Position numbers and translations under genes: made by a program
In this document: positions 1 to 64,000 of the stretch, one piece after another
Position numbering within the stretch: the stretch's first letter is position 1
Layout of the letters: the number at the start of each line of letters is the position of its first letter
DNA from: Nitrospirota bacterium
GTDB lineage: Bacteria > Nitrospirota > Thermodesulfovibrionia > Thermodesulfovibrionales > Dissulfurispiraceae
Direction: 5' to 3'
Length of the DNA stretch: 64,000 nt
NCBI GenBank assembly: GCA_963710375.1
Contig: CAVPZX010000002.1
Location: 256,001 to 320,000 of the forward strand
Notes under the pieces: generated by a model
The model's database searches: none
What the model saw: only the letters and a program-made list of their open reading frames with translations
What the model was told of the DNA's origin: nothing

Positions 1-1239
1 GCCGCGAATTCCGGCCTCGGTGCGGAATTTCTCAAACCAGTGAATGGTGTTTTGAAAATACGCCGCTTCTGACCTTTCAATCACGTGGTCCTCCAGCCAG
101 ACCTGCAGGACGTGCCGGTCTTCGGCGTGGTTCAGGCCGTTAATAATATTGTCGTTTTGCAGTTGTACGCCGATGGTATTTTCCATATCGAATCCGCCCA
201 ACTTGCCAAGCCATGTATGGCTGGCATTAAGTGCGCTCGATATCCTTCTGTCCCACTGTTCAAATTGGTCGCCATGTACGGGATCAAACAGGAAATAGGT
301 AAAGTCGGAAAACAAAGTCATCCGCTTGTCGATAATATAGATATTGGCCTTGGTAACGTAACTCCCTTCGGTGTGCTCCCAGGCAGCGGAAAGACTATAG
401 CGGCGGGTCCAGGTGAAGTCACTAGGGTCAAGTGTGCCGAAACGCGATATCTGGCCGTCATCCACAGCGCGTTCGGCAGTCTGGTTAGTAGCGTCTCCCT
501 GGCTTGTATATGCCATTGCGGTGACGTTAAAGTGGTCTTTACCTTCCCCCATGCTGTAACGCAACACCCCGTTCCATTTCCGGAAGTCTGCTTTATTGCT
601 CCACGGACCGTCGTTGTGTTCATATTCAAAAGCGCCGAGCAGGTTTCCGCCCCCCAGCTTTATTGAGTCGGCAAGGAATTCGCGCTCGAAGCCGTATGTT
701 CCCACGGTTGTACTTGCAATCCCCTGCTTAAGCGTATCCGCATAACTGATATCTATCGCACCTACGGATGAAAAATCACCGTAACCTGCGTAGTAGGGTC
801 CCTTCCGGTACTGTATATAGTTGATCAGTTCGGGTATCATAAAATTCGTATCGGAATATCCCTGGCCGTGCGCATTAGTGCGTTCATTGATATCCATACC
901 GTCAACGGTAATCCTCAGGTCCGTGCCATGATCGAGATTGACGCCCCTCAGAAAATATTGATTGGCCTTGCCTTCTCCACTGTGCTGGCTGACTATCAGA
1001 CCCGGAGTTACTTCCAGTAATTCTCCATTACGGTATGCAGGACGGGATTCAATTTGTTCTTGGAGGATAGTGCCCTCATTTGCAGAATCCGTGGTGCCGA
1101 CCAGGTTTTCGGTCATGTCTGTCACCTCCACAACATCCAGGGTCTGGATGCCTCCGGCATAGGCCGAACCTGTAAAAAAAGCCACAAAAAGCATCATAAA
1201 GACACTGAGCATTCCTGATGCAAAAGTCTTTACTCTCAA
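1..1239 (-). CDS. TonB-dependent outer-membrane receptor, N-terminal part (runs off the left edge)
   Basis: Manual translation from TTG at 1239 (RBS GGAGA) gives a signal peptide and the plug-domain motif QHSGEGKANQYFLRGVNLDHGTD; absent from the ORF track, consistent with the frame running off the window edge. Confidence 0.9.
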   Translation of the reverse strand, partial: MRVKTFASGMLSVFMMLFVAFFTGSAYAGGIQTLDVVEVTDMTENLVGTTDSANEGTILQEQIESRPAYRNGELLEVTPGLIVSQHSGEGKANQYFLRGVNLDHGTDLRITVDGMDINERTNAHGQGYSDTNFMIPELINYIQYRKGPYYAGYGDFSSVGAIDISYADTLKQGIASTTVGTYGFEREFLADSIKLGGGNLLGAFEYEHNDGPWSNKADFRKWNGVLRYSMGEGKDHFNVTAMAYTSQGDATNQTAERAVDDGQISRFGTLDPSDFTWTRRYSLSAAWEHTEGSYVTKANIYIIDKRMTLFSDFTYFLFDPVHGDQFEQWDRRISSALNASHTWLGKLGGFDMENTIGVQLQNDNIINGLNHAEDRHVLQVWLEDHVIERSEAAYFQNTIHWFEKFRTEAGIRG

Positions 1240-1261
1240 ACGCTTTCTCCTTTCAAAGAAA

Positions 1262-1375
1262 TAAAAAAGCCACTAAGGTTTTGTGCGCAGGCTGCTGCCT
1301 GCTACTGACCTTCGTGGCTTTTATTTTCCTGTTTACAGGTGAGGCGGAAATCCGGACTTCGTACCCGGAACCCTT
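1262..1375 (-). promoter_or_regulatory. Structured 5' leader / putative transcription attenuator of the TonB receptor
   Basis: Stem AAAGCCACGAAGG...CCTTAGTGGCTTT followed by a U-tract, enclosing hairpin GCAGGC-AGCA-GCCTGC, between promoter and RBS. Confidence 0.55.
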
Positions 1376-1385
1376 TAATGGCTCA

Positions 1386-1415
1386 ACTATAGCATTTCGA
1401 CAAATGCAGCGTCAA
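1386..1415 (-). promoter_or_regulatory. Sigma70-type promoter for the TonB receptor with a palindrome in the spacer
   Basis: TTGACG-18 nt-TATAGT with TG extension; GCATTT-N4-AAATGC inverted repeat at 1392-1407. Confidence 0.55.
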
Positions 1416-1444
1416 GATAACAAAAATGGCGGGAGTGGGTTGTA

Positions 1445-1472
1445 TTGACATGCTGAAATCTGTTGCTATAAT
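1445..1472 (+). promoter_or_regulatory. Consensus sigma70 promoter for the Met/His-rich protein
   Basis: TTGACA-16 nt-TATAAT with extended -10 TG. Confidence 0.7.
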
Positions 1473-1517
1473 TAAGATATCAATCTATCATCGAACATTT
1501 CCAAAGGAGGCAGCAAT

Positions 1518-2327
1518 ATGAAGAAGAAAATGCAGTTTTTTGGTGGAGTTTTTGTTTTGGTCTTTGCCCTGTCTTTTGTGATTTTCGGGTCAGCGAGCGC
1601 CGCAGATGTGAAACAAATGCAAAGCAACAGCTATATAGCAATGCATGAGGTTGGCGCCGAAGAAATGAAAGACATGAGCGACATGAAGGGCATGAATATG
1701 GATATGGATATGCACCATATGCACATAATGATGGATCACGGCCTTTCTATGGTCACTGAAGGGTCAAGTCTGGTTATGCTTGGCGAGATGAAAATGGCGC
1801 CGTCGCTTGACCCGATGACCATGGAGCACGGCCGCCACATGATGGCCGAAGGCAAGAAGCTGATAGAACATGAAATGAGCGGGTCTATGATGAAAAGCAT
1901 GCACAAGGCAGGTCATGGTAATGACCCGCTCATGAAGTACACCCACGAACTGGGCAACGCCATGATGGACTATGTGAATATTGTCGATAGCATGGGCATG
2001 AAAGGCGAAATGGCCGATGATATGATGACGATGCACCATATGCATATACTGATCAACCATGCCGTGAATATGGCTGTTGAGGGCGCCAATTTGGTAATGC
2101 TTGGACAGATGCACATGGCAAAGGGCGTAGATAAGGGTTCGGTGGAGCACGGGAAAATGATGATATCCGATGCGGATAAGCTTTTGAGTGAAGTCATGAA
2201 AGGCAAAGCTATGATGGAAATGCACGAAAAAGGTATCAAGATGAACAACGAAATGATGGCTTATACACACAAGCTGGGCGCAGCGGCGCAGAAGCTTGTT
2301 GATCTTCTTTCCGGGATGCCAAAGTAA
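1518..2327 (+). CDS. Exported Met/His-rich protein with an internal duplication, putative metal-binding
   Basis: RBS AAGGAGG; signal peptide ending ASA-A; two copies of MHHMHI..H...EG..LVMLG.M.MA...EHG..M...YTH.LG. Confidence 0.85.
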   Translation: MKKKMQFFGGVFVLVFALSFVIFGSASAADVKQMQSNSYIAMHEVGAEEMKDMSDMKGMNMDMDMHHMHIMMDHGLSMVTEGSSLVMLGEMKMAPSLDPMTMEHGRHMMAEGKKLIEHEMSGSMMKSMHKAGHGNDPLMKYTHELGNAMMDYVNIVDSMGMKGEMADDMMTMHHMHILINHAVNMAVEGANLVMLGQMHMAKGVDKGSVEHGKMMISDADKLLSEVMKGKAMMEMHEKGIKMNNEMMAYTHKLGAAAQKLVDLLSGMPK

Positions 2328-2441
2328 CCACCCCATTTAGCGGCTGCGGTAGGGGTGTGGGACAATAATATCTCTCCTCACCCCTGCTGCACCCCAAGGT
2401 GGCAGGTATAATCGCAACGAGTGGCAGGGTTATTCCGGAAG

Positions 2442-3098
2442 TTACAGACTTTTTGTGGGTCCGCGGCGGTGGCGTATGAATTCGACCACTCCCGGCGTGA
2501 CCGAGACAATAATGATCGCCAAAATCACAAGTGAGAAATTCCGCCTCACAACGGGAATATTACCGAAGAAATATCCTGAAAAAACACAGACCGCCACCCA
2601 GGCAGTCCCCCCGAAAATATCATAGCTTATAAACCGCGCGTAGGTCATTCTCCCGATGCCGGCAACAAAAGGGGCGAAGGTACGCACAATGGGGATGAAG
2701 CGGGCAATGATAATTGTCTTGCCGCCGTATTTTTCGTAGAACTTGTGGGTGCGCTCCAGGTGCTTCCTGTTCAGGAAGCGTACATCGTCCCGGTGGAACA
2801 CCTTCGGTCCGGCAAAATATCCGATCCAGTAATTGGTCGTATTGCCTGCCATGGCAGCAAAGACAAGAAGACCATAAATCACAAAGATATCAAAGGAGCC
2901 AAGAGCTGCAAAAGTGCCTGCTGCGAATAGCAGTGAATCTCCGGGAAGGAAAGGAGTCACCACAAGACCGGTCTCGCAGAAGATGATAAGCGGGAGGATA
3001 ATGTATGTGGCAGCACCATACTGTTGAATTATCAGGCTGAGATGCTTGTCGAGGTGCATGAAAATAGAAATGAAATTTGCGATCAGTTCCATCAACAC
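2442..3098 (-). CDS. dedA: DedA family membrane protein
   Basis: FCETGLVVTPFLPGDSLLF and ARFIPIVRTFAPFVAG motifs. Confidence 0.93.
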   Translation of the reverse strand: MLMELIANFISIFMHLDKHLSLIIQQYGAATYIILPLIIFCETGLVVTPFLPGDSLLFAAGTFAALGSFDIFVIYGLLVFAAMAGNTTNYWIGYFAGPKVFHRDDVRFLNRKHLERTHKFYEKYGGKTIIIARFIPIVRTFAPFVAGIGRMTYARFISYDIFGGTAWVAVCVFSGYFFGNIPVVRRNFSLVILAIIIVSVTPGVVEFIRHRRGPTKSL

Positions 3099-4015
3099 TC
3101 CCTTGGTAATTTTGCGGTAAAGATCCTTTCTATCCCTGCAAAGTCCTTTATAAAACGCATTTGAGTAAACCCGGCACTCAGTGCCAGCTCCTGTATTGCG
3201 GCCGACTGGCCAAACCCGATTTCGAGCATAATTATACCATTGTCTTGCAGGTATGCCGGAGCATCCCTGAAAATCCTCCTGTAAAAATCAAGACCGTCCC
3301 TGCCGCCGTCAAGCGCCGAAAGAGGCTCATGTTCCCTTATCTCCCTCTGGAGGGTTTTTATTTCATCATGCCTAACATAAGGCGGATTGGAAACAATGCA
3401 GTCAAAATGCAGAGTATTGACAGGCTCGAAAAGGTCGCCCAGCTTAAAACAGATATTATTGACATTATTTGCCAGGGCATTCTGCGTTGCGTATACCATT
3501 GCACCTTCAGAAGCGTCAACCCCATAAACGGTCGCGTCGGGGAAATGCCGCGCAATGGAAATCGCAATGCATCCGCTTCCAGTACAGAGATCCAAAATAC
3601 TAATCGAATCGGCGAGTCGGGGAGCCGGAGAATCGGCGCCATGTCCTTTGACTTTGTCTTTGCTCCGGCTCTCCGTTTCCCCGATTCTCCGTTTCAGTCT
3701 TTTTATCACTTCATCTACGAGCAATTCAGTCTCAGGTCTGGGGATAAGAACGCCGCTTCCTACATATATTGTCAAACCATAAAACGGCACGTGGCCTATC
3801 AGATACTGAATGGGCTCTCCCCTGGTGCGCCTCACTGCAAGGTCATCGATATGCTTTGCCCTGTCCTCCGGGATGCCGGCATCGCCGGCGTAAAGACCGG
3901 CCCTGTCTATATCCAGAAGTCCGGTGATAAGCATTTCGGCTTCCCGCGCCGAATCCTCAATGCCGCTCTTCTCAAAAAGCGCTGCTATCTGTTTCATCTT
4001 GGCAAGGGCATTCAT
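3092..4015 (-). CDS. prmC: Release factor glutamine methyltransferase PrmC/HemK, with a ~30 aa linker insertion
   Basis: VLIPRPETE, LDLCTGSG and NPPY motifs; downstream of prfA; start taken at ATG 4015. Confidence 0.93.
   Translation of the reverse strand: MNALAKMKQIAALFEKSGIEDSAREAEMLITGLLDIDRAGLYAGDAGIPEDRAKHIDDLAVRRTRGEPIQYLIGHVPFYGLTIYVGSGVLIPRPETELLVDEVIKRLKRRIGETESRSKDKVKGHGADSPAPRLADSISILDLCTGSGCIAISIARHFPDATVYGVDASEGAMVYATQNALANNVNNICFKLGDLFEPVNTLHFDCIVSNPPYVRHDEIKTLQREIREHEPLSALDGGRDGLDFYRRIFRDAPAYLQDNGIIMLEIGFGQSAAIQELALSAGFTQMRFIKDFAGIERIFTAKLPREC
3606..3695. repeat. Octamer tandem-repeat hairpin inside prmC
   Basis: GAATCGGC GAGTCGGG GAGCCGGA GAATCGGC ... TCCGGCTC TCCGTTTC CCCGATTC TCCGTTTC; 90 bp, frame preserved. 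Confidence 0.75.
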
Positions 4016-4021
4016 AAAAAG

Positions 4022-4130
4022 AACGTGAAACGTGAAAAGTGAACCGTGAATGGAAAAAAACATGAATCAAAGAACAGGCAACGAGTATTATTTATTATCC
4101 TGTCACTTTTCACCTTTCACATTTCACAGT
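4022..4130. repeat. Heptamer tandem-repeat hairpin between prfA and prmC
   Basis: AACGTGA AACGTGA AAAGTGA ACCGTGA ... TCACTTT TCACCTT TCACATT TCACAGT; the last unit contains the prfA stop codon. Confidence 0.8.
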
Positions 4131-5185
4131 TCCTGTAGCCGTTCAGCCTGATAGTGCGTACTCAGAGCATCAATAAGTTCATCCAGCGCCCCTTCGAGCA
4201 CGTGATCGAGCTTGTGCAGGGTCAGGCCTATGCGGTGATCGGTAACCCTGTTCTGGGGATAGTTGTATGTCCTGATACGTTCGCTCCTGTCGCCGCTGCC
4301 AACCTGGGTCTTTCTGTCCGCTGCACGGTCCTTGTCTTTTTTTTCTATCTCCATTTCAAGCAGTCTTGAACGCAGCACTTTCAATGCCTTTTCACGGTTC
4401 TTCAGCTGCGACCGCTCATCCTGACACTGCACCACCAGCCCTGTAGGGATATGTGTGATACGCACTGCAGAATATGTAGTGTTCACACTCTGTCCGCCTG
4501 CGCCTGAGGAACAGAAGGTGTCGATCCTCAGGTCCTTGTCCTCAATCCTTATATCCACCTCTTCAGCTTCGGGCAGCACAGCCACTGTTGCAGCTGACGT
4601 ATGTATTCTCCCTGATGTCTCGGTTACCGGCACCCTTTGCACCCTGTGCACGCCGCTCTCATACTTCAGTTTACTGTAGGCGCCCTTGCCGGTGATATTT
4701 GCTACAATCTCCTTTAAGCCGCCGATCCCTGTCGGGCTGGAATCGATCACCTCAATCTTCCATTTGCGTGACTCGGCATACTTCGAGTACATCCTGAACA
4801 GGCTTGCCCCGAAAAGGGCAGCCTCTTCTCCGCCTGTACCGGCACGTATCTCCAGAATGACGTTCCTGTCGTCCCTTGGGTCTTTCGGCAGCAGCATCAT
4901 CTTCAGTTCGTTCTCAAGCAGCGGCCTTCTTTTCTTCAGGTCCTCAAGCTCTTCCTGGGCAAGCTCCTTTATATCCCCATCACCGCCCCTGAGCATTTCT
5001 TCGGCCTCATCTATTCCAGAGAGAAGTTTTTTGTACTCCCTTATTTTTTCAACAATATGTATAAGGTCCGACTGCTCCTTGGAATACTTCATGTATGTCT
5101 GTGTATTGGACAGCACTTCCGGATCTGCAAGCGCCCTGGTTATTTCATTATGTTTTTCTTCTATTGACAGCAGTTTCTCAAGCAT
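4124..5185 (-). CDS. prfA: Peptide chain release factor 1
   Basis: GGQ motif, PVT anticodon-mimic tripeptide, [16 protein letters not shown]; start ATG 5185. Confidence 0.97.
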
Positions 5186-5187
5186 TG

Positions 5188-6117
5188 TCAGTGCACCTCT
5201 CCCGCACCCCAACAAGTCTTCGACTTTTCGGGGACCCCGCCGCAGGTTCCTTCCATTTTCAATACGTCCTGCATAGCAGCAAGAGCAACCTCTATCTGGG
5301 ATTCATCAGGCTCCCGTACCGTCATCCGCTGCAGCAGAAGACCCGGGACAACCATAAGGTTGATTACAGGATTATTCTTCATCCTGGCGGAAAACTTGAG
5401 CATCTCATAGGAAATGCCCGCAATAAGAGGAATAAGGATGAGCCGGGATGATGCCTTGGATATAAAAGACCACTGCTGCGGAATGAAAGAAAAGATTAGT
5501 ATGCTGATAACCATAACAATCAGAAGGAAGCTGGTTCCACACCTCGGATGGTAGGGCTTGTACTTTTTAGCGTTCTCAACAGTCAGCGATTCCCCGGCCT
5601 CGTATGCATATATAACCTTATGCTCCGCGCCGTGGTATTCAAAAACGCGCCGCATCTCTTTCCATAACCCTATCGCAAACACGTAAAAAAGAAATATTAC
5701 TACGCGTATTACTCCGTCGACAGCGTTGAACAACATGGAACTATTGGCAATACCATGAAGAAAATTCCCCATCACCTTTGTAAGCAGCAGCGGCAGCAAT
5801 ATGAAAAGCCCTGCCGCGAGCACCAGGGCGGCAGCCAGCGAAAGGCCCATGCTCAAGGGGCTGATCGGTTTAACCTGCTCTTCCTCCTGGTAGGCCACAT
5901 TTCCCGAAAATTCAAGTGCCCTGATCCCTATATGCAGCGCCTGGAAAAGCGCCACCGACCCTCGAATAACCGGCAGCTTAAGAAAGCCTGCCATCGTGCC
6001 TGTCTTCTCGCGCTTGAGGCTTATATCACCTTTAGGTCCCCTGACAGCAACGCTCCAACCCACAGGTGATTTCATCATCACGCCCTCTATTACAGCCTGT
6101 CCACCGATATTCTTCAT
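5188..6117 (-). CDS. DUF1385 family membrane protein
   Basis: [27 protein letters not shown]; usual rpmE-prfA context. Confidence 0.92.
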
Positions 6118-6180
6118 TTAGTTCTCCGAAATGCTCTTATGGCTATATAACCCTTTCCCCTTACGGAACCGTCAACAAAA

Positions 6181-6221
6181 AGGGGTTAGATTTTAGGCAT
6201 AATGCTAAACTCTAACCCCTG
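6181..6221 (-). terminator. Hairpin/terminator downstream of rpmE
   Basis: AGGGGTTAGA...TCTAACCCCT inverted repeat with a T-tract on the minus strand. Confidence 0.6.
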
Positions 6222-6234
6222 GTATCTATCGCAG

Positions 6235-6435
6235 CTACTTCTTTGCGTATTTCTTCCTGAACTTCTCCACCCTTCCTTCGGCATCTATAAGCTTCTGCTT
6301 TCCGGTAAAGAAGGGGTGGCACTTTGAGCATATATCAAGGCGTATATTTTCGAGTGTCGACTTTGTCGTGAATGTCTCGCCGCATGCGCATACGACCTTC
6401 GCTTCTTTATATTTTGGATGTATACCTTCTTTCAT
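6235..6435 (-). CDS. rpmE: 50S ribosomal protein L31, zinc-binding type
   Basis: [13 protein letters not shown] and [10 protein letters not shown]. Confidence 0.97.
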
Positions 6436-6602
6436 GGAAGTAACCTCCTAAGATTGAATTGGATATTTAGTTTAATATATATACTGAAAATTTATCAAGT
6501 TCAGGTTTAAAAGGCTATCCTACACAATGAGATTGTCTTTATAGTGACCCCAGTGTCAAGATTCCACTGGGTCAACTGTCAGTACGCCAGCACACTAAAC
6601 TT

Positions 6603-6880
6603 TAAGTTTAGACATATAAGCCAGGAGTTCAGCAGAATGATCTCTTTATAGATTCCACGGAGGACGCTCAGGAGCTCAATCTTTTCAAGAGCTATTAAGA
6701 CAGAGGTATCAACAATAACTATTTCAGGCATTTGATAATTCTTTATCAAGGTCGAGATATTGATCCCTAACCGGGGTTATCCCCTTATGCAGCAATATTT
6801 CAACAAATGCCTTTTCAGAATATCCGGCAATCTCAGACGCCTTGCCGAGTTACACCAATCCATCATCAAAATGTTTAGCC
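6603..6880 (-). pseudogene. Decayed UPF0175-type antitoxin plus DUF3368 (PIN-like) toxin fragment
   Basis: Manual translation: ...LV*LGKASEIAGYSEKAFVEILLHKGI... overlapping MPEIVIVDTSVLIALEKIELLSVLRGIYKEII, truncated at ~42 aa. Confidence 0.6.
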
Positions 6881-6978
6881 TACGGGGAAGGGGCATTTTT
6901 TCATCTTCACCAAGAAACGCGCATAAGACGCTGCCTATCCGCAGCAGGCGAAGCACATAACCTTAATTATTCATAAGA

Positions 6979-7004
6979 TGTCCTGTTGACTTTTAAACAG
7001 GACA
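6979..7004. promoter_or_regulatory. Palindromic operator overlapping a -35 box
   Basis: TGTCCTGTT-N8-AACAGGACA perfect 9 bp inverted repeat containing TTGACT, upstream of 7106. Confidence 0.5.
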
Positions 7005-7105
7005 AGTATTATCCTATATATAGAGGTTTAGTTGTAAAGGGACTGAGTTATACTGCGCCGTCTTAAAAGGGGGCAGGAACGCTTTTCCTTAAAGGAGGTA
7101 GTCAA

Positions 7106-7264
7106 ATGGCAACGGAAACTTCAATAAGGATTGTTAAGTGTGAAGGTGAGATGCCGTTCGCTGAATGTGCGGCCATGAAGCAGGTGGTGGTTTGCACACG
7201 GCCGGCCATTGAGCGGTACGAGGGTGACGTGTTGGAGGATAACGAGGAAATATGGGCTGAATGA
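7106..7264 (+). CDS. Small hypothetical protein (52 aa)
   Basis: Strong RBS AAGGAGG; MATETSIRIVKCEGEMPFAECAAMKQVVVCTRPAIERYEGDVLEDNEEIWAE; not in the ORF track. Confidence 0.6.
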   Translation: MATETSIRIVKCEGEMPFAECAAMKQVVVCTRPAIERYEGDVLEDNEEIWAE

Positions 7265-7364
7265 CTCTGACACAGATTGTCGATCACTTGCACGGTGGCA
7301 ACAAGCAAATGGTGCGAGTGTAAGGTCCTGATAAATCAATTAGTTGTCTGAAAAGGAGGAAGTC

Positions 7365-7682
7365 ATGGGGAGCGCATCAAACATAAAGGATGTCAGAAGT
7401 TATTGTGATGTTGTTTACGACGAACTGACGGATATGAAGACGAGGTTGACGAGTCTGATAAATTCGATCGATTTGATGCAGGGATCCCAAAAAGAGATCG
7501 TTGCGTCACATGTAAGGCATCTCCGTGACATTGAGAATACGATCGACTGGAAGCTTGAAATTATCACAAAGGTGTGCCCTAACATCTGGTCGAGGTTGGG
7601 TGGGGACTCCGGGAGCATATTGGATATGCGTGCCGAAAAAATTGGTAATGAGTTTGTAGCAGAGGGCGATTTCGGCGGATAA
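7365..7682 (+). CDS. Hypothetical protein, probably helical
   Basis: RBS AAGGAGGA before ATG 7365; open frame. Confidence 0.7.
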   Translation: MGSASNIKDVRSYCDVVYDELTDMKTRLTSLINSIDLMQGSQKEIVASHVRHLRDIENTIDWKLEIITKVCPNIWSRLGGDSGSILDMRAEKIGNEFVAEGDFGG

Positions 7683-7788
7683 TCGGCGTCAAGCTGATTA
7701 ACTGCTGAAAGACGCTGAAAAATGGCGTCAAGCACTCGATACGCCACGCCCACGGCTTTTGAGTGAGTGACCGCCATTTTTTTGTGTT

Positions 7789-7863
7789 GATGATGTCCAC
7801 TTCATCTTCAGATAAAAAGGAAAATGGAAGGATCTTGCGTATAAATTCCTTGGGCGGGATCAT
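7789..7863 (-). pseudogene. N-terminal remnant of a paralog of the cNMP/CBS/DUF294 gene at 34058
   Basis: MIPPKEFIRKILPFSFLSEDEVDII versus MIPPKEFIHKIRPFSYLSEDDLDII. Confidence 0.8.
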
Positions 7864-7918
7864 TTAACTAATGTTTAAAGGCCTTTGTTACACTGTCCCT
7901 GTGGCAGAAATTATTTTC

Positions 7919-8170
7919 TTAGATTGTTTCAAAGTTATTTATAAATTGCCCAATCTGAACTCCGAGGTAAACGCACTTGACACCATCCATGCATTCATCA
8001 GCATCTTTCTTCTCAAGGTGAGTGGTAAGCTCATGTTTGTCTTTTTTGAACTTTACCAGATATGCATTCTTCTCTTCACTGAAATTCAGGCTGACAGAGA
8101 TGCCGTGCTGTTCAATTTTAGGATACATCTGCATTATTTTATCCTTTAGCGCAACGCTAGTATAACCCAT
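7919..8170 (-). CDS. Hypothetical protein (83 aa)
   Basis: RBS GAGGAG; CMDGVKC near the C-terminus. Confidence 0.75.
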   Translation of the reverse strand: MGYTSVALKDKIMQMYPKIEQHGISVSLNFSEEKNAYLVKFKKDKHELTTHLEKKDADECMDGVKCVYLGVQIGQFINNFETI

Positions 8171-8243
8171 ACGATCCTCCTCTTGAATAATACTGACTTA
8201 TTTCGATAAAACCTCTTATTAATCAGTCTATCAGAAAAAAAGG

Positions 8244-9302
8244 TCACTTGCAAGTGTCTGTACGAGTTGCAAACATTTTCGACATTGCCCCTTTTTCTAT
8301 GAGTGACTGTGATGGCGATTTTTGGCCAAGACTTTTGTGTGGTCGAATGCAGTTATAGAAGACAAGATACTCAGCCAATCGCATTCTAAAAAGTTTGATG
8401 TCATGTATTGAGTCGAGGTTTTGAGCGACGAACTCATCTTTAATTGTTCTGTTGTATCGTTCAATGAAACTATTTATCTTAGGGCAACGAGGATAACTAA
8501 AGAGATGCGGTATTTTGTGTTTTTGGAGTTCCTTATCAAAGTCACCGAGGAATTCAGAGCCGTTATCACTTTGCACAGACAGCACTGGGAGCGGGCAAAC
8601 AAGCATAAGGCGTTTCAGGAAGTCTGTTGCCGAGCGGCTTGAAAGCGAGCCGTAGCAACCAGTCAGGGCAAACTTAGTCACAACATCTATTGCTGAAATC
8701 AGGTACCGGGTAACACCGGCATCGTGAACAACTGAACTATCGGCCAGAAGGTAACCTGGTTCAAGGGGTTTGGGTGATTTTTTTACACGTTGTCTTTTGC
8801 ATTTCTCAGGCTGTTTTCTGTCGGGGTTGTGGTACACTCTGCCTGGGCTGCCCTGGGAAAAGAACTTGTATCTCTTGATGATCTTGCCTATTTTAGACTC
8901 AGAGATAGTAGTAATGCCCATTTCTTTGCAATATGCATCCAGCAAAGGTTTAAGTTTCTCTTTGCCGATTCTTCCGTACTTGCGTCTGTAGGCACGAATG
9001 AACTCTACGATACGCTGATCAACAGACATGGTCCTTACGTTATAGGGTTTTGTACTGACAGGCACAAGAGCTTCCAGCCTTCCTCCAGACTGCATGAGCT
9101 TTTTCTTCCAGGTATAAATCACCTTGCGATCTGCTCCAAAAGCTTCTTTAGTGGCTGCCTCACCATATTGATCGTAGAACTGAATGATCTTATGTCGCTG
9201 TTTTGCCACTTCGTTTTTATCAAACCTCTGAAGACCCCTGAGCATATCCTGTAGCCTCCTCCAGCCACGTATCCAGCTCGAAGATAGGATATGCCCGTGC
9301 AT
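8244..9302 (-). CDS. DDE (rve integrase core) transposase
   Basis: N-terminal HTH, SVQSDNGSEF, IERYNRTIKDEF, YNCIRPHKSL; stop lies just outside the IR. Confidence 0.9.
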   Translation of the reverse strand: MHGHILSSSWIRGWRRLQDMLRGLQRFDKNEVAKQRHKIIQFYDQYGEAATKEAFGADRKVIYTWKKKLMQSGGRLEALVPVSTKPYNVRTMSVDQRIVEFIRAYRRKYGRIGKEKLKPLLDAYCKEMGITTISESKIGKIIKRYKFFSQGSPGRVYHNPDRKQPEKCKRQRVKKSPKPLEPGYLLADSSVVHDAGVTRYLISAIDVVTKFALTGCYGSLSSRSATDFLKRLMLVCPLPVLSVQSDNGSEFLGDFDKELQKHKIPHLFSYPRCPKINSFIERYNRTIKDEFVAQNLDSIHDIKLFRMRLAEYLVFYNCIRPHKSLGQKSPSQSLIEKGAMSKMFATRTDTCK

Positions 9303-9349
9303 AATGATCCATCAAACGTCAATGTCGAAAATGTATCGTAACTTTTTTA
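8259..9349 (-). mobile_element. Insertion sequence, IS481-like
   Basis: Imperfect terminal IRs sharing core ACATTTTCGACATTG / CAATGTCGAAAATGT; flanked by direct repeat GTGTC at 8254-8258 and 9350-9354. Confidence 0.8.
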
Positions 9350-9621
9350 GTGTCTGTCGCTCGCCAATGCCCTTCCTGACTTCTTTATAACATAATCTGT
9401 AGGTAGGTGTGAGAAAGTGGTAACAACTTCGGCCAATCGTTTTAGCGCAAGATTGGCTGTGCTCCTTGCTTGCCGTTTTTTCCGATGGTGTTTTATTCCG
9501 GGTGTACTGTTGATAAAGTTTTATTCTTCTGAAATTACTGATAGCGGGGGTCAACGCATAAAATTTGCCTCATATATAATGCGTCATTGTTTTATGACAG
9601 TTAATAGCTACTATTCAATAA

Positions 9622-9672
9622 AAAAAACCCGGCACCCGGGCACTCAAGTCGTTTGAGTGCCCGATGCCGGCC
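9622..9672 (-). terminator. Rho-independent terminator after hppA
   Basis: CCGGCA-CCCGGGCACTCAA...TTGAGTGCCCGA-TGCCGG stem with an A-run (U-tract on minus). Confidence 0.75.
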
Positions 9673-9692
9673 TTTGGAGCAAAAATATACGA

Positions 9693-11771
9693 CTACTTAA
9701 GCAAAGGCACGATCAGCAGTGCCACTATGTTGATAACCTTGATCATCGGGTTGATCGCCGGACCGGCTGTATCCTTGTATGGATCGCCTACAGTGTCACC
9801 AGTGACAGAGGCTTTGTGTCCGTCGCTCCCCTTCTTATGAACTACGCCCTTGTCGTCGGTAACGCCATTTTCAAAAGACTTTTTGGCGTTGTCCCAGGCT
9901 CCGCCGCCGCTTGTCATGGCAATAGCCTGGAAGAGTCCGGTCAGGATACTTCCGATAAGAACACCACCGAGAGCTTCCTTGCCAAGGAGAAGACCTACAA
10001 CAATCGGAACAACAACAGGAATAAGTGCAGGTACCATCATCTGTTTTATAGCGCCTTTTGTGACGATGTCAACACACTTTCCGTATTCCGGCTTCGCCTT
10101 GTATTCCATAATGCCGGGGATCTCCCTGAACTGCCTTCTCACCTCTTCAACAATACTGCCCGCTGCCTTTCCAACTGCTTCCATAAGGAGTGAGCCGTAG
10201 TAATAAGGAAGAAGTCCGCCGATAAAAAGACCGGCCAGGACCATCGGGTTTGAAAGGTCAAAATAAAGCTGTGTACTAAAGGACCTCGAATACTCCGCAA
10301 AGAGGACCAGGGCTGCAAGAGCTGCTGAGCCGATAGCATAACCCTTTGTAACAGCCTTTGTTGTGTTTCCGACTGCATCCAATGGATCTGTGATGTTACG
10401 GATCTCTTCAGGCAGTCCTGCCATTTCAGCTATACCGCCTGCATTGTCAGTTATCGGTCCATACGAGTCAATCGCAACAACAATCCCTGTCATTGAAAGC
10501 ATCGAAACCGCTGACAGGGCTATAGCAAAAAGACCGCCCGCTGCGTCCCCATTAAATCCACCGCCCAACGAATACGCGCCAAGGATTGAAGCGACGATAA
10601 CGACAACAGGAGCACCTGTGGACTTCATGCTGACTGCTAATCCTGCGATTACGTTAGTGCCGTGGCCGGTCAGACTGGCTTTGGCAATATGTTTTACAGG
10701 TGGATATTCCGAGGAAGTAAAATACTCGGTTATAGCCACAATCAGGCCTGTCAATGCAAGGCCGATAAGCGCCATAAGAAAAACATTCATCTGCGTAAAT
10801 GACGGATGAGCCATCAGTGAAGCCTGAACTGATGCTCCTTTCAGGAACTGGCCTGTCACAAGATAAAATGTTACTGCCGCAAGAATGCCTGCAACAGCAA
10901 GCCCCTTATACAGGGCGCCCATGATATACTGGCTTTTACCGAGCCTCACTGCAAATGTTCCGATAATGGAAGCGATAATCGATATTCCGCCGAGGAGCAA
11001 TGGGAATTCAACCCATGGGCTTTCAACGCCAAAAACCGTCTTGGCAAGGAGCATTGCCGCAACGAGTGTAACCGTGTATGTTTCATAAAGGTCAGCAGCC
11101 ATTCCTGCACAGTCCCCGACGTTGTCGCCAACGTTGTCTGCGATAACAGCAGGGTTCCTGGGATCATCCTCGGGTATTCCTGCCTCGACCTTACCAACAA
11201 GGTCGGCGCCTACGTCAGCAGCCTTAGTGTAGATACCGCCTGCTATACGCGCAAACACGCTCATGAGCGAGCATCCGAACCCGAGACCAATGAGGGCACG
11301 AAATGCCATCTCAGGATCAGCCTGCTTCGCGGTATAATAAAAACACGAAAGTCCTATGATTCCGAGACCAACGACCATAACGCCTGTCACTGAGCCGCCC
11401 TTAAATGCAAGGCCGAGGGCAGCCTGAAGACCCTTGTGCGCCGCCTGTGTGGTGCGGACGTTTGCCCTGACAGTAACCCACATGCCGACAAAACCTGCGA
11501 GTGCTGAACCTACGGTGCCGATGACAAAACCAATAGCCGTCCATGTGCCAAACCCAAACGCTGCGATAAGTATAACGAGAATGACTGCAACCATCGCTAC
11601 AGTTTTATATTCGCGTGCAAGGAACGCATATGCTCCTTCTTTCACCGCATTAGAGATATCCTGCATCTTGGCACTTCCAGCATCCTGCTTCGATACCCAC
11701 ATTGCGGTCATAACAGCGTATATCACGCCTACGATTCCGCAACAAATGGCAAAAAGTATTGTTCCGCTCAT
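9693..11771 (-). CDS. hppA: Membrane-bound H+-translocating pyrophosphatase, K+-independent type
   Basis: [26 protein letters not shown] (Lys marks K+ independence), [10 protein letters not shown]. Confidence 0.95.
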
Positions 11772-11910
11772 TAACCCTCTCCTCCTTTTAAAATATCTTT
11801 ACAATTAAACCGTTGTTAAAATGAAGCCTTTCCGCTGATACGCTCTATGAATCTATCCGCATGGACTGGTACCCTGTCCGTTACTCAACTTTCACCTCCC
11901 TCTTCACAAG

Positions 11911-13059
11911 TTATTCCCTTCCGGCTTGCCGCGCGAAAACCATGGCCGCAGCCCTGTATACCATGTGTGCCATTTTCGAAAACGGCGCATAAGCAAAAAG
12001 AAAAAAGATAAAAACCAGGTGGATGAAGTATACAATGTAAGCGAGCGGGTCAACATCCGCAAGCCGCAAGACTTCCGATAAAATACCCGTGACCACAATC
12101 GTAAAGATGACCACGATAAAGAGCCAGTCAAAATAACTTCCGCCGCCTGCCTTTTCGGCATTCTTCATACGGTTAGCAGTAACGTACAGCATTCCGAGCA
12201 GCAGGGCAATCGCGCTTGCGTTGCCGACGATCTTCATCGGATCATATAGTGGATAGGGCGTTTCGCCAAAGTGAAAAAGAGACGTCGGCTGGATGCCGAA
12301 GATTTCATGCCCGTAAAGATACAGGACGCCCCATCCCGTCGTTATGGCAAGGCCTATAAACGCATAAAAAACCAGCATGTGCGCTGTCGAGCGGTCTTTT
12401 GTGACATTGCACTTCTGGAATCTCTCGTGGGACAATATATCGACGATCGTCGCTTTTAAGCTGTCCATTACACTGCCCTTCAACTGAGCACCGGCGCACA
12501 TATCCGTCCAGTAGTTTTTTATACCCATAAAAAAGGATATTACGGCAAATACGCTCGCCAGTATAAAAACAGTATCTATGTACGGTACCGGTATTAAATG
12601 AGAGTAAACGATCCCCCCGTCATCGCCTCTCGGGATGTTCGAAAAATGACCAAGCGCACCGATGATCCCGAGGAAAATAAGGACCGGCAGTGCAAACAGC
12701 AGGATAACATATTTCGGATCCGCAGTCATATTGGCCAATGCGCCGGGCACCGAATAATTCTTGATCGTCAGCTTCCTTATGGCGCCCAGCACCTCTCCGG
12801 GCTTTGCGCCCCTCGGGCAGTAGGCAGTGCAATCGCTGCACTGGTGGCAGAGCCAGACATCGGGGTTGCTTATCAGCTTGTCTTTCATTCCCCACTGCGC
12901 ATAAATCATCTCTTTCCTCGGGAAAGGTTTTTCATCGGGGGTGACATTGCATACGACAGTGCAAGTGGAGCACTGGTAGCATTTTTTCAACGACTCTCCC
13001 CCCGACGCAATAATATCTTTCACAAAATTTAAATCAGGCTTTATTAGTTGCTCCGGCAT
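11911..13059 (-). CDS. qmoC: Quinone-interacting membrane oxidoreductase subunit C
   Basis: Two CxxCxxCxxxC clusters followed by a membrane cytochrome b domain ending SKMAHMVYR. Confidence 0.93.
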   Translation of the reverse strand: MPEQLIKPDLNFVKDIIASGGESLKKCYQCSTCTVVCNVTPDEKPFPRKEMIYAQWGMKDKLISNPDVWLCHQCSDCTAYCPRGAKPGEVLGAIRKLTIKNYSVPGALANMTADPKYVILLFALPVLIFLGIIGALGHFSNIPRGDDGGIVYSHLIPVPYIDTVFILASVFAVISFFMGIKNYWTDMCAGAQLKGSVMDSLKATIVDILSHERFQKCNVTKDRSTAHMLVFYAFIGLAITTGWGVLYLYGHEIFGIQPTSLFHFGETPYPLYDPMKIVGNASAIALLLGMLYVTANRMKNAEKAGGGSYFDWLFIVVIFTIVVTGILSEVLRLADVDPLAYIVYFIHLVFIFFLFAYAPFSKMAHMVYRAAAMVFARQAGRE

Positions 13060-13070
13060 CCTTATACCTC

Positions 13071-15272
13071 CTACATTTTATACGGATTGGGACCAAATCC
13101 TTCCAATTTCTGAAGAAACTCATCCAATATTTGCGGTATCTTATGGTATTCCGAAATTGATACTTGCGTCATTTGGACCCTTCCAGACTCAAGCTTTAAT
13201 CTGTCCAGTGTTTCGGCGACCTTCGACAATCTGATTTTTGCCAGGTGGCTCCCCGTAGCCATATGACACTGGTAATCTTCGCCGTATTGACATCCCATAA
13301 GAAGCACGCCGTCGATACCCTTTGAAAGGGCATCCGCCACCCACACAAGGTTCATTGAACCTATGCACCTCAAAGGAACAACCCTCACGAATGGATTAAA
13401 TTGCAGGCGGTTGATTCCGGCCATATCCAGCGCCGGATAAGCGTCATTTTCACAGGCGAAAACTATGACTCTCGGCTTTTCGTCCTCTTCTCCTGGAACC
13501 TCTATATTCTTGACCATGTTCCCGATCATGTCAACCGAGTAGTTCTTGAAGCTGATAATCCTCTCAGGACAGGCGCCTAGGCAAACTGCACATCTTCTGC
13601 AGCGTGTCGGATTGTAAACCGGGTTTGCCTTCTCGTCTTCATTGATTGCGCCGAAGGGACATTCCTCTGTGCATCTCTTGCACTGCGTACATTTCTGCAT
13701 AAAAAAGTCGGCATAGGATATATCACCGACTCTCGGATGCACAGCCTCACCCCTCGATGTCAGCTCAATACACTGGATCGCTTTCAGGGCTGCACCGGCA
13801 GCATCTTCCTTGGCGGATGTTATATCCAGAGGCGCCCTGACAGTGCCGGCCGAATATACACCGGTTCGTCGGGTTTCATAAGGAAAACAGATAAAGTTTG
13901 AATCAGGATAACCGTGCGCAAGAGAAGGCAGCTCTCCTCCCTGCCTGTACCCGAGATTTAAGGTATTTGTTTCGATCATTACATAAGGGATAAACTCGTC
14001 CCCAGGTTTTACGCCGGGAGGCAGTATCTCTTCGCCTAATCCCGTGACCGGAACCATGCCTGTGGCAAGCACAACAAGGTCCGCTTCCACACTGATCTTT
14101 TCACCAACAAGAGTATTTTCCACACTGACTATCAGGTTCTGATTATCACCTTCCGTAATTCCTTTAACTTCTCCCTTGGTCAAGAACACCCCCGGATCAT
14201 TCTGCATGCTCTTATAGAAGTATTCATAATGACCGGGCGTTCTCATGTCTTTGTAGAATATAAAGACCTTTGCATCGGGGTCCTGGTTCCTCACATACTT
14301 TGCCTGTTTAAGAGATTCGACACAGCATGTTGCCGAACAGTACGGTAAATGATTCTCATCCCTCTGTCCGGCACACTGTATAAAGGCGACGCTCTTAGCG
14401 GGTTTCCCGTCCGAAGGACGAAGAATTGCTCCCTTCAGGGCCAGTCCTTCCATCATGTAATTAGTAATGACATTGGGATATTTACCAAAACCAAGATGGT
14501 CGATTTTTGTTGCATCATAGGGTACCGTACCGACAGCTTCAACTACAGCTCCCGCTCTGAGAGTCTCGGAATTACCGTTCTGTTTTACCGTAACACTATA
14601 AATGCCCGGAGCCCCGTCTATCTTTTCCACCTGCGCAGACGTAAATATTTTAACCTTCGGATTCTGCCGGACTTCTTTGATCAAATCACTGATCTCCGGC
14701 TCTTCCAGATTTTCGTAAGGAGGCTTCGTGGGCGCCTGTTTGTAAATATTGGCCATCCAGCCGCCGAGAGAATCGCTCTTTTCCACCAGAAAGACATCAT
14801 AACCTGCCTTGGCTGCCTGATTGGCAGCAGTAATTCCCGAGAGACCTCCGCCGACAACCAGCACATTTCTGCAGAGGTCCTCCACCTTATAAGGTTCAGG
14901 AGCCTCAATCTTGTTCATTTTCAAGATACCCATCCTGATGTAGTCTTCAGCCATCATCTGCGTATCTTCATCATTCGGTTTGTGCGTCCAGACAACCTGC
15001 TCCCTGAGATTGACCCTTTCCACAAGGGGGATACCCAGGTCAAAGGTGTCATAATGCACACGCGGGGAACAGGCAGCGATTATCACTGCGTTGACGCCTT
15101 CGGCAGCCATATCATTCTTAATGAAGTCCACCCCTTCCTTGAGACAAAGAGACGGATGTTCTTTGACAACAGGCGCCTTCATTTTTACGGCAACCTTCTT
15201 TAAACCCTCTATATCGAGTGCCTTGCCAATCTCGCAATCAGTGCAAATATAAACGCCTATCTTTTTATCCAT
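13071..15272 (-). CDS. qmoB: QmoB (HdrA-like FAD/Fe-S protein with MvhD domain)
   Basis: MDKKIGVYIC start at 15272, FICFPYETRRTG, CTQCKRCTEECP, C-terminal CENDAYPALD MvhD domain. Confidence 0.95.
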   Translation of the reverse strand: MDKKIGVYICTDCEIGKALDIEGLKKVAVKMKAPVVKEHPSLCLKEGVDFIKNDMAAEGVNAVIIAACSPRVHYDTFDLGIPLVERVNLREQVVWTHKPNDEDTQMMAEDYIRMGILKMNKIEAPEPYKVEDLCRNVLVVGGGLSGITAANQAAKAGYDVFLVEKSDSLGGWMANIYKQAPTKPPYENLEEPEISDLIKEVRQNPKVKIFTSAQVEKIDGAPGIYSVTVKQNGNSETLRAGAVVEAVGTVPYDATKIDHLGFGKYPNVITNYMMEGLALKGAILRPSDGKPAKSVAFIQCAGQRDENHLPYCSATCCVESLKQAKYVRNQDPDAKVFIFYKDMRTPGHYEYFYKSMQNDPGVFLTKGEVKGITEGDNQNLIVSVENTLVGEKISVEADLVVLATGMVPVTGLGEEILPPGVKPGDEFIPYVMIETNTLNLGYRQGGELPSLAHGYPDSNFICFPYETRRTGVYSAGTVRAPLDITSAKEDAAGAALKAIQCIELTSRGEAVHPRVGDISYADFFMQKCTQCKRCTEECPFGAINEDEKANPVYNPTRCRRCAVCLGACPERIISFKNYSVDMIGNMVKNIEVPGEEDEKPRVIVFACENDAYPALDMAGINRLQFNPFVRVVPLRCIGSMNLVWVADALSKGIDGVLLMGCQYGEDYQCHMATGSHLAKIRLSKVAETLDRLKLESGRVQMTQVSISEYHKIPQILDEFLQKLEGFGPNPYKM

Positions 15273-15276
15273 TGAT

Positions 15277-16539
15277 TTACCTCCCAGCCAATGATTGAAT
15301 AGCTTTGAGTGCTGCCGCTGTACTGTACTGCACGCTTGAATAAACATCAAGCGGTTTTAATGCGCAACCGGAAGCATACATCCCGCTCGCTCCAGTATTG
15401 GATGCAATAAAACCATCCGTATCGTATGCTATGTCTGCCGGGATTTTGCTGTTCCGTGTGTTTGGCGCCATTCCAGCGGCGAGCACAACGAGGTCGGCTT
15501 CTTCATGAAGCTTTTGATTGGAAAGCGTATCTTCAGCAGTCACAGTAAGATTCTTTGTTTCAGGGTCTTCCTTGATATCGGCAACCTTTCCCTTGATGAA
15601 TCTTATCTTCTCATCTTTTTGCGCCTTAAGATACATCTTCTCATATCGCCCCGGTGTCCGAATATCGATATAGAAAATAGTCACAAGGGCATCCGGATAC
15701 TGTTCACGAACATAGGAAGCCTGTTTTATTGAAGCAAGGCAGCAAACGTAAGAGCAGTATGGGAGATGGTTCTCATCGCGGGACCCGGCACATTGCACAA
15801 AGACAACCTTCGAGACCTCTTTCCCATCAGACGGTCGAACGATCTTGCCGTTAGTCGGACCGCTCTGAGCCGCCAACCTTTCCATCATCATATTGGTAAT
15901 AACATTTTGATACTTGCCGAACCCGATATTATCGATTTGGGAAGCATCATAAGGACTCCATCCGGTGGCCCAGACAATCGATCCCACCTTCAGGGAAAGA
16001 CTTTGGGTTGTCATATCAAGATCAATCGCATTGTATGTGCAGGCCTCTTTACACTTTGCACACCCGGCTTTTTTACAGTATTTATCATCAATCACATATC
16101 TCATCGGAAAGGAAAAATCATGGGGAAGATAAACAGCCTTTGTCTTATCCATTGCAAAGTTGAAATCATTCGGTCTTTCAAAAGGACAAACATCAACGCA
16201 TGCCCTGCAGGCAGTACAATTTTCGTTCACATATCTTGGATTAAGCTTTACCGTGACATCGAAATCTCCCTCTGAACCGGAAACCTTTTCGACTTCTGCC
16301 ATGGTATAAAATTTAATCCTCGGGTTGTTCTTAATTCTTCTGAAATTAATTTCCAGTCCGCAGTTGGGCGGGCACAACTTTGGGAAGTACTTGTTAAGCT
16401 GGGTTACCCTTCCGCCAAGATATGGGTTCTTCTCAACAATAATTACCTCATGCCCAACTTCTGCTGCTTCAAGGGCGGTAGATATCCCGCTGATACCCCC
16501 ACCTACAACCAGGATACTCTTGGTATTTTCTGCTGCCAT
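15277..16539 (-). CDS. qmoA: QmoA (HdrA-like flavoprotein)
   Basis: GGGISG, KYFPKLCPPNCGLE, QCAGSRDENHLPYCS. Confidence 0.95.
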   Translation of the reverse strand: MAAENTKSILVVGGGISGISTALEAAEVGHEVIIVEKNPYLGGRVTQLNKYFPKLCPPNCGLEINFRRIKNNPRIKFYTMAEVEKVSGSEGDFDVTVKLNPRYVNENCTACRACVDVCPFERPNDFNFAMDKTKAVYLPHDFSFPMRYVIDDKYCKKAGCAKCKEACTYNAIDLDMTTQSLSLKVGSIVWATGWSPYDASQIDNIGFGKYQNVITNMMMERLAAQSGPTNGKIVRPSDGKEVSKVVFVQCAGSRDENHLPYCSYVCCLASIKQASYVREQYPDALVTIFYIDIRTPGRYEKMYLKAQKDEKIRFIKGKVADIKEDPETKNLTVTAEDTLSNQKLHEEADLVVLAAGMAPNTRNSKIPADIAYDTDGFIASNTGASGMYASGCALKPLDVYSSVQYSTAAALKAIQSLAGR

Positions 16540-16610
16540 GCTGTTCCTCCGTGGACTTATGTAGTTAAATGACTAAGGCTAACAAAAAATAAAACATCAC
16601 ATACAATATA

Positions 16611-17126
16611 TCAATCACATTTCGAGGGACATTTGATTGCCTCAAATGCGAGAAAGATTCTCTTTTCTTTTTCGATCCTCTTTTCCTGAAGTTTCTTAAA
16701 CTCAATTTGTTTAACAGCTTCCAAGGACTTCTCCTTTGAGGGTATTGATTCCAACCCATTGCCGATAACCTCACCGGAAACAGTCTCAAGGACCTCTGCA
16801 TCCTCTCCATTGGTCACCACTGCAAATGGAATCTGATAATCATCGAGTATCCTTGCACAGGACACAACCTCTGTCTCCCTCGATACCAAAGAGCCGCGGG
16901 CACATCTCATAAGCATGAATCTTTTCCCTTCAACACTTACGATAAGATCCGTCTTCGGTCTATATACTTCTTCTTCAATAACAATTTCAAAGTCTCTGTC
17001 AACCTCGATATCCTGTCTTGAATATCCCTTCTTATCAATCAACAGACGTTCTATTTTCTGTCTTATCCTTTCATCATCGGTATCGGGAAATAACCGGCCG
17101 GTTATATAATCACAAATTTCCGACAT
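16611..17126 (-). CDS. Stand-alone type I restriction enzyme R N-terminal (HSDR_N-like) domain protein
   Basis: DDERIRQ..KGYSRQDIEV, DLIV, FAVVTNG; C-terminal CPSKC. Confidence 0.75.
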   Translation of the reverse strand: MSEICDYITGRLFPDTDDERIRQKIERLLIDKKGYSRQDIEVDRDFEIVIEEEVYRPKTDLIVSVEGKRFMLMRCARGSLVSRETEVVSCARILDDYQIPFAVVTNGEDAEVLETVSGEVIGNGLESIPSKEKSLEAVKQIEFKKLQEKRIEKEKRIFLAFEAIKCPSKCD

Positions 17127-17134
17127 TAGCTGTT

Positions 17135-17908
17135 TTATTTCTTATATTCTTCCTTAACCTTCAATGTGTTCTCAAGCATCAGGACATACTTCAGGTATTT
17201 GAACCCGAACTTCATCAACGCAATCTCGTCAGTCCCTATTTTTTCGACTTCTTCAGCATCAATAATATCGAGAAGACGGCTCTCAAAAACAAATTTTCTA
17301 AATCTGTCAAGATCATAACTGACCATATAAATCAGGGCCTGACTCTTCGGATCAAGTCTGTCTTGCCCCTGGGCGTCCCTTCTCAGCTGAATCTCCTTCC
17401 ATTCCCTGTTTATATCGTCATAAAGGTTAACCCCCTGATCAACCCTCCATGTTCCAATTGTCCACTCTTTTTCTTCGTTATAGCCCAGACATCCCGGTTC
17501 CCTGATAAAGAAAAAAAATTCCTCCTTTACATGGTCCGTCTCTTTTCCGCTTATCATTATACCCTGACCCACGGGATAGTATCGACAGGTGGAAGGCCTG
17601 TCTTCATAAATACTGCAACCCGAAGGTGCCACAAAAGGACACTTCCCTTCATTATCATCGATCATCTTGAGCATTGCATATGGATGTGAAGATTTTTCAT
17701 CGTAATGAGTATACGTGTATTTCTCAAGGAATTCTTCTGAAGAAATTCCCAGACTCTTCTTCATCCTTAAGATGTCATAAGGTGTCAAAATTATATCTAC
17801 GCGCGTACAGCATTTATTAAAACACCCGATATCTTTATGACACCTGAACTTGAATTTGGAATCCCGTGTGCGCTCAATCGGTTCTACAAACTGTGTGCCT
17901 GAAAACAT
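17135..17908 (-). CDS. YkgJ family cysteine-cluster (CxxCxxCC-type) protein
   Basis: CHKDIGCFNKCC, CPFV, CSIYEDRPSTCRYYP. Confidence 0.9.
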   Translation of the reverse strand: MFSGTQFVEPIERTRDSKFKFRCHKDIGCFNKCCTRVDIILTPYDILRMKKSLGISSEEFLEKYTYTHYDEKSSHPYAMLKMIDDNEGKCPFVAPSGCSIYEDRPSTCRYYPVGQGIMISGKETDHVKEEFFFFIREPGCLGYNEEKEWTIGTWRVDQGVNLYDDINREWKEIQLRRDAQGQDRLDPKSQALIYMVSYDLDRFRKFVFESRLLDIIDAEEVEKIGTDEIALMKFGFKYLKYVLMLENTLKVKEEYKK

Positions 17909-17943
17909 TGTCTATCCTTTCTGCCTCGATCTCACTTCAGTTC

Positions 17944-18729
17944 TTACCTCTTAACCCGCAAGAGCTTATCCATTTCCGCATCTTTGAGTTTCAGGACGCC
18001 TTCCGAAAACAAATTGAACCTCACCCATCTATAGCCGAAATTTAAAATTTCTTCCAGGTCTTCCTCGTCTTCTCTTATCTTTTGTACAACCTCCTCCTCT
18101 ACATCATATATATCAAAGAACTTTGTTTTAAAAAGGAATGTTCTGAAATCATCCAGGTCATAACAGGCCATATAAATCAGCTTTGCTTTTCCCTGATCAA
18201 GCTTATTGCCTTTCTGAAAATAATCATGGAAAGTAATTTGCCTGTATGATTCATTCATCATGTCATATATGTCAATACCCTGGTCTTTCTTCCATTCCTC
18301 GATTGTCCATTGTTTTCCCTCTTTTAATGCAAGGCATGAGGACTTTTCCTCTATTGAAAAACCATCTTCCTTCGGGGAAGCCGGGAATATCGGATACATC
18401 CTGCATGACCAGGGCCTGTCCCGGTATATCCCGCACCCATCAGGCGTAACAAAAGGGCAGTTCTTATTCTGATCCTCAAGCATCTTGAGCACCACCAAAG
18501 GTATCCCTTCATCTCCTAACAAAGCAACAGTATATCTTTTCAGGAACTCACCCGAAGATACTTCAAGTGACTCTCTCATCCTCAGGACGTCATAAGGTGT
18601 TAGAAAGATATTTACATCGCTGCAGCAGGTATTAAAACAGGAAAGACCTTTGTGGCATGAAAACTTGAATTTATCATCGACAGAAAGCCTTCGGTGCTTT
18701 TCGGCATATTCTTCATTCATAAACCACAT
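17944..18729 (-). CDS. YkgJ family cysteine-cluster protein, paralog of the neighbour
   Basis: CHKGLSCFNTCC, CPFV, CGIYRDRPWSCRMYP. Confidence 0.9.
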   Translation of the reverse strand: MWFMNEEYAEKHRRLSVDDKFKFSCHKGLSCFNTCCSDVNIFLTPYDVLRMRESLEVSSGEFLKRYTVALLGDEGIPLVVLKMLEDQNKNCPFVTPDGCGIYRDRPWSCRMYPIFPASPKEDGFSIEEKSSCLALKEGKQWTIEEWKKDQGIDIYDMMNESYRQITFHDYFQKGNKLDQGKAKLIYMACYDLDDFRTFLFKTKFFDIYDVEEEVVQKIREDEEDLEEILNFGYRWVRFNLFSEGVLKLKDAEMDKLLRVKR

Positions 18730-18750
18730 TCACTCCTTTTCTATCAGGCA

Positions 18751-18783
18751 GGGGGGCGACCTGAAAAAAGGTCGCTCCCCCCC
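18751..18783 (-). other. GC-rich hairpin between aprA and the YkgJ genes
   Basis: GGGGGGCGACC-TGAAAAAA-GGTCGCTCCCCCC; no clear U-tract on the minus strand. Confidence 0.55.
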
Positions 18784-18814
18784 ATAGATACAATACAGTA
18801 CCTATCAACTAAAA

Positions 18815-20731
18815 CTAAACAATAGGAATCATCGGCCTTTCGATAACCTTCCATTCCTTCTTATCGACATCATACTTCACGTTTACAAAGTGCTTCTGTC
18901 CCTCATCCAGTTTCAAATAATCGAACTTATAGTAATAGCCGGGCCATCTGGATTCTTTCCTCGCCAGCCTGGTTCTTACACATGATTCGCCGACCCAATA
19001 TCTGTGTATTGCCTCCCATGCCCTCATCAACTCATGGAGGTTCTTGGCGCCAATCTTCTCCGTATCCTCTCCGCAGAATGACAATTTCCAGATGGCGGCC
19101 TCGAGCATCTTGTCATTTGTCCCGTACAATGTCTCCCATCCGCCTGCATATTCTCCCATTATCTTCTGCAGCCTGAACAGGAAACCATTTGGAGAAATAA
19201 AGTTGGGATTCACATCCGTCGAGGTGGTAAATGCATATTTCTCTCTAAACAGGGTGAGCGGCCTGAACACTATTTCCTTGAGTTTTTTTATAGTGGCATC
19301 GGATACTGTCGGCGTATAGTCTTTATTGTCATTGGCAAACCTGATCGCAGACTTTGCACAAATCCTTCCCTGCGCATGAGAGCCGCTCGAGAACTTATGT
19401 GCACATGCCCCTACTCCGCAACCCGATGTAAATAAACCCTTGACTGTCGTCATTAAGTTATATTTGACAGGGAATGCATCCTTGTATTCTGCCGGCATAA
19501 GATCTTCCGCACCGCAAACCCATGCGCCGGTTGAACTGGCATGAGAACCAATGAAGACAGAATCCGACAACTGAAGCTCCATAGGTTTTTCCAACGGGTC
19601 GATATTATGGGCAGCCCAGTTTGTAGCGCCTGCTATTGTCATATCGAGGAAGTCTTCCCACGCTTCTGACTCGTACTCTCTTATCTTCTTCTTAAGTTCC
19701 TTTGCATCCGTTATCTCCTTCTTGTACCTATCAACGACCCTGTTCGTATGCATAAGAAACGGCGTCTTGCCTTCCTTTGAGCAGAGTATCATCTCGTAGT
19801 TTCTCACAGGAGTCGGACAGGGCTTCGCCTTTGCATAGGGTGCCCACTTTGAGGTCTCGGAATCATACCCGCCGACATACGCCTCGTCATAGGCATTTGT
19901 TGCCGGCGTCTTAAAGAGCAGGAAGAACGTTCCGACAGGACCATATGAGTCCTTGAATCTCGGCGGGACAAAAGTGACATCCATCTGAGTAAGCTCACCG
20001 CCGGCCTGCAGTGTGAGTGCATAAGTCGATCCTCCGAGCCATGGCGGCATCCAGGACCTCCCAAAGCCTTCACCCTGAGACCTCGGCCTGAATACATGGA
20101 CGGCGCCGCCCAATATACAGATAACTACCTTTCCCTTGAAAACATAAAATTTGTCTTCCCTGACACTGAAACCAACCGCACCACATACTCTGTCAGGCTC
20201 TTTCTCGTCTTTGAGGAGGTGTGTTATGTAAACTCTTTCAATCAGCCGGCCCTTATCGCCGAGTGAGCCCAATGCATTCTTAGCCGCCTCAGCCACGATG
20301 ATCTTGTAGCTCTCGCCGGATATCATGACCTGCCATTCACCTGATTTTTTAAAATTCCCCGCCTCATCTTTCCATATGGGGAGTCCCCATTTTTCAAAGA
20401 GCTTAACCGACGAATCCACATGCCGTCCGACATCGAAGACGAGGTCTTGCCTTGCCAAACCCATCTGGTCGTTGGTCACATACTCGGCATACCTTGCCGG
20501 AGTGCTCTTATTCGCTGTAACCTTCCCGTCCAATCCCATATACGTATTAATGGCGGAAAGGCCCATGGCCACGGGACCGCTTCTGTCAATGGCAGCCTTC
20601 TCCACAAGTGTCACCCTCATACCAAGCGCCTTTGCCCAGTATGCAGCCTCAACTGCAGCGCCGCAGCCGGCCATTCCACCACCGAGTATCAACACATCGG
20701 TTTCAACAACTTCTGTTGGAATATCAGACAT
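18815..20731 (-). CDS. aprA: Adenylylsulfate reductase alpha subunit
   Basis: GGGMAGCG, RSGPVAMGLSAINTY, WQVMISGESYK, HKFSSGSH, ESRWPGYY. Confidence 0.96.
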   Translation of the reverse strand: MSDIPTEVVETDVLILGGGMAGCGAAVEAAYWAKALGMRVTLVEKAAIDRSGPVAMGLSAINTYMGLDGKVTANKSTPARYAEYVTNDQMGLARQDLVFDVGRHVDSSVKLFEKWGLPIWKDEAGNFKKSGEWQVMISGESYKIIVAEAAKNALGSLGDKGRLIERVYITHLLKDEKEPDRVCGAVGFSVREDKFYVFKGKVVICILGGAVHVFRPRSQGEGFGRSWMPPWLGGSTYALTLQAGGELTQMDVTFVPPRFKDSYGPVGTFFLLFKTPATNAYDEAYVGGYDSETSKWAPYAKAKPCPTPVRNYEMILCSKEGKTPFLMHTNRVVDRYKKEITDAKELKKKIREYESEAWEDFLDMTIAGATNWAAHNIDPLEKPMELQLSDSVFIGSHASSTGAWVCGAEDLMPAEYKDAFPVKYNLMTTVKGLFTSGCGVGACAHKFSSGSHAQGRICAKSAIRFANDNKDYTPTVSDATIKKLKEIVFRPLTLFREKYAFTTSTDVNPNFISPNGFLFRLQKIMGEYAGGWETLYGTNDKMLEAAIWKLSFCGEDTEKIGAKNLHELMRAWEAIHRYWVGESCVRTRLARKESRWPGYYYKFDYLKLDEGQKHFVNVKYDVDKKEWKVIERPMIPIV

Positions 20732-20746
20732 TTTCTTCCCCCTTTC

Positions 20747-21193
20747 CTATTTCTTAATTGTTGAGAGTTCAGTAACTCCCATTAAACTCGGCTCCCCGAG
20801 CATGAACTCATTATTCAAATCAGCCGCCTTTGCCGCGGGAAATCCCTCGTCTGCCTTTATCGAACCCTCCGGGGTGGTCCTGGTCGGATACTTAAACCTC
20901 TTTATCCTTCCGTCCCTGTATGTGATTGTCCACATGATGTCCTCAGTTCCTCTCAAAGGTGTTGATGCGGCGCCGAGAGGCATAAAGTCAGAATATCCCC
21001 TGACATCCATAGCCTGCTGCGGACATATCTTTACACAACAGTAGCATTCCCAGCAGTACATAGGCTCCTGGTTATATGCCTTCATTCTTTCTTTGTCCAG
21101 CGCCATCAGATCGTTGGGGCATATATACATGCATGCAGTCTTATCCTGCCCCTTGCAGCCGTCACATTTTTCAGTCATTACAAAACTCGGCAT
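20747..21193 (-). CDS. aprB: Adenylylsulfate reductase beta subunit
   Basis: MPSFV..EKCDGCKGQDKTACMYICPNDLM, CWECYCCVKICP. Confidence 0.96.
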   Translation of the reverse strand: MPSFVMTEKCDGCKGQDKTACMYICPNDLMALDKERMKAYNQEPMYCWECYCCVKICPQQAMDVRGYSDFMPLGAASTPLRGTEDIMWTITYRDGRIKRFKYPTRTTPEGSIKADEGFPAAKAADLNNEFMLGEPSLMGVTELSTIKK

Positions 21194-21300
21194 AACTAAA
21201 ACCTCCTTTGTTTTTTATTGATAATGCTTAACTCACCATCACTGCATAAACATGATGATCTTCCTTAAGTCCTTGTTGACACCCCCTTTCATTAAACTGC

Positions 21301-21374
21301 AGGTTAAGGTCAAGGTCGAGGTTGAGGTCAAAGGCATCTCATTCTTTACTTAACCTTTACCTCAACCTTTACCT
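21301..21374. repeat. Hexamer tandem-repeat hairpin between sat and aprB
   Basis: AGGTTA AGGTCA AGGTCG AGGTTG AGGTCA ... TAACCT TTACCT CAACCT TTACCT. Confidence 0.8.
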
Positions 21375-21379
21375 GATTC

Positions 21380-22588
21380 TTATTTTTTCTCCCCTTCCGC
21401 ATATTTGTGGAGTTTTATCTCTACCTTCTCGGTAAGGCCAGCATAGTATTCTCTGAGAATAGTGAGAACTTCCGGACGGCTGAACTTATGTGTAACTTCT
21501 TCGCCTTCCGAAAGCATCTTTCTCAGCTTAGTGCCGCTGAGGAGTATCCGATCATCTTTCCCATGCGGACAGGTCTTCATCGAGGCCATCCCTTCGCACT
21601 TATCGCAGTAGAAGGTCCAGTCGATGTTGAGTGGTTTGGTTTCGAGTGCGTCCTTGGGTATCTCATCAAAGATTTTCTGAGCATCGAACGGGCCATAATA
21701 CTCGCCCACGCCTGCATGGTCGCGACCGACGATCAGGTGACTGCAGCCGTAGTTCTGCCTGAAAACTGCGTGCAGAAGCGCTTCTCTCGGGCCTGCATAG
21801 CGCATATCGAGAGGATAGCCTCCCACCATGACAGTGTTCTTGACGAAATACTTCTCGACGAGCACGTCGATACATTTCTGGCGGACATCCGACGGGATAT
21901 CCCCTGGTTTAAGCTTGCCCAGAAGCATGTGGATGTAAACGCCATCGCACACTTCGACAGCGATTTTCGCTAGAAATTCGTGTGAACGGTGCATCGGATT
22001 TCTTGTCTGGAATGCGGCGACCCTGCTCCATTTATTTGTTTCGAACGCCTTTCTGGTTTCGGCAGGTCTCTGGTATATTGCAGGGTACTCTGTCGGGAAG
22101 GTCCCCTCACTGAGCACCTTCACCGGTCCAGCCAGGTTGGTGTCAGCCTGTGCCATGACCATTTTTACGCCAGGATGCTCGGTATCGGTGGTTCTGAACA
22201 CCTGTTTGCATTCGTAGTTTTTGTCAATCTTGTATGCCTCAGTGACCTTCATAGTAGCCATGATTTCGCCGAACTCTTCCGAATACAGAGCGATTTCGTC
22301 GCCTACTTTCACAGCTTCACTGGTGGAAACGGTGATTGGAATCGGCCAGAATGTGCCGTCGGCCATCTTGTATTCCGCGCACACGCCTTTCCAGTCTTTT
22401 TCACCCATAAAACCGGTAAGGGGTGTAAAACCGCCGATACCCATCATAATAAGGTCACCAGTTTCGCGCGAGGATATATTGATCTTCTTGAGCCCCGCAG
22501 CTCTTTTCTTCTCTGCTTCCAGCTCTTTGCCGGTAAGGAGAAGAGGTTTTAATTTTTTCTCTTTCCCGTGCGGATTCACTAATGCCAT
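21380..22588 (-). CDS. sat: Sulfate adenylyltransferase
   Basis: [33 protein letters not shown]-terminal zinc site, LSGTKLR. Confidence 0.97.
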
Positions 22589-22648
22589 CTTAAATGTCCT
22601 CCTATTTAGTGGTTTATATACCTTAACATTGTGTCAACTAGGAATCAC

Positions 22649-23296
22649 TTATTTAATTCCGAGGGCCCCGCAAACCTTTCCGAATATTTGATCGATGCTT
22701 CCAGTGCCGGGAACTGACTTCAAAATACCTTTTTTACCATAATAGTCTATGAGGGGTGCAGTCTGAGCGGTATAAACCTCAAGTCTCTTCTTGATCGTTT
22801 CTTCTTTATCATCATCCCTCTGGAAGAGTTCACCTCCGCATTTATCGCAGGTTTTATCTTTTGCCGGACGATTAAAATAGATGTTGTACATCTGACCGCA
22901 CGCCTTGCATGTCCTTCTGCCGGTAAGCCTTTTCATAAGATCCTCAAAGGGGACATCTACGCTGAGTGCAGCAGTAAGCGGCAGGGCTAAAGAAGACAGC
23001 ATTGCATCCAGCGCCTCCGCCTGTTTTGTATTCCTGGGAAAACCGTCCAGTATATACCCCTTTTTGCAGTCGTCCTTACCCAGTCTTTCCTTAACCATTC
23101 CCAGGACAACGCTGTCGGGAACGAGTTCACCTTTGTCCATGTGTGATTTGGCCTCCTTGCCAAGGGCAGAGCCTGTGGCCACCGCTGCTCTCAGTAGATC
23201 GCCAGTCGAAATCTGCGGGATGGGATATTTTTCGATGATTTTTTTTGCCTGGGTGCCCTTACCCGCTCCAGGGGCGCCGAGAAGTACTATTCTCAT
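22649..23296 (-). CDS. adk: Adenylate kinase
   Basis: GAPGAGKGTQ, LDGFPR, zinc-finger LID CKAC..CDKC. Confidence 0.96.
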   Translation of the reverse strand: MRIVLLGAPGAGKGTQAKKIIEKYPIPQISTGDLLRAAVATGSALGKEAKSHMDKGELVPDSVVLGMVKERLGKDDCKKGYILDGFPRNTKQAEALDAMLSSLALPLTAALSVDVPFEDLMKRLTGRRTCKACGQMYNIYFNRPAKDKTCDKCGGELFQRDDDKEETIKKRLEVYTAQTAPLIDYYGKKGILKSVPGTGSIDQIFGKVCGALGIK

Positions 23297-23446
23297 TAGG
23301 AGAACCTCCGATAAAAGTTTTTTAAATTCAGTAAAACAATATAAGGTACTCTATGGGGTTATTTAAAGCAATTTTAAAATTATAATCATCACATTAAAAT
23401 TCTTTATATAATTTGCCAGGAGTTCAGAAACACGAAGAAATTTTGG

Positions 23447-24040
23447 TTATGAAACAAAGTGTTCCCAATAATCCCTTAATTGCTCCAGCGCCTTTTTTCT
23501 ATGGCTCAGCAGATCTTTTTCTTCAGGGAGCACTTCGGCAAAGGTTTTTCGGTGGTCTTGAGGATAGAATAAAGGGTCATATCCAAAACCCGATCTGCCG
23601 CATTCTTGTCGCCCGATAGTGCCCTCGGAAAATCCGGTGAATGTCCTTACTGTGCCGTTGGGCAGGGCGAAAGCAATGCAGCATACAAAACGCGCCCCCC
23701 GCTTCCCATCAGGAAGGTGCTGCATTGCTGCAAGCAGCTTCTCATTATTGGCCCTGTCGTCCGCATCCGGTCCGGCATAACGCGCAGACAGGATGCCCGG
23801 TGCACCTTGTAACTCGTATACTTCAAGCCCGGAGTCATCGGCAATCGCGGCCTTGCCAGTACAGCGAGCAACCGTTAAAGCCTTTTTGACCGCATTGCCT
23901 TCAAATGTATCCGCATCCTCCTCCACTTCCGGACAGGAGGGAAAGTCATCCTGGGTAAGAAAAACAATCCCGATACCTTTGAAAATCCTGCTTATTTCTT
24001 CGACTTTTTTCCTGTTTCTTGTCGCAAGCACGACTTCCAT
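23447..24040 (-). CDS. rdgB: XTP/dITP diphosphatase (Ham1)
   Basis: ATRNRKK, ADDSGL, GFGYDPLF, SHR; start uncertain. Confidence 0.93.
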   Translation of the reverse strand: MEVVLATRNRKKVEEISRIFKGIGIVFLTQDDFPSCPEVEEDADTFEGNAVKKALTVARCTGKAAIADDSGLEVYELQGAPGILSARYAGPDADDRANNEKLLAAMQHLPDGKRGARFVCCIAFALPNGTVRTFTGFSEGTIGRQECGRSGFGYDPLFYPQDHRKTFAEVLPEEKDLLSHRKKALEQLRDYWEHFVS

Positions 24041-24192
24041 ACTGGTGAACATAGCTTGTTCATCCTTTTTTGTCAAGTTTTTTGTTTTGCAGAGATACCT
24101 TTACAGATTATACGGTCATATGCTAACCTTATTAGCGTTCAATAATGTTTCTGTAGCAAGATAAATTCGATGAAAAGAAAGGTGGTGATTCA

Positions 24193-24463
24193 ATGTCACT
24201 GGACACAGAAAAGAAAAAAGGAACTCATAGAATCCTTTAAAGTTCATGATAATGACACAGGGTCGCCGGAGGTGCAGATAGCACTGCTCACGGAAAGGAT
24301 TACCTATCTCACAGAACACTTTAAGTCTCATGTTAAGGACCATCATTCAAGGCGTGGGCTTTTAAAGCTTGTATCTCAAAGGAAAAAGCTTCTTAATTAT
24401 CTTAGGACTACCGACAAAATCCGCCATGACAAGGTAATAGAACGCCTGGGACTCAGAAAGTAA
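24193..24463 (+). CDS. rpsO: 30S ribosomal protein S15 with a +1 insertion in an A-run near the start
   Basis: ATG TCA CTG GAC ACA GAA AAG then one extra [24 protein letters not shown]; 271 = 270+1 nt. Confidence 0.93.
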
Positions 24464-24514
24464 AACATACGCCTCGGCAACGCTGAAATTCAAATAAGGA
24501 GACTGATAAAAACT

Positions 24515-26635
24515 TTGGTTACTAATGTAGAGCTTGAGATAAGAGGGAAAAGCCTGGTTCTGGAAACAGGGCTTATGGCAAAACAATCGGGTGGGGCTGT
24601 GGTCGTAAGATACGGAGATACCGTTGTCCTTGCCACAGCAGTTGCGGATAAAAGAGTGAAAGAAGGTCTGGACTTCTTTCCTCTCACGATAGATTATCAG
24701 GAAAAGACTTTCTCAGCCGGGAAAATACCGGGAGGCTTTTTCAAAAGAGAGGGGAAACCTTCTGAAAAAGAAGTTCTGACCTCACGCCTCATTGACCGCC
24801 CCATGAGACCTCTGTTCCCTAAAGGGTTCTATTCAGAAACCCAGGGTATAGTTTCGGTCCTGTCTTACGGAGATGAAAATATTTCGGACATGCTGGGCAT
24901 AATAGGCATGTCCGCTGCAGTGCACATATCGGATATACCTTTTAACGGTCCCGTGGGCGCAGTGCGCGTTGGGAGGCTCAACGGCGCGCTCATCATCAAC
25001 CCGGATCTGACTGAAATTGAGGGAGTGGACCTCAATTTGGTGGTGGCCGGGACCGCAGATGCAGTAATAATGGTCGAAGGCGGCGGCGCCGAAGTTTCAG
25101 AGGCCGCATTCCTCGAGGCCATTGCCTTTGCTCATGACGAAATCAAAAGAATCGTTACTCTGCAAAACGAATTGCAGCGGATGACGGGAAAAGCAAAGAG
25201 GCCGGTTGCTCCTGTCCAGGAGCCTGTTGAACTCAAAAAGGTAGTCAGAGAATATGTAGCAGATAGACTAAAGGAAGCGATACGTATACCGGGCAAGCAT
25301 AGCAGGCAGGAAGCGCTCAACCTGATACTTGAAGATACCATTAAGCAATTAAACATTCCTGAAAAAGCCGAAAATCTGTGCGGCAATGCCCAAAAAGACC
25401 TTACCAGGGACATTGCAAACATTTTCGACGATTATGAAAAGGAAATCGTCAGGAATATGATACTCCAGGAAGGGGTACGGGCAGATAACAGAAGACCGGA
25501 CGAGATTAGACAGATTTCATGCACGTTAGGCTTTTTACCAAGGACGCATGGTTCCGCTCTGTTTACCAGAGGCGAAACGCAAGCGCTTGTGGCATCGACC
25601 CTCGGCACTGCAGATGATGAGCAGAAAATAGATTCCCTGGAAGGTGAAATGTATAAAACCTTTATGCTGCACTACAATTTCCCACCGTTCAGTGTAGGAG
25701 AGGTAAAACCGTTGCGTTCACCTGGCAGGAGAGAAATAGGGCACGGTGCGCTGGCAGAGCGTGCCCTTAAATATGTACTGCCCTCTAAAGACGTCTTCCC
25801 CTACACTATAAGAGTGGTTTCTGATATTCTTGAATCAAACGGATCTTCTTCGATGGCGACCGTTTGCGGGGCAACGCTTTCGTTGATGGACGCAGGTGTG
25901 CCAATAACCGCCCCTGTAGCTGGTATAGCGATGGGTCTCGTGAAGGAAAAAGATCAGGCGGTGGTCCTCACCGACATCCTTGGGCTGGAAGATCATCTGG
26001 GTGACATGGATTTCAAGGTCGCAGGAACTGAAACCGGTATCACGGCCTTTCAAATGGATGTTAAAATCGGCGGTGTCAGCCAGGACATAATGCAAAAAGC
26101 CCTTGAACAGGCCCGCATCGGGAGACTTCATATAATAGGTAAAATGAAAGAGGCGATGCCCTCGCCCCGTCAGAATTTATCGCCCCATGCTCCGCGGATA
26201 TACACCATGCAGATAAGGCAGGAAAAAATACGTGATGTGATCGGAACCGGCGGAAAGGTCATTCGCGGCATCATAGAACAGACGGGAGTCAAAATAGACA
26301 TCAACGATGCCGGCATTATTAATATCGCATCCTCTGATGAGGCATCAGCGCAAAAGGCGATAGACATTATAAACGGTATTATCGCTGAAGCAGAGCTGAA
26401 TAAAATATACATGGGAAAGGTAGTTAGAATAGCAGATTTCGGAGCCTTCGTGGAGATTCTTCCCGGAGTGGACGGCCTCCTGCACATATCTCAAATTTCC
26501 GACAAGCGCATTGCCAAAGTCACCGACGAGATTAACCTTGGTGACGAAGTGCTGGTCAAAGTGATCGAGATAGATGGTCAGGGAAGAGTGCGGCTCAGCA
26601 GAAAAGAAGCGATGAAAGAACAACAGAAGAGTTAA
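24515..26635 (+). CDS. pnp: Polyribonucleotide nucleotidyltransferase
   Basis: RREIGHGALA, ESNGSSSMA, DMDFKVAGT, KH and S1 domains. Confidence 0.97.
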   Translation: MVTNVELEIRGKSLVLETGLMAKQSGGAVVVRYGDTVVLATAVADKRVKEGLDFFPLTIDYQEKTFSAGKIPGGFFKREGKPSEKEVLTSRLIDRPMRPLFPKGFYSETQGIVSVLSYGDENISDMLGIIGMSAAVHISDIPFNGPVGAVRVGRLNGALIINPDLTEIEGVDLNLVVAGTADAVIMVEGGGAEVSEAAFLEAIAFAHDEIKRIVTLQNELQRMTGKAKRPVAPVQEPVELKKVVREYVADRLKEAIRIPGKHSRQEALNLILEDTIKQLNIPEKAENLCGNAQKDLTRDIANIFDDYEKEIVRNMILQEGVRADNRRPDEIRQISCTLGFLPRTHGSALFTRGETQALVASTLGTADDEQKIDSLEGEMYKTFMLHYNFPPFSVGEVKPLRSPGRREIGHGALAERALKYVLPSKDVFPYTIRVVSDILESNGSSSMATVCGATLSLMDAGVPITAPVAGIAMGLVKEKDQAVVLTDILGLEDHLGDMDFKVAGTETGITAFQMDVKIGGVSQDIMQKALEQARIGRLHIIGKMKEAMPSPRQNLSPHAPRIYTMQIRQEKIRDVIGTGGKVIRGIIEQTGVKIDINDAGIINIASSDEASAQKAIDIINGIIAEAELNKIYMGKVVRIADFGAFVEILPGVDGLLHISQISDKRIAKVTDEINLGDEVLVKVIEIDGQGRVRLSRKEAMKEQQKS

Positions 26636-26659
26636 GCGCTATGGGCTCGATGCTTAACG

Positions 26660-27926
26660 ATGTTCACTAAACGATATCTCGATAACGGCATTCCAGTGGT
26701 AATGGAGCAGGCTGAAGAACTACAGCTCCGTTATTATCGGCATATGGGTAAAGGTCGGCTCCCGTAATGAAACCCCGGATAAAAACGGTATCTCGCATTT
26801 CCTCGAGCACATGTTCTTTAAAGGAACAAAAAAGCGCTCCGCAACTGACATCGCTGTTGACATCGACTCGCTTGGAGGAGACCTCAACGCCTTCACATCG
26901 AGGGAAAATACCGTATTTTATGTAAAAATCCTCGATGAATATATCGACAAGGGTATTGAATTACTGAGCGATATTTTCCTGCATTCTACTTTCCTGGCAG
27001 AGGAGGTTGAGAAAGAAAAAGGCGTCATAAAAGAAGAGATAAAGCTTGTTGAAGATACACCTGACGACCATATCCACGACCTGTTCAGTCAAACCGTTTG
27101 GGGCGATACGGGTCTCGGACAACCGGTGCTTGGGCGGCGGGAGACCATAAAGTCATTTACCCGTGAAGACCTGGCATTCCATGTAAAAAAATATTACGGC
27201 ACCTCCGATACCGTAGTGTCATGCGCAGGCAACTTTAACCCGGACACCGTTATGGGCCTCCTCAACCACCATCTCGGATCACTGAGGAGAGGCTCTGAAC
27301 CGGAGCTATTTTCACCGCCCAGATTTAAGGCCGATGTAGCGCTCTTTCCCAAAGACCTTTCAGAAACGCACATATGTGTAGGCGTCGAAGCTCCCCCCTT
27401 CGCCAGCGAGGACCGCTATGCTATCAGCATCCTGAATACCATTCTCGGCTCCAGTGTCAGTTCGAGGCTATTTCAGGAGGTCCGTGAAAAAAAGGGGTTT
27501 GCCTATTCCATTTATTCGTTTTCATCATCTTATATAGACACAGGCTTCTGGGCTGTTTATGCCGGCACCGGCCGTAAAAGGGCGCTCACTGTCACAGAGC
27601 TGATTATAAAGGAGATGCTGGGGCTGTATTCGTCAATTACCGACATAGAATTAAGGAGGGCAAAGGACCAGTTAAAAGGCAATATTGTACTGGGACTAGA
27701 GTTGACGAGCAGCAGGATGCAGAGTATAGCCCGCCAGGAAATATATTTCGGCAGGAATTTCAGCCAGAGCGAAATTATGAAAGCAATAGAATCGGTGACT
27801 ATGGAACAGGTAAAGGACCTCTCTTACCGGCTGGTCAATAGCAGCAATATGTGCCTGACCATCCTCGGCCGATTAAAAGAAGAGGAGTTTAAAGACATCT
27901 TAACCACTGGAAGAGCAGTCGCTTAG
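26660..27926 (+). CDS. M16 family zinc peptidase with a +1 insertion near the start
   Basis: MFTKRYLDNGIPVVMEQ, then a frameshift to GISHFLEHMFFKG (HxxEH); 1267 = 1266+1 nt; usual pnp neighbour. Confidence 0.9.
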
Positions 27927-27994
27927 CGCGGTTCTGACCACCTATTCCTATTCAAACTTGCCCGCTGTTCCGGTCAAGCAGTCTTTCTTATCAT

Positions 27995-28261
27995 TTACTT
28001 TCCCGACTGGAGTATTTCTTTTTCGACACCCTTAGCAAGTAACAGGCGTATATATGCATTATATGATATCCCTCTTTTTCTTGATAGCATCTTCAGTTTT
28101 TTCAAAACAAGCGGATCGAATTTCAATGTCACTGGTGTGAGCTTCGGTCGTTTGAACGTATCAGTGCTTTCCTCAAGATCTTCCCAGTATTCCGATATCG
28201 AATGTTTCTCCCAAAAAATTATCTCTTCTTCCTGTGTCCTAAAAGTTGGCAGCTTCTTCAT
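27995..28261 (-). CDS. CopG/BrnA-like antitoxin, no intact toxin seen
   Basis: MKKLPTFRTQEEEIIFWEKHS; C-terminal RHH-like RGISYNAYIRLLL. Confidence 0.75.
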   Translation of the reverse strand: MKKLPTFRTQEEEIIFWEKHSISEYWEDLEESTDTFKRPKLTPVTLKFDPLVLKKLKMLSRKRGISYNAYIRLLLAKGVEKEILQSGK

Positions 28262-28555
28262 TATATTATTTTCCCGAAAAGATATTGCTATTGTCAATAT
28301 CTTCAAAAATAATTTTCTCTATGCTTTATCAAGGGATTCTATTCCTGACTGACCATTACCTAAGAGCTGAGCACATATGCGTGGTAACAAGACGAGAAAA
28401 GAAAATTGACAAAACAGTCAAATTATGCTTATTGCAATAATGGTGATAGAATTTAAATATACTATAAAAATATTAACAAACCTAAATGACGTCGCGATGC
28501 TTTTGACTTGAATGTTCCCAGGAGTACGAATAACAAGTAACAGGAGGTAGCTGCA

Positions 28556-29950
28556 ATGAGACACGTCATATGTCTGGTGTTTATTTTTTTCTTGCTGGCT
28601 TCTTTTGCCTATGCAAGTACATGCACCCCGCCGTCTGGCTCATGTAACCCAACGGCTTATTGCCAATGCGTTGAGCAAAACGCGAACCGTAACCCTGGGA
28701 CTCCAGAGATGGCTTGCGGCCCGGTTTATGGCCCCTGTTCTGGTGTCATGGCTTGCTGCGGCGGCATGTGCACAGATACGAGTATAAACCCGCTCAATTG
28801 CGGTAAGTGCGGTCACAGTTGCACTGGTGGCACCGCTTGCTGTGGTGGAGCGTGCTGTGGTAAAAATGAGGGTTGCTGTCTATACAATGGCAGAACGGGG
28901 GACATCCTTGGCACAGCCACTTGCGTCAATCTTCTCCCAAGCGGCTTGGCCGCTGGTGAGATGGGCAACATATGGAACTGCGGTACTTGCGGGACCATCT
29001 GTCCTTCTGGCCCTGCAAATTCGACCATCACCTGCACGAACGGACAGTGCGGATTTGTATGCGACAGCGGCTATACTGACTGTGGGGGGCAATGCGTGCA
29101 GTGTCCGGGTGGTGCTAGTTGTTCCGGCACTAGCTGCCAGTGTCCCAAAGGTGAGACGGTTTGTGGCGCTTCCCCAGGGAACCCAGGGATTTGCAAAAAT
29201 CTTCAAAATGACTCTAAAAACTGCGGTAAGTGCGGGGACGTATGTACGGCTCCCCAAAATGGGACCTCCACCTGCGTCTCCGGAAAGTGCAGAATTGTCT
29301 GCAACAGCGGCTATACTAACTGCGGCGGGGTCTGCACAAATTTGCAAGCCGACCCGAAGAACTGCGGTAAGTGCGGGGACGTATGTAAGGCTCCCCAAAA
29401 TGGGACCTCCACCTGCGTCTCCGGAAAGTGCGGAATTGTCTGCAACAGCGGCTATACTAACTGCGGCGGGGTCTGCACAAATTTGCAAGCCGACCCGAAG
29501 AACTGCGGTAAGTGCGGGGACGTATGTAAGGCCCCCAACAATGCGACTGCCTCCTGCCCCGGCGGAAAGTGCGGATGGGGTTGCAACAAAGGCTATATGA
29601 ATTGCGGCGGGGACTGCGTGCAGTGCCCCTTAGGTGGGCAATGCAAGGGCACGAAATGCGGCGGATGCCCCTCGGGTGAGACTAACTGTGGCGGGGTCTG
29701 CACAAATTTGCAAACTGACTCGAACAACTGCGGCGTTTGCGCTACCACTTGCGCCTCTGGGACGCAGTGCGTGGGAGGACACTGCACGCCGATTGGAGGA
29801 GGTGGAACGCTCACGGGATGCACTAACAACCCAGTTGACTGTGAAGCTAATGGGCAGTATTGTTACAGTAATTGCAGCTCGTGCCAAGCTGCGAATGGCA
29901 GTCTTTATACGGCTTGTAACGGATTTACCTGGGCCTGCATTTGCAAATAG
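28556..29950 (+). CDS. Secreted cysteine-rich repeat protein (STIG1/MXAN_6577-like repeats)
   Basis: RBS AGGAGG; signal peptide AYA-S; repeated CTNLQ.D..NCG.CG..C units. Confidence 0.85.
   Translation: MRHVICLVFIFFLLASFAYASTCTPPSGSCNPTAYCQCVEQNANRNPGTPEMACGPVYGPCSGVMACCGGMCTDTSINPLNCGKCGHSCTGGTACCGGACCGKNEGCCLYNGRTGDILGTATCVNLLPSGLAAGEMGNIWNCGTCGTICPSGPANSTITCTNGQCGFVCDSGYTDCGGQCVQCPGGASCSGTSCQCPKGETVCGASPGNPGICKNLQNDSKNCGKCGDVCTAPQNGTSTCVSGKCRIVCNSGYTNCGGVCTNLQADPKNCGKCGDVCKAPQNGTSTCVSGKCGIVCNSGYTNCGGVCTNLQADPKNCGKCGDVCKAPNNATASCPGGKCGWGCNKGYMNCGGDCVQCPLGGQCKGTKCGGCPSGETNCGGVCTNLQTDSNNCGVCATTCASGTQCVGGHCTPIGGGGTLTGCTNNPVDCEANGQYCYSNCSSCQAANGSLYTACNGFTWACICK
29219..29530 (+). repeat. Near-perfect 141 bp tandem repeat (47 aa unit) inside the Cys-rich gene
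   Basis: AACTGCGGTAAGTGCGGGGACGTATGT starts at about 29219, 29360 and 29501. Confidence 0.85.
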
Positions 29951-30072
29951 TAAGTTGACGTTCCTATCGGTGGTTCAGGTCGTTCGGACAAATTTTCCAG
30001 CGGGAGGTTGACGCTGGAAAAAGTGTTGGCTAAGTCTGCCGAAAGAAGAACATTTGGGAATTACATTTTCAG

Positions 30073-30113
30073 GATGGAAGACACCCTGCTGTTAGATCGC
30101 ATGGTGTCTTCCA
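30073..30113. repeat. Inverted repeat / hairpin downstream of the Cys-rich gene
   Basis: ATGGAAGACACC...GGTGTCTTCCAT, 12 bp perfect. Confidence 0.6.
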
Positions 30114-30176
30114 TAAATTATCCGACTGCATACAATGAGTATTGTAGGAAATCATTCGGAATAAATTTAAATTAAA

Positions 30177-30260
30177 CTACAAGTCCACCGCTGGCAAATC
30201 CTTGAGGCTCTTCAACTGAAACACCTGTAGGAATTTCTCTGTCGTCTGGTATGCTAAATG
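30177..30260 (-). pseudogene. C-terminal fragment of an ScpB-like protein
   Basis: YQTTEKFLQVFQLKSLKDLP matches the ScpB C-terminal signature. Confidence 0.6.
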
Positions 30261-30623
30261 TTGGGGTATGGGGGTCAGGCTTGAAAACGGGAATATAGAA
30301 GAAAAAAGTGTGAACTGGACCGAAGTTTTATATCCGCTTTCTAAAGACGGCTGCTGACACACAAGGGATCACGGTTATGATCGGAAATCAGCAGTCTCGC
30401 TGAAATCTCGCGGGTGTCAATTATTAGAAGGTGACATCCTAACTGCAAGATTAATTTTAAAAGCGCGGACTTCGGGAATAATGTAACTACATTTCCAATG
30501 ACCACTACTGAGGATCTGAAATGAAAGAAACAAAGTCAGAAAAATGGAAAAAAGTTTCAGAAGAAAGCGTTTAGTGTCTTAAGTTGCGGTGTTATGATAA
30601 ACTAAAACCCTGCGGATACATTT

Positions 30624-32307
30624 ATGCTTAGAGACTTACGCATAAAAAACTTCACCATTATCGACGACCTCTCCATAGGCTTCGGACCCGGCCTTAACAT
30701 CCTTACTGGTGAGACAGGGGCGGGCAAATCCATTATTGTTGATGCACTCGGGCTCCTCCTGGGAGGCAGGGCATCGCTGGACATGATCAAAACAGGACGG
30801 AAGGAAGGACATATAGAGGCCTTCCTGGATAACACGGACCATCCGTTGCTTAGAGAGCTATCCATCGAAAGCGATGAAGGTATTATCCTGAGAAGGACCA
30901 TTGCAGCCCAGGGAAAAGGAAGAACGTACATTAATGATACGCCGGTCAGTTTGCAGACCCTTGCCTCCATTGGCAGGGACCTGATCGATATCCACGGCCA
31001 GCACGAATATCAGGGACTCCTCAAAAAAGAGAGCCACATGCTCTTTATCGACACTTACGGCAATCTGCAGGAATCTGTAGCGGCGGTTCAGTTGCTCCAT
31101 AATGAACTCGCCGTGCTCAAGAATACCATAGCTGAGATGAGAGACAGGATGCTCGAACGGGCCCAGCGTATAGACTTTCTAAGATTCCAGATCGGTGAAA
31201 TAGATTCGGCCCGCTTAAAAGAAGGCGAGAAGTCGATCATCGAAGAGGAGCGCTCCATCCTGCTGAACCTAAGCAAATTGAAAGAATCTTCCGAGACCGC
31301 CTACGACCTGCTCTACAACTCGGAAGGCTCGTGCCTCGAAAAACTCGCTTCTGTAATGTCTAAGATAGGCGATATCGCGCAGATAGACCACGAAGCCTCT
31401 GAGATTTTCAAAAATTTGGAGTCCGCAGTCCCGATGATCGAGGATGCTGCCATTCTCCTCAGGAATCTCAAGGACAAATACGATATCGACCCTCAAAAAC
31501 TCGGGGAGGCTCGACGAGAGGCTCGAAGTAATAAAGCGGCTCGAAAAAAAATACGGTGAAGGCGAAGGAAATATCTTAGCTTATAGGGACAAAGCTTCGG
31601 AGGAACTCGAAAATCTTGAGCGTATCGAGGAGCAGTTGGATGGACTGCAATCCTCACTGGCGTCCAGGCAGGAATCGCTTACCTCGGCTGCTGAAAAACT
31701 ATCAAAGACTAGGCATGCAGTTTCACAAAAGCTGGAGCCCATAATTATAGGCGAACTGAAGGAACTGGGATTTCAGAAGGCGGTCTTCGTCATTGAAATA
31801 AGGGAAAAGGAGTCCATTGCGGCGACAGGCATGGACGATGTCGAGTTCCTTTTCTCGGCGAACCCCGGCGAGACTCCCAAACCTCTCATTAAAGTGGCTT
31901 CTGGAGGAGAACTATCCAGAATCATGCTCGCGCTGAAATGCGTGGAAATCAATCAACAATCTGAAAAGAAAAAACCCCCGTTGCAAAATGCGGAATTCAG
32001 GACCCTTATTTTCGACGAGGTTGACGCAGGCATAGGCGGTATAACGGCTCAGCATGTCGGCAAGAGACTCAAGGACATTGCAGGCAGCAGCCAGGTGCTT
32101 TGCATTACTCACCTGCCGCAGATCGCCGCACTCGCCGACCATCATCTTAAAGTCGAAAAGATCCTTGATGACAACAAAACGGTAGTAACCATTGTTCCCC
32201 TGTCAGGCAGCGAGCGGCGGAATGAGATCGCACGGATGCTAAGCGGCAGGATTACGGAGGGGTCCATAAAGCACGCAGGAGAGCTGTTGGGGGCCGAGAA
32301 CATATAA
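30624..32307 (+). CDS. recN: DNA repair protein RecN, split by a +1 insertion near 31505
   Basis: TGETGAGKS, DIHGQH, ASGGELSR, FDEVDAG, ITHLPQ; 1684 = 1683+1 nt. Confidence 0.93.
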
Positions 32308-32384
32308 TTTTTACGCATTGAAGCATATCAGCCCCTGATGCATTGACAAAGGTAAACAGTGAAAATTAGAATGAAGAAATAAAC

Positions 32385-32615
32385 ATGAGCATAACTCCAA
32401 AGGGGAAAATTGTTATCGATACTGAGCGTTGCAAGGGATGCGAATATTGCATAGAGGCATGCCCAAAAGGTTCCATAATTGTTGATACCCGGTTCAACGG
32501 TGCAGGCTTCTTTCCAGCCTGCTTCACGCATCCCGAAAGATGTACCGGCTGTGCCATGTGTGCCATAATGTGCCCAGAAATGGCCATCGAGGTCTGGAAA
32601 CAAGAAAAAGAATAA
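32385..32615 (+). CDS. 2x[4Fe-4S] ferredoxin, similar to 2-oxoacid oxidoreductase delta subunits
   Basis: CKGCEYCIEACP and CTGCAMCAIMCP. Confidence 0.88.
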   Translation: MSITPKGKIVIDTERCKGCEYCIEACPKGSIIVDTRFNGAGFFPACFTHPERCTGCAMCAIMCPEMAIEVWKQEKE

Positions 32616-32633
32616 ACCAGGGATCGCGAACCC

Positions 32634-33341
32634 TTACCTGATTTTAAATTTCCTGAAAGTGTCCATTACTTCGACTGCGGAAAGCTGACCCGGTGCAGAC
32701 GGCTTATTGATAGATCCATAGGTAATCAGCGAGCCGAAAAGCGGACTGAATACCCTCGACGGCAAACCCTTGTCCCCCATAGCGATAGTGATTACGCCCT
32801 GACTTTTATGCCGCAGCGTAAGCAGCATAAGTCTTATGAAATCATCTTCCTCCTTTGACGTTACCGCTATTTTCACAACATCCGCGCCATTCCGTCTCCC
32901 TGTCGCAATCAGCTGCTCAAGAAAATTGTCAGACGGAGTTGATTCAAAGTTGTGGTAAGAACCTATAAGGAGCCTCCCGTTATCACTACACAGGTCCTTC
33001 GCCTGGTTCATTACATCGACTGCAAGTATCTCCACATCAACTGCATCAGCGAACGGAATTACAAGTCGGTACATAGCCGGCCTGTCCTGAATTTCTTTCC
33101 TCCCGCCCTCTTTACTGTCTCTTACTGTGGCAATAATCGGCTTACCGAACTTTTCCCTCGCGATCCGGAAGACTTGTTCAACGTGTTCCGGCGCAATGGA
33201 ATCGAACATATCAACCCTTAATTCGATTATGTCCGCGCTGTCCACATGCTCGGGCCCAAGACCGTTGACATCAGAATCCGTAAGCACCCCGGCAATGAGC
33301 GGTACATTGCCCAGTTTGCATTTGCCGATATACAAGTCCAT
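32634..33341 (-). CDS. aroD: Type I 3-dehydroquinate dehydratase
   Basis: ELRVD, TVR...EGG, SYHNF, VKIA, AMG...SR, APGQ. Confidence 0.92.
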   Translation of the reverse strand: MDLYIGKCKLGNVPLIAGVLTDSDVNGLGPEHVDSADIIELRVDMFDSIAPEHVEQVFRIAREKFGKPIIATVRDSKEGGRKEIQDRPAMYRLVIPFADAVDVEILAVDVMNQAKDLCSDNGRLLIGSYHNFESTPSDNFLEQLIATGRRNGADVVKIAVTSKEEDDFIRLMLLTLRHKSQGVITIAMGDKGLPSRVFSPLFGSLITYGSINKPSAPGQLSAVEVMDTFRKFKIR

Positions 33342-33416
33342 ATGGAATTAGTATAGTCGCTTGACTCATGAAACACAAACACCCGCCGTCTATTCGTACA
33401 ATATTCTGATAGTCCT

Positions 33417-33704
33417 CTATTTTACAAGCCCCTCCTGCCATCTCTCCTCAAGCCAGGCCGCCTTCGTCGTCTCCCCGTCGATCCACGCCTTGACGCGGAT
33501 TGAGCCTTCTTCAAATTCGTATGCGTCGGCGTTCACGTCAATATCCTCACCATTGCCGTCTTCCTTCTCGTACCAGTCGGCTGCAACCTTCCGCAACTTC
33601 TTTTCCGCCTCCTCCTCGCTCTCCGCCTCGACTATGTAGCTGTGCAAGTACTCCCTTCCACCCCCTTCCTCTGCTATAGTCCCTGCAAAATATCTTTTCG
33701 CCAT
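33417..33704 (-). CDS. Small acidic hypothetical protein
   Basis: RBS AAGGAGG; 95 aa open frame. Confidence 0.7.
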   Translation of the reverse strand: MAKRYFAGTIAEEGGGREYLHSYIVEAESEEEAEKKLRKVAADWYEKEDGNGEDIDVNADAYEFEEGSIRVKAWIDGETTKAAWLEERWQEGLVK

Positions 33705-33875
33705 GATTAAGACCTCCTTTCGCCTTCATGCGCCGGATGTTGGTTAATTATGATTACCTTTTTATGATTACCATTTTAGCATATAATATCGGATCGGGGA
33801 ACCGGCAGCCGGTGCCTTAGGCTTCGTAAAACAGCTTGACAGATATTTCTAAAATCAGTTAAATTACAATAACTT

Positions 33876-33951
33876 GGGCGGTTAGCTCAGCTGGGAGAGC
33901 ATCACGTTCGCAACGTGGGGGCCGAGGGTTCGAATCCCTTACCGTCCACCA
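33876..33951 (+). tRNA. tRNA-Ala(CGC)
   Basis: Cloverleaf, anticodon loop TTCGCAA, G3-U70 pair, TTCGAATC T-loop, encoded CCA. Confidence 0.95.
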
Positions 33952-34057
33952 TCTAACTCTTTGGAATGCAAGGGGAGTAGAGCAGGAAAAACCGTCTAAA
34001 TGGGCGGTTTTACCTGCCTATTTTTAGGCATCGGTTATTTAAAAAAATGGATAATAA

Positions 34058-35875
34058 GTGATCCCACCCAAGGAATTTATACACAAGATCCGTCCCTTTT
34101 CCTATTTATCAGAAGATGATCTGGACATCATAGTGTCAGGATTAGAAGTCGAGCTGTTCGAAAAAGGAAAGACAATCTATAAAAAAGGGCAGCCCTCGGA
34201 AAACGTTTATGTGATATTCTCCGGACTCATCGGCATCTTTGATGATGAAGCAGCTATTGATTACCTTTCCAGTGGTGAAATCTTTGGCCTCACATTACTT
34301 TATCCCAATCTGCTGACATGGACTGCCAGGGCCATTGAGGATACTGTCTGCTATGCAGTGGCTTATCGGCAATTCAAAACAGTCTTCGATTCAAATGAGA
34401 GGTTTGCATCGTTTTTCTCGACGTTGCTGAATAGAAGATTCCGCTCGTTCAAGACCATCGCTTCTGACAAAAAGATGCTTGAGGAGGCCTCGTTCGTTGT
34501 AGAGGTTGAGAGAATAATATACAAAAATCCTGTTATTTGCAGCCCCGGACTGACGATAGCCGGCGCTGCTTCTGAGATGGATGAAAATGAGGTCAGTTCG
34601 ATCGTGGTTGTAGACGCCACTAGAAAACCGATCGGCATATTGACCCATTCGGACCTGGCAAAGGTCTTTATTGAAGGTGATAAATTAGACCCGGTTGAGG
34701 ATTTCATGTCATCTCCGGTCAAGACCGTCAATGCGCAGGCGACGATATTCGAAGCCTACACAAAAATGATCGATGCCGGAATAGACCACATCGTTGTCAC
34801 CAAGAATGATAAAGTCTTTGGTGTAATCACCAGGAAGGACATTCAGATCCACCTTGAACCCTCCTTTTCAATAGTCAAACTGTTCAGAAAGGTCCACAAG
34901 GCGGTTTCCATCGACGAGCTTAAACCCGTATTCGAAGGTCTGATGGTATCGGTCTCGAAAATTGCGATGACCGGTCCGAATTTCTTCGACCTGACCAGGA
35001 TGTTATGCTCAGTTCATGATGCCATAGTGTACAAGGTTATTCGGATCCTTATAGATGATCATGCCGCTGATCAGCTCTTATGGGTCCATATGGGCAGTTC
35101 AGGCAGAAAGGAAGAGATCCTCGCTACCGATCAGGACAATGCCTTAATCTACCTGGGAGATAATCCCGCGGCACTGGCTAATAATATCAATGAGTCACTG
35201 GCCATAATTGGCCTACCCAAGTGCCCCGGAAACTACATGGCATCCAACAGCATGTGGAATCAGCCCCTACCGGTATGGAAAGAGTACTTCAAACAGTGGT
35301 TTTCAGACCCGATTCCTTATCATCTCCGATACCTTTCTGTGTTTCTGGACATGAGGCCTATATACGGAGAGACAGCCTTATACAATGAATTACTGGAATC
35401 TATAAAACATGCAGTAAAAGCCGAGACCCTAAAACTGATGGCTGAGGATGCCATTGAAATCAGGCCGCCGCTTGGGATATTCGGAATCCAGGGTCTGCGT
35501 CAGGGTGTGGACCTGAAGACCTATGGTATTTATCCTATTATAAACGGTGCAAGGGTCCTTGCCATAGATAGTGGAGTTTGGGGTATAACCAACACCAAGG
35601 AAAGATTGGAGGCGCTGAGTGCAAATACGACGATCAGCAATGGAATGTGCCAGGATCTGATCGAGTCGTATGGCTTTCTTCAGGATTTGAGGCTTAGACA
35701 CCACGCAAGGGCGGTGCTAAACAAATCCAAGACAAACAACCTGATAACTGCTAAGGAACTCTCGCAGGTCGATTTGCTCATATTAAAGGAGTCGCTCAAG
35801 ATCGTCTCAGAATTTCAGAAGTTCCTGATGAAAAAATATGACGTCAGTCGAACTGTCATTTATAGTCAATTATAG
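34058..35875 (+). CDS. cNMP-binding / CBS / DUF294 nucleotidyltransferase-like signalling protein
   Basis: cNMP N-terminus, CBS pair, MGSSGRKE..TDQDNAL, DLKTYG. Confidence 0.9.
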   Translation: MIPPKEFIHKIRPFSYLSEDDLDIIVSGLEVELFEKGKTIYKKGQPSENVYVIFSGLIGIFDDEAAIDYLSSGEIFGLTLLYPNLLTWTARAIEDTVCYAVAYRQFKTVFDSNERFASFFSTLLNRRFRSFKTIASDKKMLEEASFVVEVERIIYKNPVICSPGLTIAGAASEMDENEVSSIVVVDATRKPIGILTHSDLAKVFIEGDKLDPVEDFMSSPVKTVNAQATIFEAYTKMIDAGIDHIVVTKNDKVFGVITRKDIQIHLEPSFSIVKLFRKVHKAVSIDELKPVFEGLMVSVSKIAMTGPNFFDLTRMLCSVHDAIVYKVIRILIDDHAADQLLWVHMGSSGRKEEILATDQDNALIYLGDNPAALANNINESLAIIGLPKCPGNYMASNSMWNQPLPVWKEYFKQWFSDPIPYHLRYLSVFLDMRPIYGETALYNELLESIKHAVKAETLKLMAEDAIEIRPPLGIFGIQGLRQGVDLKTYGIYPIINGARVLAIDSGVWGITNTKERLEALSANTTISNGMCQDLIESYGFLQDLRLRHHARAVLNKSKTNNLITAKELSQVDLLILKESLKIVSEFQKFLMKKYDVSRTVIYSQL

Positions 35876-36499
35876 ATGAGAATATCTCGTTCCACAGACC
35901 TGAAAACTGCCAAATTTTATGCCATTGACATTGAGACCACAGGGTTAGACCTTGACAAGGATGAAATTATATCATTTGCCTGTGTGCCCATCATTAATTT
36001 AAAAATTCTTGTTCGGGATACTTTTTATACCCTGATTAAACCTAAGAGTTACGACTATAAGGCAATGAGGTACCACGGCATTAGCAAGGATAATCTTGTG
36101 AATGCGCCTGCATTTGAAGAGGTATCGGACCGAATCCGGAATACTCTGGATGGCATCCTCGTGGGTCATTCTGTAGAGTTTGATTTCACATTTTTAAAGA
36201 CTAACTTCAAGGCATTGGGAGTGCGATTTAAAAGGGATATTATAGACATAGCATTGGTAGAGCGGTGGCTGAGGCTGAAATGGAAAACCGAGGAAAATAA
36301 TTTCAGCCTTGATGGCATGATCGAGGCTTATGGCCTGAAACAGTATTACCGCCATAATGCAGCTGCAGATGCCTTTTTTGCCGCCCAGATCTTTCAGATA
36401 CAGATGCGGGAAATGATGGCGCTTGGAATCGATTCGGCAGAAAAGGTTATCAAGGCTGCAAAGAGCGTCAGGCACGCCGATCCCGGCCTTGCCTTCTAA
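35876..36499 (+). CDS. DEDDh 3'-5' exonuclease, usual partner of DUF294 proteins
   Basis: DIETTG, GHSVEFD, HNAAADA. Confidence 0.88.
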   Translation: MRISRSTDLKTAKFYAIDIETTGLDLDKDEIISFACVPIINLKILVRDTFYTLIKPKSYDYKAMRYHGISKDNLVNAPAFEEVSDRIRNTLDGILVGHSVEFDFTFLKTNFKALGVRFKRDIIDIALVERWLRLKWKTEENNFSLDGMIEAYGLKQYYRHNAAADAFFAAQIFQIQMREMMALGIDSAEKVIKAAKSVRHADPGLAF

Positions 36500-36657
36500 C
36501 AAACTGTATTTAAAACATCCATCAACCCTAAATAGCTAAAACATAAGTTTGATTTTTTAGAATATTTTGTGGGTTAATAAAAGTGATTGGGGGCATTACT
36601 CATAAACCGTACCGGGGGAAATAAAAAGACTCAGGCACGAACAACTTGGAGGTAACT

Positions 36658-36861
36658 ATGCTAAGCTTACAGGATTCATTGGTAATACTGGCAATTGTCC
36701 TTGTCCTTTTTGGAGGGAAGAGGTTGCCGGAAATAGCAAGCGGAATGGGAAAAGCAATAAAAGGTTTTAAAAAAGAGCTTAACAAGCCCGATGAAATAGA
36801 GATCACCCCAGAAAAAGACGAGGCCTCCAAAAAAGATATTGAAAAACAAAACACTAAATAG
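36658..36861 (+). CDS. tatA: Twin-arginine translocase TatA/E
   Basis: LVLFGGKRLPEIASGMGKAIKGFKK. Confidence 0.9.
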   Translation: MLSLQDSLVILAIVLVLFGGKRLPEIASGMGKAIKGFKKELNKPDEIEITPEKDEASKKDIEKQNTK

Positions 36862-36875
36862 AACAGGTGGCTGTG

Positions 36876-37220
36876 ATGGATGAGCAAAAACTTTTAATGC
36901 GGATAAGAAACAAGACAGACAATGAAAAAATGATGATCAACTCCCTTATGTACTTTGTCGCCGATACGGCTGTATTTACAGTAAACGATCTTGTCCGCCA
37001 AAAAAGTAAGCTTGTGATGGCCTGGCTTGAGGAAGAAACACTGAAAACAAAAAACCTTTATGAGCCTGAAAGCACTCTTACCATTAACAAGGTCCTTAAG
37101 AAGAGCGAGAAAGAAGCTATGCTGATTATGACATCGGACGGAACAATAGTGATCATATCGACAAAAGATCCGAAAGGAGTGGCCCCACAGCTCGCAAAAC
37201 AGCAGTCTCACCCCCGATAA
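36876..37220 (+). CDS. Hypothetical protein
   Basis: Open frame directly after tatA. Confidence 0.6.
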   Translation: MDEQKLLMRIRNKTDNEKMMINSLMYFVADTAVFTVNDLVRQKSKLVMAWLEEETLKTKNLYEPESTLTINKVLKKSEKEAMLIMTSDGTIVIISTKDPKGVAPQLAKQQSHPR

Positions 37221-37778
37221 TTATTCGGCTTTCTTTTGCAAGTCCTTTTGTTCGTCTCTTTTCTCTTTCGGTTTTTCGCAAAGGGCATGGAGCAGCGCTT
37301 CGGTATCCGAGTCGGGAGGTATCGGTTCCCATTCGACATAATTGGCATCCTTCATAACCGAGCTCAACACTTCTCCATCTTTATTGTAATCAGCTTCCCA
37401 AAGCACACGGTACTTTCCCTTAGAACACTTCAATTGCTTTTGGGCCACAGTATAATCATAGTGATCATACCCCTTAGTCGTGAGACCCTGCTTTTTTTGT
37501 TCCTTTATCTGCCAGTCAATACCCTTTCTGTCCCTTATTATACGCTTCGTCCAAACGCTGACAATACTTAATTTGGAGAGTTCCAGATTCAATACATTAA
37601 AAACGGTTTTATAGGGATAATCGATCCTACTGGCATCGTAAAAGTACGAAAAATACTGATCCCCGGCATAAGGCCTCCAATCAGCGGCTTCGGCAGCAGC
37701 ACTGCACCAGATACCTGCCATTATTATCACTGCAATAAGTGCATTAGCGCCTGCTGACAGATTGTTTTTGTTTGCCAT
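37221..37778 (-). CDS. Exported protein, surface-adhesin E-like
   Basis: Signal peptide AEA-ADW; YFYD, VWTK, WEPIPPDS..EAL..C. Confidence 0.7.
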   Translation of the reverse strand: MANKNNLSAGANALIAVIIMAGIWCSAAAEAADWRPYAGDQYFSYFYDASRIDYPYKTVFNVLNLELSKLSIVSVWTKRIIRDRKGIDWQIKEQKKQGLTTKGYDHYDYTVAQKQLKCSKGKYRVLWEADYNKDGEVLSSVMKDANYVEWEPIPPDSDTEALLHALCEKPKEKRDEQKDLQKKAE

Positions 37779-37947
37779 AGCTCATTCACCTCTTATCGAC
37801 AGTTCCGGATCATCGCGTCCCGGTCCAAACTCGGTTATTATAACTTAGCCGTATGGAAAAATGCCGCAGCTGGATGCAAAACCCTCTGCTGCGACAATAT
37901 AATAAGCATCTTTACATTTTTGTAGTATTTTGAGTAAACTGTTACTT

Positions 37948-39516
37948 ATGGCTAGGATCGGCAACAAAACTGTAGAAATGACTGCGCTGTACGAGATAAG
38001 CAAGCTTCTCGGCTCCTCGCTCAATCTAAAGTCAAACCTCAGGGGCGTTATGAGAATGCTCGCCGAATACCTTGATATGAATCGCGGAACAGTGGCTCTG
38101 CGCAGCAACAATGAAGTCTCAATAATAGCAGCTCATGGCATGTCTGAGGAAGAAATAAAGCGTGGAAGATACCGGCTCGGAGAGGGCATTATCGGACAGG
38201 TCGCAAAGCATGGCTCCCCTATTGTTATCCCCAATATCGGTGATGAACCGCTTTTTCTCAACCGGACCGGGGCGCGGAAAATTATTCGCAAAGAGAATAT
38301 CGCTTTTCTGTGCGTACCCATAAAGTTCAAAAATGAAGTGCTCGGCGTACTCAGCGTCAACAGGCTTTTCGGCTCGACGGGGATATCGTTTGAAGAGGAC
38401 GTCAGACTGCTTAAGATCATTGCCTCCCTGATAGCCCAATCAGTAAGACTGCACCAGGAAATTGAAAAAGAACGGGAGGCGTTCCTTGAAGAGAAAGAAG
38501 ACCTAAAACAGCAACTAAAAAGCAAGTACACGATAAGAAATATCATCGGCAATTCCGACCGTATGCAGGAAGTCTTTGAATCCATCCACAAAGTAGCGCC
38601 ATCAAAGGCAAATGTGCTGCTGCGAGGTGAAAGCGGCACAGGTAAGGAGCTGTTGGCAAAGGCAATACACTATATGAGCCCCAGGGCAGAGGGACCGTTT
38701 ATAAAGCTGAACTGCGCTTCTATTCCGGAAGGACTCCTCGAATCAGAACTGTTCGGGCATGAGAAGGGGGCATTCACCGGCGCTATGGTTTCACGCAGGG
38801 GACGGTTTGAACTGGCAAACGGGGGAACCATATTCCTTGATGAAATCGGCGACCTCCCGATGGTTCTCCAGCCGAAGATACTGAGAGTGTTGCAGGAAAA
38901 AGAATTCGAGCGGGTAGGCGGTGAAAAAACTTTCAAGGTCGATGTGAGGCTCATTGCTGCAACCAGCAGGAACCTTGAGGAACTAGTTGCGAGCAACAGA
39001 TTCAGGGAAGACCTTTATTACCGTCTCAACGTAGTCCCGATTTTCCTCCCCGCCCTGCGGGAAAAGAGGGAGGATATCCCATCACTTGTGGACTATTTCC
39101 TGAAAAAGTTTAATCAGGACAACCAGAAGGCGGTCGTCATGACACCGGAGGCCCTGAATTCATTTCTTCATTATGACTGGCCCGGTAACGTCAGGGAACT
39201 CGAAAACACCATAGAGCGGCTGGTCGTGATGTCAGGCGGTGCAGTCATAAGCCAATCCGACGTCCCACTGAACATCAGGGAACAGTTGATAAAGGCGCGC
39301 TATGCGGTGCAGATGAGAGATGCGCTTCCTTCCGCAATCGAAAACATAGAGAAGACAAAAATCATCGATGCACTTAAGAGTACAGGCTGGATTCAGGCAA
39401 AGGCAGCAAGGATGCTCGGCCTTACCCCGAGGCAGATAGGTTACAAAATGAAAAAGTATCACCTGCAAAACACAAACCCTGAACTGCCGGAACTGAATGT
39501 CCGGAGCTGGGATTGA
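37948..39516 (+). CDS. NifA-like sigma54-dependent activator (GAF-AAA-HTH)
   Basis: GAF domain, GESGTGKE, GAFTGA, FREDLYYRLNV, Fis-type HTH. Confidence 0.92.
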   Translation: MARIGNKTVEMTALYEISKLLGSSLNLKSNLRGVMRMLAEYLDMNRGTVALRSNNEVSIIAAHGMSEEEIKRGRYRLGEGIIGQVAKHGSPIVIPNIGDEPLFLNRTGARKIIRKENIAFLCVPIKFKNEVLGVLSVNRLFGSTGISFEEDVRLLKIIASLIAQSVRLHQEIEKEREAFLEEKEDLKQQLKSKYTIRNIIGNSDRMQEVFESIHKVAPSKANVLLRGESGTGKELLAKAIHYMSPRAEGPFIKLNCASIPEGLLESELFGHEKGAFTGAMVSRRGRFELANGGTIFLDEIGDLPMVLQPKILRVLQEKEFERVGGEKTFKVDVRLIAATSRNLEELVASNRFREDLYYRLNVVPIFLPALREKREDIPSLVDYFLKKFNQDNQKAVVMTPEALNSFLHYDWPGNVRELENTIERLVVMSGGAVISQSDVPLNIREQLIKARYAVQMRDALPSAIENIEKTKIIDALKSTGWIQAKAARMLGLTPRQIGYKMKKYHLQNTNPELPELNVRSWD

Positions 39517-39559
39517 CAGGGTTTGATTATAGCAGTTATACACAGGCCTGAATATTTAC

Positions 39560-40333
39560 GTGGGCAAAATAATCGCCATAACTAACCAAAAGGGCGGTGT
39601 CGGCAAGACGACAACTGCACTCAATCTTTCATCATCACTCGCCCTGTCCGATGTGAATATCCTCGTAGTCGATTCTGATCCGCAAGGCAACCTGACCAGC
39701 GGGTTCGGCATTAAAAAAGACCAGATGAAAGCTGACCTCTATGAAGTCTATGTCGGCAGGTCCCAGGTCCAGGACGCCATTGTCCAAACGCTGATCCCCA
39801 ATCTGCATCTGCTGCCGACTTCTATGGACCTTTTCGCGGCAGAGATAGAACTCCTCGAAAAGACCGACCGTGAGAATAAACTTAAAAATATTTTAAAACC
39901 GCTCAAAAACGATTATCAGTATATCTTTCTGGACTGCCCCCCTTCCTTTGGTCTTCTTACGCTGAATGCCCTCGTTGCAGCAGAGTCAGTCATTGTCCCG
40001 GTCCAGTGTGAGTATTTTGCGGTGGAAGGATTAAGCCTCCTCATCAAACTCCTCTGGCGGGTACGCGGGAGTTTTAACGAGGCACTTGACCTGGAAGGCA
40101 TATTGCTTACCATGTATAACAGGCACCTCGCACTCTCCAGACAGATTTCCGAAGAAGTGCGGAGGGTGTTCAAATCAAAAGTGTACGATACAGTAATCCC
40201 CCGTAATGTCATTCTCGCTGAATCTCCAAGTCACGGCAAACCCGCAGTGCTCTATGCCCCGAATTCAACAGGTGCGCAAGGGTATATAATGCTGGCAAAA
40301 GAAATAATGAACGACAACAGCCTGCTTTTCTAG
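39560..40333 (+). CDS. parA: ParA/Soj family ATPase
   Basis: NQKGGVGKTTT, DPQGN, DCPPS. Confidence 0.9.
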   Translation: MGKIIAITNQKGGVGKTTTALNLSSSLALSDVNILVVDSDPQGNLTSGFGIKKDQMKADLYEVYVGRSQVQDAIVQTLIPNLHLLPTSMDLFAAEIELLEKTDRENKLKNILKPLKNDYQYIFLDCPPSFGLLTLNALVAAESVIVPVQCEYFAVEGLSLLIKLLWRVRGSFNEALDLEGILLTMYNRHLALSRQISEEVRRVFKSKVYDTVIPRNVILAESPSHGKPAVLYAPNSTGAQGYIMLAKEIMNDNSLLF

Positions 40334-40346
40334 CGCCCTAAAATGA

Positions 40347-41618
40347 TTAAAACAGCAGTTTCTGCCCCTCGGGTCTATTTCCCTTAATATCTCCGAAAAG
40401 CTTTACCTTGCCGAACTCGCCGTCATACCCCGGCACAATGCATATGTCACCGGCCCTGACTTTGGAAACAGCCTCTCTCAGTTTTTCGGATCCCGCCCTT
40501 TCGATGTCATCAAGCCGTGTTTTCATCAGGATTGTAAACTCATTGCCGAGTTTTTCAAGGAGACTGTAATACATCCCCTGGACCGCCTTGCTGCCTGCTC
40601 CGACCTTCAGCACTTCAGAAATAATCTCGGGCAGAGGAATCACGGATTTATACGGTGGCGAACCGTCGGGCCTGAAGCCCTCCTTCCTGTCCGCCAGGTC
40701 TTCTACACGATGCATCACTCCCACCGTGACTTTTTTGCCGCAAACAGGACAGCGGTATGCATGTTTGACAGTCTCTGCCGGGGTAAGACTCATGCCGCAA
40801 GCACGGTGTCCGTCATAGTGATATTTCCCCTCTTCAGGAAAAAACTCGATGGTACCAGCAAAGCCCTTACGCGTCTTAAGTGCGGTGATCATCGATGGGT
40901 ACGAAACTTCCGTATCAAACACGTTTGCCTCCCGTCCTATCTTGGCCGAAGAATGAGCATCGGAGTTGGATATAAGCGTAATGGTGTCAAGAGCTGACAG
41001 ACGCCAGTTCATAGGGGGGTCTGAAGAAAGTCCGGTTTCGATGGCGTGAATGTACGGGGTTAAATCTTCGAAACATTCCTTCAGGGAATCAAACCCTGAA
41101 TGTGAGCCAAATACAGAGAAATGAGGCGTCCAGGCATGGGCCGGGATTAAAATACTTTCAGGAGACTCATGTATAACTATATCAAGAAGCGACTTTGCAT
41201 CAAGACCCAATATGGGCCTGCCGTCAGACTTGAGGTTACCTATCCTTGATAACGCCTGGTTTATCCTTTCAGCATCATCCAAAGACGGGGCCAGTACAAT
41301 GGAATGAATCTTCCTCACCTTACCGTTCTTACTGTATATGCAGCTTATCTCTGCGGTAAGCATAAAAAAAACATCTGCCTTGCACAATTCCGGCACATCG
41401 TCATTTATCATTTTGCTCCTGAGCGTGAAAAGTCCGTTGCCGCAGGGCTCAAGTTTGTCCTTTAGTTCCTTTAACCATAGCGGGTGGGTAAAATCCCCTG
41501 TGCCCATGACCGTAATGCCCTTTAGCTGCGCCCATCTCCAGAGTGATTCGGGTTCCAGGTCTCTGCTCGTGGCACGGGAGAATTTTGAATGAATGTGCAG
41601 ATCGGCAATGAAACGCAT
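40347..41618 (-). CDS. Endonuclease Q family (PHP-domain) protein
   Basis: ADLHIHSKFSRATS, GTGDFTHP, SNSDAHS, GKYHYDGH, PGYDGEFG. Confidence 0.88.
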   Translation of the reverse strand: MRFIADLHIHSKFSRATSRDLEPESLWRWAQLKGITVMGTGDFTHPLWLKELKDKLEPCGNGLFTLRSKMINDDVPELCKADVFFMLTAEISCIYSKNGKVRKIHSIVLAPSLDDAERINQALSRIGNLKSDGRPILGLDAKSLLDIVIHESPESILIPAHAWTPHFSVFGSHSGFDSLKECFEDLTPYIHAIETGLSSDPPMNWRLSALDTITLISNSDAHSSAKIGREANVFDTEVSYPSMITALKTRKGFAGTIEFFPEEGKYHYDGHRACGMSLTPAETVKHAYRCPVCGKKVTVGVMHRVEDLADRKEGFRPDGSPPYKSVIPLPEIISEVLKVGAGSKAVQGMYYSLLEKLGNEFTILMKTRLDDIERAGSEKLREAVSKVRAGDICIVPGYDGEFGKVKLFGDIKGNRPEGQKLLF

Positions 41619-41715
41619 TAGAAAGTATAGCACACTGCAGATAACCTGTTTGGTTGCAATAATATTGACTTCATTGCATAATATCTTATATCTTAAAAAG
41701 CTAAGCGTTGAACTT

Positions 41716-41786
41716 TGGGGAGTCGTCCAACGGCAGGACGGCAGCCTCTGGAGCTGTTTATAGGGGTTCGAATCCTCTCTCCCCAG
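41716..41786 (+). tRNA. tRNA-Gln(CTG)
   Basis: TGGGGAG/CTCCCCA acceptor stem, anticodon loop CTCTGGA; CCA not encoded. Confidence 0.92.
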
Positions 41787-41795
41787 TCAACAAAT

Positions 41796-41868
41796 GGTCC
41801 CATCGTCTAGAGGCCTAGGACGTGGCCCTCTCAAGGCTAAAACACGGGTTCGAATCCCGTTAGGACCA
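41796..41868 (+). tRNA. tRNA-Glu(CTC), 3' half apparently supplied by the integrated element
   Basis: Anticodon loop CTCTCAA; acceptor GGTCCCA/TAGGACC has one mismatch. Confidence 0.92.
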
Positions 41869-41958
41869 CTACTTTTTTATATTTCAATTAGTTAGTAAAA
41901 TATTCCGTAAAGAAAACCGGTCCCCAGACCGTCCGGAGCACTGATGTTGTGCCAATAC

Positions 41959-43317
41959 TCAAAGCCACGGCGGATGGTGAAACTCTGCGGATTTAGGCTC
42001 AGAGAGGCTCTCTAAATACCGGAGCGCTCGTTTGCAAGCTGCTTTGTGAGCATTAGGGTTACGCCTGAGCCGAGCGCAAAAGTCGGCAAGGTCACCAATG
42101 TTATCTTTAACGCCAAACATATAATAGACTGGAACCCGGACTGCTTCTCTCTCGGCCTTGTTCATTAGTAAGTACGTCAAGCCATTAATATAACCCTCGA
42201 TGTAGGCAACATCTTCATAAATACCTTGACTAAGCTTTTCTTTCTGCCACTTCTGATACGCTTTAATAGGTTCGGTGATTCTACAACGATGGGAATACTG
42301 TCCCGTGCCCCGCATTGAGATAGCACGCTCTAGTGCATGTATCATTCCATCTTGATAAGAAGCTGCAAATATCACTTCAGGGTGATCAGATATCCTGATG
42401 GTTTCATGTAGCAGGCAGTGATCCATGACAACAATCTCTAGAAGTTCTGATGCTGCATTATAAATACCATCGTCTATCATCGTCCCTTGAGCTACTGCAT
42501 GTTCTTTAACTTGAGCGAAAAAGAAAGTGCCATCGGTTTGTATCGGCATTAAGCCTGCAATCCTGAACTTCTCGCAGTCTTCAGCAGATGGCGCTACCAC
42601 GTATGCCTGCCTATGAAGCGAATTCATTTGCTTTTTCACAAATTTGTAGATGGCTGAAAAATCTGAATCTGAAAAAGAATATCCGACAAAGATGACTGTC
42701 TGTGTGGCAAGGATGGTTTTCAAGAGTCCGCCGATAACGCCGGAATGGAGGCGCTTCTGGCATTTTGCGTAGTCGCTAGTTGTGGCTACAATGGAGCCAT
42801 AGTTTGTAACTGACCCATGTATCTTTAACACCCTTCAATCCGCGGCTTCCCAAAAGGCCAAATCCGGATCAGTGACAAAGGGGGTAGCGTTGCAGAATTG
42901 TTCAAAGTAAGTGTCCCAATTTGTTGTAATGATGTTCCTAACCGGGAAAAACGTTCCGAGTTCGCGATGAAAGCGGGTTGCCCAGCGGGTCAGTTCCGGA
43001 AATGAGCTAATATAATCAAAACGGTCTTTGATTTGTTTCAGCAACTTGAACCTGCCGTTTGGCTGGCGGCAGTATTCCTCCATCAGATCGGGAAACGTAA
43101 GAAAGAGGCCAGTGTGTCCGATTTCGGCAGCCACTGACTCATAGAAGGTAGTTTTCAAAACGCTTCTCGCCTCGGTACTGATGCCAGCACCGGCAAACAC
43201 TGTGACGCTTCCATTGAGCAGTTCGCCCATGAGTTCATTGCTTATTACAAACTCATGTTTGTCCTTGCATAAGCTGCAATTGCAATTACCGTTCTTATTG
43301 ACCATATTTTGCTTCAC
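41959..43317 (-). pseudogene. SIR2-like (SIR2_2) domain protein interrupted by an in-frame TGA at 42835-42837
   Basis: FAGAGIS, IITTNWD, WEAAD*RVLKIHGS, IFVGYSFSDSD all in one frame. Confidence 0.85.
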
Positions 43318-43535
43318 AGTTTGCCAAGAACATTAAGATTGTTGCAGTTAAGTGTCAACGGCTAAAAGTAAGAACAATTGGGTCTTGCATACATGGATAT
43401 AGATAGTCACTTTTTTATCGGCCTTATTTGCATGCTTGTCACCTGTCCCCACCATGCCTGTACCCCTTCCGCCTTTCCCACAGTCTTCCCGTGGCATTGA
43501 ATCGTTCCGATTGGGGTAACGCCTGCTTTATGCTT

Positions 43536-43838
43536 TTATTCCTTCCGACGCTTCTTTGCTCTCTTAAATATCTCGTCTATGGTCTGCCCTTCATAAAGAC
43601 GCCGGGAAATTTCTACATAATCGGTTGGTTCACGGTGGAGGAGGTTCAGGAATCTCAGGGCGGCAGAAGCACCGAGGGTTTTATTCAATGCGTCTATTCC
43701 TTTTAATTTAATCTCTGTGTCGTTCATGGCTTGTGTTTTCATGGCATACTTTCCCTGAATACCGCTTTTCAATAACGCCCTCAGATCACGCTCCAGGCGC
43801 AAATCATCGACAAGCTTCTCTTTAGGTTCCTTCTTCAT
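43536..43838 (-). CDS. Chimeric antitoxin-like protein
   Basis: First ~32 aa duplicate the N-terminus of 44247-44501, fused to a GIDALNKTLG..ALRFL..DY domain like 43999-44208. Confidence 0.6.
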   Translation of the reverse strand: MKKEPKEKLVDDLRLERDLRALLKSGIQGKYAMKTQAMNDTEIKLKGIDALNKTLGASAALRFLNLLHREPTDYVEISRRLYEGQTIDEIFKRAKKRRKE

Positions 43839-43998
43839 AAACCTCGCCCTCGGGAATGTATTTCTTCCCTGTTGAACTTGTAATTCTTGGGAAGAGCTAC
43901 GTTGTACCGGCTATAAATATCCTCAAGAATTTTCTTACGGTCTTTATCGGATTTAAGAATCGTTATGTGCCGGCCCCTCAGAATTTTAGCAATTTTTT

Positions 43999-44208
43999 TC
44001 AACTCTTCATCCGCCTTTTCTTTATTTCCTTAACTATACTCTTGACATCTTCTCCCTTGAGCCACGACTGCCTTTCTTTGGTATAGTCTCCGGAGCCGGT
44101 TTCAAATTGCTGTAGAAACCGTGCCATGCCGATAGGCCCTAACTCTTTGACTAACGCCTCTATGCCTTGCTTGCGTAATTTAGCAGGGCTCAATGTCTGA
44201 ACACTCAT
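43999..44208 (-). CDS. Small antitoxin-like protein, no toxin partner seen
   Basis: LRKQGIEALVKELGPIGMARFLQQFETGSGDYTKER, a pattern I associate with PIN-linked antitoxins. Confidence 0.7.
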   Translation of the reverse strand: MSVQTLSPAKLRKQGIEALVKELGPIGMARFLQQFETGSGDYTKERQSWLKGEDVKSIVKEIKKRRMKS

Positions 44209-44246
44209 TTTTGAATCATCTCCATAAGCGACGGGAACGGCTTCCC

Positions 44247-44501
44247 TTATGCCCGAACTGTCCGTCTTGACTTGCTCTTAGCCTTGGGACCTTTCCTTAA
44301 CTGCATTACCAACCGTAATGTCTCATTTACTGCCTTACCGTCCGGGAATTCATCCGCAACATCAGGCTCCAGGAGCACCAGATTGGTTCCCTTCTGAAAA
44401 CGACTGGCATACTTTCCCCGAATACCGCCTTTCAATAACGTCTTCAGGTCGTACTCCGGGCGAAGATCATCGTCAAGCTTCTCTTTATGTTCCTTCTTCA
44501 T
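44247..44501 (-). CDS. Antitoxin partner of the BrnT toxin
   Basis: DDLRPEYD..RGKYA..LEPDVA..FPD..AVN..LR; overlaps the brnT stop. Confidence 0.8.
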   Translation of the reverse strand: MKKEHKEKLDDDLRPEYDLKTLLKGGIRGKYASRFQKGTNLVLLEPDVADEFPDGKAVNETLRLVMQLRKGPKAKSKSRRTVRA

Positions 44502-44760
44502 AAGCCTCCCTCTCTGATTTGGTCAATTCCCTTGCACTGATAATTCTTGTTATGACTCCCTTATCGGTATGAGCAACCATGAGGAGACGGCCTTTACGTG
44601 AGTGACCGATAATAATATATCGTTCTTCCGCAATAGAGTGATCCGGGTCGAAAGTAGTTATACTGAGAGTGTCACCAAAAACTGTAGCCGCCTCGGTAAA
44701 TGTCACCTTGTGCTTTATAAAATTTCTCTCAGCTTTTCCGGCATCCCACTCAAATTTCAC
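44485..44760 (-). CDS. brnT: BrnT family ribonuclease toxin
   Basis: FEWD..KA..N..KH...F.EA..VF.D, HS..EER, RIISAR. Confidence 0.9.
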   Translation of the reverse strand: MKFEWDAGKAERNFIKHKVTFTEAATVFGDTLSITTFDPDHSIAEERYIIIGHSRKGRLLMVAHTDKGVITRIISARELTKSEREAYEEGT

Positions 44761-45166
44761 GATTCAACCTTTAGTTCTATTTTATCAGAATATGCCTTTT
44801 TCAGTGTAGCAGATTTGTAGCAGAAAATATCCGAAAGGACGGAAAATACCGAAAAGCCCGTAAATTATATGAAGTCCAAGCGTCCAGTAAAAACAGCATG
44901 TTGCGCCCGAACCATTGACAGAAGCCAATTTGCAAAAAATGCCTTGTTATTGCTCTCAAGGCTAAAACACGGGTTCGAATCCCGTTGGGACCACCAAATA
45001 AATTAAGGAATTACGCATCCATACACACTAAAATATCGCCTAAACAATAAAGTCCTTACATTTCAGCCCAGAGTGCTCAGACAGGAACATTGACAGAACG
45101 TTATAAACAATGTAATTTTAATCTGTACTATATATTGACGGCATATCTGAACCTGGCACGGACGAA

Positions 45167-46144
45167 ATGAGAGAAATGCCTCTCACTGGACATGACTTGC
45201 GGGATATTATCGCACGATGGGTGGCGCCCGCCAACGTGCCCTCATCGCCACGGATTGTCACTGACATATCGGATTTCTTCAAGGTCGACTATGACGATGT
45301 TGTAATTCTTGACGGGCGTCCTTATTTTATGCGAAATTATGAACGCGAGGGCCGTTTCGGCATTGATGATGAGCCTAAGTTCTGGGTCAGAAGAGCAATC
45401 GACCTGACTGACGGAAGCACAAAGATAATAAAAATGGTCTTTCACGAGCAGTTCCAGGCAAAGGTTGGCGATATAACATTCGATTGCGTCAGAAGCCCGA
45501 GAAAAGAGGCCATTATCCTCGATATGGTTAAAGGACATCCCAATTTCATGCAGGGTTTTTCTGTGAAAGACCCGACTGGAAACATAATCAGGATAATAGA
45601 TTTTATTGAAGGCAAGACACTGGCTGACCATGTGCTGAGACTTGGTGAAACCCATGAAGATTATTTCTACACCTTTTTCCCTTCCGTACTGAGTGAATAT
45701 ACTGATTTGGTAAAGGCAATAAGATTTCTTCACGAACGCGGCGAGAAGCACGGCGATATCAGGCGCGATCACGTAATAAAGGAAAAGAATACCGGTCTGT
45801 GCCGCTGGATAGATTTCGATTTTAACTATATGAATGCCGGAAATATGTTCGGATATGACCTGTTCGGGTTAGGCAATATCCTGGTCTACCTTGCAGCCAG
45901 AGGCGACATAACCTTGCAGGGTCTCAAGAAAGAACGTTCGCCTGTTCTAGATCAATTAACAGCCGATGACATGAATATAATTTTCAACAACAGGCTGGTC
46001 AATCTGAAAAAAGTCTATCCGTACATACCCGATTCCCTTAATGTCGTGCTGCTTCACTTTTCAATGGGAGCAAATACTTTTTATGACGATACTGAACAGC
46101 TCCTCATGGACCTGAACGAGGTCAGGGAGATAATCGCGTTATAA
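45167..46144 (+). CDS. Atypical protein-kinase-like protein
   Basis: HGDIRRDH catalytic-loop-like motif, WIDFD, YDLFGLG. Confidence 0.75.
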   Translation: MREMPLTGHDLRDIIARWVAPANVPSSPRIVTDISDFFKVDYDDVVILDGRPYFMRNYEREGRFGIDDEPKFWVRRAIDLTDGSTKIIKMVFHEQFQAKVGDITFDCVRSPRKEAIILDMVKGHPNFMQGFSVKDPTGNIIRIIDFIEGKTLADHVLRLGETHEDYFYTFFPSVLSEYTDLVKAIRFLHERGEKHGDIRRDHVIKEKNTGLCRWIDFDFNYMNAGNMFGYDLFGLGNILVYLAARGDITLQGLKKERSPVLDQLTADDMNIIFNNRLVNLKKVYPYIPDSLNVVLLHFSMGANTFYDDTEQLLMDLNEVREIIAL

Positions 46145-46215
46145 ACAATGAAACCACAGAGTGCAGAGAATGCCTTTTGAAGAAGACTTAATTTTTAATT
46201 AAAGGAGAAAATGTT

Positions 46216-46695
46216 ATGGCAGCGGAAAAGATGTGTTTCCTTGATAAAAACAGACATATTATGATTGCTGTGGATGAATCTGAAAATGCAAAGCGCGCCC
46301 TCCTATATGTGGCGGAATTTTTGGGCGGCGTTCCAGGGTTCTGCGTATCAATACTACGCATCATACCTGAGCCCCCGGTCGATTATTTCAAGACAGATGA
46401 GGAGCGCAGCGAGTGGATAAACCGGAATAAAACCGAGGCGGCGGCGATGCTCGACAATTATCGCCGGATACTTGTTCAGTCAGGATTCGGAGAAAACAAC
46501 GTTGAGCCGCTCACGGAGATCAGCTCTTGCCCGTCTATTGCGGATTGTATCCTGAATGAACGGCAGCGGCTCAATTGTGACACTCTTGTTATAGGACGGC
46601 GGGGCATATCCAAAAAAGAGGAATTCCTGTTCGGCAGCACATCCAGCAAAATCGTCCATTCCGCCAGGAATTGTGCTGTGTGGGTAATCGAATAA
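46216..46695 (+). CDS. Universal stress protein
   Basis: IMIAVDES, VIGRRG...FGSTSSKIV. Confidence 0.9.
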   Translation: MAAEKMCFLDKNRHIMIAVDESENAKRALLYVAEFLGGVPGFCVSILRIIPEPPVDYFKTDEERSEWINRNKTEAAAMLDNYRRILVQSGFGENNVEPLTEISSCPSIADCILNERQRLNCDTLVIGRRGISKKEEFLFGSTSSKIVHSARNCAVWVIE

Positions 46696-46792
46696 ACATT
46701 AACTTCTTCCGAGCTATTGAACCCATTTACCGATTTTTCAGCCTTTTTTATCTGTTATAATATACCAAAAGCTTTTTCTATGGAGAGGAAAT

Positions 46793-47143
46793 ATGAAGAC
46801 CATCCAATATCCCGAGATCTCGCCAACCGTTTTCAATAATGACAAGGCGAAAGGTGTCGCAGCCCGTGTTGTGATAGGTAAAGCTGACGGAGCTGCCAAT
46901 TTTTACATGCGAGTCTTCGAGATCACCGCTGGTGGTAATACGCCGAAGCACAGCCATGACTGGGAGCACGAAATGTTCTACCATGCCGGGCAGGGTGAAG
47001 TATTCTGCGACGGAAAGTGGAATCCGGTTAAAGCCGGCAGTGTTGTGTTCATTCCCGGCAACGTGGAGCATCAGATCCGAAACACAGGCACTGACCCGCT
47101 GGTGATCGTTTGTCTGGTTCCATCATTCGCACCCGAGCTTTAG
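46793..47143 (+). CDS. Cupin domain protein
   Basis: HSHDWEHE, FIPGNVEH. Confidence 0.9.
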   Translation: MKTIQYPEISPTVFNNDKAKGVAARVVIGKADGAANFYMRVFEITAGGNTPKHSHDWEHEMFYHAGQGEVFCDGKWNPVKAGSVVFIPGNVEHQIRNTGTDPLVIVCLVPSFAPEL

Positions 47144-47169
47144 AAGAAATTAATGGTGAGGAGGACCCA

Positions 47170-47632
47170 ATGACAGACTCTTAACCCCGGGGTACAAGCC
47201 CCTGACTTTTCTCTTTCAACCGCCCCTGATAAAAAAGTATCCCTCTCGGACTTTCGAGGGCAACCCGTAGTCCTGGTCTTCTACCCGGCAGATTGGAGCC
47301 CTGTCTGCAGTGACCAGTTGGCTCTCTACAACGAGTTGAAGCCAGAATTCTCCGGGTTTAAAGCGCAGATCATAGGCATATCGGTCAACAACTTCTGGTG
47401 CCATCTCGCATTCAGCAAAGACCGCAAATTGCACTTTCCTCTCCTGGCGGATTTTGAGCCCAAAGGCGCAGTGGCCCGTCAGTACGGCGTCTACCGGGAA
47501 AAAGACGGCGTGTCGGAGCGGGCGTTGTTTGTCATTGATGCCGAGGGGGTCATTCGTTGGAGTTACGTCTCGCCTAAGGGCATCAATCCGGGCGCTGACG
47601 GTATTTTGAAAGCTCTCGAATCGATAGCGTAA
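47170..47632 (+). CDS. Peroxiredoxin (AhpE-like) with a +1 insertion just after the start
   Basis: RBS GAGGAG, ATG 47170; APDFSL..FYPADWSPVC, ERALFVID; 463 = 462+1 nt. Confidence 0.85.
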
Positions 47633-47675
47633 GTCAATAAAACATTCAGCGTCCGAAACTGAGTCAGGAGGCATA

Positions 47676-48236
47676 ATGGACAAACACGCCACGCTCACCC
47701 AGCCAGTATCAGCCCGCGACCACGCTGAAGGACCCGCCGCCGCACCTATGACGTTAGTGGAATACGGCGATTATCAATGCCCTTACTGCGGAGCCGCCTA
47801 TCCCGTGGTGAAGCGTCTACAGAAGACGTTGGGGAAGAAGCTGCGATTTGTATTCAGGAACTTCCCTTTGACCCAGGCGCATCCCTATGCCCTGATCGCG
47901 GCCGAAGCGGCGGAAGCCGCCGCTCTCCAGGGTAAGTTTTGGGAGATGCACGATCTGCTTTTTGAACAGCAGCCCTTACTGGAGCCGGACATCATTTCCC
48001 TGTGGGCAAAAAAGATAGGGTTGGATCTCAAAAAATTCAGGAACGATACCAAGCAAGGCGTTGTTGCACAGCGTCTTCAGGAAGACCGCCAGAGCGGCAT
48101 CCGCAGTGGCGTTAACGGCACACCGACCTTTTTTATCAACGGAACACGCTATGACGGCTCGCCGGCTTATGATTCGCTGCTGGCTGTCTTAAAATCCGAA
48201 GCGCACATATCCTCGAAAAAGGAGGCAACGTTGTGA
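47676..48236 (+). CDS. DsbA/thioredoxin-fold protein
   Basis: EYGDYQCPYC, GVNGTPTFFING. Confidence 0.9.
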   Translation: MDKHATLTQPVSARDHAEGPAAAPMTLVEYGDYQCPYCGAAYPVVKRLQKTLGKKLRFVFRNFPLTQAHPYALIAAEAAEAAALQGKFWEMHDLLFEQQPLLEPDIISLWAKKIGLDLKKFRNDTKQGVVAQRLQEDRQSGIRSGVNGTPTFFINGTRYDGSPAYDSLLAVLKSEAHISSKKEATL

Positions 48237-48332
48237 CCAAGTCACATACTATCTCAAGGCACTTATCCTCAGGAACGGCTTTCCCGGTTGACCTTGAACT
48301 GGCAATGAACAACAACGAAAGGCAGGCAGAGA

Positions 48333-48827
48333 ATGGAAATTAAACAAATCAATGTACAACGACTCAGCGTGACTTCTTCTAAGCCATTTCGTGAAGTGAT
48401 CGGAGTATTCGATGTTGTATTGGGCCATACAGATATGAACGCGTTTCGAGCAAATGTCGCCGCGGCAGAAACGTACTCCGATCTGGAAAAGGTCGTCCAC
48501 GCAGCTATTGGGCCAACCGAATTGATAGAGTTTATACGTTTTGACCTCGGCGAAATTCTGCGTAAACGAAATGGAGCGGAAGCGCCACAGAGCCTTCGTA
48601 TCGTCCTGGGCAACCCGCTCATCATGAGCCTGATGGTTGAGCAGGTGCCAGATGCCGGCTCGTACGCGCCGGTGACTATTCTGATCGACGAGCGTAATGA
48701 CGGAGTTCACCTCTCTTATGACAGGATGGCCAGTTTTCTTGCCCCATATGGAAACCCCGAAGCACTGAAAGTGGCTCAAGACCTTGATTCGAAAGTTGAG
48801 GCACTAATATCTGCCGCTGCAGGTTAG
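48333..48827 (+). CDS. DUF302 domain protein
   Basis: GNPLIMSLM..AGSYAPVTILI, LDSKVEAL. Confidence 0.8.
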   Translation: MEIKQINVQRLSVTSSKPFREVIGVFDVVLGHTDMNAFRANVAAAETYSDLEKVVHAAIGPTELIEFIRFDLGEILRKRNGAEAPQSLRIVLGNPLIMSLMVEQVPDAGSYAPVTILIDERNDGVHLSYDRMASFLAPYGNPEALKVAQDLDSKVEALISAAAG

Positions 48828-49028
48828 GTGTAAGTTTAATATGGCATGTATTAAATAAAGGGGGGTGGTAATCTTTGATCTTGAGGTATTCCTGAAAACT
48901 GCTACACTATAAGAAAGATATCAACATTCTGTTAAGGAGGCTCCGCGGCTAAGCACCTTTTTTCTCCTTGATGATTTCGATTTCGACAACCACGGCCATT
49001 GATGCCGGCATAATTCAGCGGGAGGTAA

Positions 49029-49598
49029 ATGCACATGGGAAAAGTTTTCAAAATTCTCGGTTTTGCAGGAAGCTTGCGCAAAAATTCTTACAACAAATCT
49101 CTTTTGAGTGCTGCATTGGAACTTCTTCCGGAAGGGGTTGCGCTCGAGATTTTTGACCTGGAAGGCATTCCGCCCTTTAATCAGGATTTCGAGAATCAGC
49201 CCGCAGAAAAGGTGAAGGAGTTCAAAGCAAAAATCAGGGCAGTTGACGCCATACTCATTGCGACACCGGAATACAACTATTCGATCCCTGGCGTGTTGAA
49301 GAATGCCATCGATAGCGCTTCCCGACCTTATGGCGACAACGCGTTCGCAAATAAGCCGGTAGCTATAATGGGTGCTTCCCCCGGCATGATAGGCACTGCA
49401 AGGGCACAGTATCATTTACGGCAATGTTTTGTCTTCCTGAATTGTTTTGTAATGAACCAGCCAGAGGTTATGGTATCCTCTGCCCACGAAAGAATTGACA
49501 AAGACGGCAAAGTAACAGATCAGAAAACAAGGGAACTAATCAGGAAACTGCTGGAGAACTTCGTAGAATGGTCCGGAAGAGTGACGCATTCGACGTGA
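49029..49598 (+). CDS. NADPH-dependent FMN reductase
   Basis: GSLRKNSYN, TPEYNYSIPGVLKNAID, GTARAQYHLR. Confidence 0.92.
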   Translation: MHMGKVFKILGFAGSLRKNSYNKSLLSAALELLPEGVALEIFDLEGIPPFNQDFENQPAEKVKEFKAKIRAVDAILIATPEYNYSIPGVLKNAIDSASRPYGDNAFANKPVAIMGASPGMIGTARAQYHLRQCFVFLNCFVMNQPEVMVSSAHERIDKDGKVTDQKTRELIRKLLENFVEWSGRVTHST

Positions 49599-49772
49599 AA
49601 GAGTGAGGAGGTAAAGCACGGCAAACCCATTTGTTCATATTGAATTGAATACTCCAGACGCTTTCGCCCAGATGGCAAAGAAATGAACCGCTGGTGAGGC
49701 GAACCGGAAGGGAAAGAACTAGATGTGACGGTAGAACCGTCCCATCTAACACGATATTGTATTTTTGCACTG

Positions 49773-50999
49773 ATGTATAACTATAGAATCAAACTAATAG
49801 ATGGGGAACAGTTTGCAGTTTTTGACTCTTCAAAACTGCCGATAGGATCAGTGCTTCCTTTTGATGTTTACTGCCAGGAGAAGGACGGCATGAAAGTATT
49901 GTTCGCCAGGGGAACGATTTTCAGCCCGCTCGAAAAGAACATAGTAGTCAGGAATGAATTTACCAACCTCTACGCCAAGCTATTCGAGGCATGGCAGATT
50001 AATCAGTTGCTTTTCGGCAAGAAGCGCAAAGTCAGTTCTTTTCTCGACGACCAGATAGAATTCCAGAAATATTCGACACAAAAAGCAAGCTATTTTCATA
50101 TCGACAGTAGTCTTCTTAAGCCTGGCAGCGAGATAGACTTTGACCTGTTCGTAATCAACAGGTCCTCTTTCAGTCAGATCGTTGAGGCCTCCGAGGGTGA
50201 TCCGTTCGAAATAAAAACCGGCTTATCCGACATACAGGGAGACATAGCGGTAAAAAAGTCCGATATTTCCAGATATCTACACTACTTAACCTCGTTGGAA
50301 GGCAACGCCGCGGGAACAGCCGGATCAATTGCCAGGGAATCTGCAAGGGCAATAATGAAGAATGTCCTGGAGGATCCATATGATGTCCTAAAAATAGAGG
50401 AAGCCTGCCGCGCTTCGAACCAACTGAGTCAATATCTGTTTGAAAATAAGGACTCGATCTACAACTTGCTCTTATTGAAGAATAATGACTTCTATCACTA
50501 TACACATTCCGTCAATACCGCGCTTTTGTCCATCAGGCTCGGTATCGAGTCAGGAATGGACAAGGAAACCCTGGGAAAACTGGGCATCGGCGCAATGCTT
50601 CACGATATCGGCAAAAGTTTAATCCCAAATCACATACTCAACAAGCAGGGCAAGCTTGATCACACCGAATACGTTGTGTTTCAAAGCCACGTGGTTGAGG
50701 GGGTGAAGATTTTGCGGCGCGATGAGAAGATAATCCCACAAGAATCTTTTGTCGCCGTCCTGCAGCATCATGAAAAACTGAACGGTCGCGGGTACCCCAA
50801 TAAATTAAAAAACAAGGATATTAAACTTTTCGGTCGCATAACCGCCATCGCGGACTGTTACGACGCCATGATAAGCAGGAGGCCATTCAGGCCGGCACAA
50901 TCATCCTTCAAAGCGCTCTCGGCTATTGCGAAAGAGACTAAGAGTTACGACCCTGCACTATTAAGATTATTCATCCAGATGCTTGCGAAGATAAAATAG
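49773..50999 (+). CDS. HD-GYP cyclic dinucleotide phosphodiesterase
   Basis: HSVN, LHDIGK, HHEKLNGRGYP, ADCYDAM. Confidence 0.88.
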   Translation: MYNYRIKLIDGEQFAVFDSSKLPIGSVLPFDVYCQEKDGMKVLFARGTIFSPLEKNIVVRNEFTNLYAKLFEAWQINQLLFGKKRKVSSFLDDQIEFQKYSTQKASYFHIDSSLLKPGSEIDFDLFVINRSSFSQIVEASEGDPFEIKTGLSDIQGDIAVKKSDISRYLHYLTSLEGNAAGTAGSIARESARAIMKNVLEDPYDVLKIEEACRASNQLSQYLFENKDSIYNLLLLKNNDFYHYTHSVNTALLSIRLGIESGMDKETLGKLGIGAMLHDIGKSLIPNHILNKQGKLDHTEYVVFQSHVVEGVKILRRDEKIIPQESFVAVLQHHEKLNGRGYPNKLKNKDIKLFGRITAIADCYDAMISRRPFRPAQSSFKALSAIAKETKSYDPALLRLFIQMLAKIK

Positions 51000-51095
51000 A
51001 GCAGTCGCTTCCAGTTCATATGCGCGTTCATCATAACAGTGCCGCTGCCTTGCAAAAAAAGATCGGGTTGTCGTAGATTATGACAGGAGACCAAG

Positions 51096-51509
51096 ATGAA
51101 GACATACCTGAGCGATCGAACAAAGAATGAGTCCCTGACATGGGAGGAACAAAGCGGACTGCTTGCCTTCCTTTCAGGAGTCCAGGAAGAAGTGTCGAGG
51201 TTCGAGAGGACCTTCCGATTAGGAATCTCAAACCTTGTCGTGCCACCTCAGGAAATAGATGGCAGCACAAAACATATAACTTCAGTAGCGTTTGTTCTCA
51301 TCCGGAACAACGAACTCCTTTCCGGAAGGACCTATTGCCTTTACTCTCTGCTCTATGACAAGGAACTTTCCGGGCATGTCGGGCTCTATTACAACGGCAA
51401 GATAGAAACACTGAAAACCTTAAACCCCCTGAGGGACTTCAGCCGGGGAAGAGCAGCGCTCTATGACTGGCTGAGGGCACTATTGAAGGCATCTTGTGAC
51501 AAGCTTTAA
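51096..51509 (+). CDS. Hypothetical protein
   Basis: RBS AGGAG; open frame overlapping the next start. Confidence 0.6.
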   Translation: MKTYLSDRTKNESLTWEEQSGLLAFLSGVQEEVSRFERTFRLGISNLVVPPQEIDGSTKHITSVAFVLIRNNELLSGRTYCLYSLLYDKELSGHVGLYYNGKIETLKTLNPLRDFSRGRAALYDWLRALLKASCDKL

Positions 51510-52261
51510 CAACGGTCCGGGGGAAAACAATACGCCCCGCTCTGCGGGCATTCTCATCATCGGCAATGAAATCCTTTCAGGCAAGGTCATAGACAGTAAC
51601 TCATCCTTTCTCGCCTCGGAACTGAGAACCCTTGGGGTGAGCGTTATGCGCATCTCGGTCATCCCTGACGATGTGGATGTAATAGGGAACGAGGCTGTGG
51701 AGTTCTCAAGCGCTTATGACTTCGTATTTACCTCAGGGGGTGTGGGACCCACACACGACGATGTCACTATGGAGGGAATAGCGAAGGGCTTCCATGTGAA
51801 GGTCATCCCTCAACCGGAACTGGTAACCTACTTCCGCGCACATTACGGGAATGAGATAAACCCTGCTGTCATGAAAATGGCAGGACTCCCTGAAGGGGCT
51901 GAACTTATCCACGCGCCAGGAATGCGGTTTCCCCTCGTTTCCTTCAGAAACATCTTTATTTTTCCCGGCATCCCCCAGTATCTTACGAAAAAGTTTTGTG
52001 CAATAAAAGAGAGGTTCCGCTCCCCTGCTATCCATCTCAGACGTCTGTTCCTCAAGGCCAATGAATCTGATATCGCAGAGACCCTTGACTCGGTGGTGAG
52101 AAGGCACAGGGATATCTCCTTCGGATCTTATCCAATCCTCGACAACCCGGAATATTCTATCATAGTCACTGCGGAATCAAGGTACGAGGATGCATTGACC
52201 CATTCGGTCACAGGAGCTCATATCCAGGCTCCCCCGCGCTATCCTCGTGAGGACAGAATAA
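51496..52261 (+). CDS. Molybdopterin-binding / CinA-like protein with a +1 insertion near the C-terminus
   Basis: IGNEILSG..DSNS, SGGVGPTHDDVT, FPGIP; corrected stop TAA at 52259-52261. Confidence 0.85.
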
Positions 52262-52380
52262 TCCCCCCTATATCTTCCACTCGGGTCCGGTATACCCGCC
52301 ATCAGCTATTTTGCTGACTAAACTGCGGCTGTTATCGTATATTAATAATATAGAATGCACTGCGAAGGAGGAATAGTGTT

Positions 52381-52818
52381 ATGAAAGTTGTCAAAGATAT
52401 TTTAAAAAACCCAGGTCATAAAATTTGGTCGGTTTCTCCAGCGACGACGGCATATGAGGCTCTCGAAGTGATGGCTGACAAAAACATCGGAGCATTATTA
52501 GTCTTTGAAAATGAACACCTTGTCGGAATTTTTTCAGAACGCGATTATGCGAGAAAAGTGATACTGAAAGGAAAGGCTTCCAAGGACACACCTGTCAGTG
52601 AACTGATGACTAGACAGCTATTCTATGTTAAACCGGAAAATACCCTTACTGAATGTATGGCGCTGATGACATCGAAACATATCCGTCATTTGCCTGTCTT
52701 TGACAATAATCGAATTGCCGGAATCATAACGCTCGGTGACGTGGTCAAGGAAATTGTTTCCGAACAGGCGATCACGATTAAAAACCTTCAGGATTTTATG
52801 TCCTATGATGGATTTTAG
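52381..52818 (+). CDS. CBS domain protein
   Basis: GIFSERDYARKV, IRHLPV, GDVVK. Confidence 0.92.
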   Translation: MKVVKDILKNPGHKIWSVSPATTAYEALEVMADKNIGALLVFENEHLVGIFSERDYARKVILKGKASKDTPVSELMTRQLFYVKPENTLTECMALMTSKHIRHLPVFDNNRIAGIITLGDVVKEIVSEQAITIKNLQDFMSYDGF

Positions 52819-52895
52819 TGGCCGCAAGCAACATGCCATAGCAATGAGCAAAGGCACACCGGACATTCTCCTGTGAGCCTCTGCTCACTTCATGT

Positions 52896-54410
52896 TTATT
52901 TTTCCCAAGGTTTCAAGGCCGCTGCCTGCCTTCCAGCAATCCTGCCAAATATCATACACTCAGCTATATTGCCTGCTCCCTGATAGATCAATCCCCACAT
53001 GGAGCCAAGCTCTCCCGAACTGTATAGTCGTGGGATAGCCTGCCCGAACGGATCGACAATCTGCGCATTCGTATTTCGCCTCGGTCCACCCTGTGTATTG
53101 AGTAAGCAGGGGTAAAGCTGAACTGCGTAGAAAGGCGCCTTGTCAATAGGCGCTGACCAGAGAGGGGTCTGCAAATCATTGTATGCCGGATTAGATTCTG
53201 GCAGGGAACGCATCTGGCGTCCATATACGGTATCACCCTTGCCTGACTTAATGTCTTCATTCCACTTTGACAAAGTTGCATCGAGGTTCGCAGGATCAAT
53301 GCCGATCTTTCCTGCGAGTTCAACAGGTGTCCCGGCCTTGACGATCCAGCCCTTGTCGATCTCAGCACTGTTGTCTTTACTCCACTTATAAAACTTCTGT
53401 GCTGTATACCCAACGCCGGCCCAAGCACTAACAGGACCTTTAAGGCGATTGGTCTCATCAAAGATCAGATAGCATGGGATCCTCGGATATTCAAGGGAAT
53501 GATCGTCAAAATAGTCCACTGCAAGGAGCCCTGCATGCAATTCTATTGATCTTTCATTGACAAAGCGTTTGCCGTGTTTGTCAACATATATGAAACCGGG
53601 AGTGCCTATTACCAGTGGGAATGCACCTTCATAATCAGGAACCTTTATGCCTAGCGGACATGAAGCCCCGTTCATGTGCCACAATCCGGCACCAACAGCC
53701 GAAGCCATACGGACGCCGTCGCCTGTGTTGCCCGGGTTGCCAACCGCATAAATCGGGTAGCCCTTAATGAAGTTCTGGATCGCTTTTTTGTCATATTCGT
53801 ACCCGCCGGTTGTCAGGATAACAGCTTTTCTGGCTAGGATATTAAATTCTTTTCCATTGGACTCTGCTACGACACCAATAATCTCCCAGTCGCAGTTCCT
53901 AACCAGTCTTTTTGCCGGTGTATTTAGCATAACTGGAATTTTCCTTTTTTGCTCCACTGCATACATGAAGATGTCCCAGAGGTTCTTGGCTCTGCCGGCA
54001 GGACCCTTACCAGTGCCCTTCGCACCGTATTTGACCATGGATTTTGCGCCAGGCACGTTCGGGTATCCGGCATGACCATATACCATTACTTCAGTGCCTT
54101 CCTTAAGGCCCTTAAGCCAGTCGATGTTCTTTATCGATTCTTCTGCATACACCCTGACCAGATCCTCGTCCATTTCGGACTTGGAAAGCTGAAAGAGCCC
54201 TTTAATATATGTGATAGCCTCGTTCACATCTGTGGGGCAGATAAACCCACCTGTGGAAACGCGCGTGTTTCCGCCGCTCTCCGGCATTTTCTCGATTATA
54301 AGCACACTCGCCTTGTTGTCATAGGCGGTTATGGCTGCTGAAGCGCCGGCAGCGCCATATCCAACACAGACAACGTCAACCTCTTTGTGCCATTTATTTG
54401 GTATTGTCAT
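52896..54410 (-). CDS. FAD-dependent oxidoreductase (fumarate reductase flavoprotein / 3-ketosteroid dehydrogenase family)
   Basis: GYGAAG, TTGGYE, GNTGDG, NTQGG, GRIAG. Confidence 0.85.
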   Translation of the reverse strand: MTIPNKWHKEVDVVCVGYGAAGASAAITAYDNKASVLIIEKMPESGGNTRVSTGGFICPTDVNEAITYIKGLFQLSKSEMDEDLVRVYAEESIKNIDWLKGLKEGTEVMVYGHAGYPNVPGAKSMVKYGAKGTGKGPAGRAKNLWDIFMYAVEQKRKIPVMLNTPAKRLVRNCDWEIIGVVAESNGKEFNILARKAVILTTGGYEYDKKAIQNFIKGYPIYAVGNPGNTGDGVRMASAVGAGLWHMNGASCPLGIKVPDYEGAFPLVIGTPGFIYVDKHGKRFVNERSIELHAGLLAVDYFDDHSLEYPRIPCYLIFDETNRLKGPVSAWAGVGYTAQKFYKWSKDNSAEIDKGWIVKAGTPVELAGKIGIDPANLDATLSKWNEDIKSGKGDTVYGRQMRSLPESNPAYNDLQTPLWSAPIDKAPFYAVQLYPCLLNTQGGPRRNTNAQIVDPFGQAIPRLYSSGELGSMWGLIYQGAGNIAECMIFGRIAGRQAAALKPWEK

Positions 54411-54479
54411 TTTTCAGCTGCATTCTCCAGTTACTTTTTCAGGGTCATTCCCTACGTGTAGCATTCTATCCCAGTTTTT

Positions 54480-54820
54480 TTAGCATATCTGATGGAACAT
54501 AATCAACCTTATTTCCCTGAAAACCTCATATGCAATATCTTCAAGGTTTGAATCAGACTCCTTCGTGAATCCTTTCCCCTCGGCAATCGTGATATACTTG
54601 CGAACTGTCTTGCGATCCATTCGTGTTGCCCGCGCTATAGCGCTGATGTTATCTCCAGTTGCTTGTCTTCTCAAAACATCCACAATCTCAATCACGGTGT
54701 ACTCCTTGTCTGACATGCTACCTCCAGTATTTTTAGTTTGGGACGTAGTATGCCGGTTATCAAGATTGCTACACCTGGTTGCCACCTGTGGGGTGGGGAA
54801 TGCTCGTGAAAAATCACACG
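54480..54820 (-). mobile_element. IS21-family remnant (left end plus truncated istA)
   Basis: RBS GGAGG, ATG 54716; ISAIARATRMDRKTVRKY HTH, truncated at ~78 aa. Confidence 0.7.
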
Positions 54821-54891
54821 GCTTTCTATTATCACAAATCGGTTCCATTTTATGCTAGAATGTTTATAAATATCATGGAAGGTGATCGGAT

Positions 54892-55143
54892 ATGTCTCCA
54901 CAGGTAAAAATATATACTCTCAGCACTTGCAGCCACTGCAAAGCTGTAAAAAAGTTCTTGTCGGATTGTGCTGTAAAATATGAGTTTACAGATGTTGATT
55001 TGCTCTCCGGAGAAGAACGGCGCGCAATACTTGAGGATGTAAAAAAAATCAATCCCATATGTACTTTCCCCACCATAATAATAGGCGATAAAATTATCGT
55101 CGGATTCAGGGAAAATGAGATCCGGGAGGCACTAGGATTGTGA
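54892..55143 (+). CDS. Glutaredoxin-like protein
   Basis: CSHC, TFPT, IVGF. Confidence 0.9.
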   Translation: MSPQVKIYTLSTCSHCKAVKKFLSDCAVKYEFTDVDLLSGEERRAILEDVKKINPICTFPTIIIGDKIIVGFRENEIREALGL

Positions 55144-55478
55144 ACAGGATCGAACAACTGTATGAAATGCTGAAGAAGTCTCAGGAAGCCAAGGGTTATT
55201 ATTTCAACAATGATAAAAACCTGGTCAGTGATCTGCTAAAAGGACTCCTCACGAACAAGGAGCGATATGGATACATGTCATGCCCATGCAGGCTGGCTTC
55301 CAGCGATTATGAGAAGGACAGGGATATAATCTGTCCATGCTTATACCGTGAGCCTGATGTGAGGGAATTCGGCAGTTGTTACTGCGCTCTCTATGTTTCA
55401 AAGGACTGGTCCGAGGGGAAAATCGAACACGTTTATGTTCCGGAGAGGAGACCTCTGGAAAAAATACCTCGCCTTTAG
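55140..55478 (+). CDS. Ferredoxin:thioredoxin reductase catalytic subunit
   Basis: CPCR, CPC, CYC triad; coupled to the glutaredoxin. Confidence 0.9.
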   Translation: MNRIEQLYEMLKKSQEAKGYYFNNDKNLVSDLLKGLLTNKERYGYMSCPCRLASSDYEKDRDIICPCLYREPDVREFGSCYCALYVSKDWSEGKIEHVYVPERRPLEKIPRL

Positions 55479-55518
55479 GAAAACACCGCTCTTTTCCACT
55501 TCCCCGGTGCCATCAGGC

Positions 55519-55557
55519 TTAGAGTCAGCGAATAAATGACTTGTGCATTCAGCCGCT
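55519..55557 (+). repeat. Truncated copy of the palindromic element at 57123
   Basis: TTAGAGTCAGCGAATAAATGACTTGTGCATTCAGCCGCT versus TTAGGGTGCGCGAATAAATAACTTGTGCATTCAGGCGCT. Confidence 0.7.
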
Positions 55558-55565
55558 AAGGATCG

Positions 55566-55667
55566 TCAGTGAGAAGCTTTCTCTTTTTTCAATTGTCTCT
55601 TCTCTTTAAGTGTGTGCTGTGGTTTTTTCTTTTCAGTTGTTTTTTTCTTGTCTTTTTCTTTACCCAT
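55566..55667 (-). CDS. Small Lys-rich protein (33 aa)
   Basis: RBS AAGGAGG; MGKEKDKKKTTEKKKPQHTLKEKRQLKKEKASH. Confidence 0.6.
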   Translation of the reverse strand: MGKEKDKKKTTEKKKPQHTLKEKRQLKKEKASH

Positions 55668-55701
55668 TGTATGCCTCCTTTATTTATATTAATAGTATCG
55701 T

Positions 55702-56685
55702 TTATTCCGCTAAGTTTTTCAACAGGTAACCACTCTGCAGTTCATCTATCAATCCCAACATCTCATCCCCGGTCCCTGCGCGAAACGCCCTCCCTTTCAG
55801 TCCTTTAGCCACCATTCCCCTGGCATACCATCCAAAAAATTTTCTGAACTGTATGACGCCGCTCTTCTCTCCGTAGTATGCTATATTCAGATTAAGATGT
55901 TCTTTCATAGTTCGTGTTATCTCATAAACATCGGGACCGAAAGGTTCTGTTCCTCCCTTCAGATACTCACGAGTATCACGGAATATCCATGGATTGCCGA
56001 GAGCGCCCCTTGCTATAGCCGCACCGCTGCACCCTGAATCATCCAGCAGTTTCTTGACAAGATATGGAGTCAGAGCATCACCGCTAGCAATCACGGGTAT
56101 TTTCAGGGACTCTTTCACTTGCTTAATTATATGGTAAGCAACTCTTCCGCTGTATCCCTGCGACCTTGTCCTGCCATGAATAAAAAGCCCGCTGACCCCG
56201 GCATCCTGTGCGCGGAGGGCCATCTCTACTGCGTTAATGGAGGTTTCATCCCAGCCTGAGCGTATTTTGACGGTGACAGGTACCCCGGCATTTTCTACTA
56301 TTACCTTCAGGAGTTTTTGGAACTTCACAGGCTCCCTGAGCAGCCAAGCCCCTTTTCCCTTTGATACCACCTTGCTTGCCGGACACGCAGCGTTAAAATC
56401 CAATATATCGAAAGAATATTCAGACGCAATTTCGAGCGCCCTTTTGATGATATCAGGGTCGCCTCCCAGAATCTGAACGCCCAAAGGCCTGTCATCCATG
56501 CCTGAAGAAAGCATCCTCAATGTACGCTTGCTTTTGTAGACCAGAGAGCTGGAACTTATCATTTCAGTGAATGCGAGCCCGCATCCGAAGGACCTGTTTA
56601 TCATGCGGAAGGGCAGGTCGCTTATGCCGGACATAGGGGCAAGCACAAGCGGAGAAGCTATAGTTACGTTTCCGATTGAGACCAT
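55702..56685 (-). CDS. dusB: tRNA dihydrouridine synthase B
   Basis: LAPMSG, FTEMI, ACP, TVKIRSGWD, IHGRTR, ARGALGNPWIF. Confidence 0.9.
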   Translation of the reverse strand: MVSIGNVTIASPLVLAPMSGISDLPFRMINRSFGCGLAFTEMISSSSLVYKSKRTLRMLSSGMDDRPLGVQILGGDPDIIKRALEIASEYSFDILDFNAACPASKVVSKGKGAWLLREPVKFQKLLKVIVENAGVPVTVKIRSGWDETSINAVEMALRAQDAGVSGLFIHGRTRSQGYSGRVAYHIIKQVKESLKIPVIASGDALTPYLVKKLLDDSGCSGAAIARGALGNPWIFRDTREYLKGGTEPFGPDVYEITRTMKEHLNLNIAYYGEKSGVIQFRKFFGWYARGMVAKGLKGRAFRAGTGDEMLGLIDELQSGYLLKNLAE

Positions 56686-56860
56686 GACACTATAGTATAC
56701 ATCACTGCAGCCGGACTTGAGACTGCGCAGATTGAGGGGAAAACAACAATTGACGATGGAACAAAGGCAACAGTACTATCTGTCAGGAAGGATTATTAGC
56801 CAAGATTATTACACATATCTATAAAAAGTCGTTACATTCTGAGTTCAGGAAAAACTCTCT

Positions 56861-57004
56861 CTAAATCACCTCTCCCTTTTCGTCCTTATTATCTGTTGTA
56901 TCATCCTTTTTGAAACGCCTCTGCCTTTTCTCTTCCTGTTTTTTCAGCTTCAATAATTCCTTTTTTCTTTTCTCGCTCTTATATGTCCCACCTTTTTTTG
57001 CCAA
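56861..57004 (-). CDS. Small Lys/Arg-rich protein (47 aa)
   Basis: TTG start after GGGGGGAG; MAKKGGTYKSEKRKKELLKLKKQEEKRQRRFKKDDTTDNKDEKGEVI. Confidence 0.55.
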   Translation of the reverse strand: MAKKGGTYKSEKRKKELLKLKKQEEKRQRRFKKDDTTDNKDEKGEVI

Positions 57005-57122
57005 CTCTCCCCCCCTTAACATTCCTATTAGCAAGCAGTTAGTATATCCCCTATTACTGCCGGCCGCTACATAAATTATAGCAGATGCTAAGGTGATTTA
57101 TCGCGGGGAATTATTCCGGGTT

Positions 57123-57305
57123 AGGGTGCGCGAATAAATAACTTGTGCATTCAGGCGCTCAGATTTGGGTCAGATTTGGCTGATTCGACTGAGCAAAACC
57201 GCAGGCGTAGCATAGCTACCGTTGAGGATTTTGAGACTGAGGATCGGGCAAAGATGGCCTAAATCCGAGATGCATCAATGTGCAAGTTATTTATTCGCGC
57301 ACCCT
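57123..57305. mobile_element. Non-autonomous palindromic element (MITE-like)
   Basis: 23 bp perfect terminal IR AGGGTGCGCGAATAAATAACTTG / CAAGTTATTTATTCGCGCACCCT; central GTAGC-ATA-GCTAC hairpin; TA-rich flanks. Confidence 0.75.
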
Positions 57306-57733
57306 TAAGTCGCTACCTCCTCGCCTTTGACAAAGACAGGCAATTCTGCCGTACTTTTATTTAAGTGGGCATCCCCATTAAATATACCGCCTTCAGCAAC
57401 CGTTAGTCTTCGTGAGTAAATAGCTCCATCAAGTCTACCCGTGCCTTTTATTTCAACCAGCCCATCCGCGCTAATATTTCCCTCTACCGCACCCCCGATT
57501 ATTGCTGTCCTTGTGTGCATATCCCCTCTAACATAAGCCTTTTCCAGGATGACTATAAAATCTGCAGCCACATTTCCCCTATGTCTTCCCTCTATCTTCA
57601 CAGTTCCGGCTGCGCGTATGTTCCCTTTTGATTCCGAACCAGCCCCGATCAGCACTTCGAATCTGTCTGTCCTCCTTAACAAATCTTTGATGGCTTCTTT
57701 GACAAACGTCAGCAATCTCATCAGCGCGCCCAT
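57305..57733 (-). CDS. Bactofilin (polymer-forming cytoskeletal) protein
   Basis: Repeating G-x-I/V beta-helix pattern, EGGIFNG. Confidence 0.85.
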   Translation of the reverse strand: MGALMRLLTFVKEAIKDLLRRTDRFEVLIGAGSESKGNIRAAGTVKIEGRHRGNVAADFIVILEKAYVRGDMHTRTAIIGGAVEGNISADGLVEIKGTGRLDGAIYSRRLTVAEGGIFNGDAHLNKSTAELPVFVKGEEVAT

Positions 57734-57955
57734 TATAATGTCATCTCCTCTATTATTCTCTGTAAGTATAAAGTATACATGACCATTGTTACAACAATGT
57801 TAACACTCTATTAAACTTTATCTTCTATTTCGGGACTATAAAGTAACGCTCGAATGCAACAGTATTTTTGAATTGAAGCACTTAGTTATGTGGGCATAAC
57901 GCCCCCCATTCTGGAAGGCTCATCGGAGAAAGGACAAAGAACCAGACAACAACTG

Positions 57956-58180
57956 TTAAACGGATTTATTTTCCGCCACAGTCTCCTCTGCTTTTTTATT
58001 TTCGGCTGTTTTAGTCTCGATCATCGGCTGCTTCTCGGCATCAGATAAAGCTTTTTTAAATTCTCTTATACTTTTTCCAAGACCCGCGCCGAGTTCTGGA
58101 AGCTTGCCTGGTCCAAAAACTACCAGTGCTATAACCAGGATGATCAGCATATGCATAGGTTGAAACAAACCTTCAAACAT
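57956..58180 (-). CDS. tatA: Twin-arginine translocase TatA/E, second copy
   Basis: VVFGPGKLPELGAGLGKSIREFKK. Confidence 0.92.
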   Translation of the reverse strand: MFEGLFQPMHMLIILVIALVVFGPGKLPELGAGLGKSIREFKKALSDAEKQPMIETKTAENKKAEETVAENKSV

Positions 58181-58314
58181 TGTAACTTGCCCCCCTTTCC
58201 GTCACTTGATCTACATAATATTTTATAACTCTATCATCACAATCGTCAAATGCTATTTAAATTTTATATGAACTATATAAGTTATTTTTATAGATATGGC
58301 TGTGCTGCCGCCCT

Positions 58315-59070
58315 TTATGATTGGACGCCTTCGGATACAGTATTTTCTGTTTGTCTCATGATCCATACAGTCCCAAATTCACCATCCTGATATGAGCGCG
58401 CAAGCCCAAGCCGTAAAATTTCGAGCAATGCCAGGAAGGTGACAATAAGCTCCACACGTGAGTTGTCTTCGCTGAAAAGGGCTTCGAAGCGTGTTGTATG
58501 CTCCGCCCCAATTTTTTCAAGAATAAATGCGATTTTATCCTTCACGGTCAATGTTTCCCGCGATATGCTCATGGCTTCAGGCGGGGCTTTTTTCAGAATT
58601 TTTTGGAGCGCACCCATGAGGTCAAATATATTTACTTCAAAAAGATACGGTCCAGTCTCTGCCGGCAGATCGTCAATCGTTAGAGGCTCACGTGAAAAGA
58701 CATTTGTCCAGATACTTTCCCTATCCCGCAGCGTAGCGGACGCCTCCTTAAACGCCTGGTACTCAAGCAGCTTCTGCACAAGGCCGGCCCTCGGATCTTC
58801 CTGATCTTCCGATTCGATGGTCTCATCGGGAGGCAGCAGCATCCTCGATTTTATATAGATGAGCGTAGCAGCCATGACAAGAAATTCCGAGGCAATCTCC
58901 AGATTCAGTTCTTTCATGACTTCAATATACTCAAGGTACTGCCCGGTTATCTGTGCAATAGGAATATCATAGATATCTATCTTGTTATGCTTGATCAGAT
59001 GGAGGAGAAGATCGAGAGGCCCCTCAAACAGGGGAAGCCTTATGCTGTAAGCATTAGTAGAATCGTCCAA
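58315..59070 (-). CDS. scpA: Segregation and condensation protein A
   Basis: FEGPLDLLLHLI, IKSRMLLP, TFLALLE. Confidence 0.94.
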   Translation of the reverse strand: MDDSTNAYSIRLPLFEGPLDLLLHLIKHNKIDIYDIPIAQITGQYLEYIEVMKELNLEIASEFLVMAATLIYIKSRMLLPPDETIESEDQEDPRAGLVQKLLEYQAFKEASATLRDRESIWTNVFSREPLTIDDLPAETGPYLFEVNIFDLMGALQKILKKAPPEAMSISRETLTVKDKIAFILEKIGAEHTTRFEALFSEDNSRVELIVTFLALLEILRLGLARSYQDGEFGTVWIMRQTENTVSEGVQS

Positions 59071-59955
59071 TTATGGAATAACCTTGTTTAACGGGTACTC
59101 AACAATGCCCGAGGCGCCCGCACTCTTGAGTTTGGGGATTATGTCCCGCACCGTTTTTTCATCAGTGATCACATCAATAGCGTACCACCCCGTATCTGAA
59201 AGACATGAAACTGTCGGAGAGTGCATCGCGGAAAGCAGGCTCAACACTTTTTTAAATGTCTTTTCAGACACGTTCATTTTCAGCCCGACCTTTTCTTCGG
59301 CGGCAAGTGCTCCTTGCAAAAGCAAGGCGATGTTCTCCATCTTCCGCCGCTTCCACCTGTCCTGCCAGGCCCTTTTATTGGCTATAAATCTGGTAGTAGA
59401 TTCAATCATGGTCTCAATGATTCTCAGATTGTTCGCCTTTAATGAAGTGCCGGTCTCTGTAAGCTCTACGATGGCATCTGCAAGCTGCGGCGGCTTCACT
59501 TCGGTAGCACCCCATGAAAAGTCCACATCAGCCTTGATCCCTTTTGATTTCAAGTACCTCTTCGTAAAACCGACCAGTTCGGTAGCAACGCGCTTTCCAT
59601 CGAGGTCTTTTATGGTTTTTATCTTTGAATCCACAGGGACAGCGATTACCCAGCGCACCGGCCTGAACCCTTCTTTTGCGTATAGCAGTTCTGCGACCTC
59701 AACAACATCGGCATTCTGCTCAAGCACCCAATCGCGTCCTGTCAAACCGCAGTCCAGGTGGCCGTCCTCAACATAACGCGCCATTTCCTGGGCCCTGATG
59801 AGCATGGAAGTGATATCAGAGTCGTCGAAAACAGGATAATACGAACGAGCGGAAACGCTGATATGGTACCCCGCCTTTCTGAACAGCTTGAGCGTCGATT
59901 CCTGCAGACTCCCCTTGGGAAGCCCGAGTTTCAATAAATGCTTGTTGTTAATCAT
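59071..59955 (-). CDS. hisG: ATP phosphoribosyltransferase, long form
   Basis: GLPKGSL, SWGATE, TETGTSL, C-terminal regulatory domain. Confidence 0.95.
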
Positions 59956-60064
59956 AAGTTAATTATTTTAAAGCTTTAAACAAATTGTGTCAATCGACCG
60001 TAGCAATACATAGACGACTGCCCTGTGGTGAATGGCAAACCGGCGGTGCTATACTATTATAATT

Positions 60065-61153
60065 GTGAAGGCTTCGGGAATAACTATTCAAGAAAATCAC
60101 CCGCTCAGGGAATTGACGACATTTAAGATCGGAGGCGCGGCACGCTACTTTGCCGAAGTCACCTGCGAGAATGAAGTTACTGAGGCTCTTGCGTTCGCAA
60201 CAGGACGTAAACTTGATATTTTTACGCTCGGGGGCGGCAGCAACCTTCTCATAAGCGATAACGGGTTCCCCGGCCTTGTCATTCATAATAAGATAACCGG
60301 ACTTGCGAGCCGCAGGAATGGCGACAGCGTGCTGGTAACGGCCAATGCAGGGCATGATTGGGATGCCTTTACGAAATTCTGTACTGAACATAACTGGCAA
60401 GGTGTCGAATGCCTTTCTGGCGTTCCCGGCACGGTCGGCGCCGCACCGGTCCAGAACATCGGCGCATACGGTCAGAGTGCGGAAAACGTTGTCGAAGAGG
60501 TCCGCACCATTGATATTAGCACCGGCGCTACGGCCATATGGGGCAACCAGGAATGCGGGTTTGGATACCGGAAAAGCATCTTTAATACAGTAGCCGCAGG
60601 ACGATATATCATAACCTGCGTTACCTTCAGGCTCGCCGCATCTCAGTGTCCACTTCTTACCCACCATGATCTGAAACACTATTTTTCGTCAACGGCAAAC
60701 GTTACCCCGGCTCAGGTGAGGGATGCCGTGCTCGAAATAAGAAATTCGAAAGGCCTGCTGGTCCTTGATGGATACGAACGCCTCAACAGCGCCGGTTCGT
60801 TCTTTAAAAACCCTTTAGTTTCACATGACCTGTTTGAACGCGTTGAGAAATCAGTTCACGACATGGGCGGATGCGAGAACTGGTGCTGGCCCCAGCCTTC
60901 AGGAGAAGTGAAGATATCCGCAGCTTGCCTGATTCAGACAGCAGGGTTCATAAGAGGATATCGCCGGGGCAACGTCGGCATATCGCCCCGACATACGCTG
61001 GCCATCATAAACTATGGAAATGCGACAGCCGGCGAGGTCATCGCCCTTGCGCGACAGGTACAGGAGCGAGTCCGGGAAAAGTTTGGGGTTACGCTCAACC
61101 CTGAAGTGCAGTGTATTGGCATAGAGCCCAACGCTCTGTTAAATGACAATTAG
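60065..61153 (+). CDS. murB: UDP-N-acetylmuramate dehydrogenase
   Basis: TTFKIGG, GGGSN, PGTVGAAPVQNIGAYG, AGSFFKNP, PEV. Confidence 0.94.
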   Translation: MKASGITIQENHPLRELTTFKIGGAARYFAEVTCENEVTEALAFATGRKLDIFTLGGGSNLLISDNGFPGLVIHNKITGLASRRNGDSVLVTANAGHDWDAFTKFCTEHNWQGVECLSGVPGTVGAAPVQNIGAYGQSAENVVEEVRTIDISTGATAIWGNQECGFGYRKSIFNTVAAGRYIITCVTFRLAASQCPLLTHHDLKHYFSSTANVTPAQVRDAVLEIRNSKGLLVLDGYERLNSAGSFFKNPLVSHDLFERVEKSVHDMGGCENWCWPQPSGEVKISAACLIQTAGFIRGYRRGNVGISPRHTLAIINYGNATAGEVIALARQVQERVREKFGVTLNPEVQCIGIEPNALLNDN

Positions 61154-61249
61154 CAATATAGACTGAGTCATAAATGTTATGTTATATTAGTGCGTTATGA
61201 TGAGAATCCCACATAGACCGATCTAAAAATATCTGCGAGGAGTCAATCA

Positions 61250-62116
61250 ATGTATAAAATTCTGGAAAAACAAGTATTGAGTGATGTTGTTAAACTCATG
61301 GTCATCGAGGCCCCTCATATTGCGCAAAGGGCGAAAGCGGGCCAGTTTACAATCGTGCGGATCGATGAGCAGGGAGAGCGTATTCCCCTTACAATAGCAG
61401 ACTATGACTCGAAGAGAGGAACAATTACTATTATATTTCAAGAAGTTGGACAATCGACAATGCATTTGGGCACACTCAATGTTGGAGACTCTATTGCCTC
61501 ATTTGCCGGACCTCTTGGCCATCCTACTGAAATCGAAAATTTAGGCACCGTTATCTGCATGGGCGGAGGCGTGGGAATTGCTCCCATCTATCCAATTACC
61601 CGAGCTCTTAAGCAGGCAGGCAATAAAGTCATATCCATTATAGCCGCAAGGAACAAGGACTTGTTGTTCTGGGAAGACAAGATGCGCGCTGTGTCCGATG
61701 AATTACATGTATGCACTGATGACGGTTCTCACGGACGAAAAGGTCTGGTTACGGATCCACTCAAAGAAATCCTTGAATCTAAAAAAGAGAATATTGCAAA
61801 AATCTGGGCAATAGGCCCGGCGATCATGATGAAATTCGTATCGCTGACCACAAAACCTTTTAATGTTCCCACTATTGTCAGCCTGAATACTATAATGATA
61901 GACGGCACCGGAATGTGCGGCGGGTGCAGGGTGCTCCTCGATGATGGCGCAAAGTTCGTTTGCGTTGACGGACCAGAATTCGACGCCCACAAGGTGGATT
62001 GGGGCAGTCTTATGTCCAGGTTGTCTTACTACCGTGATGAAGAGAAGGCAGCGGTAGAACACTGGAAGGAGCACAAATGCAAGCTCGACAAAGCAATAGC
62101 TGAGGGAGGGAAATAG
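61250..62116 (+). CDS. nfnA: Electron-bifurcating transhydrogenase small subunit NfnA
   Basis: GERIPLTI, GGGVG, MIDGTGMCGGCRV, CVDGPEFD. Confidence 0.9.
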   Translation: MYKILEKQVLSDVVKLMVIEAPHIAQRAKAGQFTIVRIDEQGERIPLTIADYDSKRGTITIIFQEVGQSTMHLGTLNVGDSIASFAGPLGHPTEIENLGTVICMGGGVGIAPIYPITRALKQAGNKVISIIAARNKDLLFWEDKMRAVSDELHVCTDDGSHGRKGLVTDPLKEILESKKENIAKIWAIGPAIMMKFVSLTTKPFNVPTIVSLNTIMIDGTGMCGGCRVLLDDGAKFVCVDGPEFDAHKVDWGSLMSRLSYYRDEEKAAVEHWKEHKCKLDKAIAEGGK

Positions 62117-63565
62117 ATGGCCAAGTTAGATCCTAAAGAGAGAATGAAAATACCCAGGCAGCCTATGCCGGAACAGGATCCGACAATACGCAGTGCAAAT
62201 TTCGAGGAAGTTACCCTTGGTTATGATGAAGCAACTGCACGCAAGGAAGCTGAGCGCTGCCTGCAGTGCAAGAAGCCGGGTTGTACGGTTGGATGTCCTG
62301 TCGGCGTGCGTATTCCCGAATTTATACTTGCAGTGCGCGAAGGCAACATGCCCAAGGCTGTTGAAGAAATGAAAGTAAAAAACAACCTGCCTGCGATCTG
62401 CGGAAGGGTCTGCCCGCAGGAAGTGCAGTGCGAAGGCAAGTGCATTCTGACTAAGAAAGGCAAGGCTGTTGCCATAGGCCGTCTGGAGCGCTTCGTAGGC
62501 GATTACGAGCTTGCCCATCGCACATGCCCGCTGACTGCCGCGCCTGCAACCGGCAAGAAAATCGCCGTAGTAGGCACCGGACCTGCGGGATTGACCTGTG
62601 CAGTTGACCTTGCAAGAGAGGGTCATAAAGTCACCATGTTCGAGTCGCTCCACGGTCCGGGCGGAGTCCTTGTTTACGGCATCCCCGAGTTCAGGCTCCC
62701 CAAGAAAGTTGTTTTCGGAGAGATTGACTATGCTGTTGAGTGTCTTGGTATTGACGTCAGAAGCGATCATATTGTGGGCCGTTCTATTACATTGAATGAA
62801 CTGCTCGGGGATTACGACGCGGTATTCCTGGGTACCGGCGCCGGATTGCCTTCATTTATGCGCATCCCCGGCATAAACCTTAACGGCGTTATGTCCGCAA
62901 ATGAGTTTCTCACGCGCGTAAATCTTATGAAGGGATACCTCTTTCCTAATTACAGTACGCCCGTTAAACTCGGGAAAAAAGTGGCGGTAGTCGGCGGCGG
63001 CAACGTTGCTATGGATGCTGCCAGGTGTAGTAAACGCATGCAGGCAGTCCAGGCAAAGCAGACCGGCACCGAGCCAGGCGAAGTGCACATTATATACCGC
63101 AGGTCTAAAGAAGAGGTGCCGGCACGTGCCGAAGAGTTCCATCATGCAATAGAGGAAGGCATTATATGCGATCTCCTGACCAACCCTGTCGAGATAATAG
63201 GTGATGAGTCGGGTAAGGTGTCAAAGATACGTTGCATCCGCATGGAACTCGGAGAGCCTGATGCGAGCGGCAGGCGCAAGCCGGTCCCGATAGCGGGCTC
63301 GGAGTTCGAGATGGACATGGATACCGTAATCTTTGCGCTCGGCACTAGTCCAAACCCCATCGTCTTCGTTGATGCTGACGGTCTCGAAAGAACAAAGCAC
63401 GGCACTGCGGTTGCCGATGCGGAAACCGGAAGAACAAGAAAACAGCGTGTATGGGCCGGCGGAGACGTCGTTACCGGAGCGGCAACTGTCATCAGCGCAA
63501 TGGGCGCAGGCAAACGTGCCGCAGCAGATATGCATAAGTTTTTAAAAGGCGAAGCACCCTGGTAA
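62117..63565 (+). CDS. nfnB: Transhydrogenase large subunit NfnB (GltD-like)
   Basis: RCLQC..C..GCP, CGRVCPQE.QCE, YGIPEFRLPK, GAATVISAMG; coupled to nfnA. Confidence 0.9.
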   Translation: MAKLDPKERMKIPRQPMPEQDPTIRSANFEEVTLGYDEATARKEAERCLQCKKPGCTVGCPVGVRIPEFILAVREGNMPKAVEEMKVKNNLPAICGRVCPQEVQCEGKCILTKKGKAVAIGRLERFVGDYELAHRTCPLTAAPATGKKIAVVGTGPAGLTCAVDLAREGHKVTMFESLHGPGGVLVYGIPEFRLPKKVVFGEIDYAVECLGIDVRSDHIVGRSITLNELLGDYDAVFLGTGAGLPSFMRIPGINLNGVMSANEFLTRVNLMKGYLFPNYSTPVKLGKKVAVVGGGNVAMDAARCSKRMQAVQAKQTGTEPGEVHIIYRRSKEEVPARAEEFHHAIEEGIICDLLTNPVEIIGDESGKVSKIRCIRMELGEPDASGRRKPVPIAGSEFEMDMDTVIFALGTSPNPIVFVDADGLERTKHGTAVADAETGRTRKQRVWAGGDVVTGAATVISAMGAGKRAAADMHKFLKGEAPW

Positions 63566-63590
63566 TCACCGGGACTTCTTCAAAATAAAG

Positions 63591-63632
63591 CAAAAAAACC
63601 CCCTGCCTGTAACCAGGCAGGGGGTTTAATTT
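63591..63632. terminator. Bidirectional rho-independent terminator
   Basis: AAAAAAACCCCCTGCCTG-TAAC-CAGGCAGGGGGTTT between convergent genes. Confidence 0.85.
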
Positions 63633-63644
63633 TATTTGCTGAGT

Positions 63645-64000
63645 TTAAAACCCTAAATGCGGCTTTGCACCCTTTTCAATTTCACGGCGTGCAGCCATAT
63701 CCATAAGCACACGCTCGGTGCCGAACTTGCCTGGATCATACTTCTTCAGCTTGAGTTCCGCCCTTGCATTGTCTATGAAGTTAAGTGTCATATCAAGTAT
63801 CTTCTCAATGTTCGGTTCAAAGACAAAGCAGCCTTTGAATCTCTCCATCCATTGATTGGTCATCATGTCTGTAACTCCCTTGCCGGCAGCGAAGATGTTG
63901 TCGCCCCCGAATATGACCGGGCATCCCGAAGCAGCGCAATAAGTTGCAATGGCAACCGCCTTTTCCGACATCCACTCAGGCGCAATACCAACTGCAGGCA
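63645..64000 (-). CDS. cooS: Ni-containing carbon monoxide dehydrogenase catalytic subunit, C-terminal part
   Basis: AVGIAPEWMSEKAVAIATYCAASG, the CooS C-terminal signature; runs off the right edge. Confidence 0.85.
   Translation of the reverse strand, partial: PAVGIAPEWMSEKAVAIATYCAASGCPVIFGGDNIFAAGKGVTDMMTNQWMERFKGCFVFEPNIEKILDMTLNFIDNARAELKLKKYDPGKFGTERVLMDMAARREIEKGAKPHLGF

Follow-up and report, generated by a model that had tools for sequence, protein, structure and literature searches.

The window (the whole stretch of DNA analysed, 64,000 nucleotides) opens on the 5' part of a gene for a TonB-dependent receptor, which stands back to back, across a gap of 278 bp, with a gene for an exported protein rich in methionine and histidine, here called the Met/His protein (Table 1). 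The sequence-only reading of this DNA had joined the two genes in one candidate metal uptake and buffering module and had pointed to the nickel enzyme CooS in the window as a sign of metal demand. CooS is there with its last ~250 bases (63753-64000), and thus only touches the window.

Table 1. Features at the receptor and Met/His locus (window positions; residue numbers refer to the Met/His protein).
Feature	Position	Strand	Details
TonB-dependent receptor, 5' 413 codons of 706 aa	1..1239	-	Plug domain E 1e-12
Remainder of receptor gene, then tonB	to -881 (contig 255119)	-
Ribosome-binding site, receptor	1245..1253	-	just behind U-tract
Predicted intrinsic terminator, receptor leader	1258..1322	-	long stem, -30.3 kcal/mol, plus U-tract
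GCC-AYGAA-GGY element in terminator 5' arm	1308..1318	-	conserved
Upstream hairpin	1351..1369	-	ACGAA-containing loop
Sigma70-type promoter, receptor	1386..1415	-	TTGACG-18-TATAGT, 10/12; conserved upstream of unlinked orthologues
Junction of receptor unit and Met/His unit	1417..1443	.	neither orthologue set matches
Consensus sigma70 promoter, Met/His gene	1445..1472	+	TTGACA-16-TATAAT, 12/12, extended -10
Ribosome-binding site, Met/His gene	1504..1510	+
Met/His-rich exported protein gene	1518..2327	+	269 aa
Predicted Sec signal peptide	1518..1601	+	residues 1-28
Repeat 1	1695..1997	+	residues 60-160; three long helices and one short
Repeat 1 pairs			M63-H67, H74-M78, H104-M108, M125-H129, M139-H143
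Repeat 2	2019..2321	+	residues 168-268
Repeat 2 pairs			M170-H174, H181-M185, H211-M215, M232-H236, M247-H251

Composition, predicted fold and relatives of the Met/His protein

Methionine accounted for 18.6% of the 269-aa product, the highest share among the 2786 ORFs of at least 150 aa in this genome (median 2.6%). The signal peptide, ~50 Met, 19 His and absence of Cys given by the sequence-only reading were borne out: the counts are 50, 19 and 0, and by eye the N-terminus runs from basic residues into a hydrophobic segment, with an ASA-A site at residues 26-29. Its two helical repeats of ~100 aa, each starting with MHHMHI, were likewise recovered (residues 65-70 and 172-177), with 42 of 100 positions identical and helices in both predicted models. 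Each repeat holds five conserved Met/His pairs spaced i,i+4. Across 147 repeat units, 612 such pairs were counted compared with 197 ± 11 in shuffles (3.11-fold), whereas i,i+3 pairs were at 1.13-fold. The best-conserved ligand-type residues were Met (82-85% at M78, M108, M125 and M139), while H66, H67, H69 and H74 were kept in 64-78% of units. MxxHH was found in 105 of the 109 family members, with a hydrophobic N-terminus. The family includes single-repeat relatives, and a homodimer prediction for one of these scored 0.23 against a mark of 0.42, which speaks neither for nor against a dimer.

The model of the protein core had a pLDDT of 95.8 and a pTM of 0.92 (it may depict a metal-bound state) and is predicted to be a PhoU-like bundle of six helices, made of two three-helix repeats. 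Its top fold match was 3l39 (Z 14.6, which is close to values that unrelated helical bundles can reach; rmsd 3.9; 189 of 210 residues aligned), and the PhoU-like six-helix bundles 3l39, 1t72, 1xwm and 1sum matched at Z 11.8-14.6. CopM, Csp, ferritin-like and cytochrome folds were absent among the 50 fold matches listed. With Foldseek, which had been proposed as a check, no hit to either of the two models reached E <= 0.001, and TM values of up to 0.49 were without significance; no characterised non-metal family was matched by profile. The 269-aa query matched no Pfam family at E <= 1 and nothing in NCBIfam, in the PDB (by sequence and by family profile) or in a plasmid search; the ESM Atlas gave nothing but clusters without a name, the best of which (0.84) is no more than a lead. 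No description of the family was found in literature on MbnH, YtkA, MauG and TonB, nor, among the matches listed, any of Met-rich periplasmic copper proteins of Thermodesulfovibrio. Judged by these searches, the protein belongs to an unnamed and uncharacterised family, in agreement with the earlier failure to recognise a named one.

Metal genes around the family, the receptor and its leader

We assessed which metals the neighbours of the family relate to, using tblastn over all 43 loci, Pfam on 129 near ORFs and on 150 of 226 further cluster representatives (from 504 listed), and NCBIfam on 40 neighbour proteins. Copper-handling genes (CopC, CopD, NosL-like, YtkA, SCO, multicopper oxidase or PCuAC; YtkA- and NosL-like domains are associated with copper handling) flanked 24 of the 43 loci, compared with 2.7% (167 of 6161) of the windows of equal size in this genome. 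This enrichment is overstated, as the markers came from the very loci in which they were counted, these loci are related to one another, and a single genome served as control. In 11 loci the next co-directional gene was of YtkA type, copC, or a gene preceding copCD. No gene of the marker set occurred in 19 of the 43 loci, including those of the closest orthologues and the present one; elsewhere in this genome a heme-copper oxidase adjoins an SCO gene. The frequency of copper genes relative to the control makes it likely that the Met/His protein buffers or hands on Cu(I). Its main ligand is somewhat more likely than not Cu(I).

The receptor was correctly recognised as TonB-dependent: it carries a Plug domain, tonB is the next gene, and its homologues lie in metal-related neighbourhoods. 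Its start codon is TTG, and ATG in orthologues. nikR directly precedes orthologues in three genomes (G308, G178 and G318), with cbiM behind the orthologue in G308 and G178. Among 54 plasmid homologues three were inspected: each is close to nikR or to a gene for a HoxN-type permease, and two of them, that on pHG1 included, lie in a hydrogenase context. This genome itself encodes two CooS and three [NiFe]-hydrogenase loci. From this gene context, the receptor's cargo is probably Ni/Co. NikR control of the receptor was rejected, as NikR was not found in this genome (a control search was positive in 6 of 14) and the 278-bp gap holds no NikR half-site within one mismatch.

The leader of the receptor transcript, which the sequence-only reading does not mention, carries a predicted terminator, a variable stem pair of which was kept in 39 of 40 copies of the leader family. 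The GCC-AYGAA-GGY element in its 5' arm could refold as a 3-bp mini-hairpin that would exclude the terminator, though this mini-hairpin is not the minimum-energy fold of the leader. A hairpin like the upstream one occurred in 26 of the 40 copies (6.3 in shuffles). The pattern of GAA hairpins and terminator was found in 58 of 401 genomes, of which none had NikR and 56 had DUF3842, a distribution that tracks families and does not represent independent events; DUF3842 is also present in genomes with NikR and without the leader pattern. Among 18 receptor copies, 11 had the leader, four a NikR-like box and none both. DUF3842 as the reader of the GAA leader is a tentative and somewhat doubtful assignment.

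Other explanations for the leader were considered and set aside. CsrA recognises GGA, and csrA is present in this genome, but the leader loops are mostly GAA. In the guanidine-II motif the loop C is fixed, and here it varies to U. The Rfam search of the intergenic region (NiCo, cobalamin and others) gave a best E of 1.9, far under gathering scores. A leader peptide, the type represented by CruR (PMC9426467, in part), was rejected because no ORF was seen by eye between the receptor promoter and the terminator. The literature on nickel, terminators and NikR (PMC545781, as far as accessible) describes NikR boxes and no such leader, although RNA-motif tables in supplements or subscription sources may list it; a search on DUF3842 led to one paper, on Ralstonia, and to no description of such a leader.

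Separate histories of the two genes

The two divergent sigma70 promoters of the sequence-only reading stand, and their support comes from the conservation of each in its own orthologues, for the Met/His promoter also in those without a receptor upstream, and not from the promoter scan, which gave seven sites in total against 4.1 ± 1.9 in shuffles (not above chance). CueR/MerR control of the Met/His promoter was rejected on its 16-nt spacer; MerR-type promoters have a spacer of 19 nt. The shared control region of ~280 bp exists by position, but not as shared control. Positions 1240-1416 travel with the receptor and 1445-1517 with the Met/His gene; alignments to unlinked receptor orthologues stop at 1414-1416, and two relatives align as far as murJ and again from window position 1444/1445 on, leaving out the 3.8 kb in which the receptor lies. 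On these alignments, the 278-bp region joins two promoters, each with a history of its own.

Distribution of the genes was examined in the same way. Of 10 same-genus genomes, 3 had the Met/His gene at the murJ-dedA site and 1 had the receptor there, and the divergent pair was found in none of the 43 Met/His loci. It had been held against a joint module if homologues never co-occurred with the receptor. They do co-occur at times: 3 of the 43 loci have a member of the receptor family within ~5 kb, and eight more have an unrelated receptor (directly upstream of the Met/His gene in L034, L041 and L042). Of 9 same-genus genomes in which both genes were looked for, 7 have the two of them. In one genome (G643) the receptor family lies 11 kb from the Met/His gene and a tonB remnant marks the murJ-dedA site. 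The three close loci and G643 indicate that protein and receptor share metal islands, and the remnant that the receptor unit may predate this genome at this site. Synteny, which the earlier reading had named as a check, placed copper genes near the family and gave no conserved divergent pairing.

Interpretation and comparison with known systems

We favour, at a probability of roughly 0.55, two separately inherited units: a Cu(I)-binding periplasmic protein, and a Ni/Co-importing receptor under a terminator switch. In the first, the Met/His pairs would form several soft-metal sites without cysteine, and the protein would retain Cu(I), perhaps for delivery to CopC/CopD-, YtkA-, SCO- or NosL-type partners. 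In the second, transcription of the receptor would stop in the leader by default; under nickel shortage a protein, for which DUF3842 with CooT is the candidate, would bind the GAA hairpins and transcription would read through. The back-to-back layout is very probably a chance juxtaposition, likely because the murJ-dedA interval gathers unrelated cargo.

The rival closest to the sequence-only reading makes the Met/His protein the periplasmic acceptor of the receptor's metal, with the divergent layout serving co-regulation. Adjacency here, the receptors near 3 + 8 of the 43 loci and the genomes that carry both genes speak for it, but the lack of conserved pairing, the near absence of the receptor from the same-genus site, the separate promoter histories, a terminator leader on the receptor transcript only and neighbourhoods that indicate different metals (copper at 24 of 43 loci, nickel at 5) make it improbable. 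What was proposed as a helical metal sponge or chaperone coupled to import thus keeps its exported, helical protein, its metal-binding layout and its metal-related neighbours, and loses the coupling; what looked like a joint module is probably two genes that became neighbours by chance, since they were inherited separately and likely serve different metals. A broad sponge that binds Ni, Zn, Co and Cu through HHxH clusters, in any metal island, would explain the conserved His 66, 67, 69 and 74, the nickel and zinc genes at five loci each, and the P1B ATPase and CusA/CzcA pump seen at one locus each. However, copper genes outnumber those of other metals by about five to one across the 43 loci, and the best-conserved positions are Met, which suits soft metal ions; we regard a broad sponge as unlikely.

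Methionine content and export would also fit an oxidant sink recycled by methionine sulfoxide reductase, as in MrpX, a Met-rich periplasmic peptide, and an MsrA gene near L002 and peroxidase-like and thioredoxin-like genes in several loci are in keeping with that. This is very improbable, given Msr genes at 1 of 43 loci, Met and His in fixed i,i+4 pairs within a well-folded model, and conserved His that a sink would not need. Heme binding, or partnership with the MauG/MbnH-like di-heme enzyme frequently encoded downstream, draws on the recurring order of Met/His gene, YtkA-type gene and CCP_MauG gene (L020, L022 and L025, and by sequence L104, L108 and L109) and on the copper-binding partner proteins of such enzymes (PMC3621798, in part). 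Yet Trp is the residue at which known partners undergo modification (PMC3621798, in part), and the family's median Trp is 0; CxxCH is absent from all 109 members, the listed fold matches hold no cytochrome and no di-heme enzyme lies near this locus, which leaves a role in heme chemistry highly improbable.

To our knowledge, examples of periplasmic copper buffers are few, and copper handling in sulfate-reducing Nitrospirota has been little studied. The Met/His protein is a candidate of small size, without Cys and well folded in its model; its predicted fold is not known to bind Cu(I), and ten named residue pairs are available for mutation. The leader opens a second question to experiment, namely what governs the uptake of nickel in bacteria that are rich in hydrogenases and CODH and lack NikR. 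The locus also illustrates well how a divergent pair can suggest co-regulation and yet consist of two fused promoters. That the locus holds both a new class of periplasmic multi-copper store and a new nickel-sensing antitermination system is rather unlikely. If so, a PhoU-like six-helix bundle with ~10 Met/His pairs in place of the acidic i,i+4 metal pairs of PhoU would bind many Cu(I) in the absence of cysteine and supply copper enzymes in bacteria that are for the most part anaerobic, relatives with a single repeat would act likewise as dimers, and antitermination by DUF3842 with CooT would replace NikR across most of an order.

Among known systems, the leader resembles the dual-hairpin leaders of ANTAR targets (of EutV, NasR and AmiR) in having two small hairpins and an intrinsic terminator whose 5' arm overlaps the second hairpin (PMC3369931, in part). 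ANTAR leaders have six-base loops with A1 and G4 and a linker of 5-12 nt, whereas here the loops carry GAA and the linker is 32 nt. A search of this genome for ANTAR genes gave none, with a control that was silent as well. The receptor shares plug, barrel and nickel genes near its homologues (nikR, HoxN-type permeases, cbiM/nikM and hydrogenase genes) with nickel TonB transporters of the Bll6948 and Daro_3944 type, predicted from NikR/NiCoT context (PMC11247825, in part). The likeness is one of context, and in place of their NikR box this receptor has the terminator leader.

CopM of Synechocystis is likewise exported, duplicated and Met/His-rich with copper genes nearby, and also has MxxHH at the start of its first helix (an MxxHH-type motif; PMC11836926, in part). 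It binds Cu(I) tightly, and His-rich proteins are noted to bind Ni as well (PMC4335983, in part). However, CopM consists of two DUF305/PF03713 domains, which none of the 109 family members match at E <= 0.5, has 23 Met and 8 His (about half the counts here), and was modelled as a four-helix bundle (10.1101/013581, in part), where the best fold matches of the Met/His protein are PhoU-like bundles of six helices. The SilE/PcoE sponges are also exported and Cys-free, with His/Met ligands and several sites expected. SilE is disordered without metal (PMC5008109, in part) and its motifs are HxxM/MxxH (PMC11904771, in part), an i,i+3 spacing that is hardly enriched in this family, in contrast to i,i+4; the model here is well folded, perhaps as in a metal-bound state. 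No sil or pco operon accompanies the gene and no family profile matches. PhoU, too, forms one bundle from two three-helix repeats, and its metal clusters are bound by E(D)xxxD, a motif with i,i+4 spacing (PMC5686610, in part). The Met/His protein is 6-11% identical to the PhoU and PhoU-like bundles, is exported, has no PhoU profile match and lacks the pst context of PhoU genes, and E/DxxxD is absent from both of its repeats (70 in the 147 units against 83 in shuffles). Its Met/His pairs have the spacing of the PhoU motif.

Repeats and predicted fold of the Met/His-rich protein

The protein encoded divergently from the TonB-dependent receptor is 269 aa long; it contains 50 Met and 19 His and lacks Cys, as had been counted by hand, and its N-terminus is a signal-peptide-like stretch, again as first read. 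Its Met content (18.6%) is the highest among 2786 genome ORFs of at least 150 aa (median 2.6%). The two repeats of the sequence-only reading were recovered (residues 60-160 and 168-268, identity 42/100, MHHMHI at 65-70 and 172-177) and both are helical in the predicted structure; the suspicion that no named family covers the protein also held for the libraries searched. A word-seeded search gave 219 relatives from 593 candidates, and a profile search 171 representatives at 50% identity. Two full repeats were found in 157 of the 269 collected proteins and a single repeat in 45 short ones, part of them fragments and the others complete proteins of 130-150 aa that have a signal peptide. The family is present in 34/301 genomes of the class, and further records with it bear the titles Desulfobacterota, Vicinamibacterales, Rhizobiaceae and Nitrococcus. 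Over 109 aligned members the median counts are 42 for Met and 18 for His, and zero for both Cys and Trp. One locus holds a tandem pair of single-repeat genes, likely a forerunner of the duplicated form, and in one subgroup part of the first HHxH cluster is lost and Trp/Phe gained, which makes these proteins a natural control for metal assays.

The whole chain was modelled at pLDDT 84.6 and the two-repeat core at pLDDT 95.8 (pTM 0.92), with three long helices and one short per repeat. Foldseek returned no significant match for the protein, the best TM-scores (core up to 0.49) belonging to PhoU proteins, and PhoU-like bundles and cytoplasmic domains of ALMT channels took the top ranks of a wide VIA search (best match 3l39: Z 14.6, rmsd 3.9, 189 aligned, 11% identity; ten matches at Z 11.8-14.6, the next at 9.3). 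Because helical bundles without kinship can score about 13, we take the PhoU likeness of the model as common architecture rather than descent. The E(D)xxxD motif through which PhoU binds metal, according to the available text of PMC5686610, is absent from the Met/His-rich protein. Each repeat carries five pairs in which Met and His stand one turn of helix apart (M63-H67, H74-M78, H104-M108, M125-H129, M139-H143 in the first); among the units aligned at the columns of a given pair, 56-71% have both residues. Across 147 repeat units, i,i+4 pairs numbered 612 vs 197 ± 11 in shuffles, an excess to be read as conservation and not as 147 independent events since the units are kin; the i,i+3 spacing was 1.13-fold over shuffles. 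From established His/Met chemistry, the pairs would bind metal.

Copper genes around the family

Among 43 genome loci of the family, neighbours named by Pfam comprised CopC, CopD, NosL, YtkA, SCO1, multicopper oxidase, PCuAC and CCP_MauG. When these domains except CCP_MauG served as tblastn markers, a copper marker was found in 24/43 loci (18/30 among loci of at least 11 kb) and in 167/6161 same-sized control windows of the source genome, a comparison in which the markers derive from these very loci, the loci are related and the control is a single genome. The next co-directional gene was YtkA-type, copC or a gene in front of copCD at 11/43 loci. The Met/His locus of the source genome is itself without a copper gene; the genome has a heme-copper oxidase adjoining an SCO gene. 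Nickel and zinc markers were each detected in 5/43 loci and none of the markers in 17/43, and that the protein is a broad metal sponge appears unlikely. A role as an oxidant sink is improbable, and a partnership with heme or a peroxidase, for which CCP_MauG among the neighbours might speak, seems more improbable still.

In a recurring gene order, the Met/His gene is followed by a double-YtkA gene and a MauG/MbnH-like di-heme enzyme, in some cases also by a YtkA-multicopper-oxidase fusion; Pfam named no MbnP-like partner in these clusters. Two families of ~95-aa ORFs with RPP/RAPP-like tails (12/43 and 4/43 loci) head metal clusters and resemble CruR-type leader peptides as described in the accessible part of PMC9426467. 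The genome's second most Met-rich ORF (12.5%), 7 kb from the Met/His-receptor pair, encodes a Spy/CpxP-like protein that is exported and has a tail rich in Met, His and Cys. The window also carries aprA, sat and qmo genes.

Coordinates of features in the window, the source genome (G000) and individual loci (L)
Feature	Position	Strand	Remark
Start of 706-aa receptor	window 1-1239	-	extends outside window; tonB next
Leader hairpin	window 1351-1369	-	ACGAA loop
Met/His ORF	window 1518-2327	+	269 aa
Transposase-like ORF	window 8244-9302	-	near sulfate-reduction cluster; read by eye
Sulfate-reduction cluster	window 9693-23296		pyrophosphatase, qmoABC, aprA, sat, adk
Exported Cys-rich repeat protein	window 28556-29950	+	464 aa; MXAN_6577-like stretch just below cut-off
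Spy/CpxP-like protein	G000:C2:250349-250981; L044:349-978	+
Ala/Gly/Val-rich protein	G000:C2:253703-254296 (window -2297 to -1704); L044:3706-4296	-	197 aa
cbiM/nikM genes	C2:128113, C2:897142
DUF3842 and cooT, adjoining	G000:C2:568628-569210; L141/L142	-
[NiFe]-hydrogenase large subunit	G000:C2:576609-578041	-	two adjacent open frames
Second leader copy	G000:C3:238301-238347	+	looser pattern
Met/His-YtkA-MauG/MbnH order	L020:4464-6576, L022:6864-8990, L025:6870-8971, L104, L108, L109
~95-aa RPP/RAPP-tail ORFs	L002:4139-4426, L004:5493-5780, L012:3763-4044 and others; L011:7557-7877, L024:9270-9548
Back-to-back or tandem leader copies	L111:1501-1815, L131:1501-2225, L116, L122, L135, L136
Tandem single-repeat genes	L069 (G083:C68:16682-17599)
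Trp/Phe-bearing subgroup	P0099, P0105, P0110-P0112, L106:7585-8334

The receptor, its leader and the shared site

Receptor orthologues occur in 13/301 genomes of the order, with nikR directly upstream in three (G308, G178, G318) and exbB-exbD-tonB-cbiM downstream in G308 and G178; at family locus L012, nikR heads exbB-exbD-tonB, with a receptor family member after. Homologues were present in 54 plasmid records (40-46% identity among the matches listed), three of which were inspected: in pHG1 (Cupriavidus necator) a HoxN-type permease lies upstream at a distance of about 4.4 kb, pHCG3B (Afipia) has hyp genes and a divergent nikR nearby, and a Paraburkholderia plasmid carries nikR, a HoxN-type permease and the homologue. 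CooS is encoded twice in the source genome, and [NiFe]-hydrogenases at three loci; the CooS noted earlier as lying in the window does enter it, but reaches only its last 250 bases. Because of these neighbours and nickel enzymes, the cargo is likely nickel or cobalt. The match to one hydrogenase large subunit is divided between two neighbouring open frames (positions 1-194 and 210-508 of the profile), for which a split gene and a recoded stop are candidate readings.

The receptor leader, which the sequence-only reading did not note, folds at -49.6 kcal/mol (z -4.2, 0/200 shuffles as good) and ends in a long predicted terminator and U-tract immediately 5' of the ribosome-binding site. It had no Rfam match. 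The terminator pattern matches 58/401 genomes of the phylum, at least one match (L137) being no hairpin, and the control matches 1. In 39/40 distinct copies a variable stem pair is kept (C-G 21, U-A 15, U-G 3), and 26/40 have the upstream GAA hairpin vs 6.3 in shuffles. The leader is a real feature, one that the libraries and literature searched do not list. Downstream of its copies lie cbiM (2), TonB receptors, tonB-like genes, unnamed proteins and one HoxE/NuoE-like gene; the second source-genome copy immediately follows a promoter and precedes a nikN/Q/O-like transporter set, from which the cbiM/nikM genes sit apart. Leader copies also occur as back-to-back pairs on opposite strands or in tandem, and several carry an extra GCC-AYGAA-like element, placed after the terminator and ahead of the start codon.

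NikR was not found in the source genome, nor was a NikR half-site (consensus from the available text of PMC545781) in the 278-bp gap between receptor and Met/His gene. Among 18 receptor copies, 11 had the leader, four a NikR-like box, three neither and none both. The 58 leader-bearing genomes include none with NikR and 56 with DUF3842, and in no genome of the order do NikR (20 genomes) and DUF3842 (91) occur together, a pattern that tracks family lines and should not be read as independent events. In the source genome DUF3842 adjoins cooT. In genomes of family f30 it stands directly beside nikR (e.g. G419, G488, G631), a tie to nickel that does not depend on the leader.

Both divergent promoters proposed for the gap are present. 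Two close relatives (L001, L003; L148 and L149 align identically and were counted once) align with the source genome across murJ, lack the 3.8 kb that come next and rejoin the alignment at window 1444/1445, precisely at the -35 box of the Met/His gene; in both, a receptor orthologue of 88-91% identity lies on a different contig. Unlinked orthologues align over receptor and leader up to 1414-1416, the receptor's own -35 box. Because the two alignments stop at each -35 box, 1240-1416 is assigned by alignment to the receptor and 1445-1517 to the Met/His gene, with about 27 bp joining them. murJ directly adjoins dedA in six genomes of the family, and among 10 same-genus genomes this interval holds the Met/His gene in three, the receptor in one and other genes in the rest. 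In G643, 11 kb separate the two genes, and the murJ-dedA site retains a remnant of tonB; 7/9 same-genus genomes tested carry both genes. A 197-aa Ala/Gly/Val-rich repetitive protein without an NCBIfam family has two more copies in the source genome and also occurs at the murJ site in G202 and G643.

The coupled uptake and buffering module of the sequence-only reading is disfavoured by the separate histories of the gap halves and by the absence of a divergent receptor neighbour from all 43 Met/His loci, and we consider it improbable. The two do co-occur, receptor family members lying within about 5 kb of the Met/His gene in 3/43 loci (unrelated receptors in eight more), but not in this orientation. 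Receptor and Met/His gene share metal islands; the present layout is not conserved and is likely accidental.

Proposed mechanism and known systems

We propose that the Met/His-rich protein is transcribed from its own consensus promoter and exported, would fold as the predicted six-helix bundle, and probably holds several Cu(I) ions at its Met/His pairs, buffering copper or handing Cu(I) to periplasmic chaperones. Separately, receptor and TonB would carry nickel or cobalt across the outer membrane, under a leader that may halt transcription unless some protein grips the GAA hairpins. The two units would have come together at a cargo site.

The leader's layout is similar to that of ANTAR leaders, but it breaks their loop and linker rules as set out in the available text of PMC3369931. 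For the protein, CopM is the closest functional parallel: it binds Cu(I) and has in common export, duplication, MxxHH and copper genes nearby (PMC4335983, PMC11836926, in the portions available). By profile, the protein and CopM do not form one family, and whereas SilE has the i,i+3 spacing, the present family is enriched at i,i+4. The features tested place the protein outside CopM, SilE and PhoU; it would add to the known metal buffers of the periplasm that use Met and His, with a predicted fold different from theirs.
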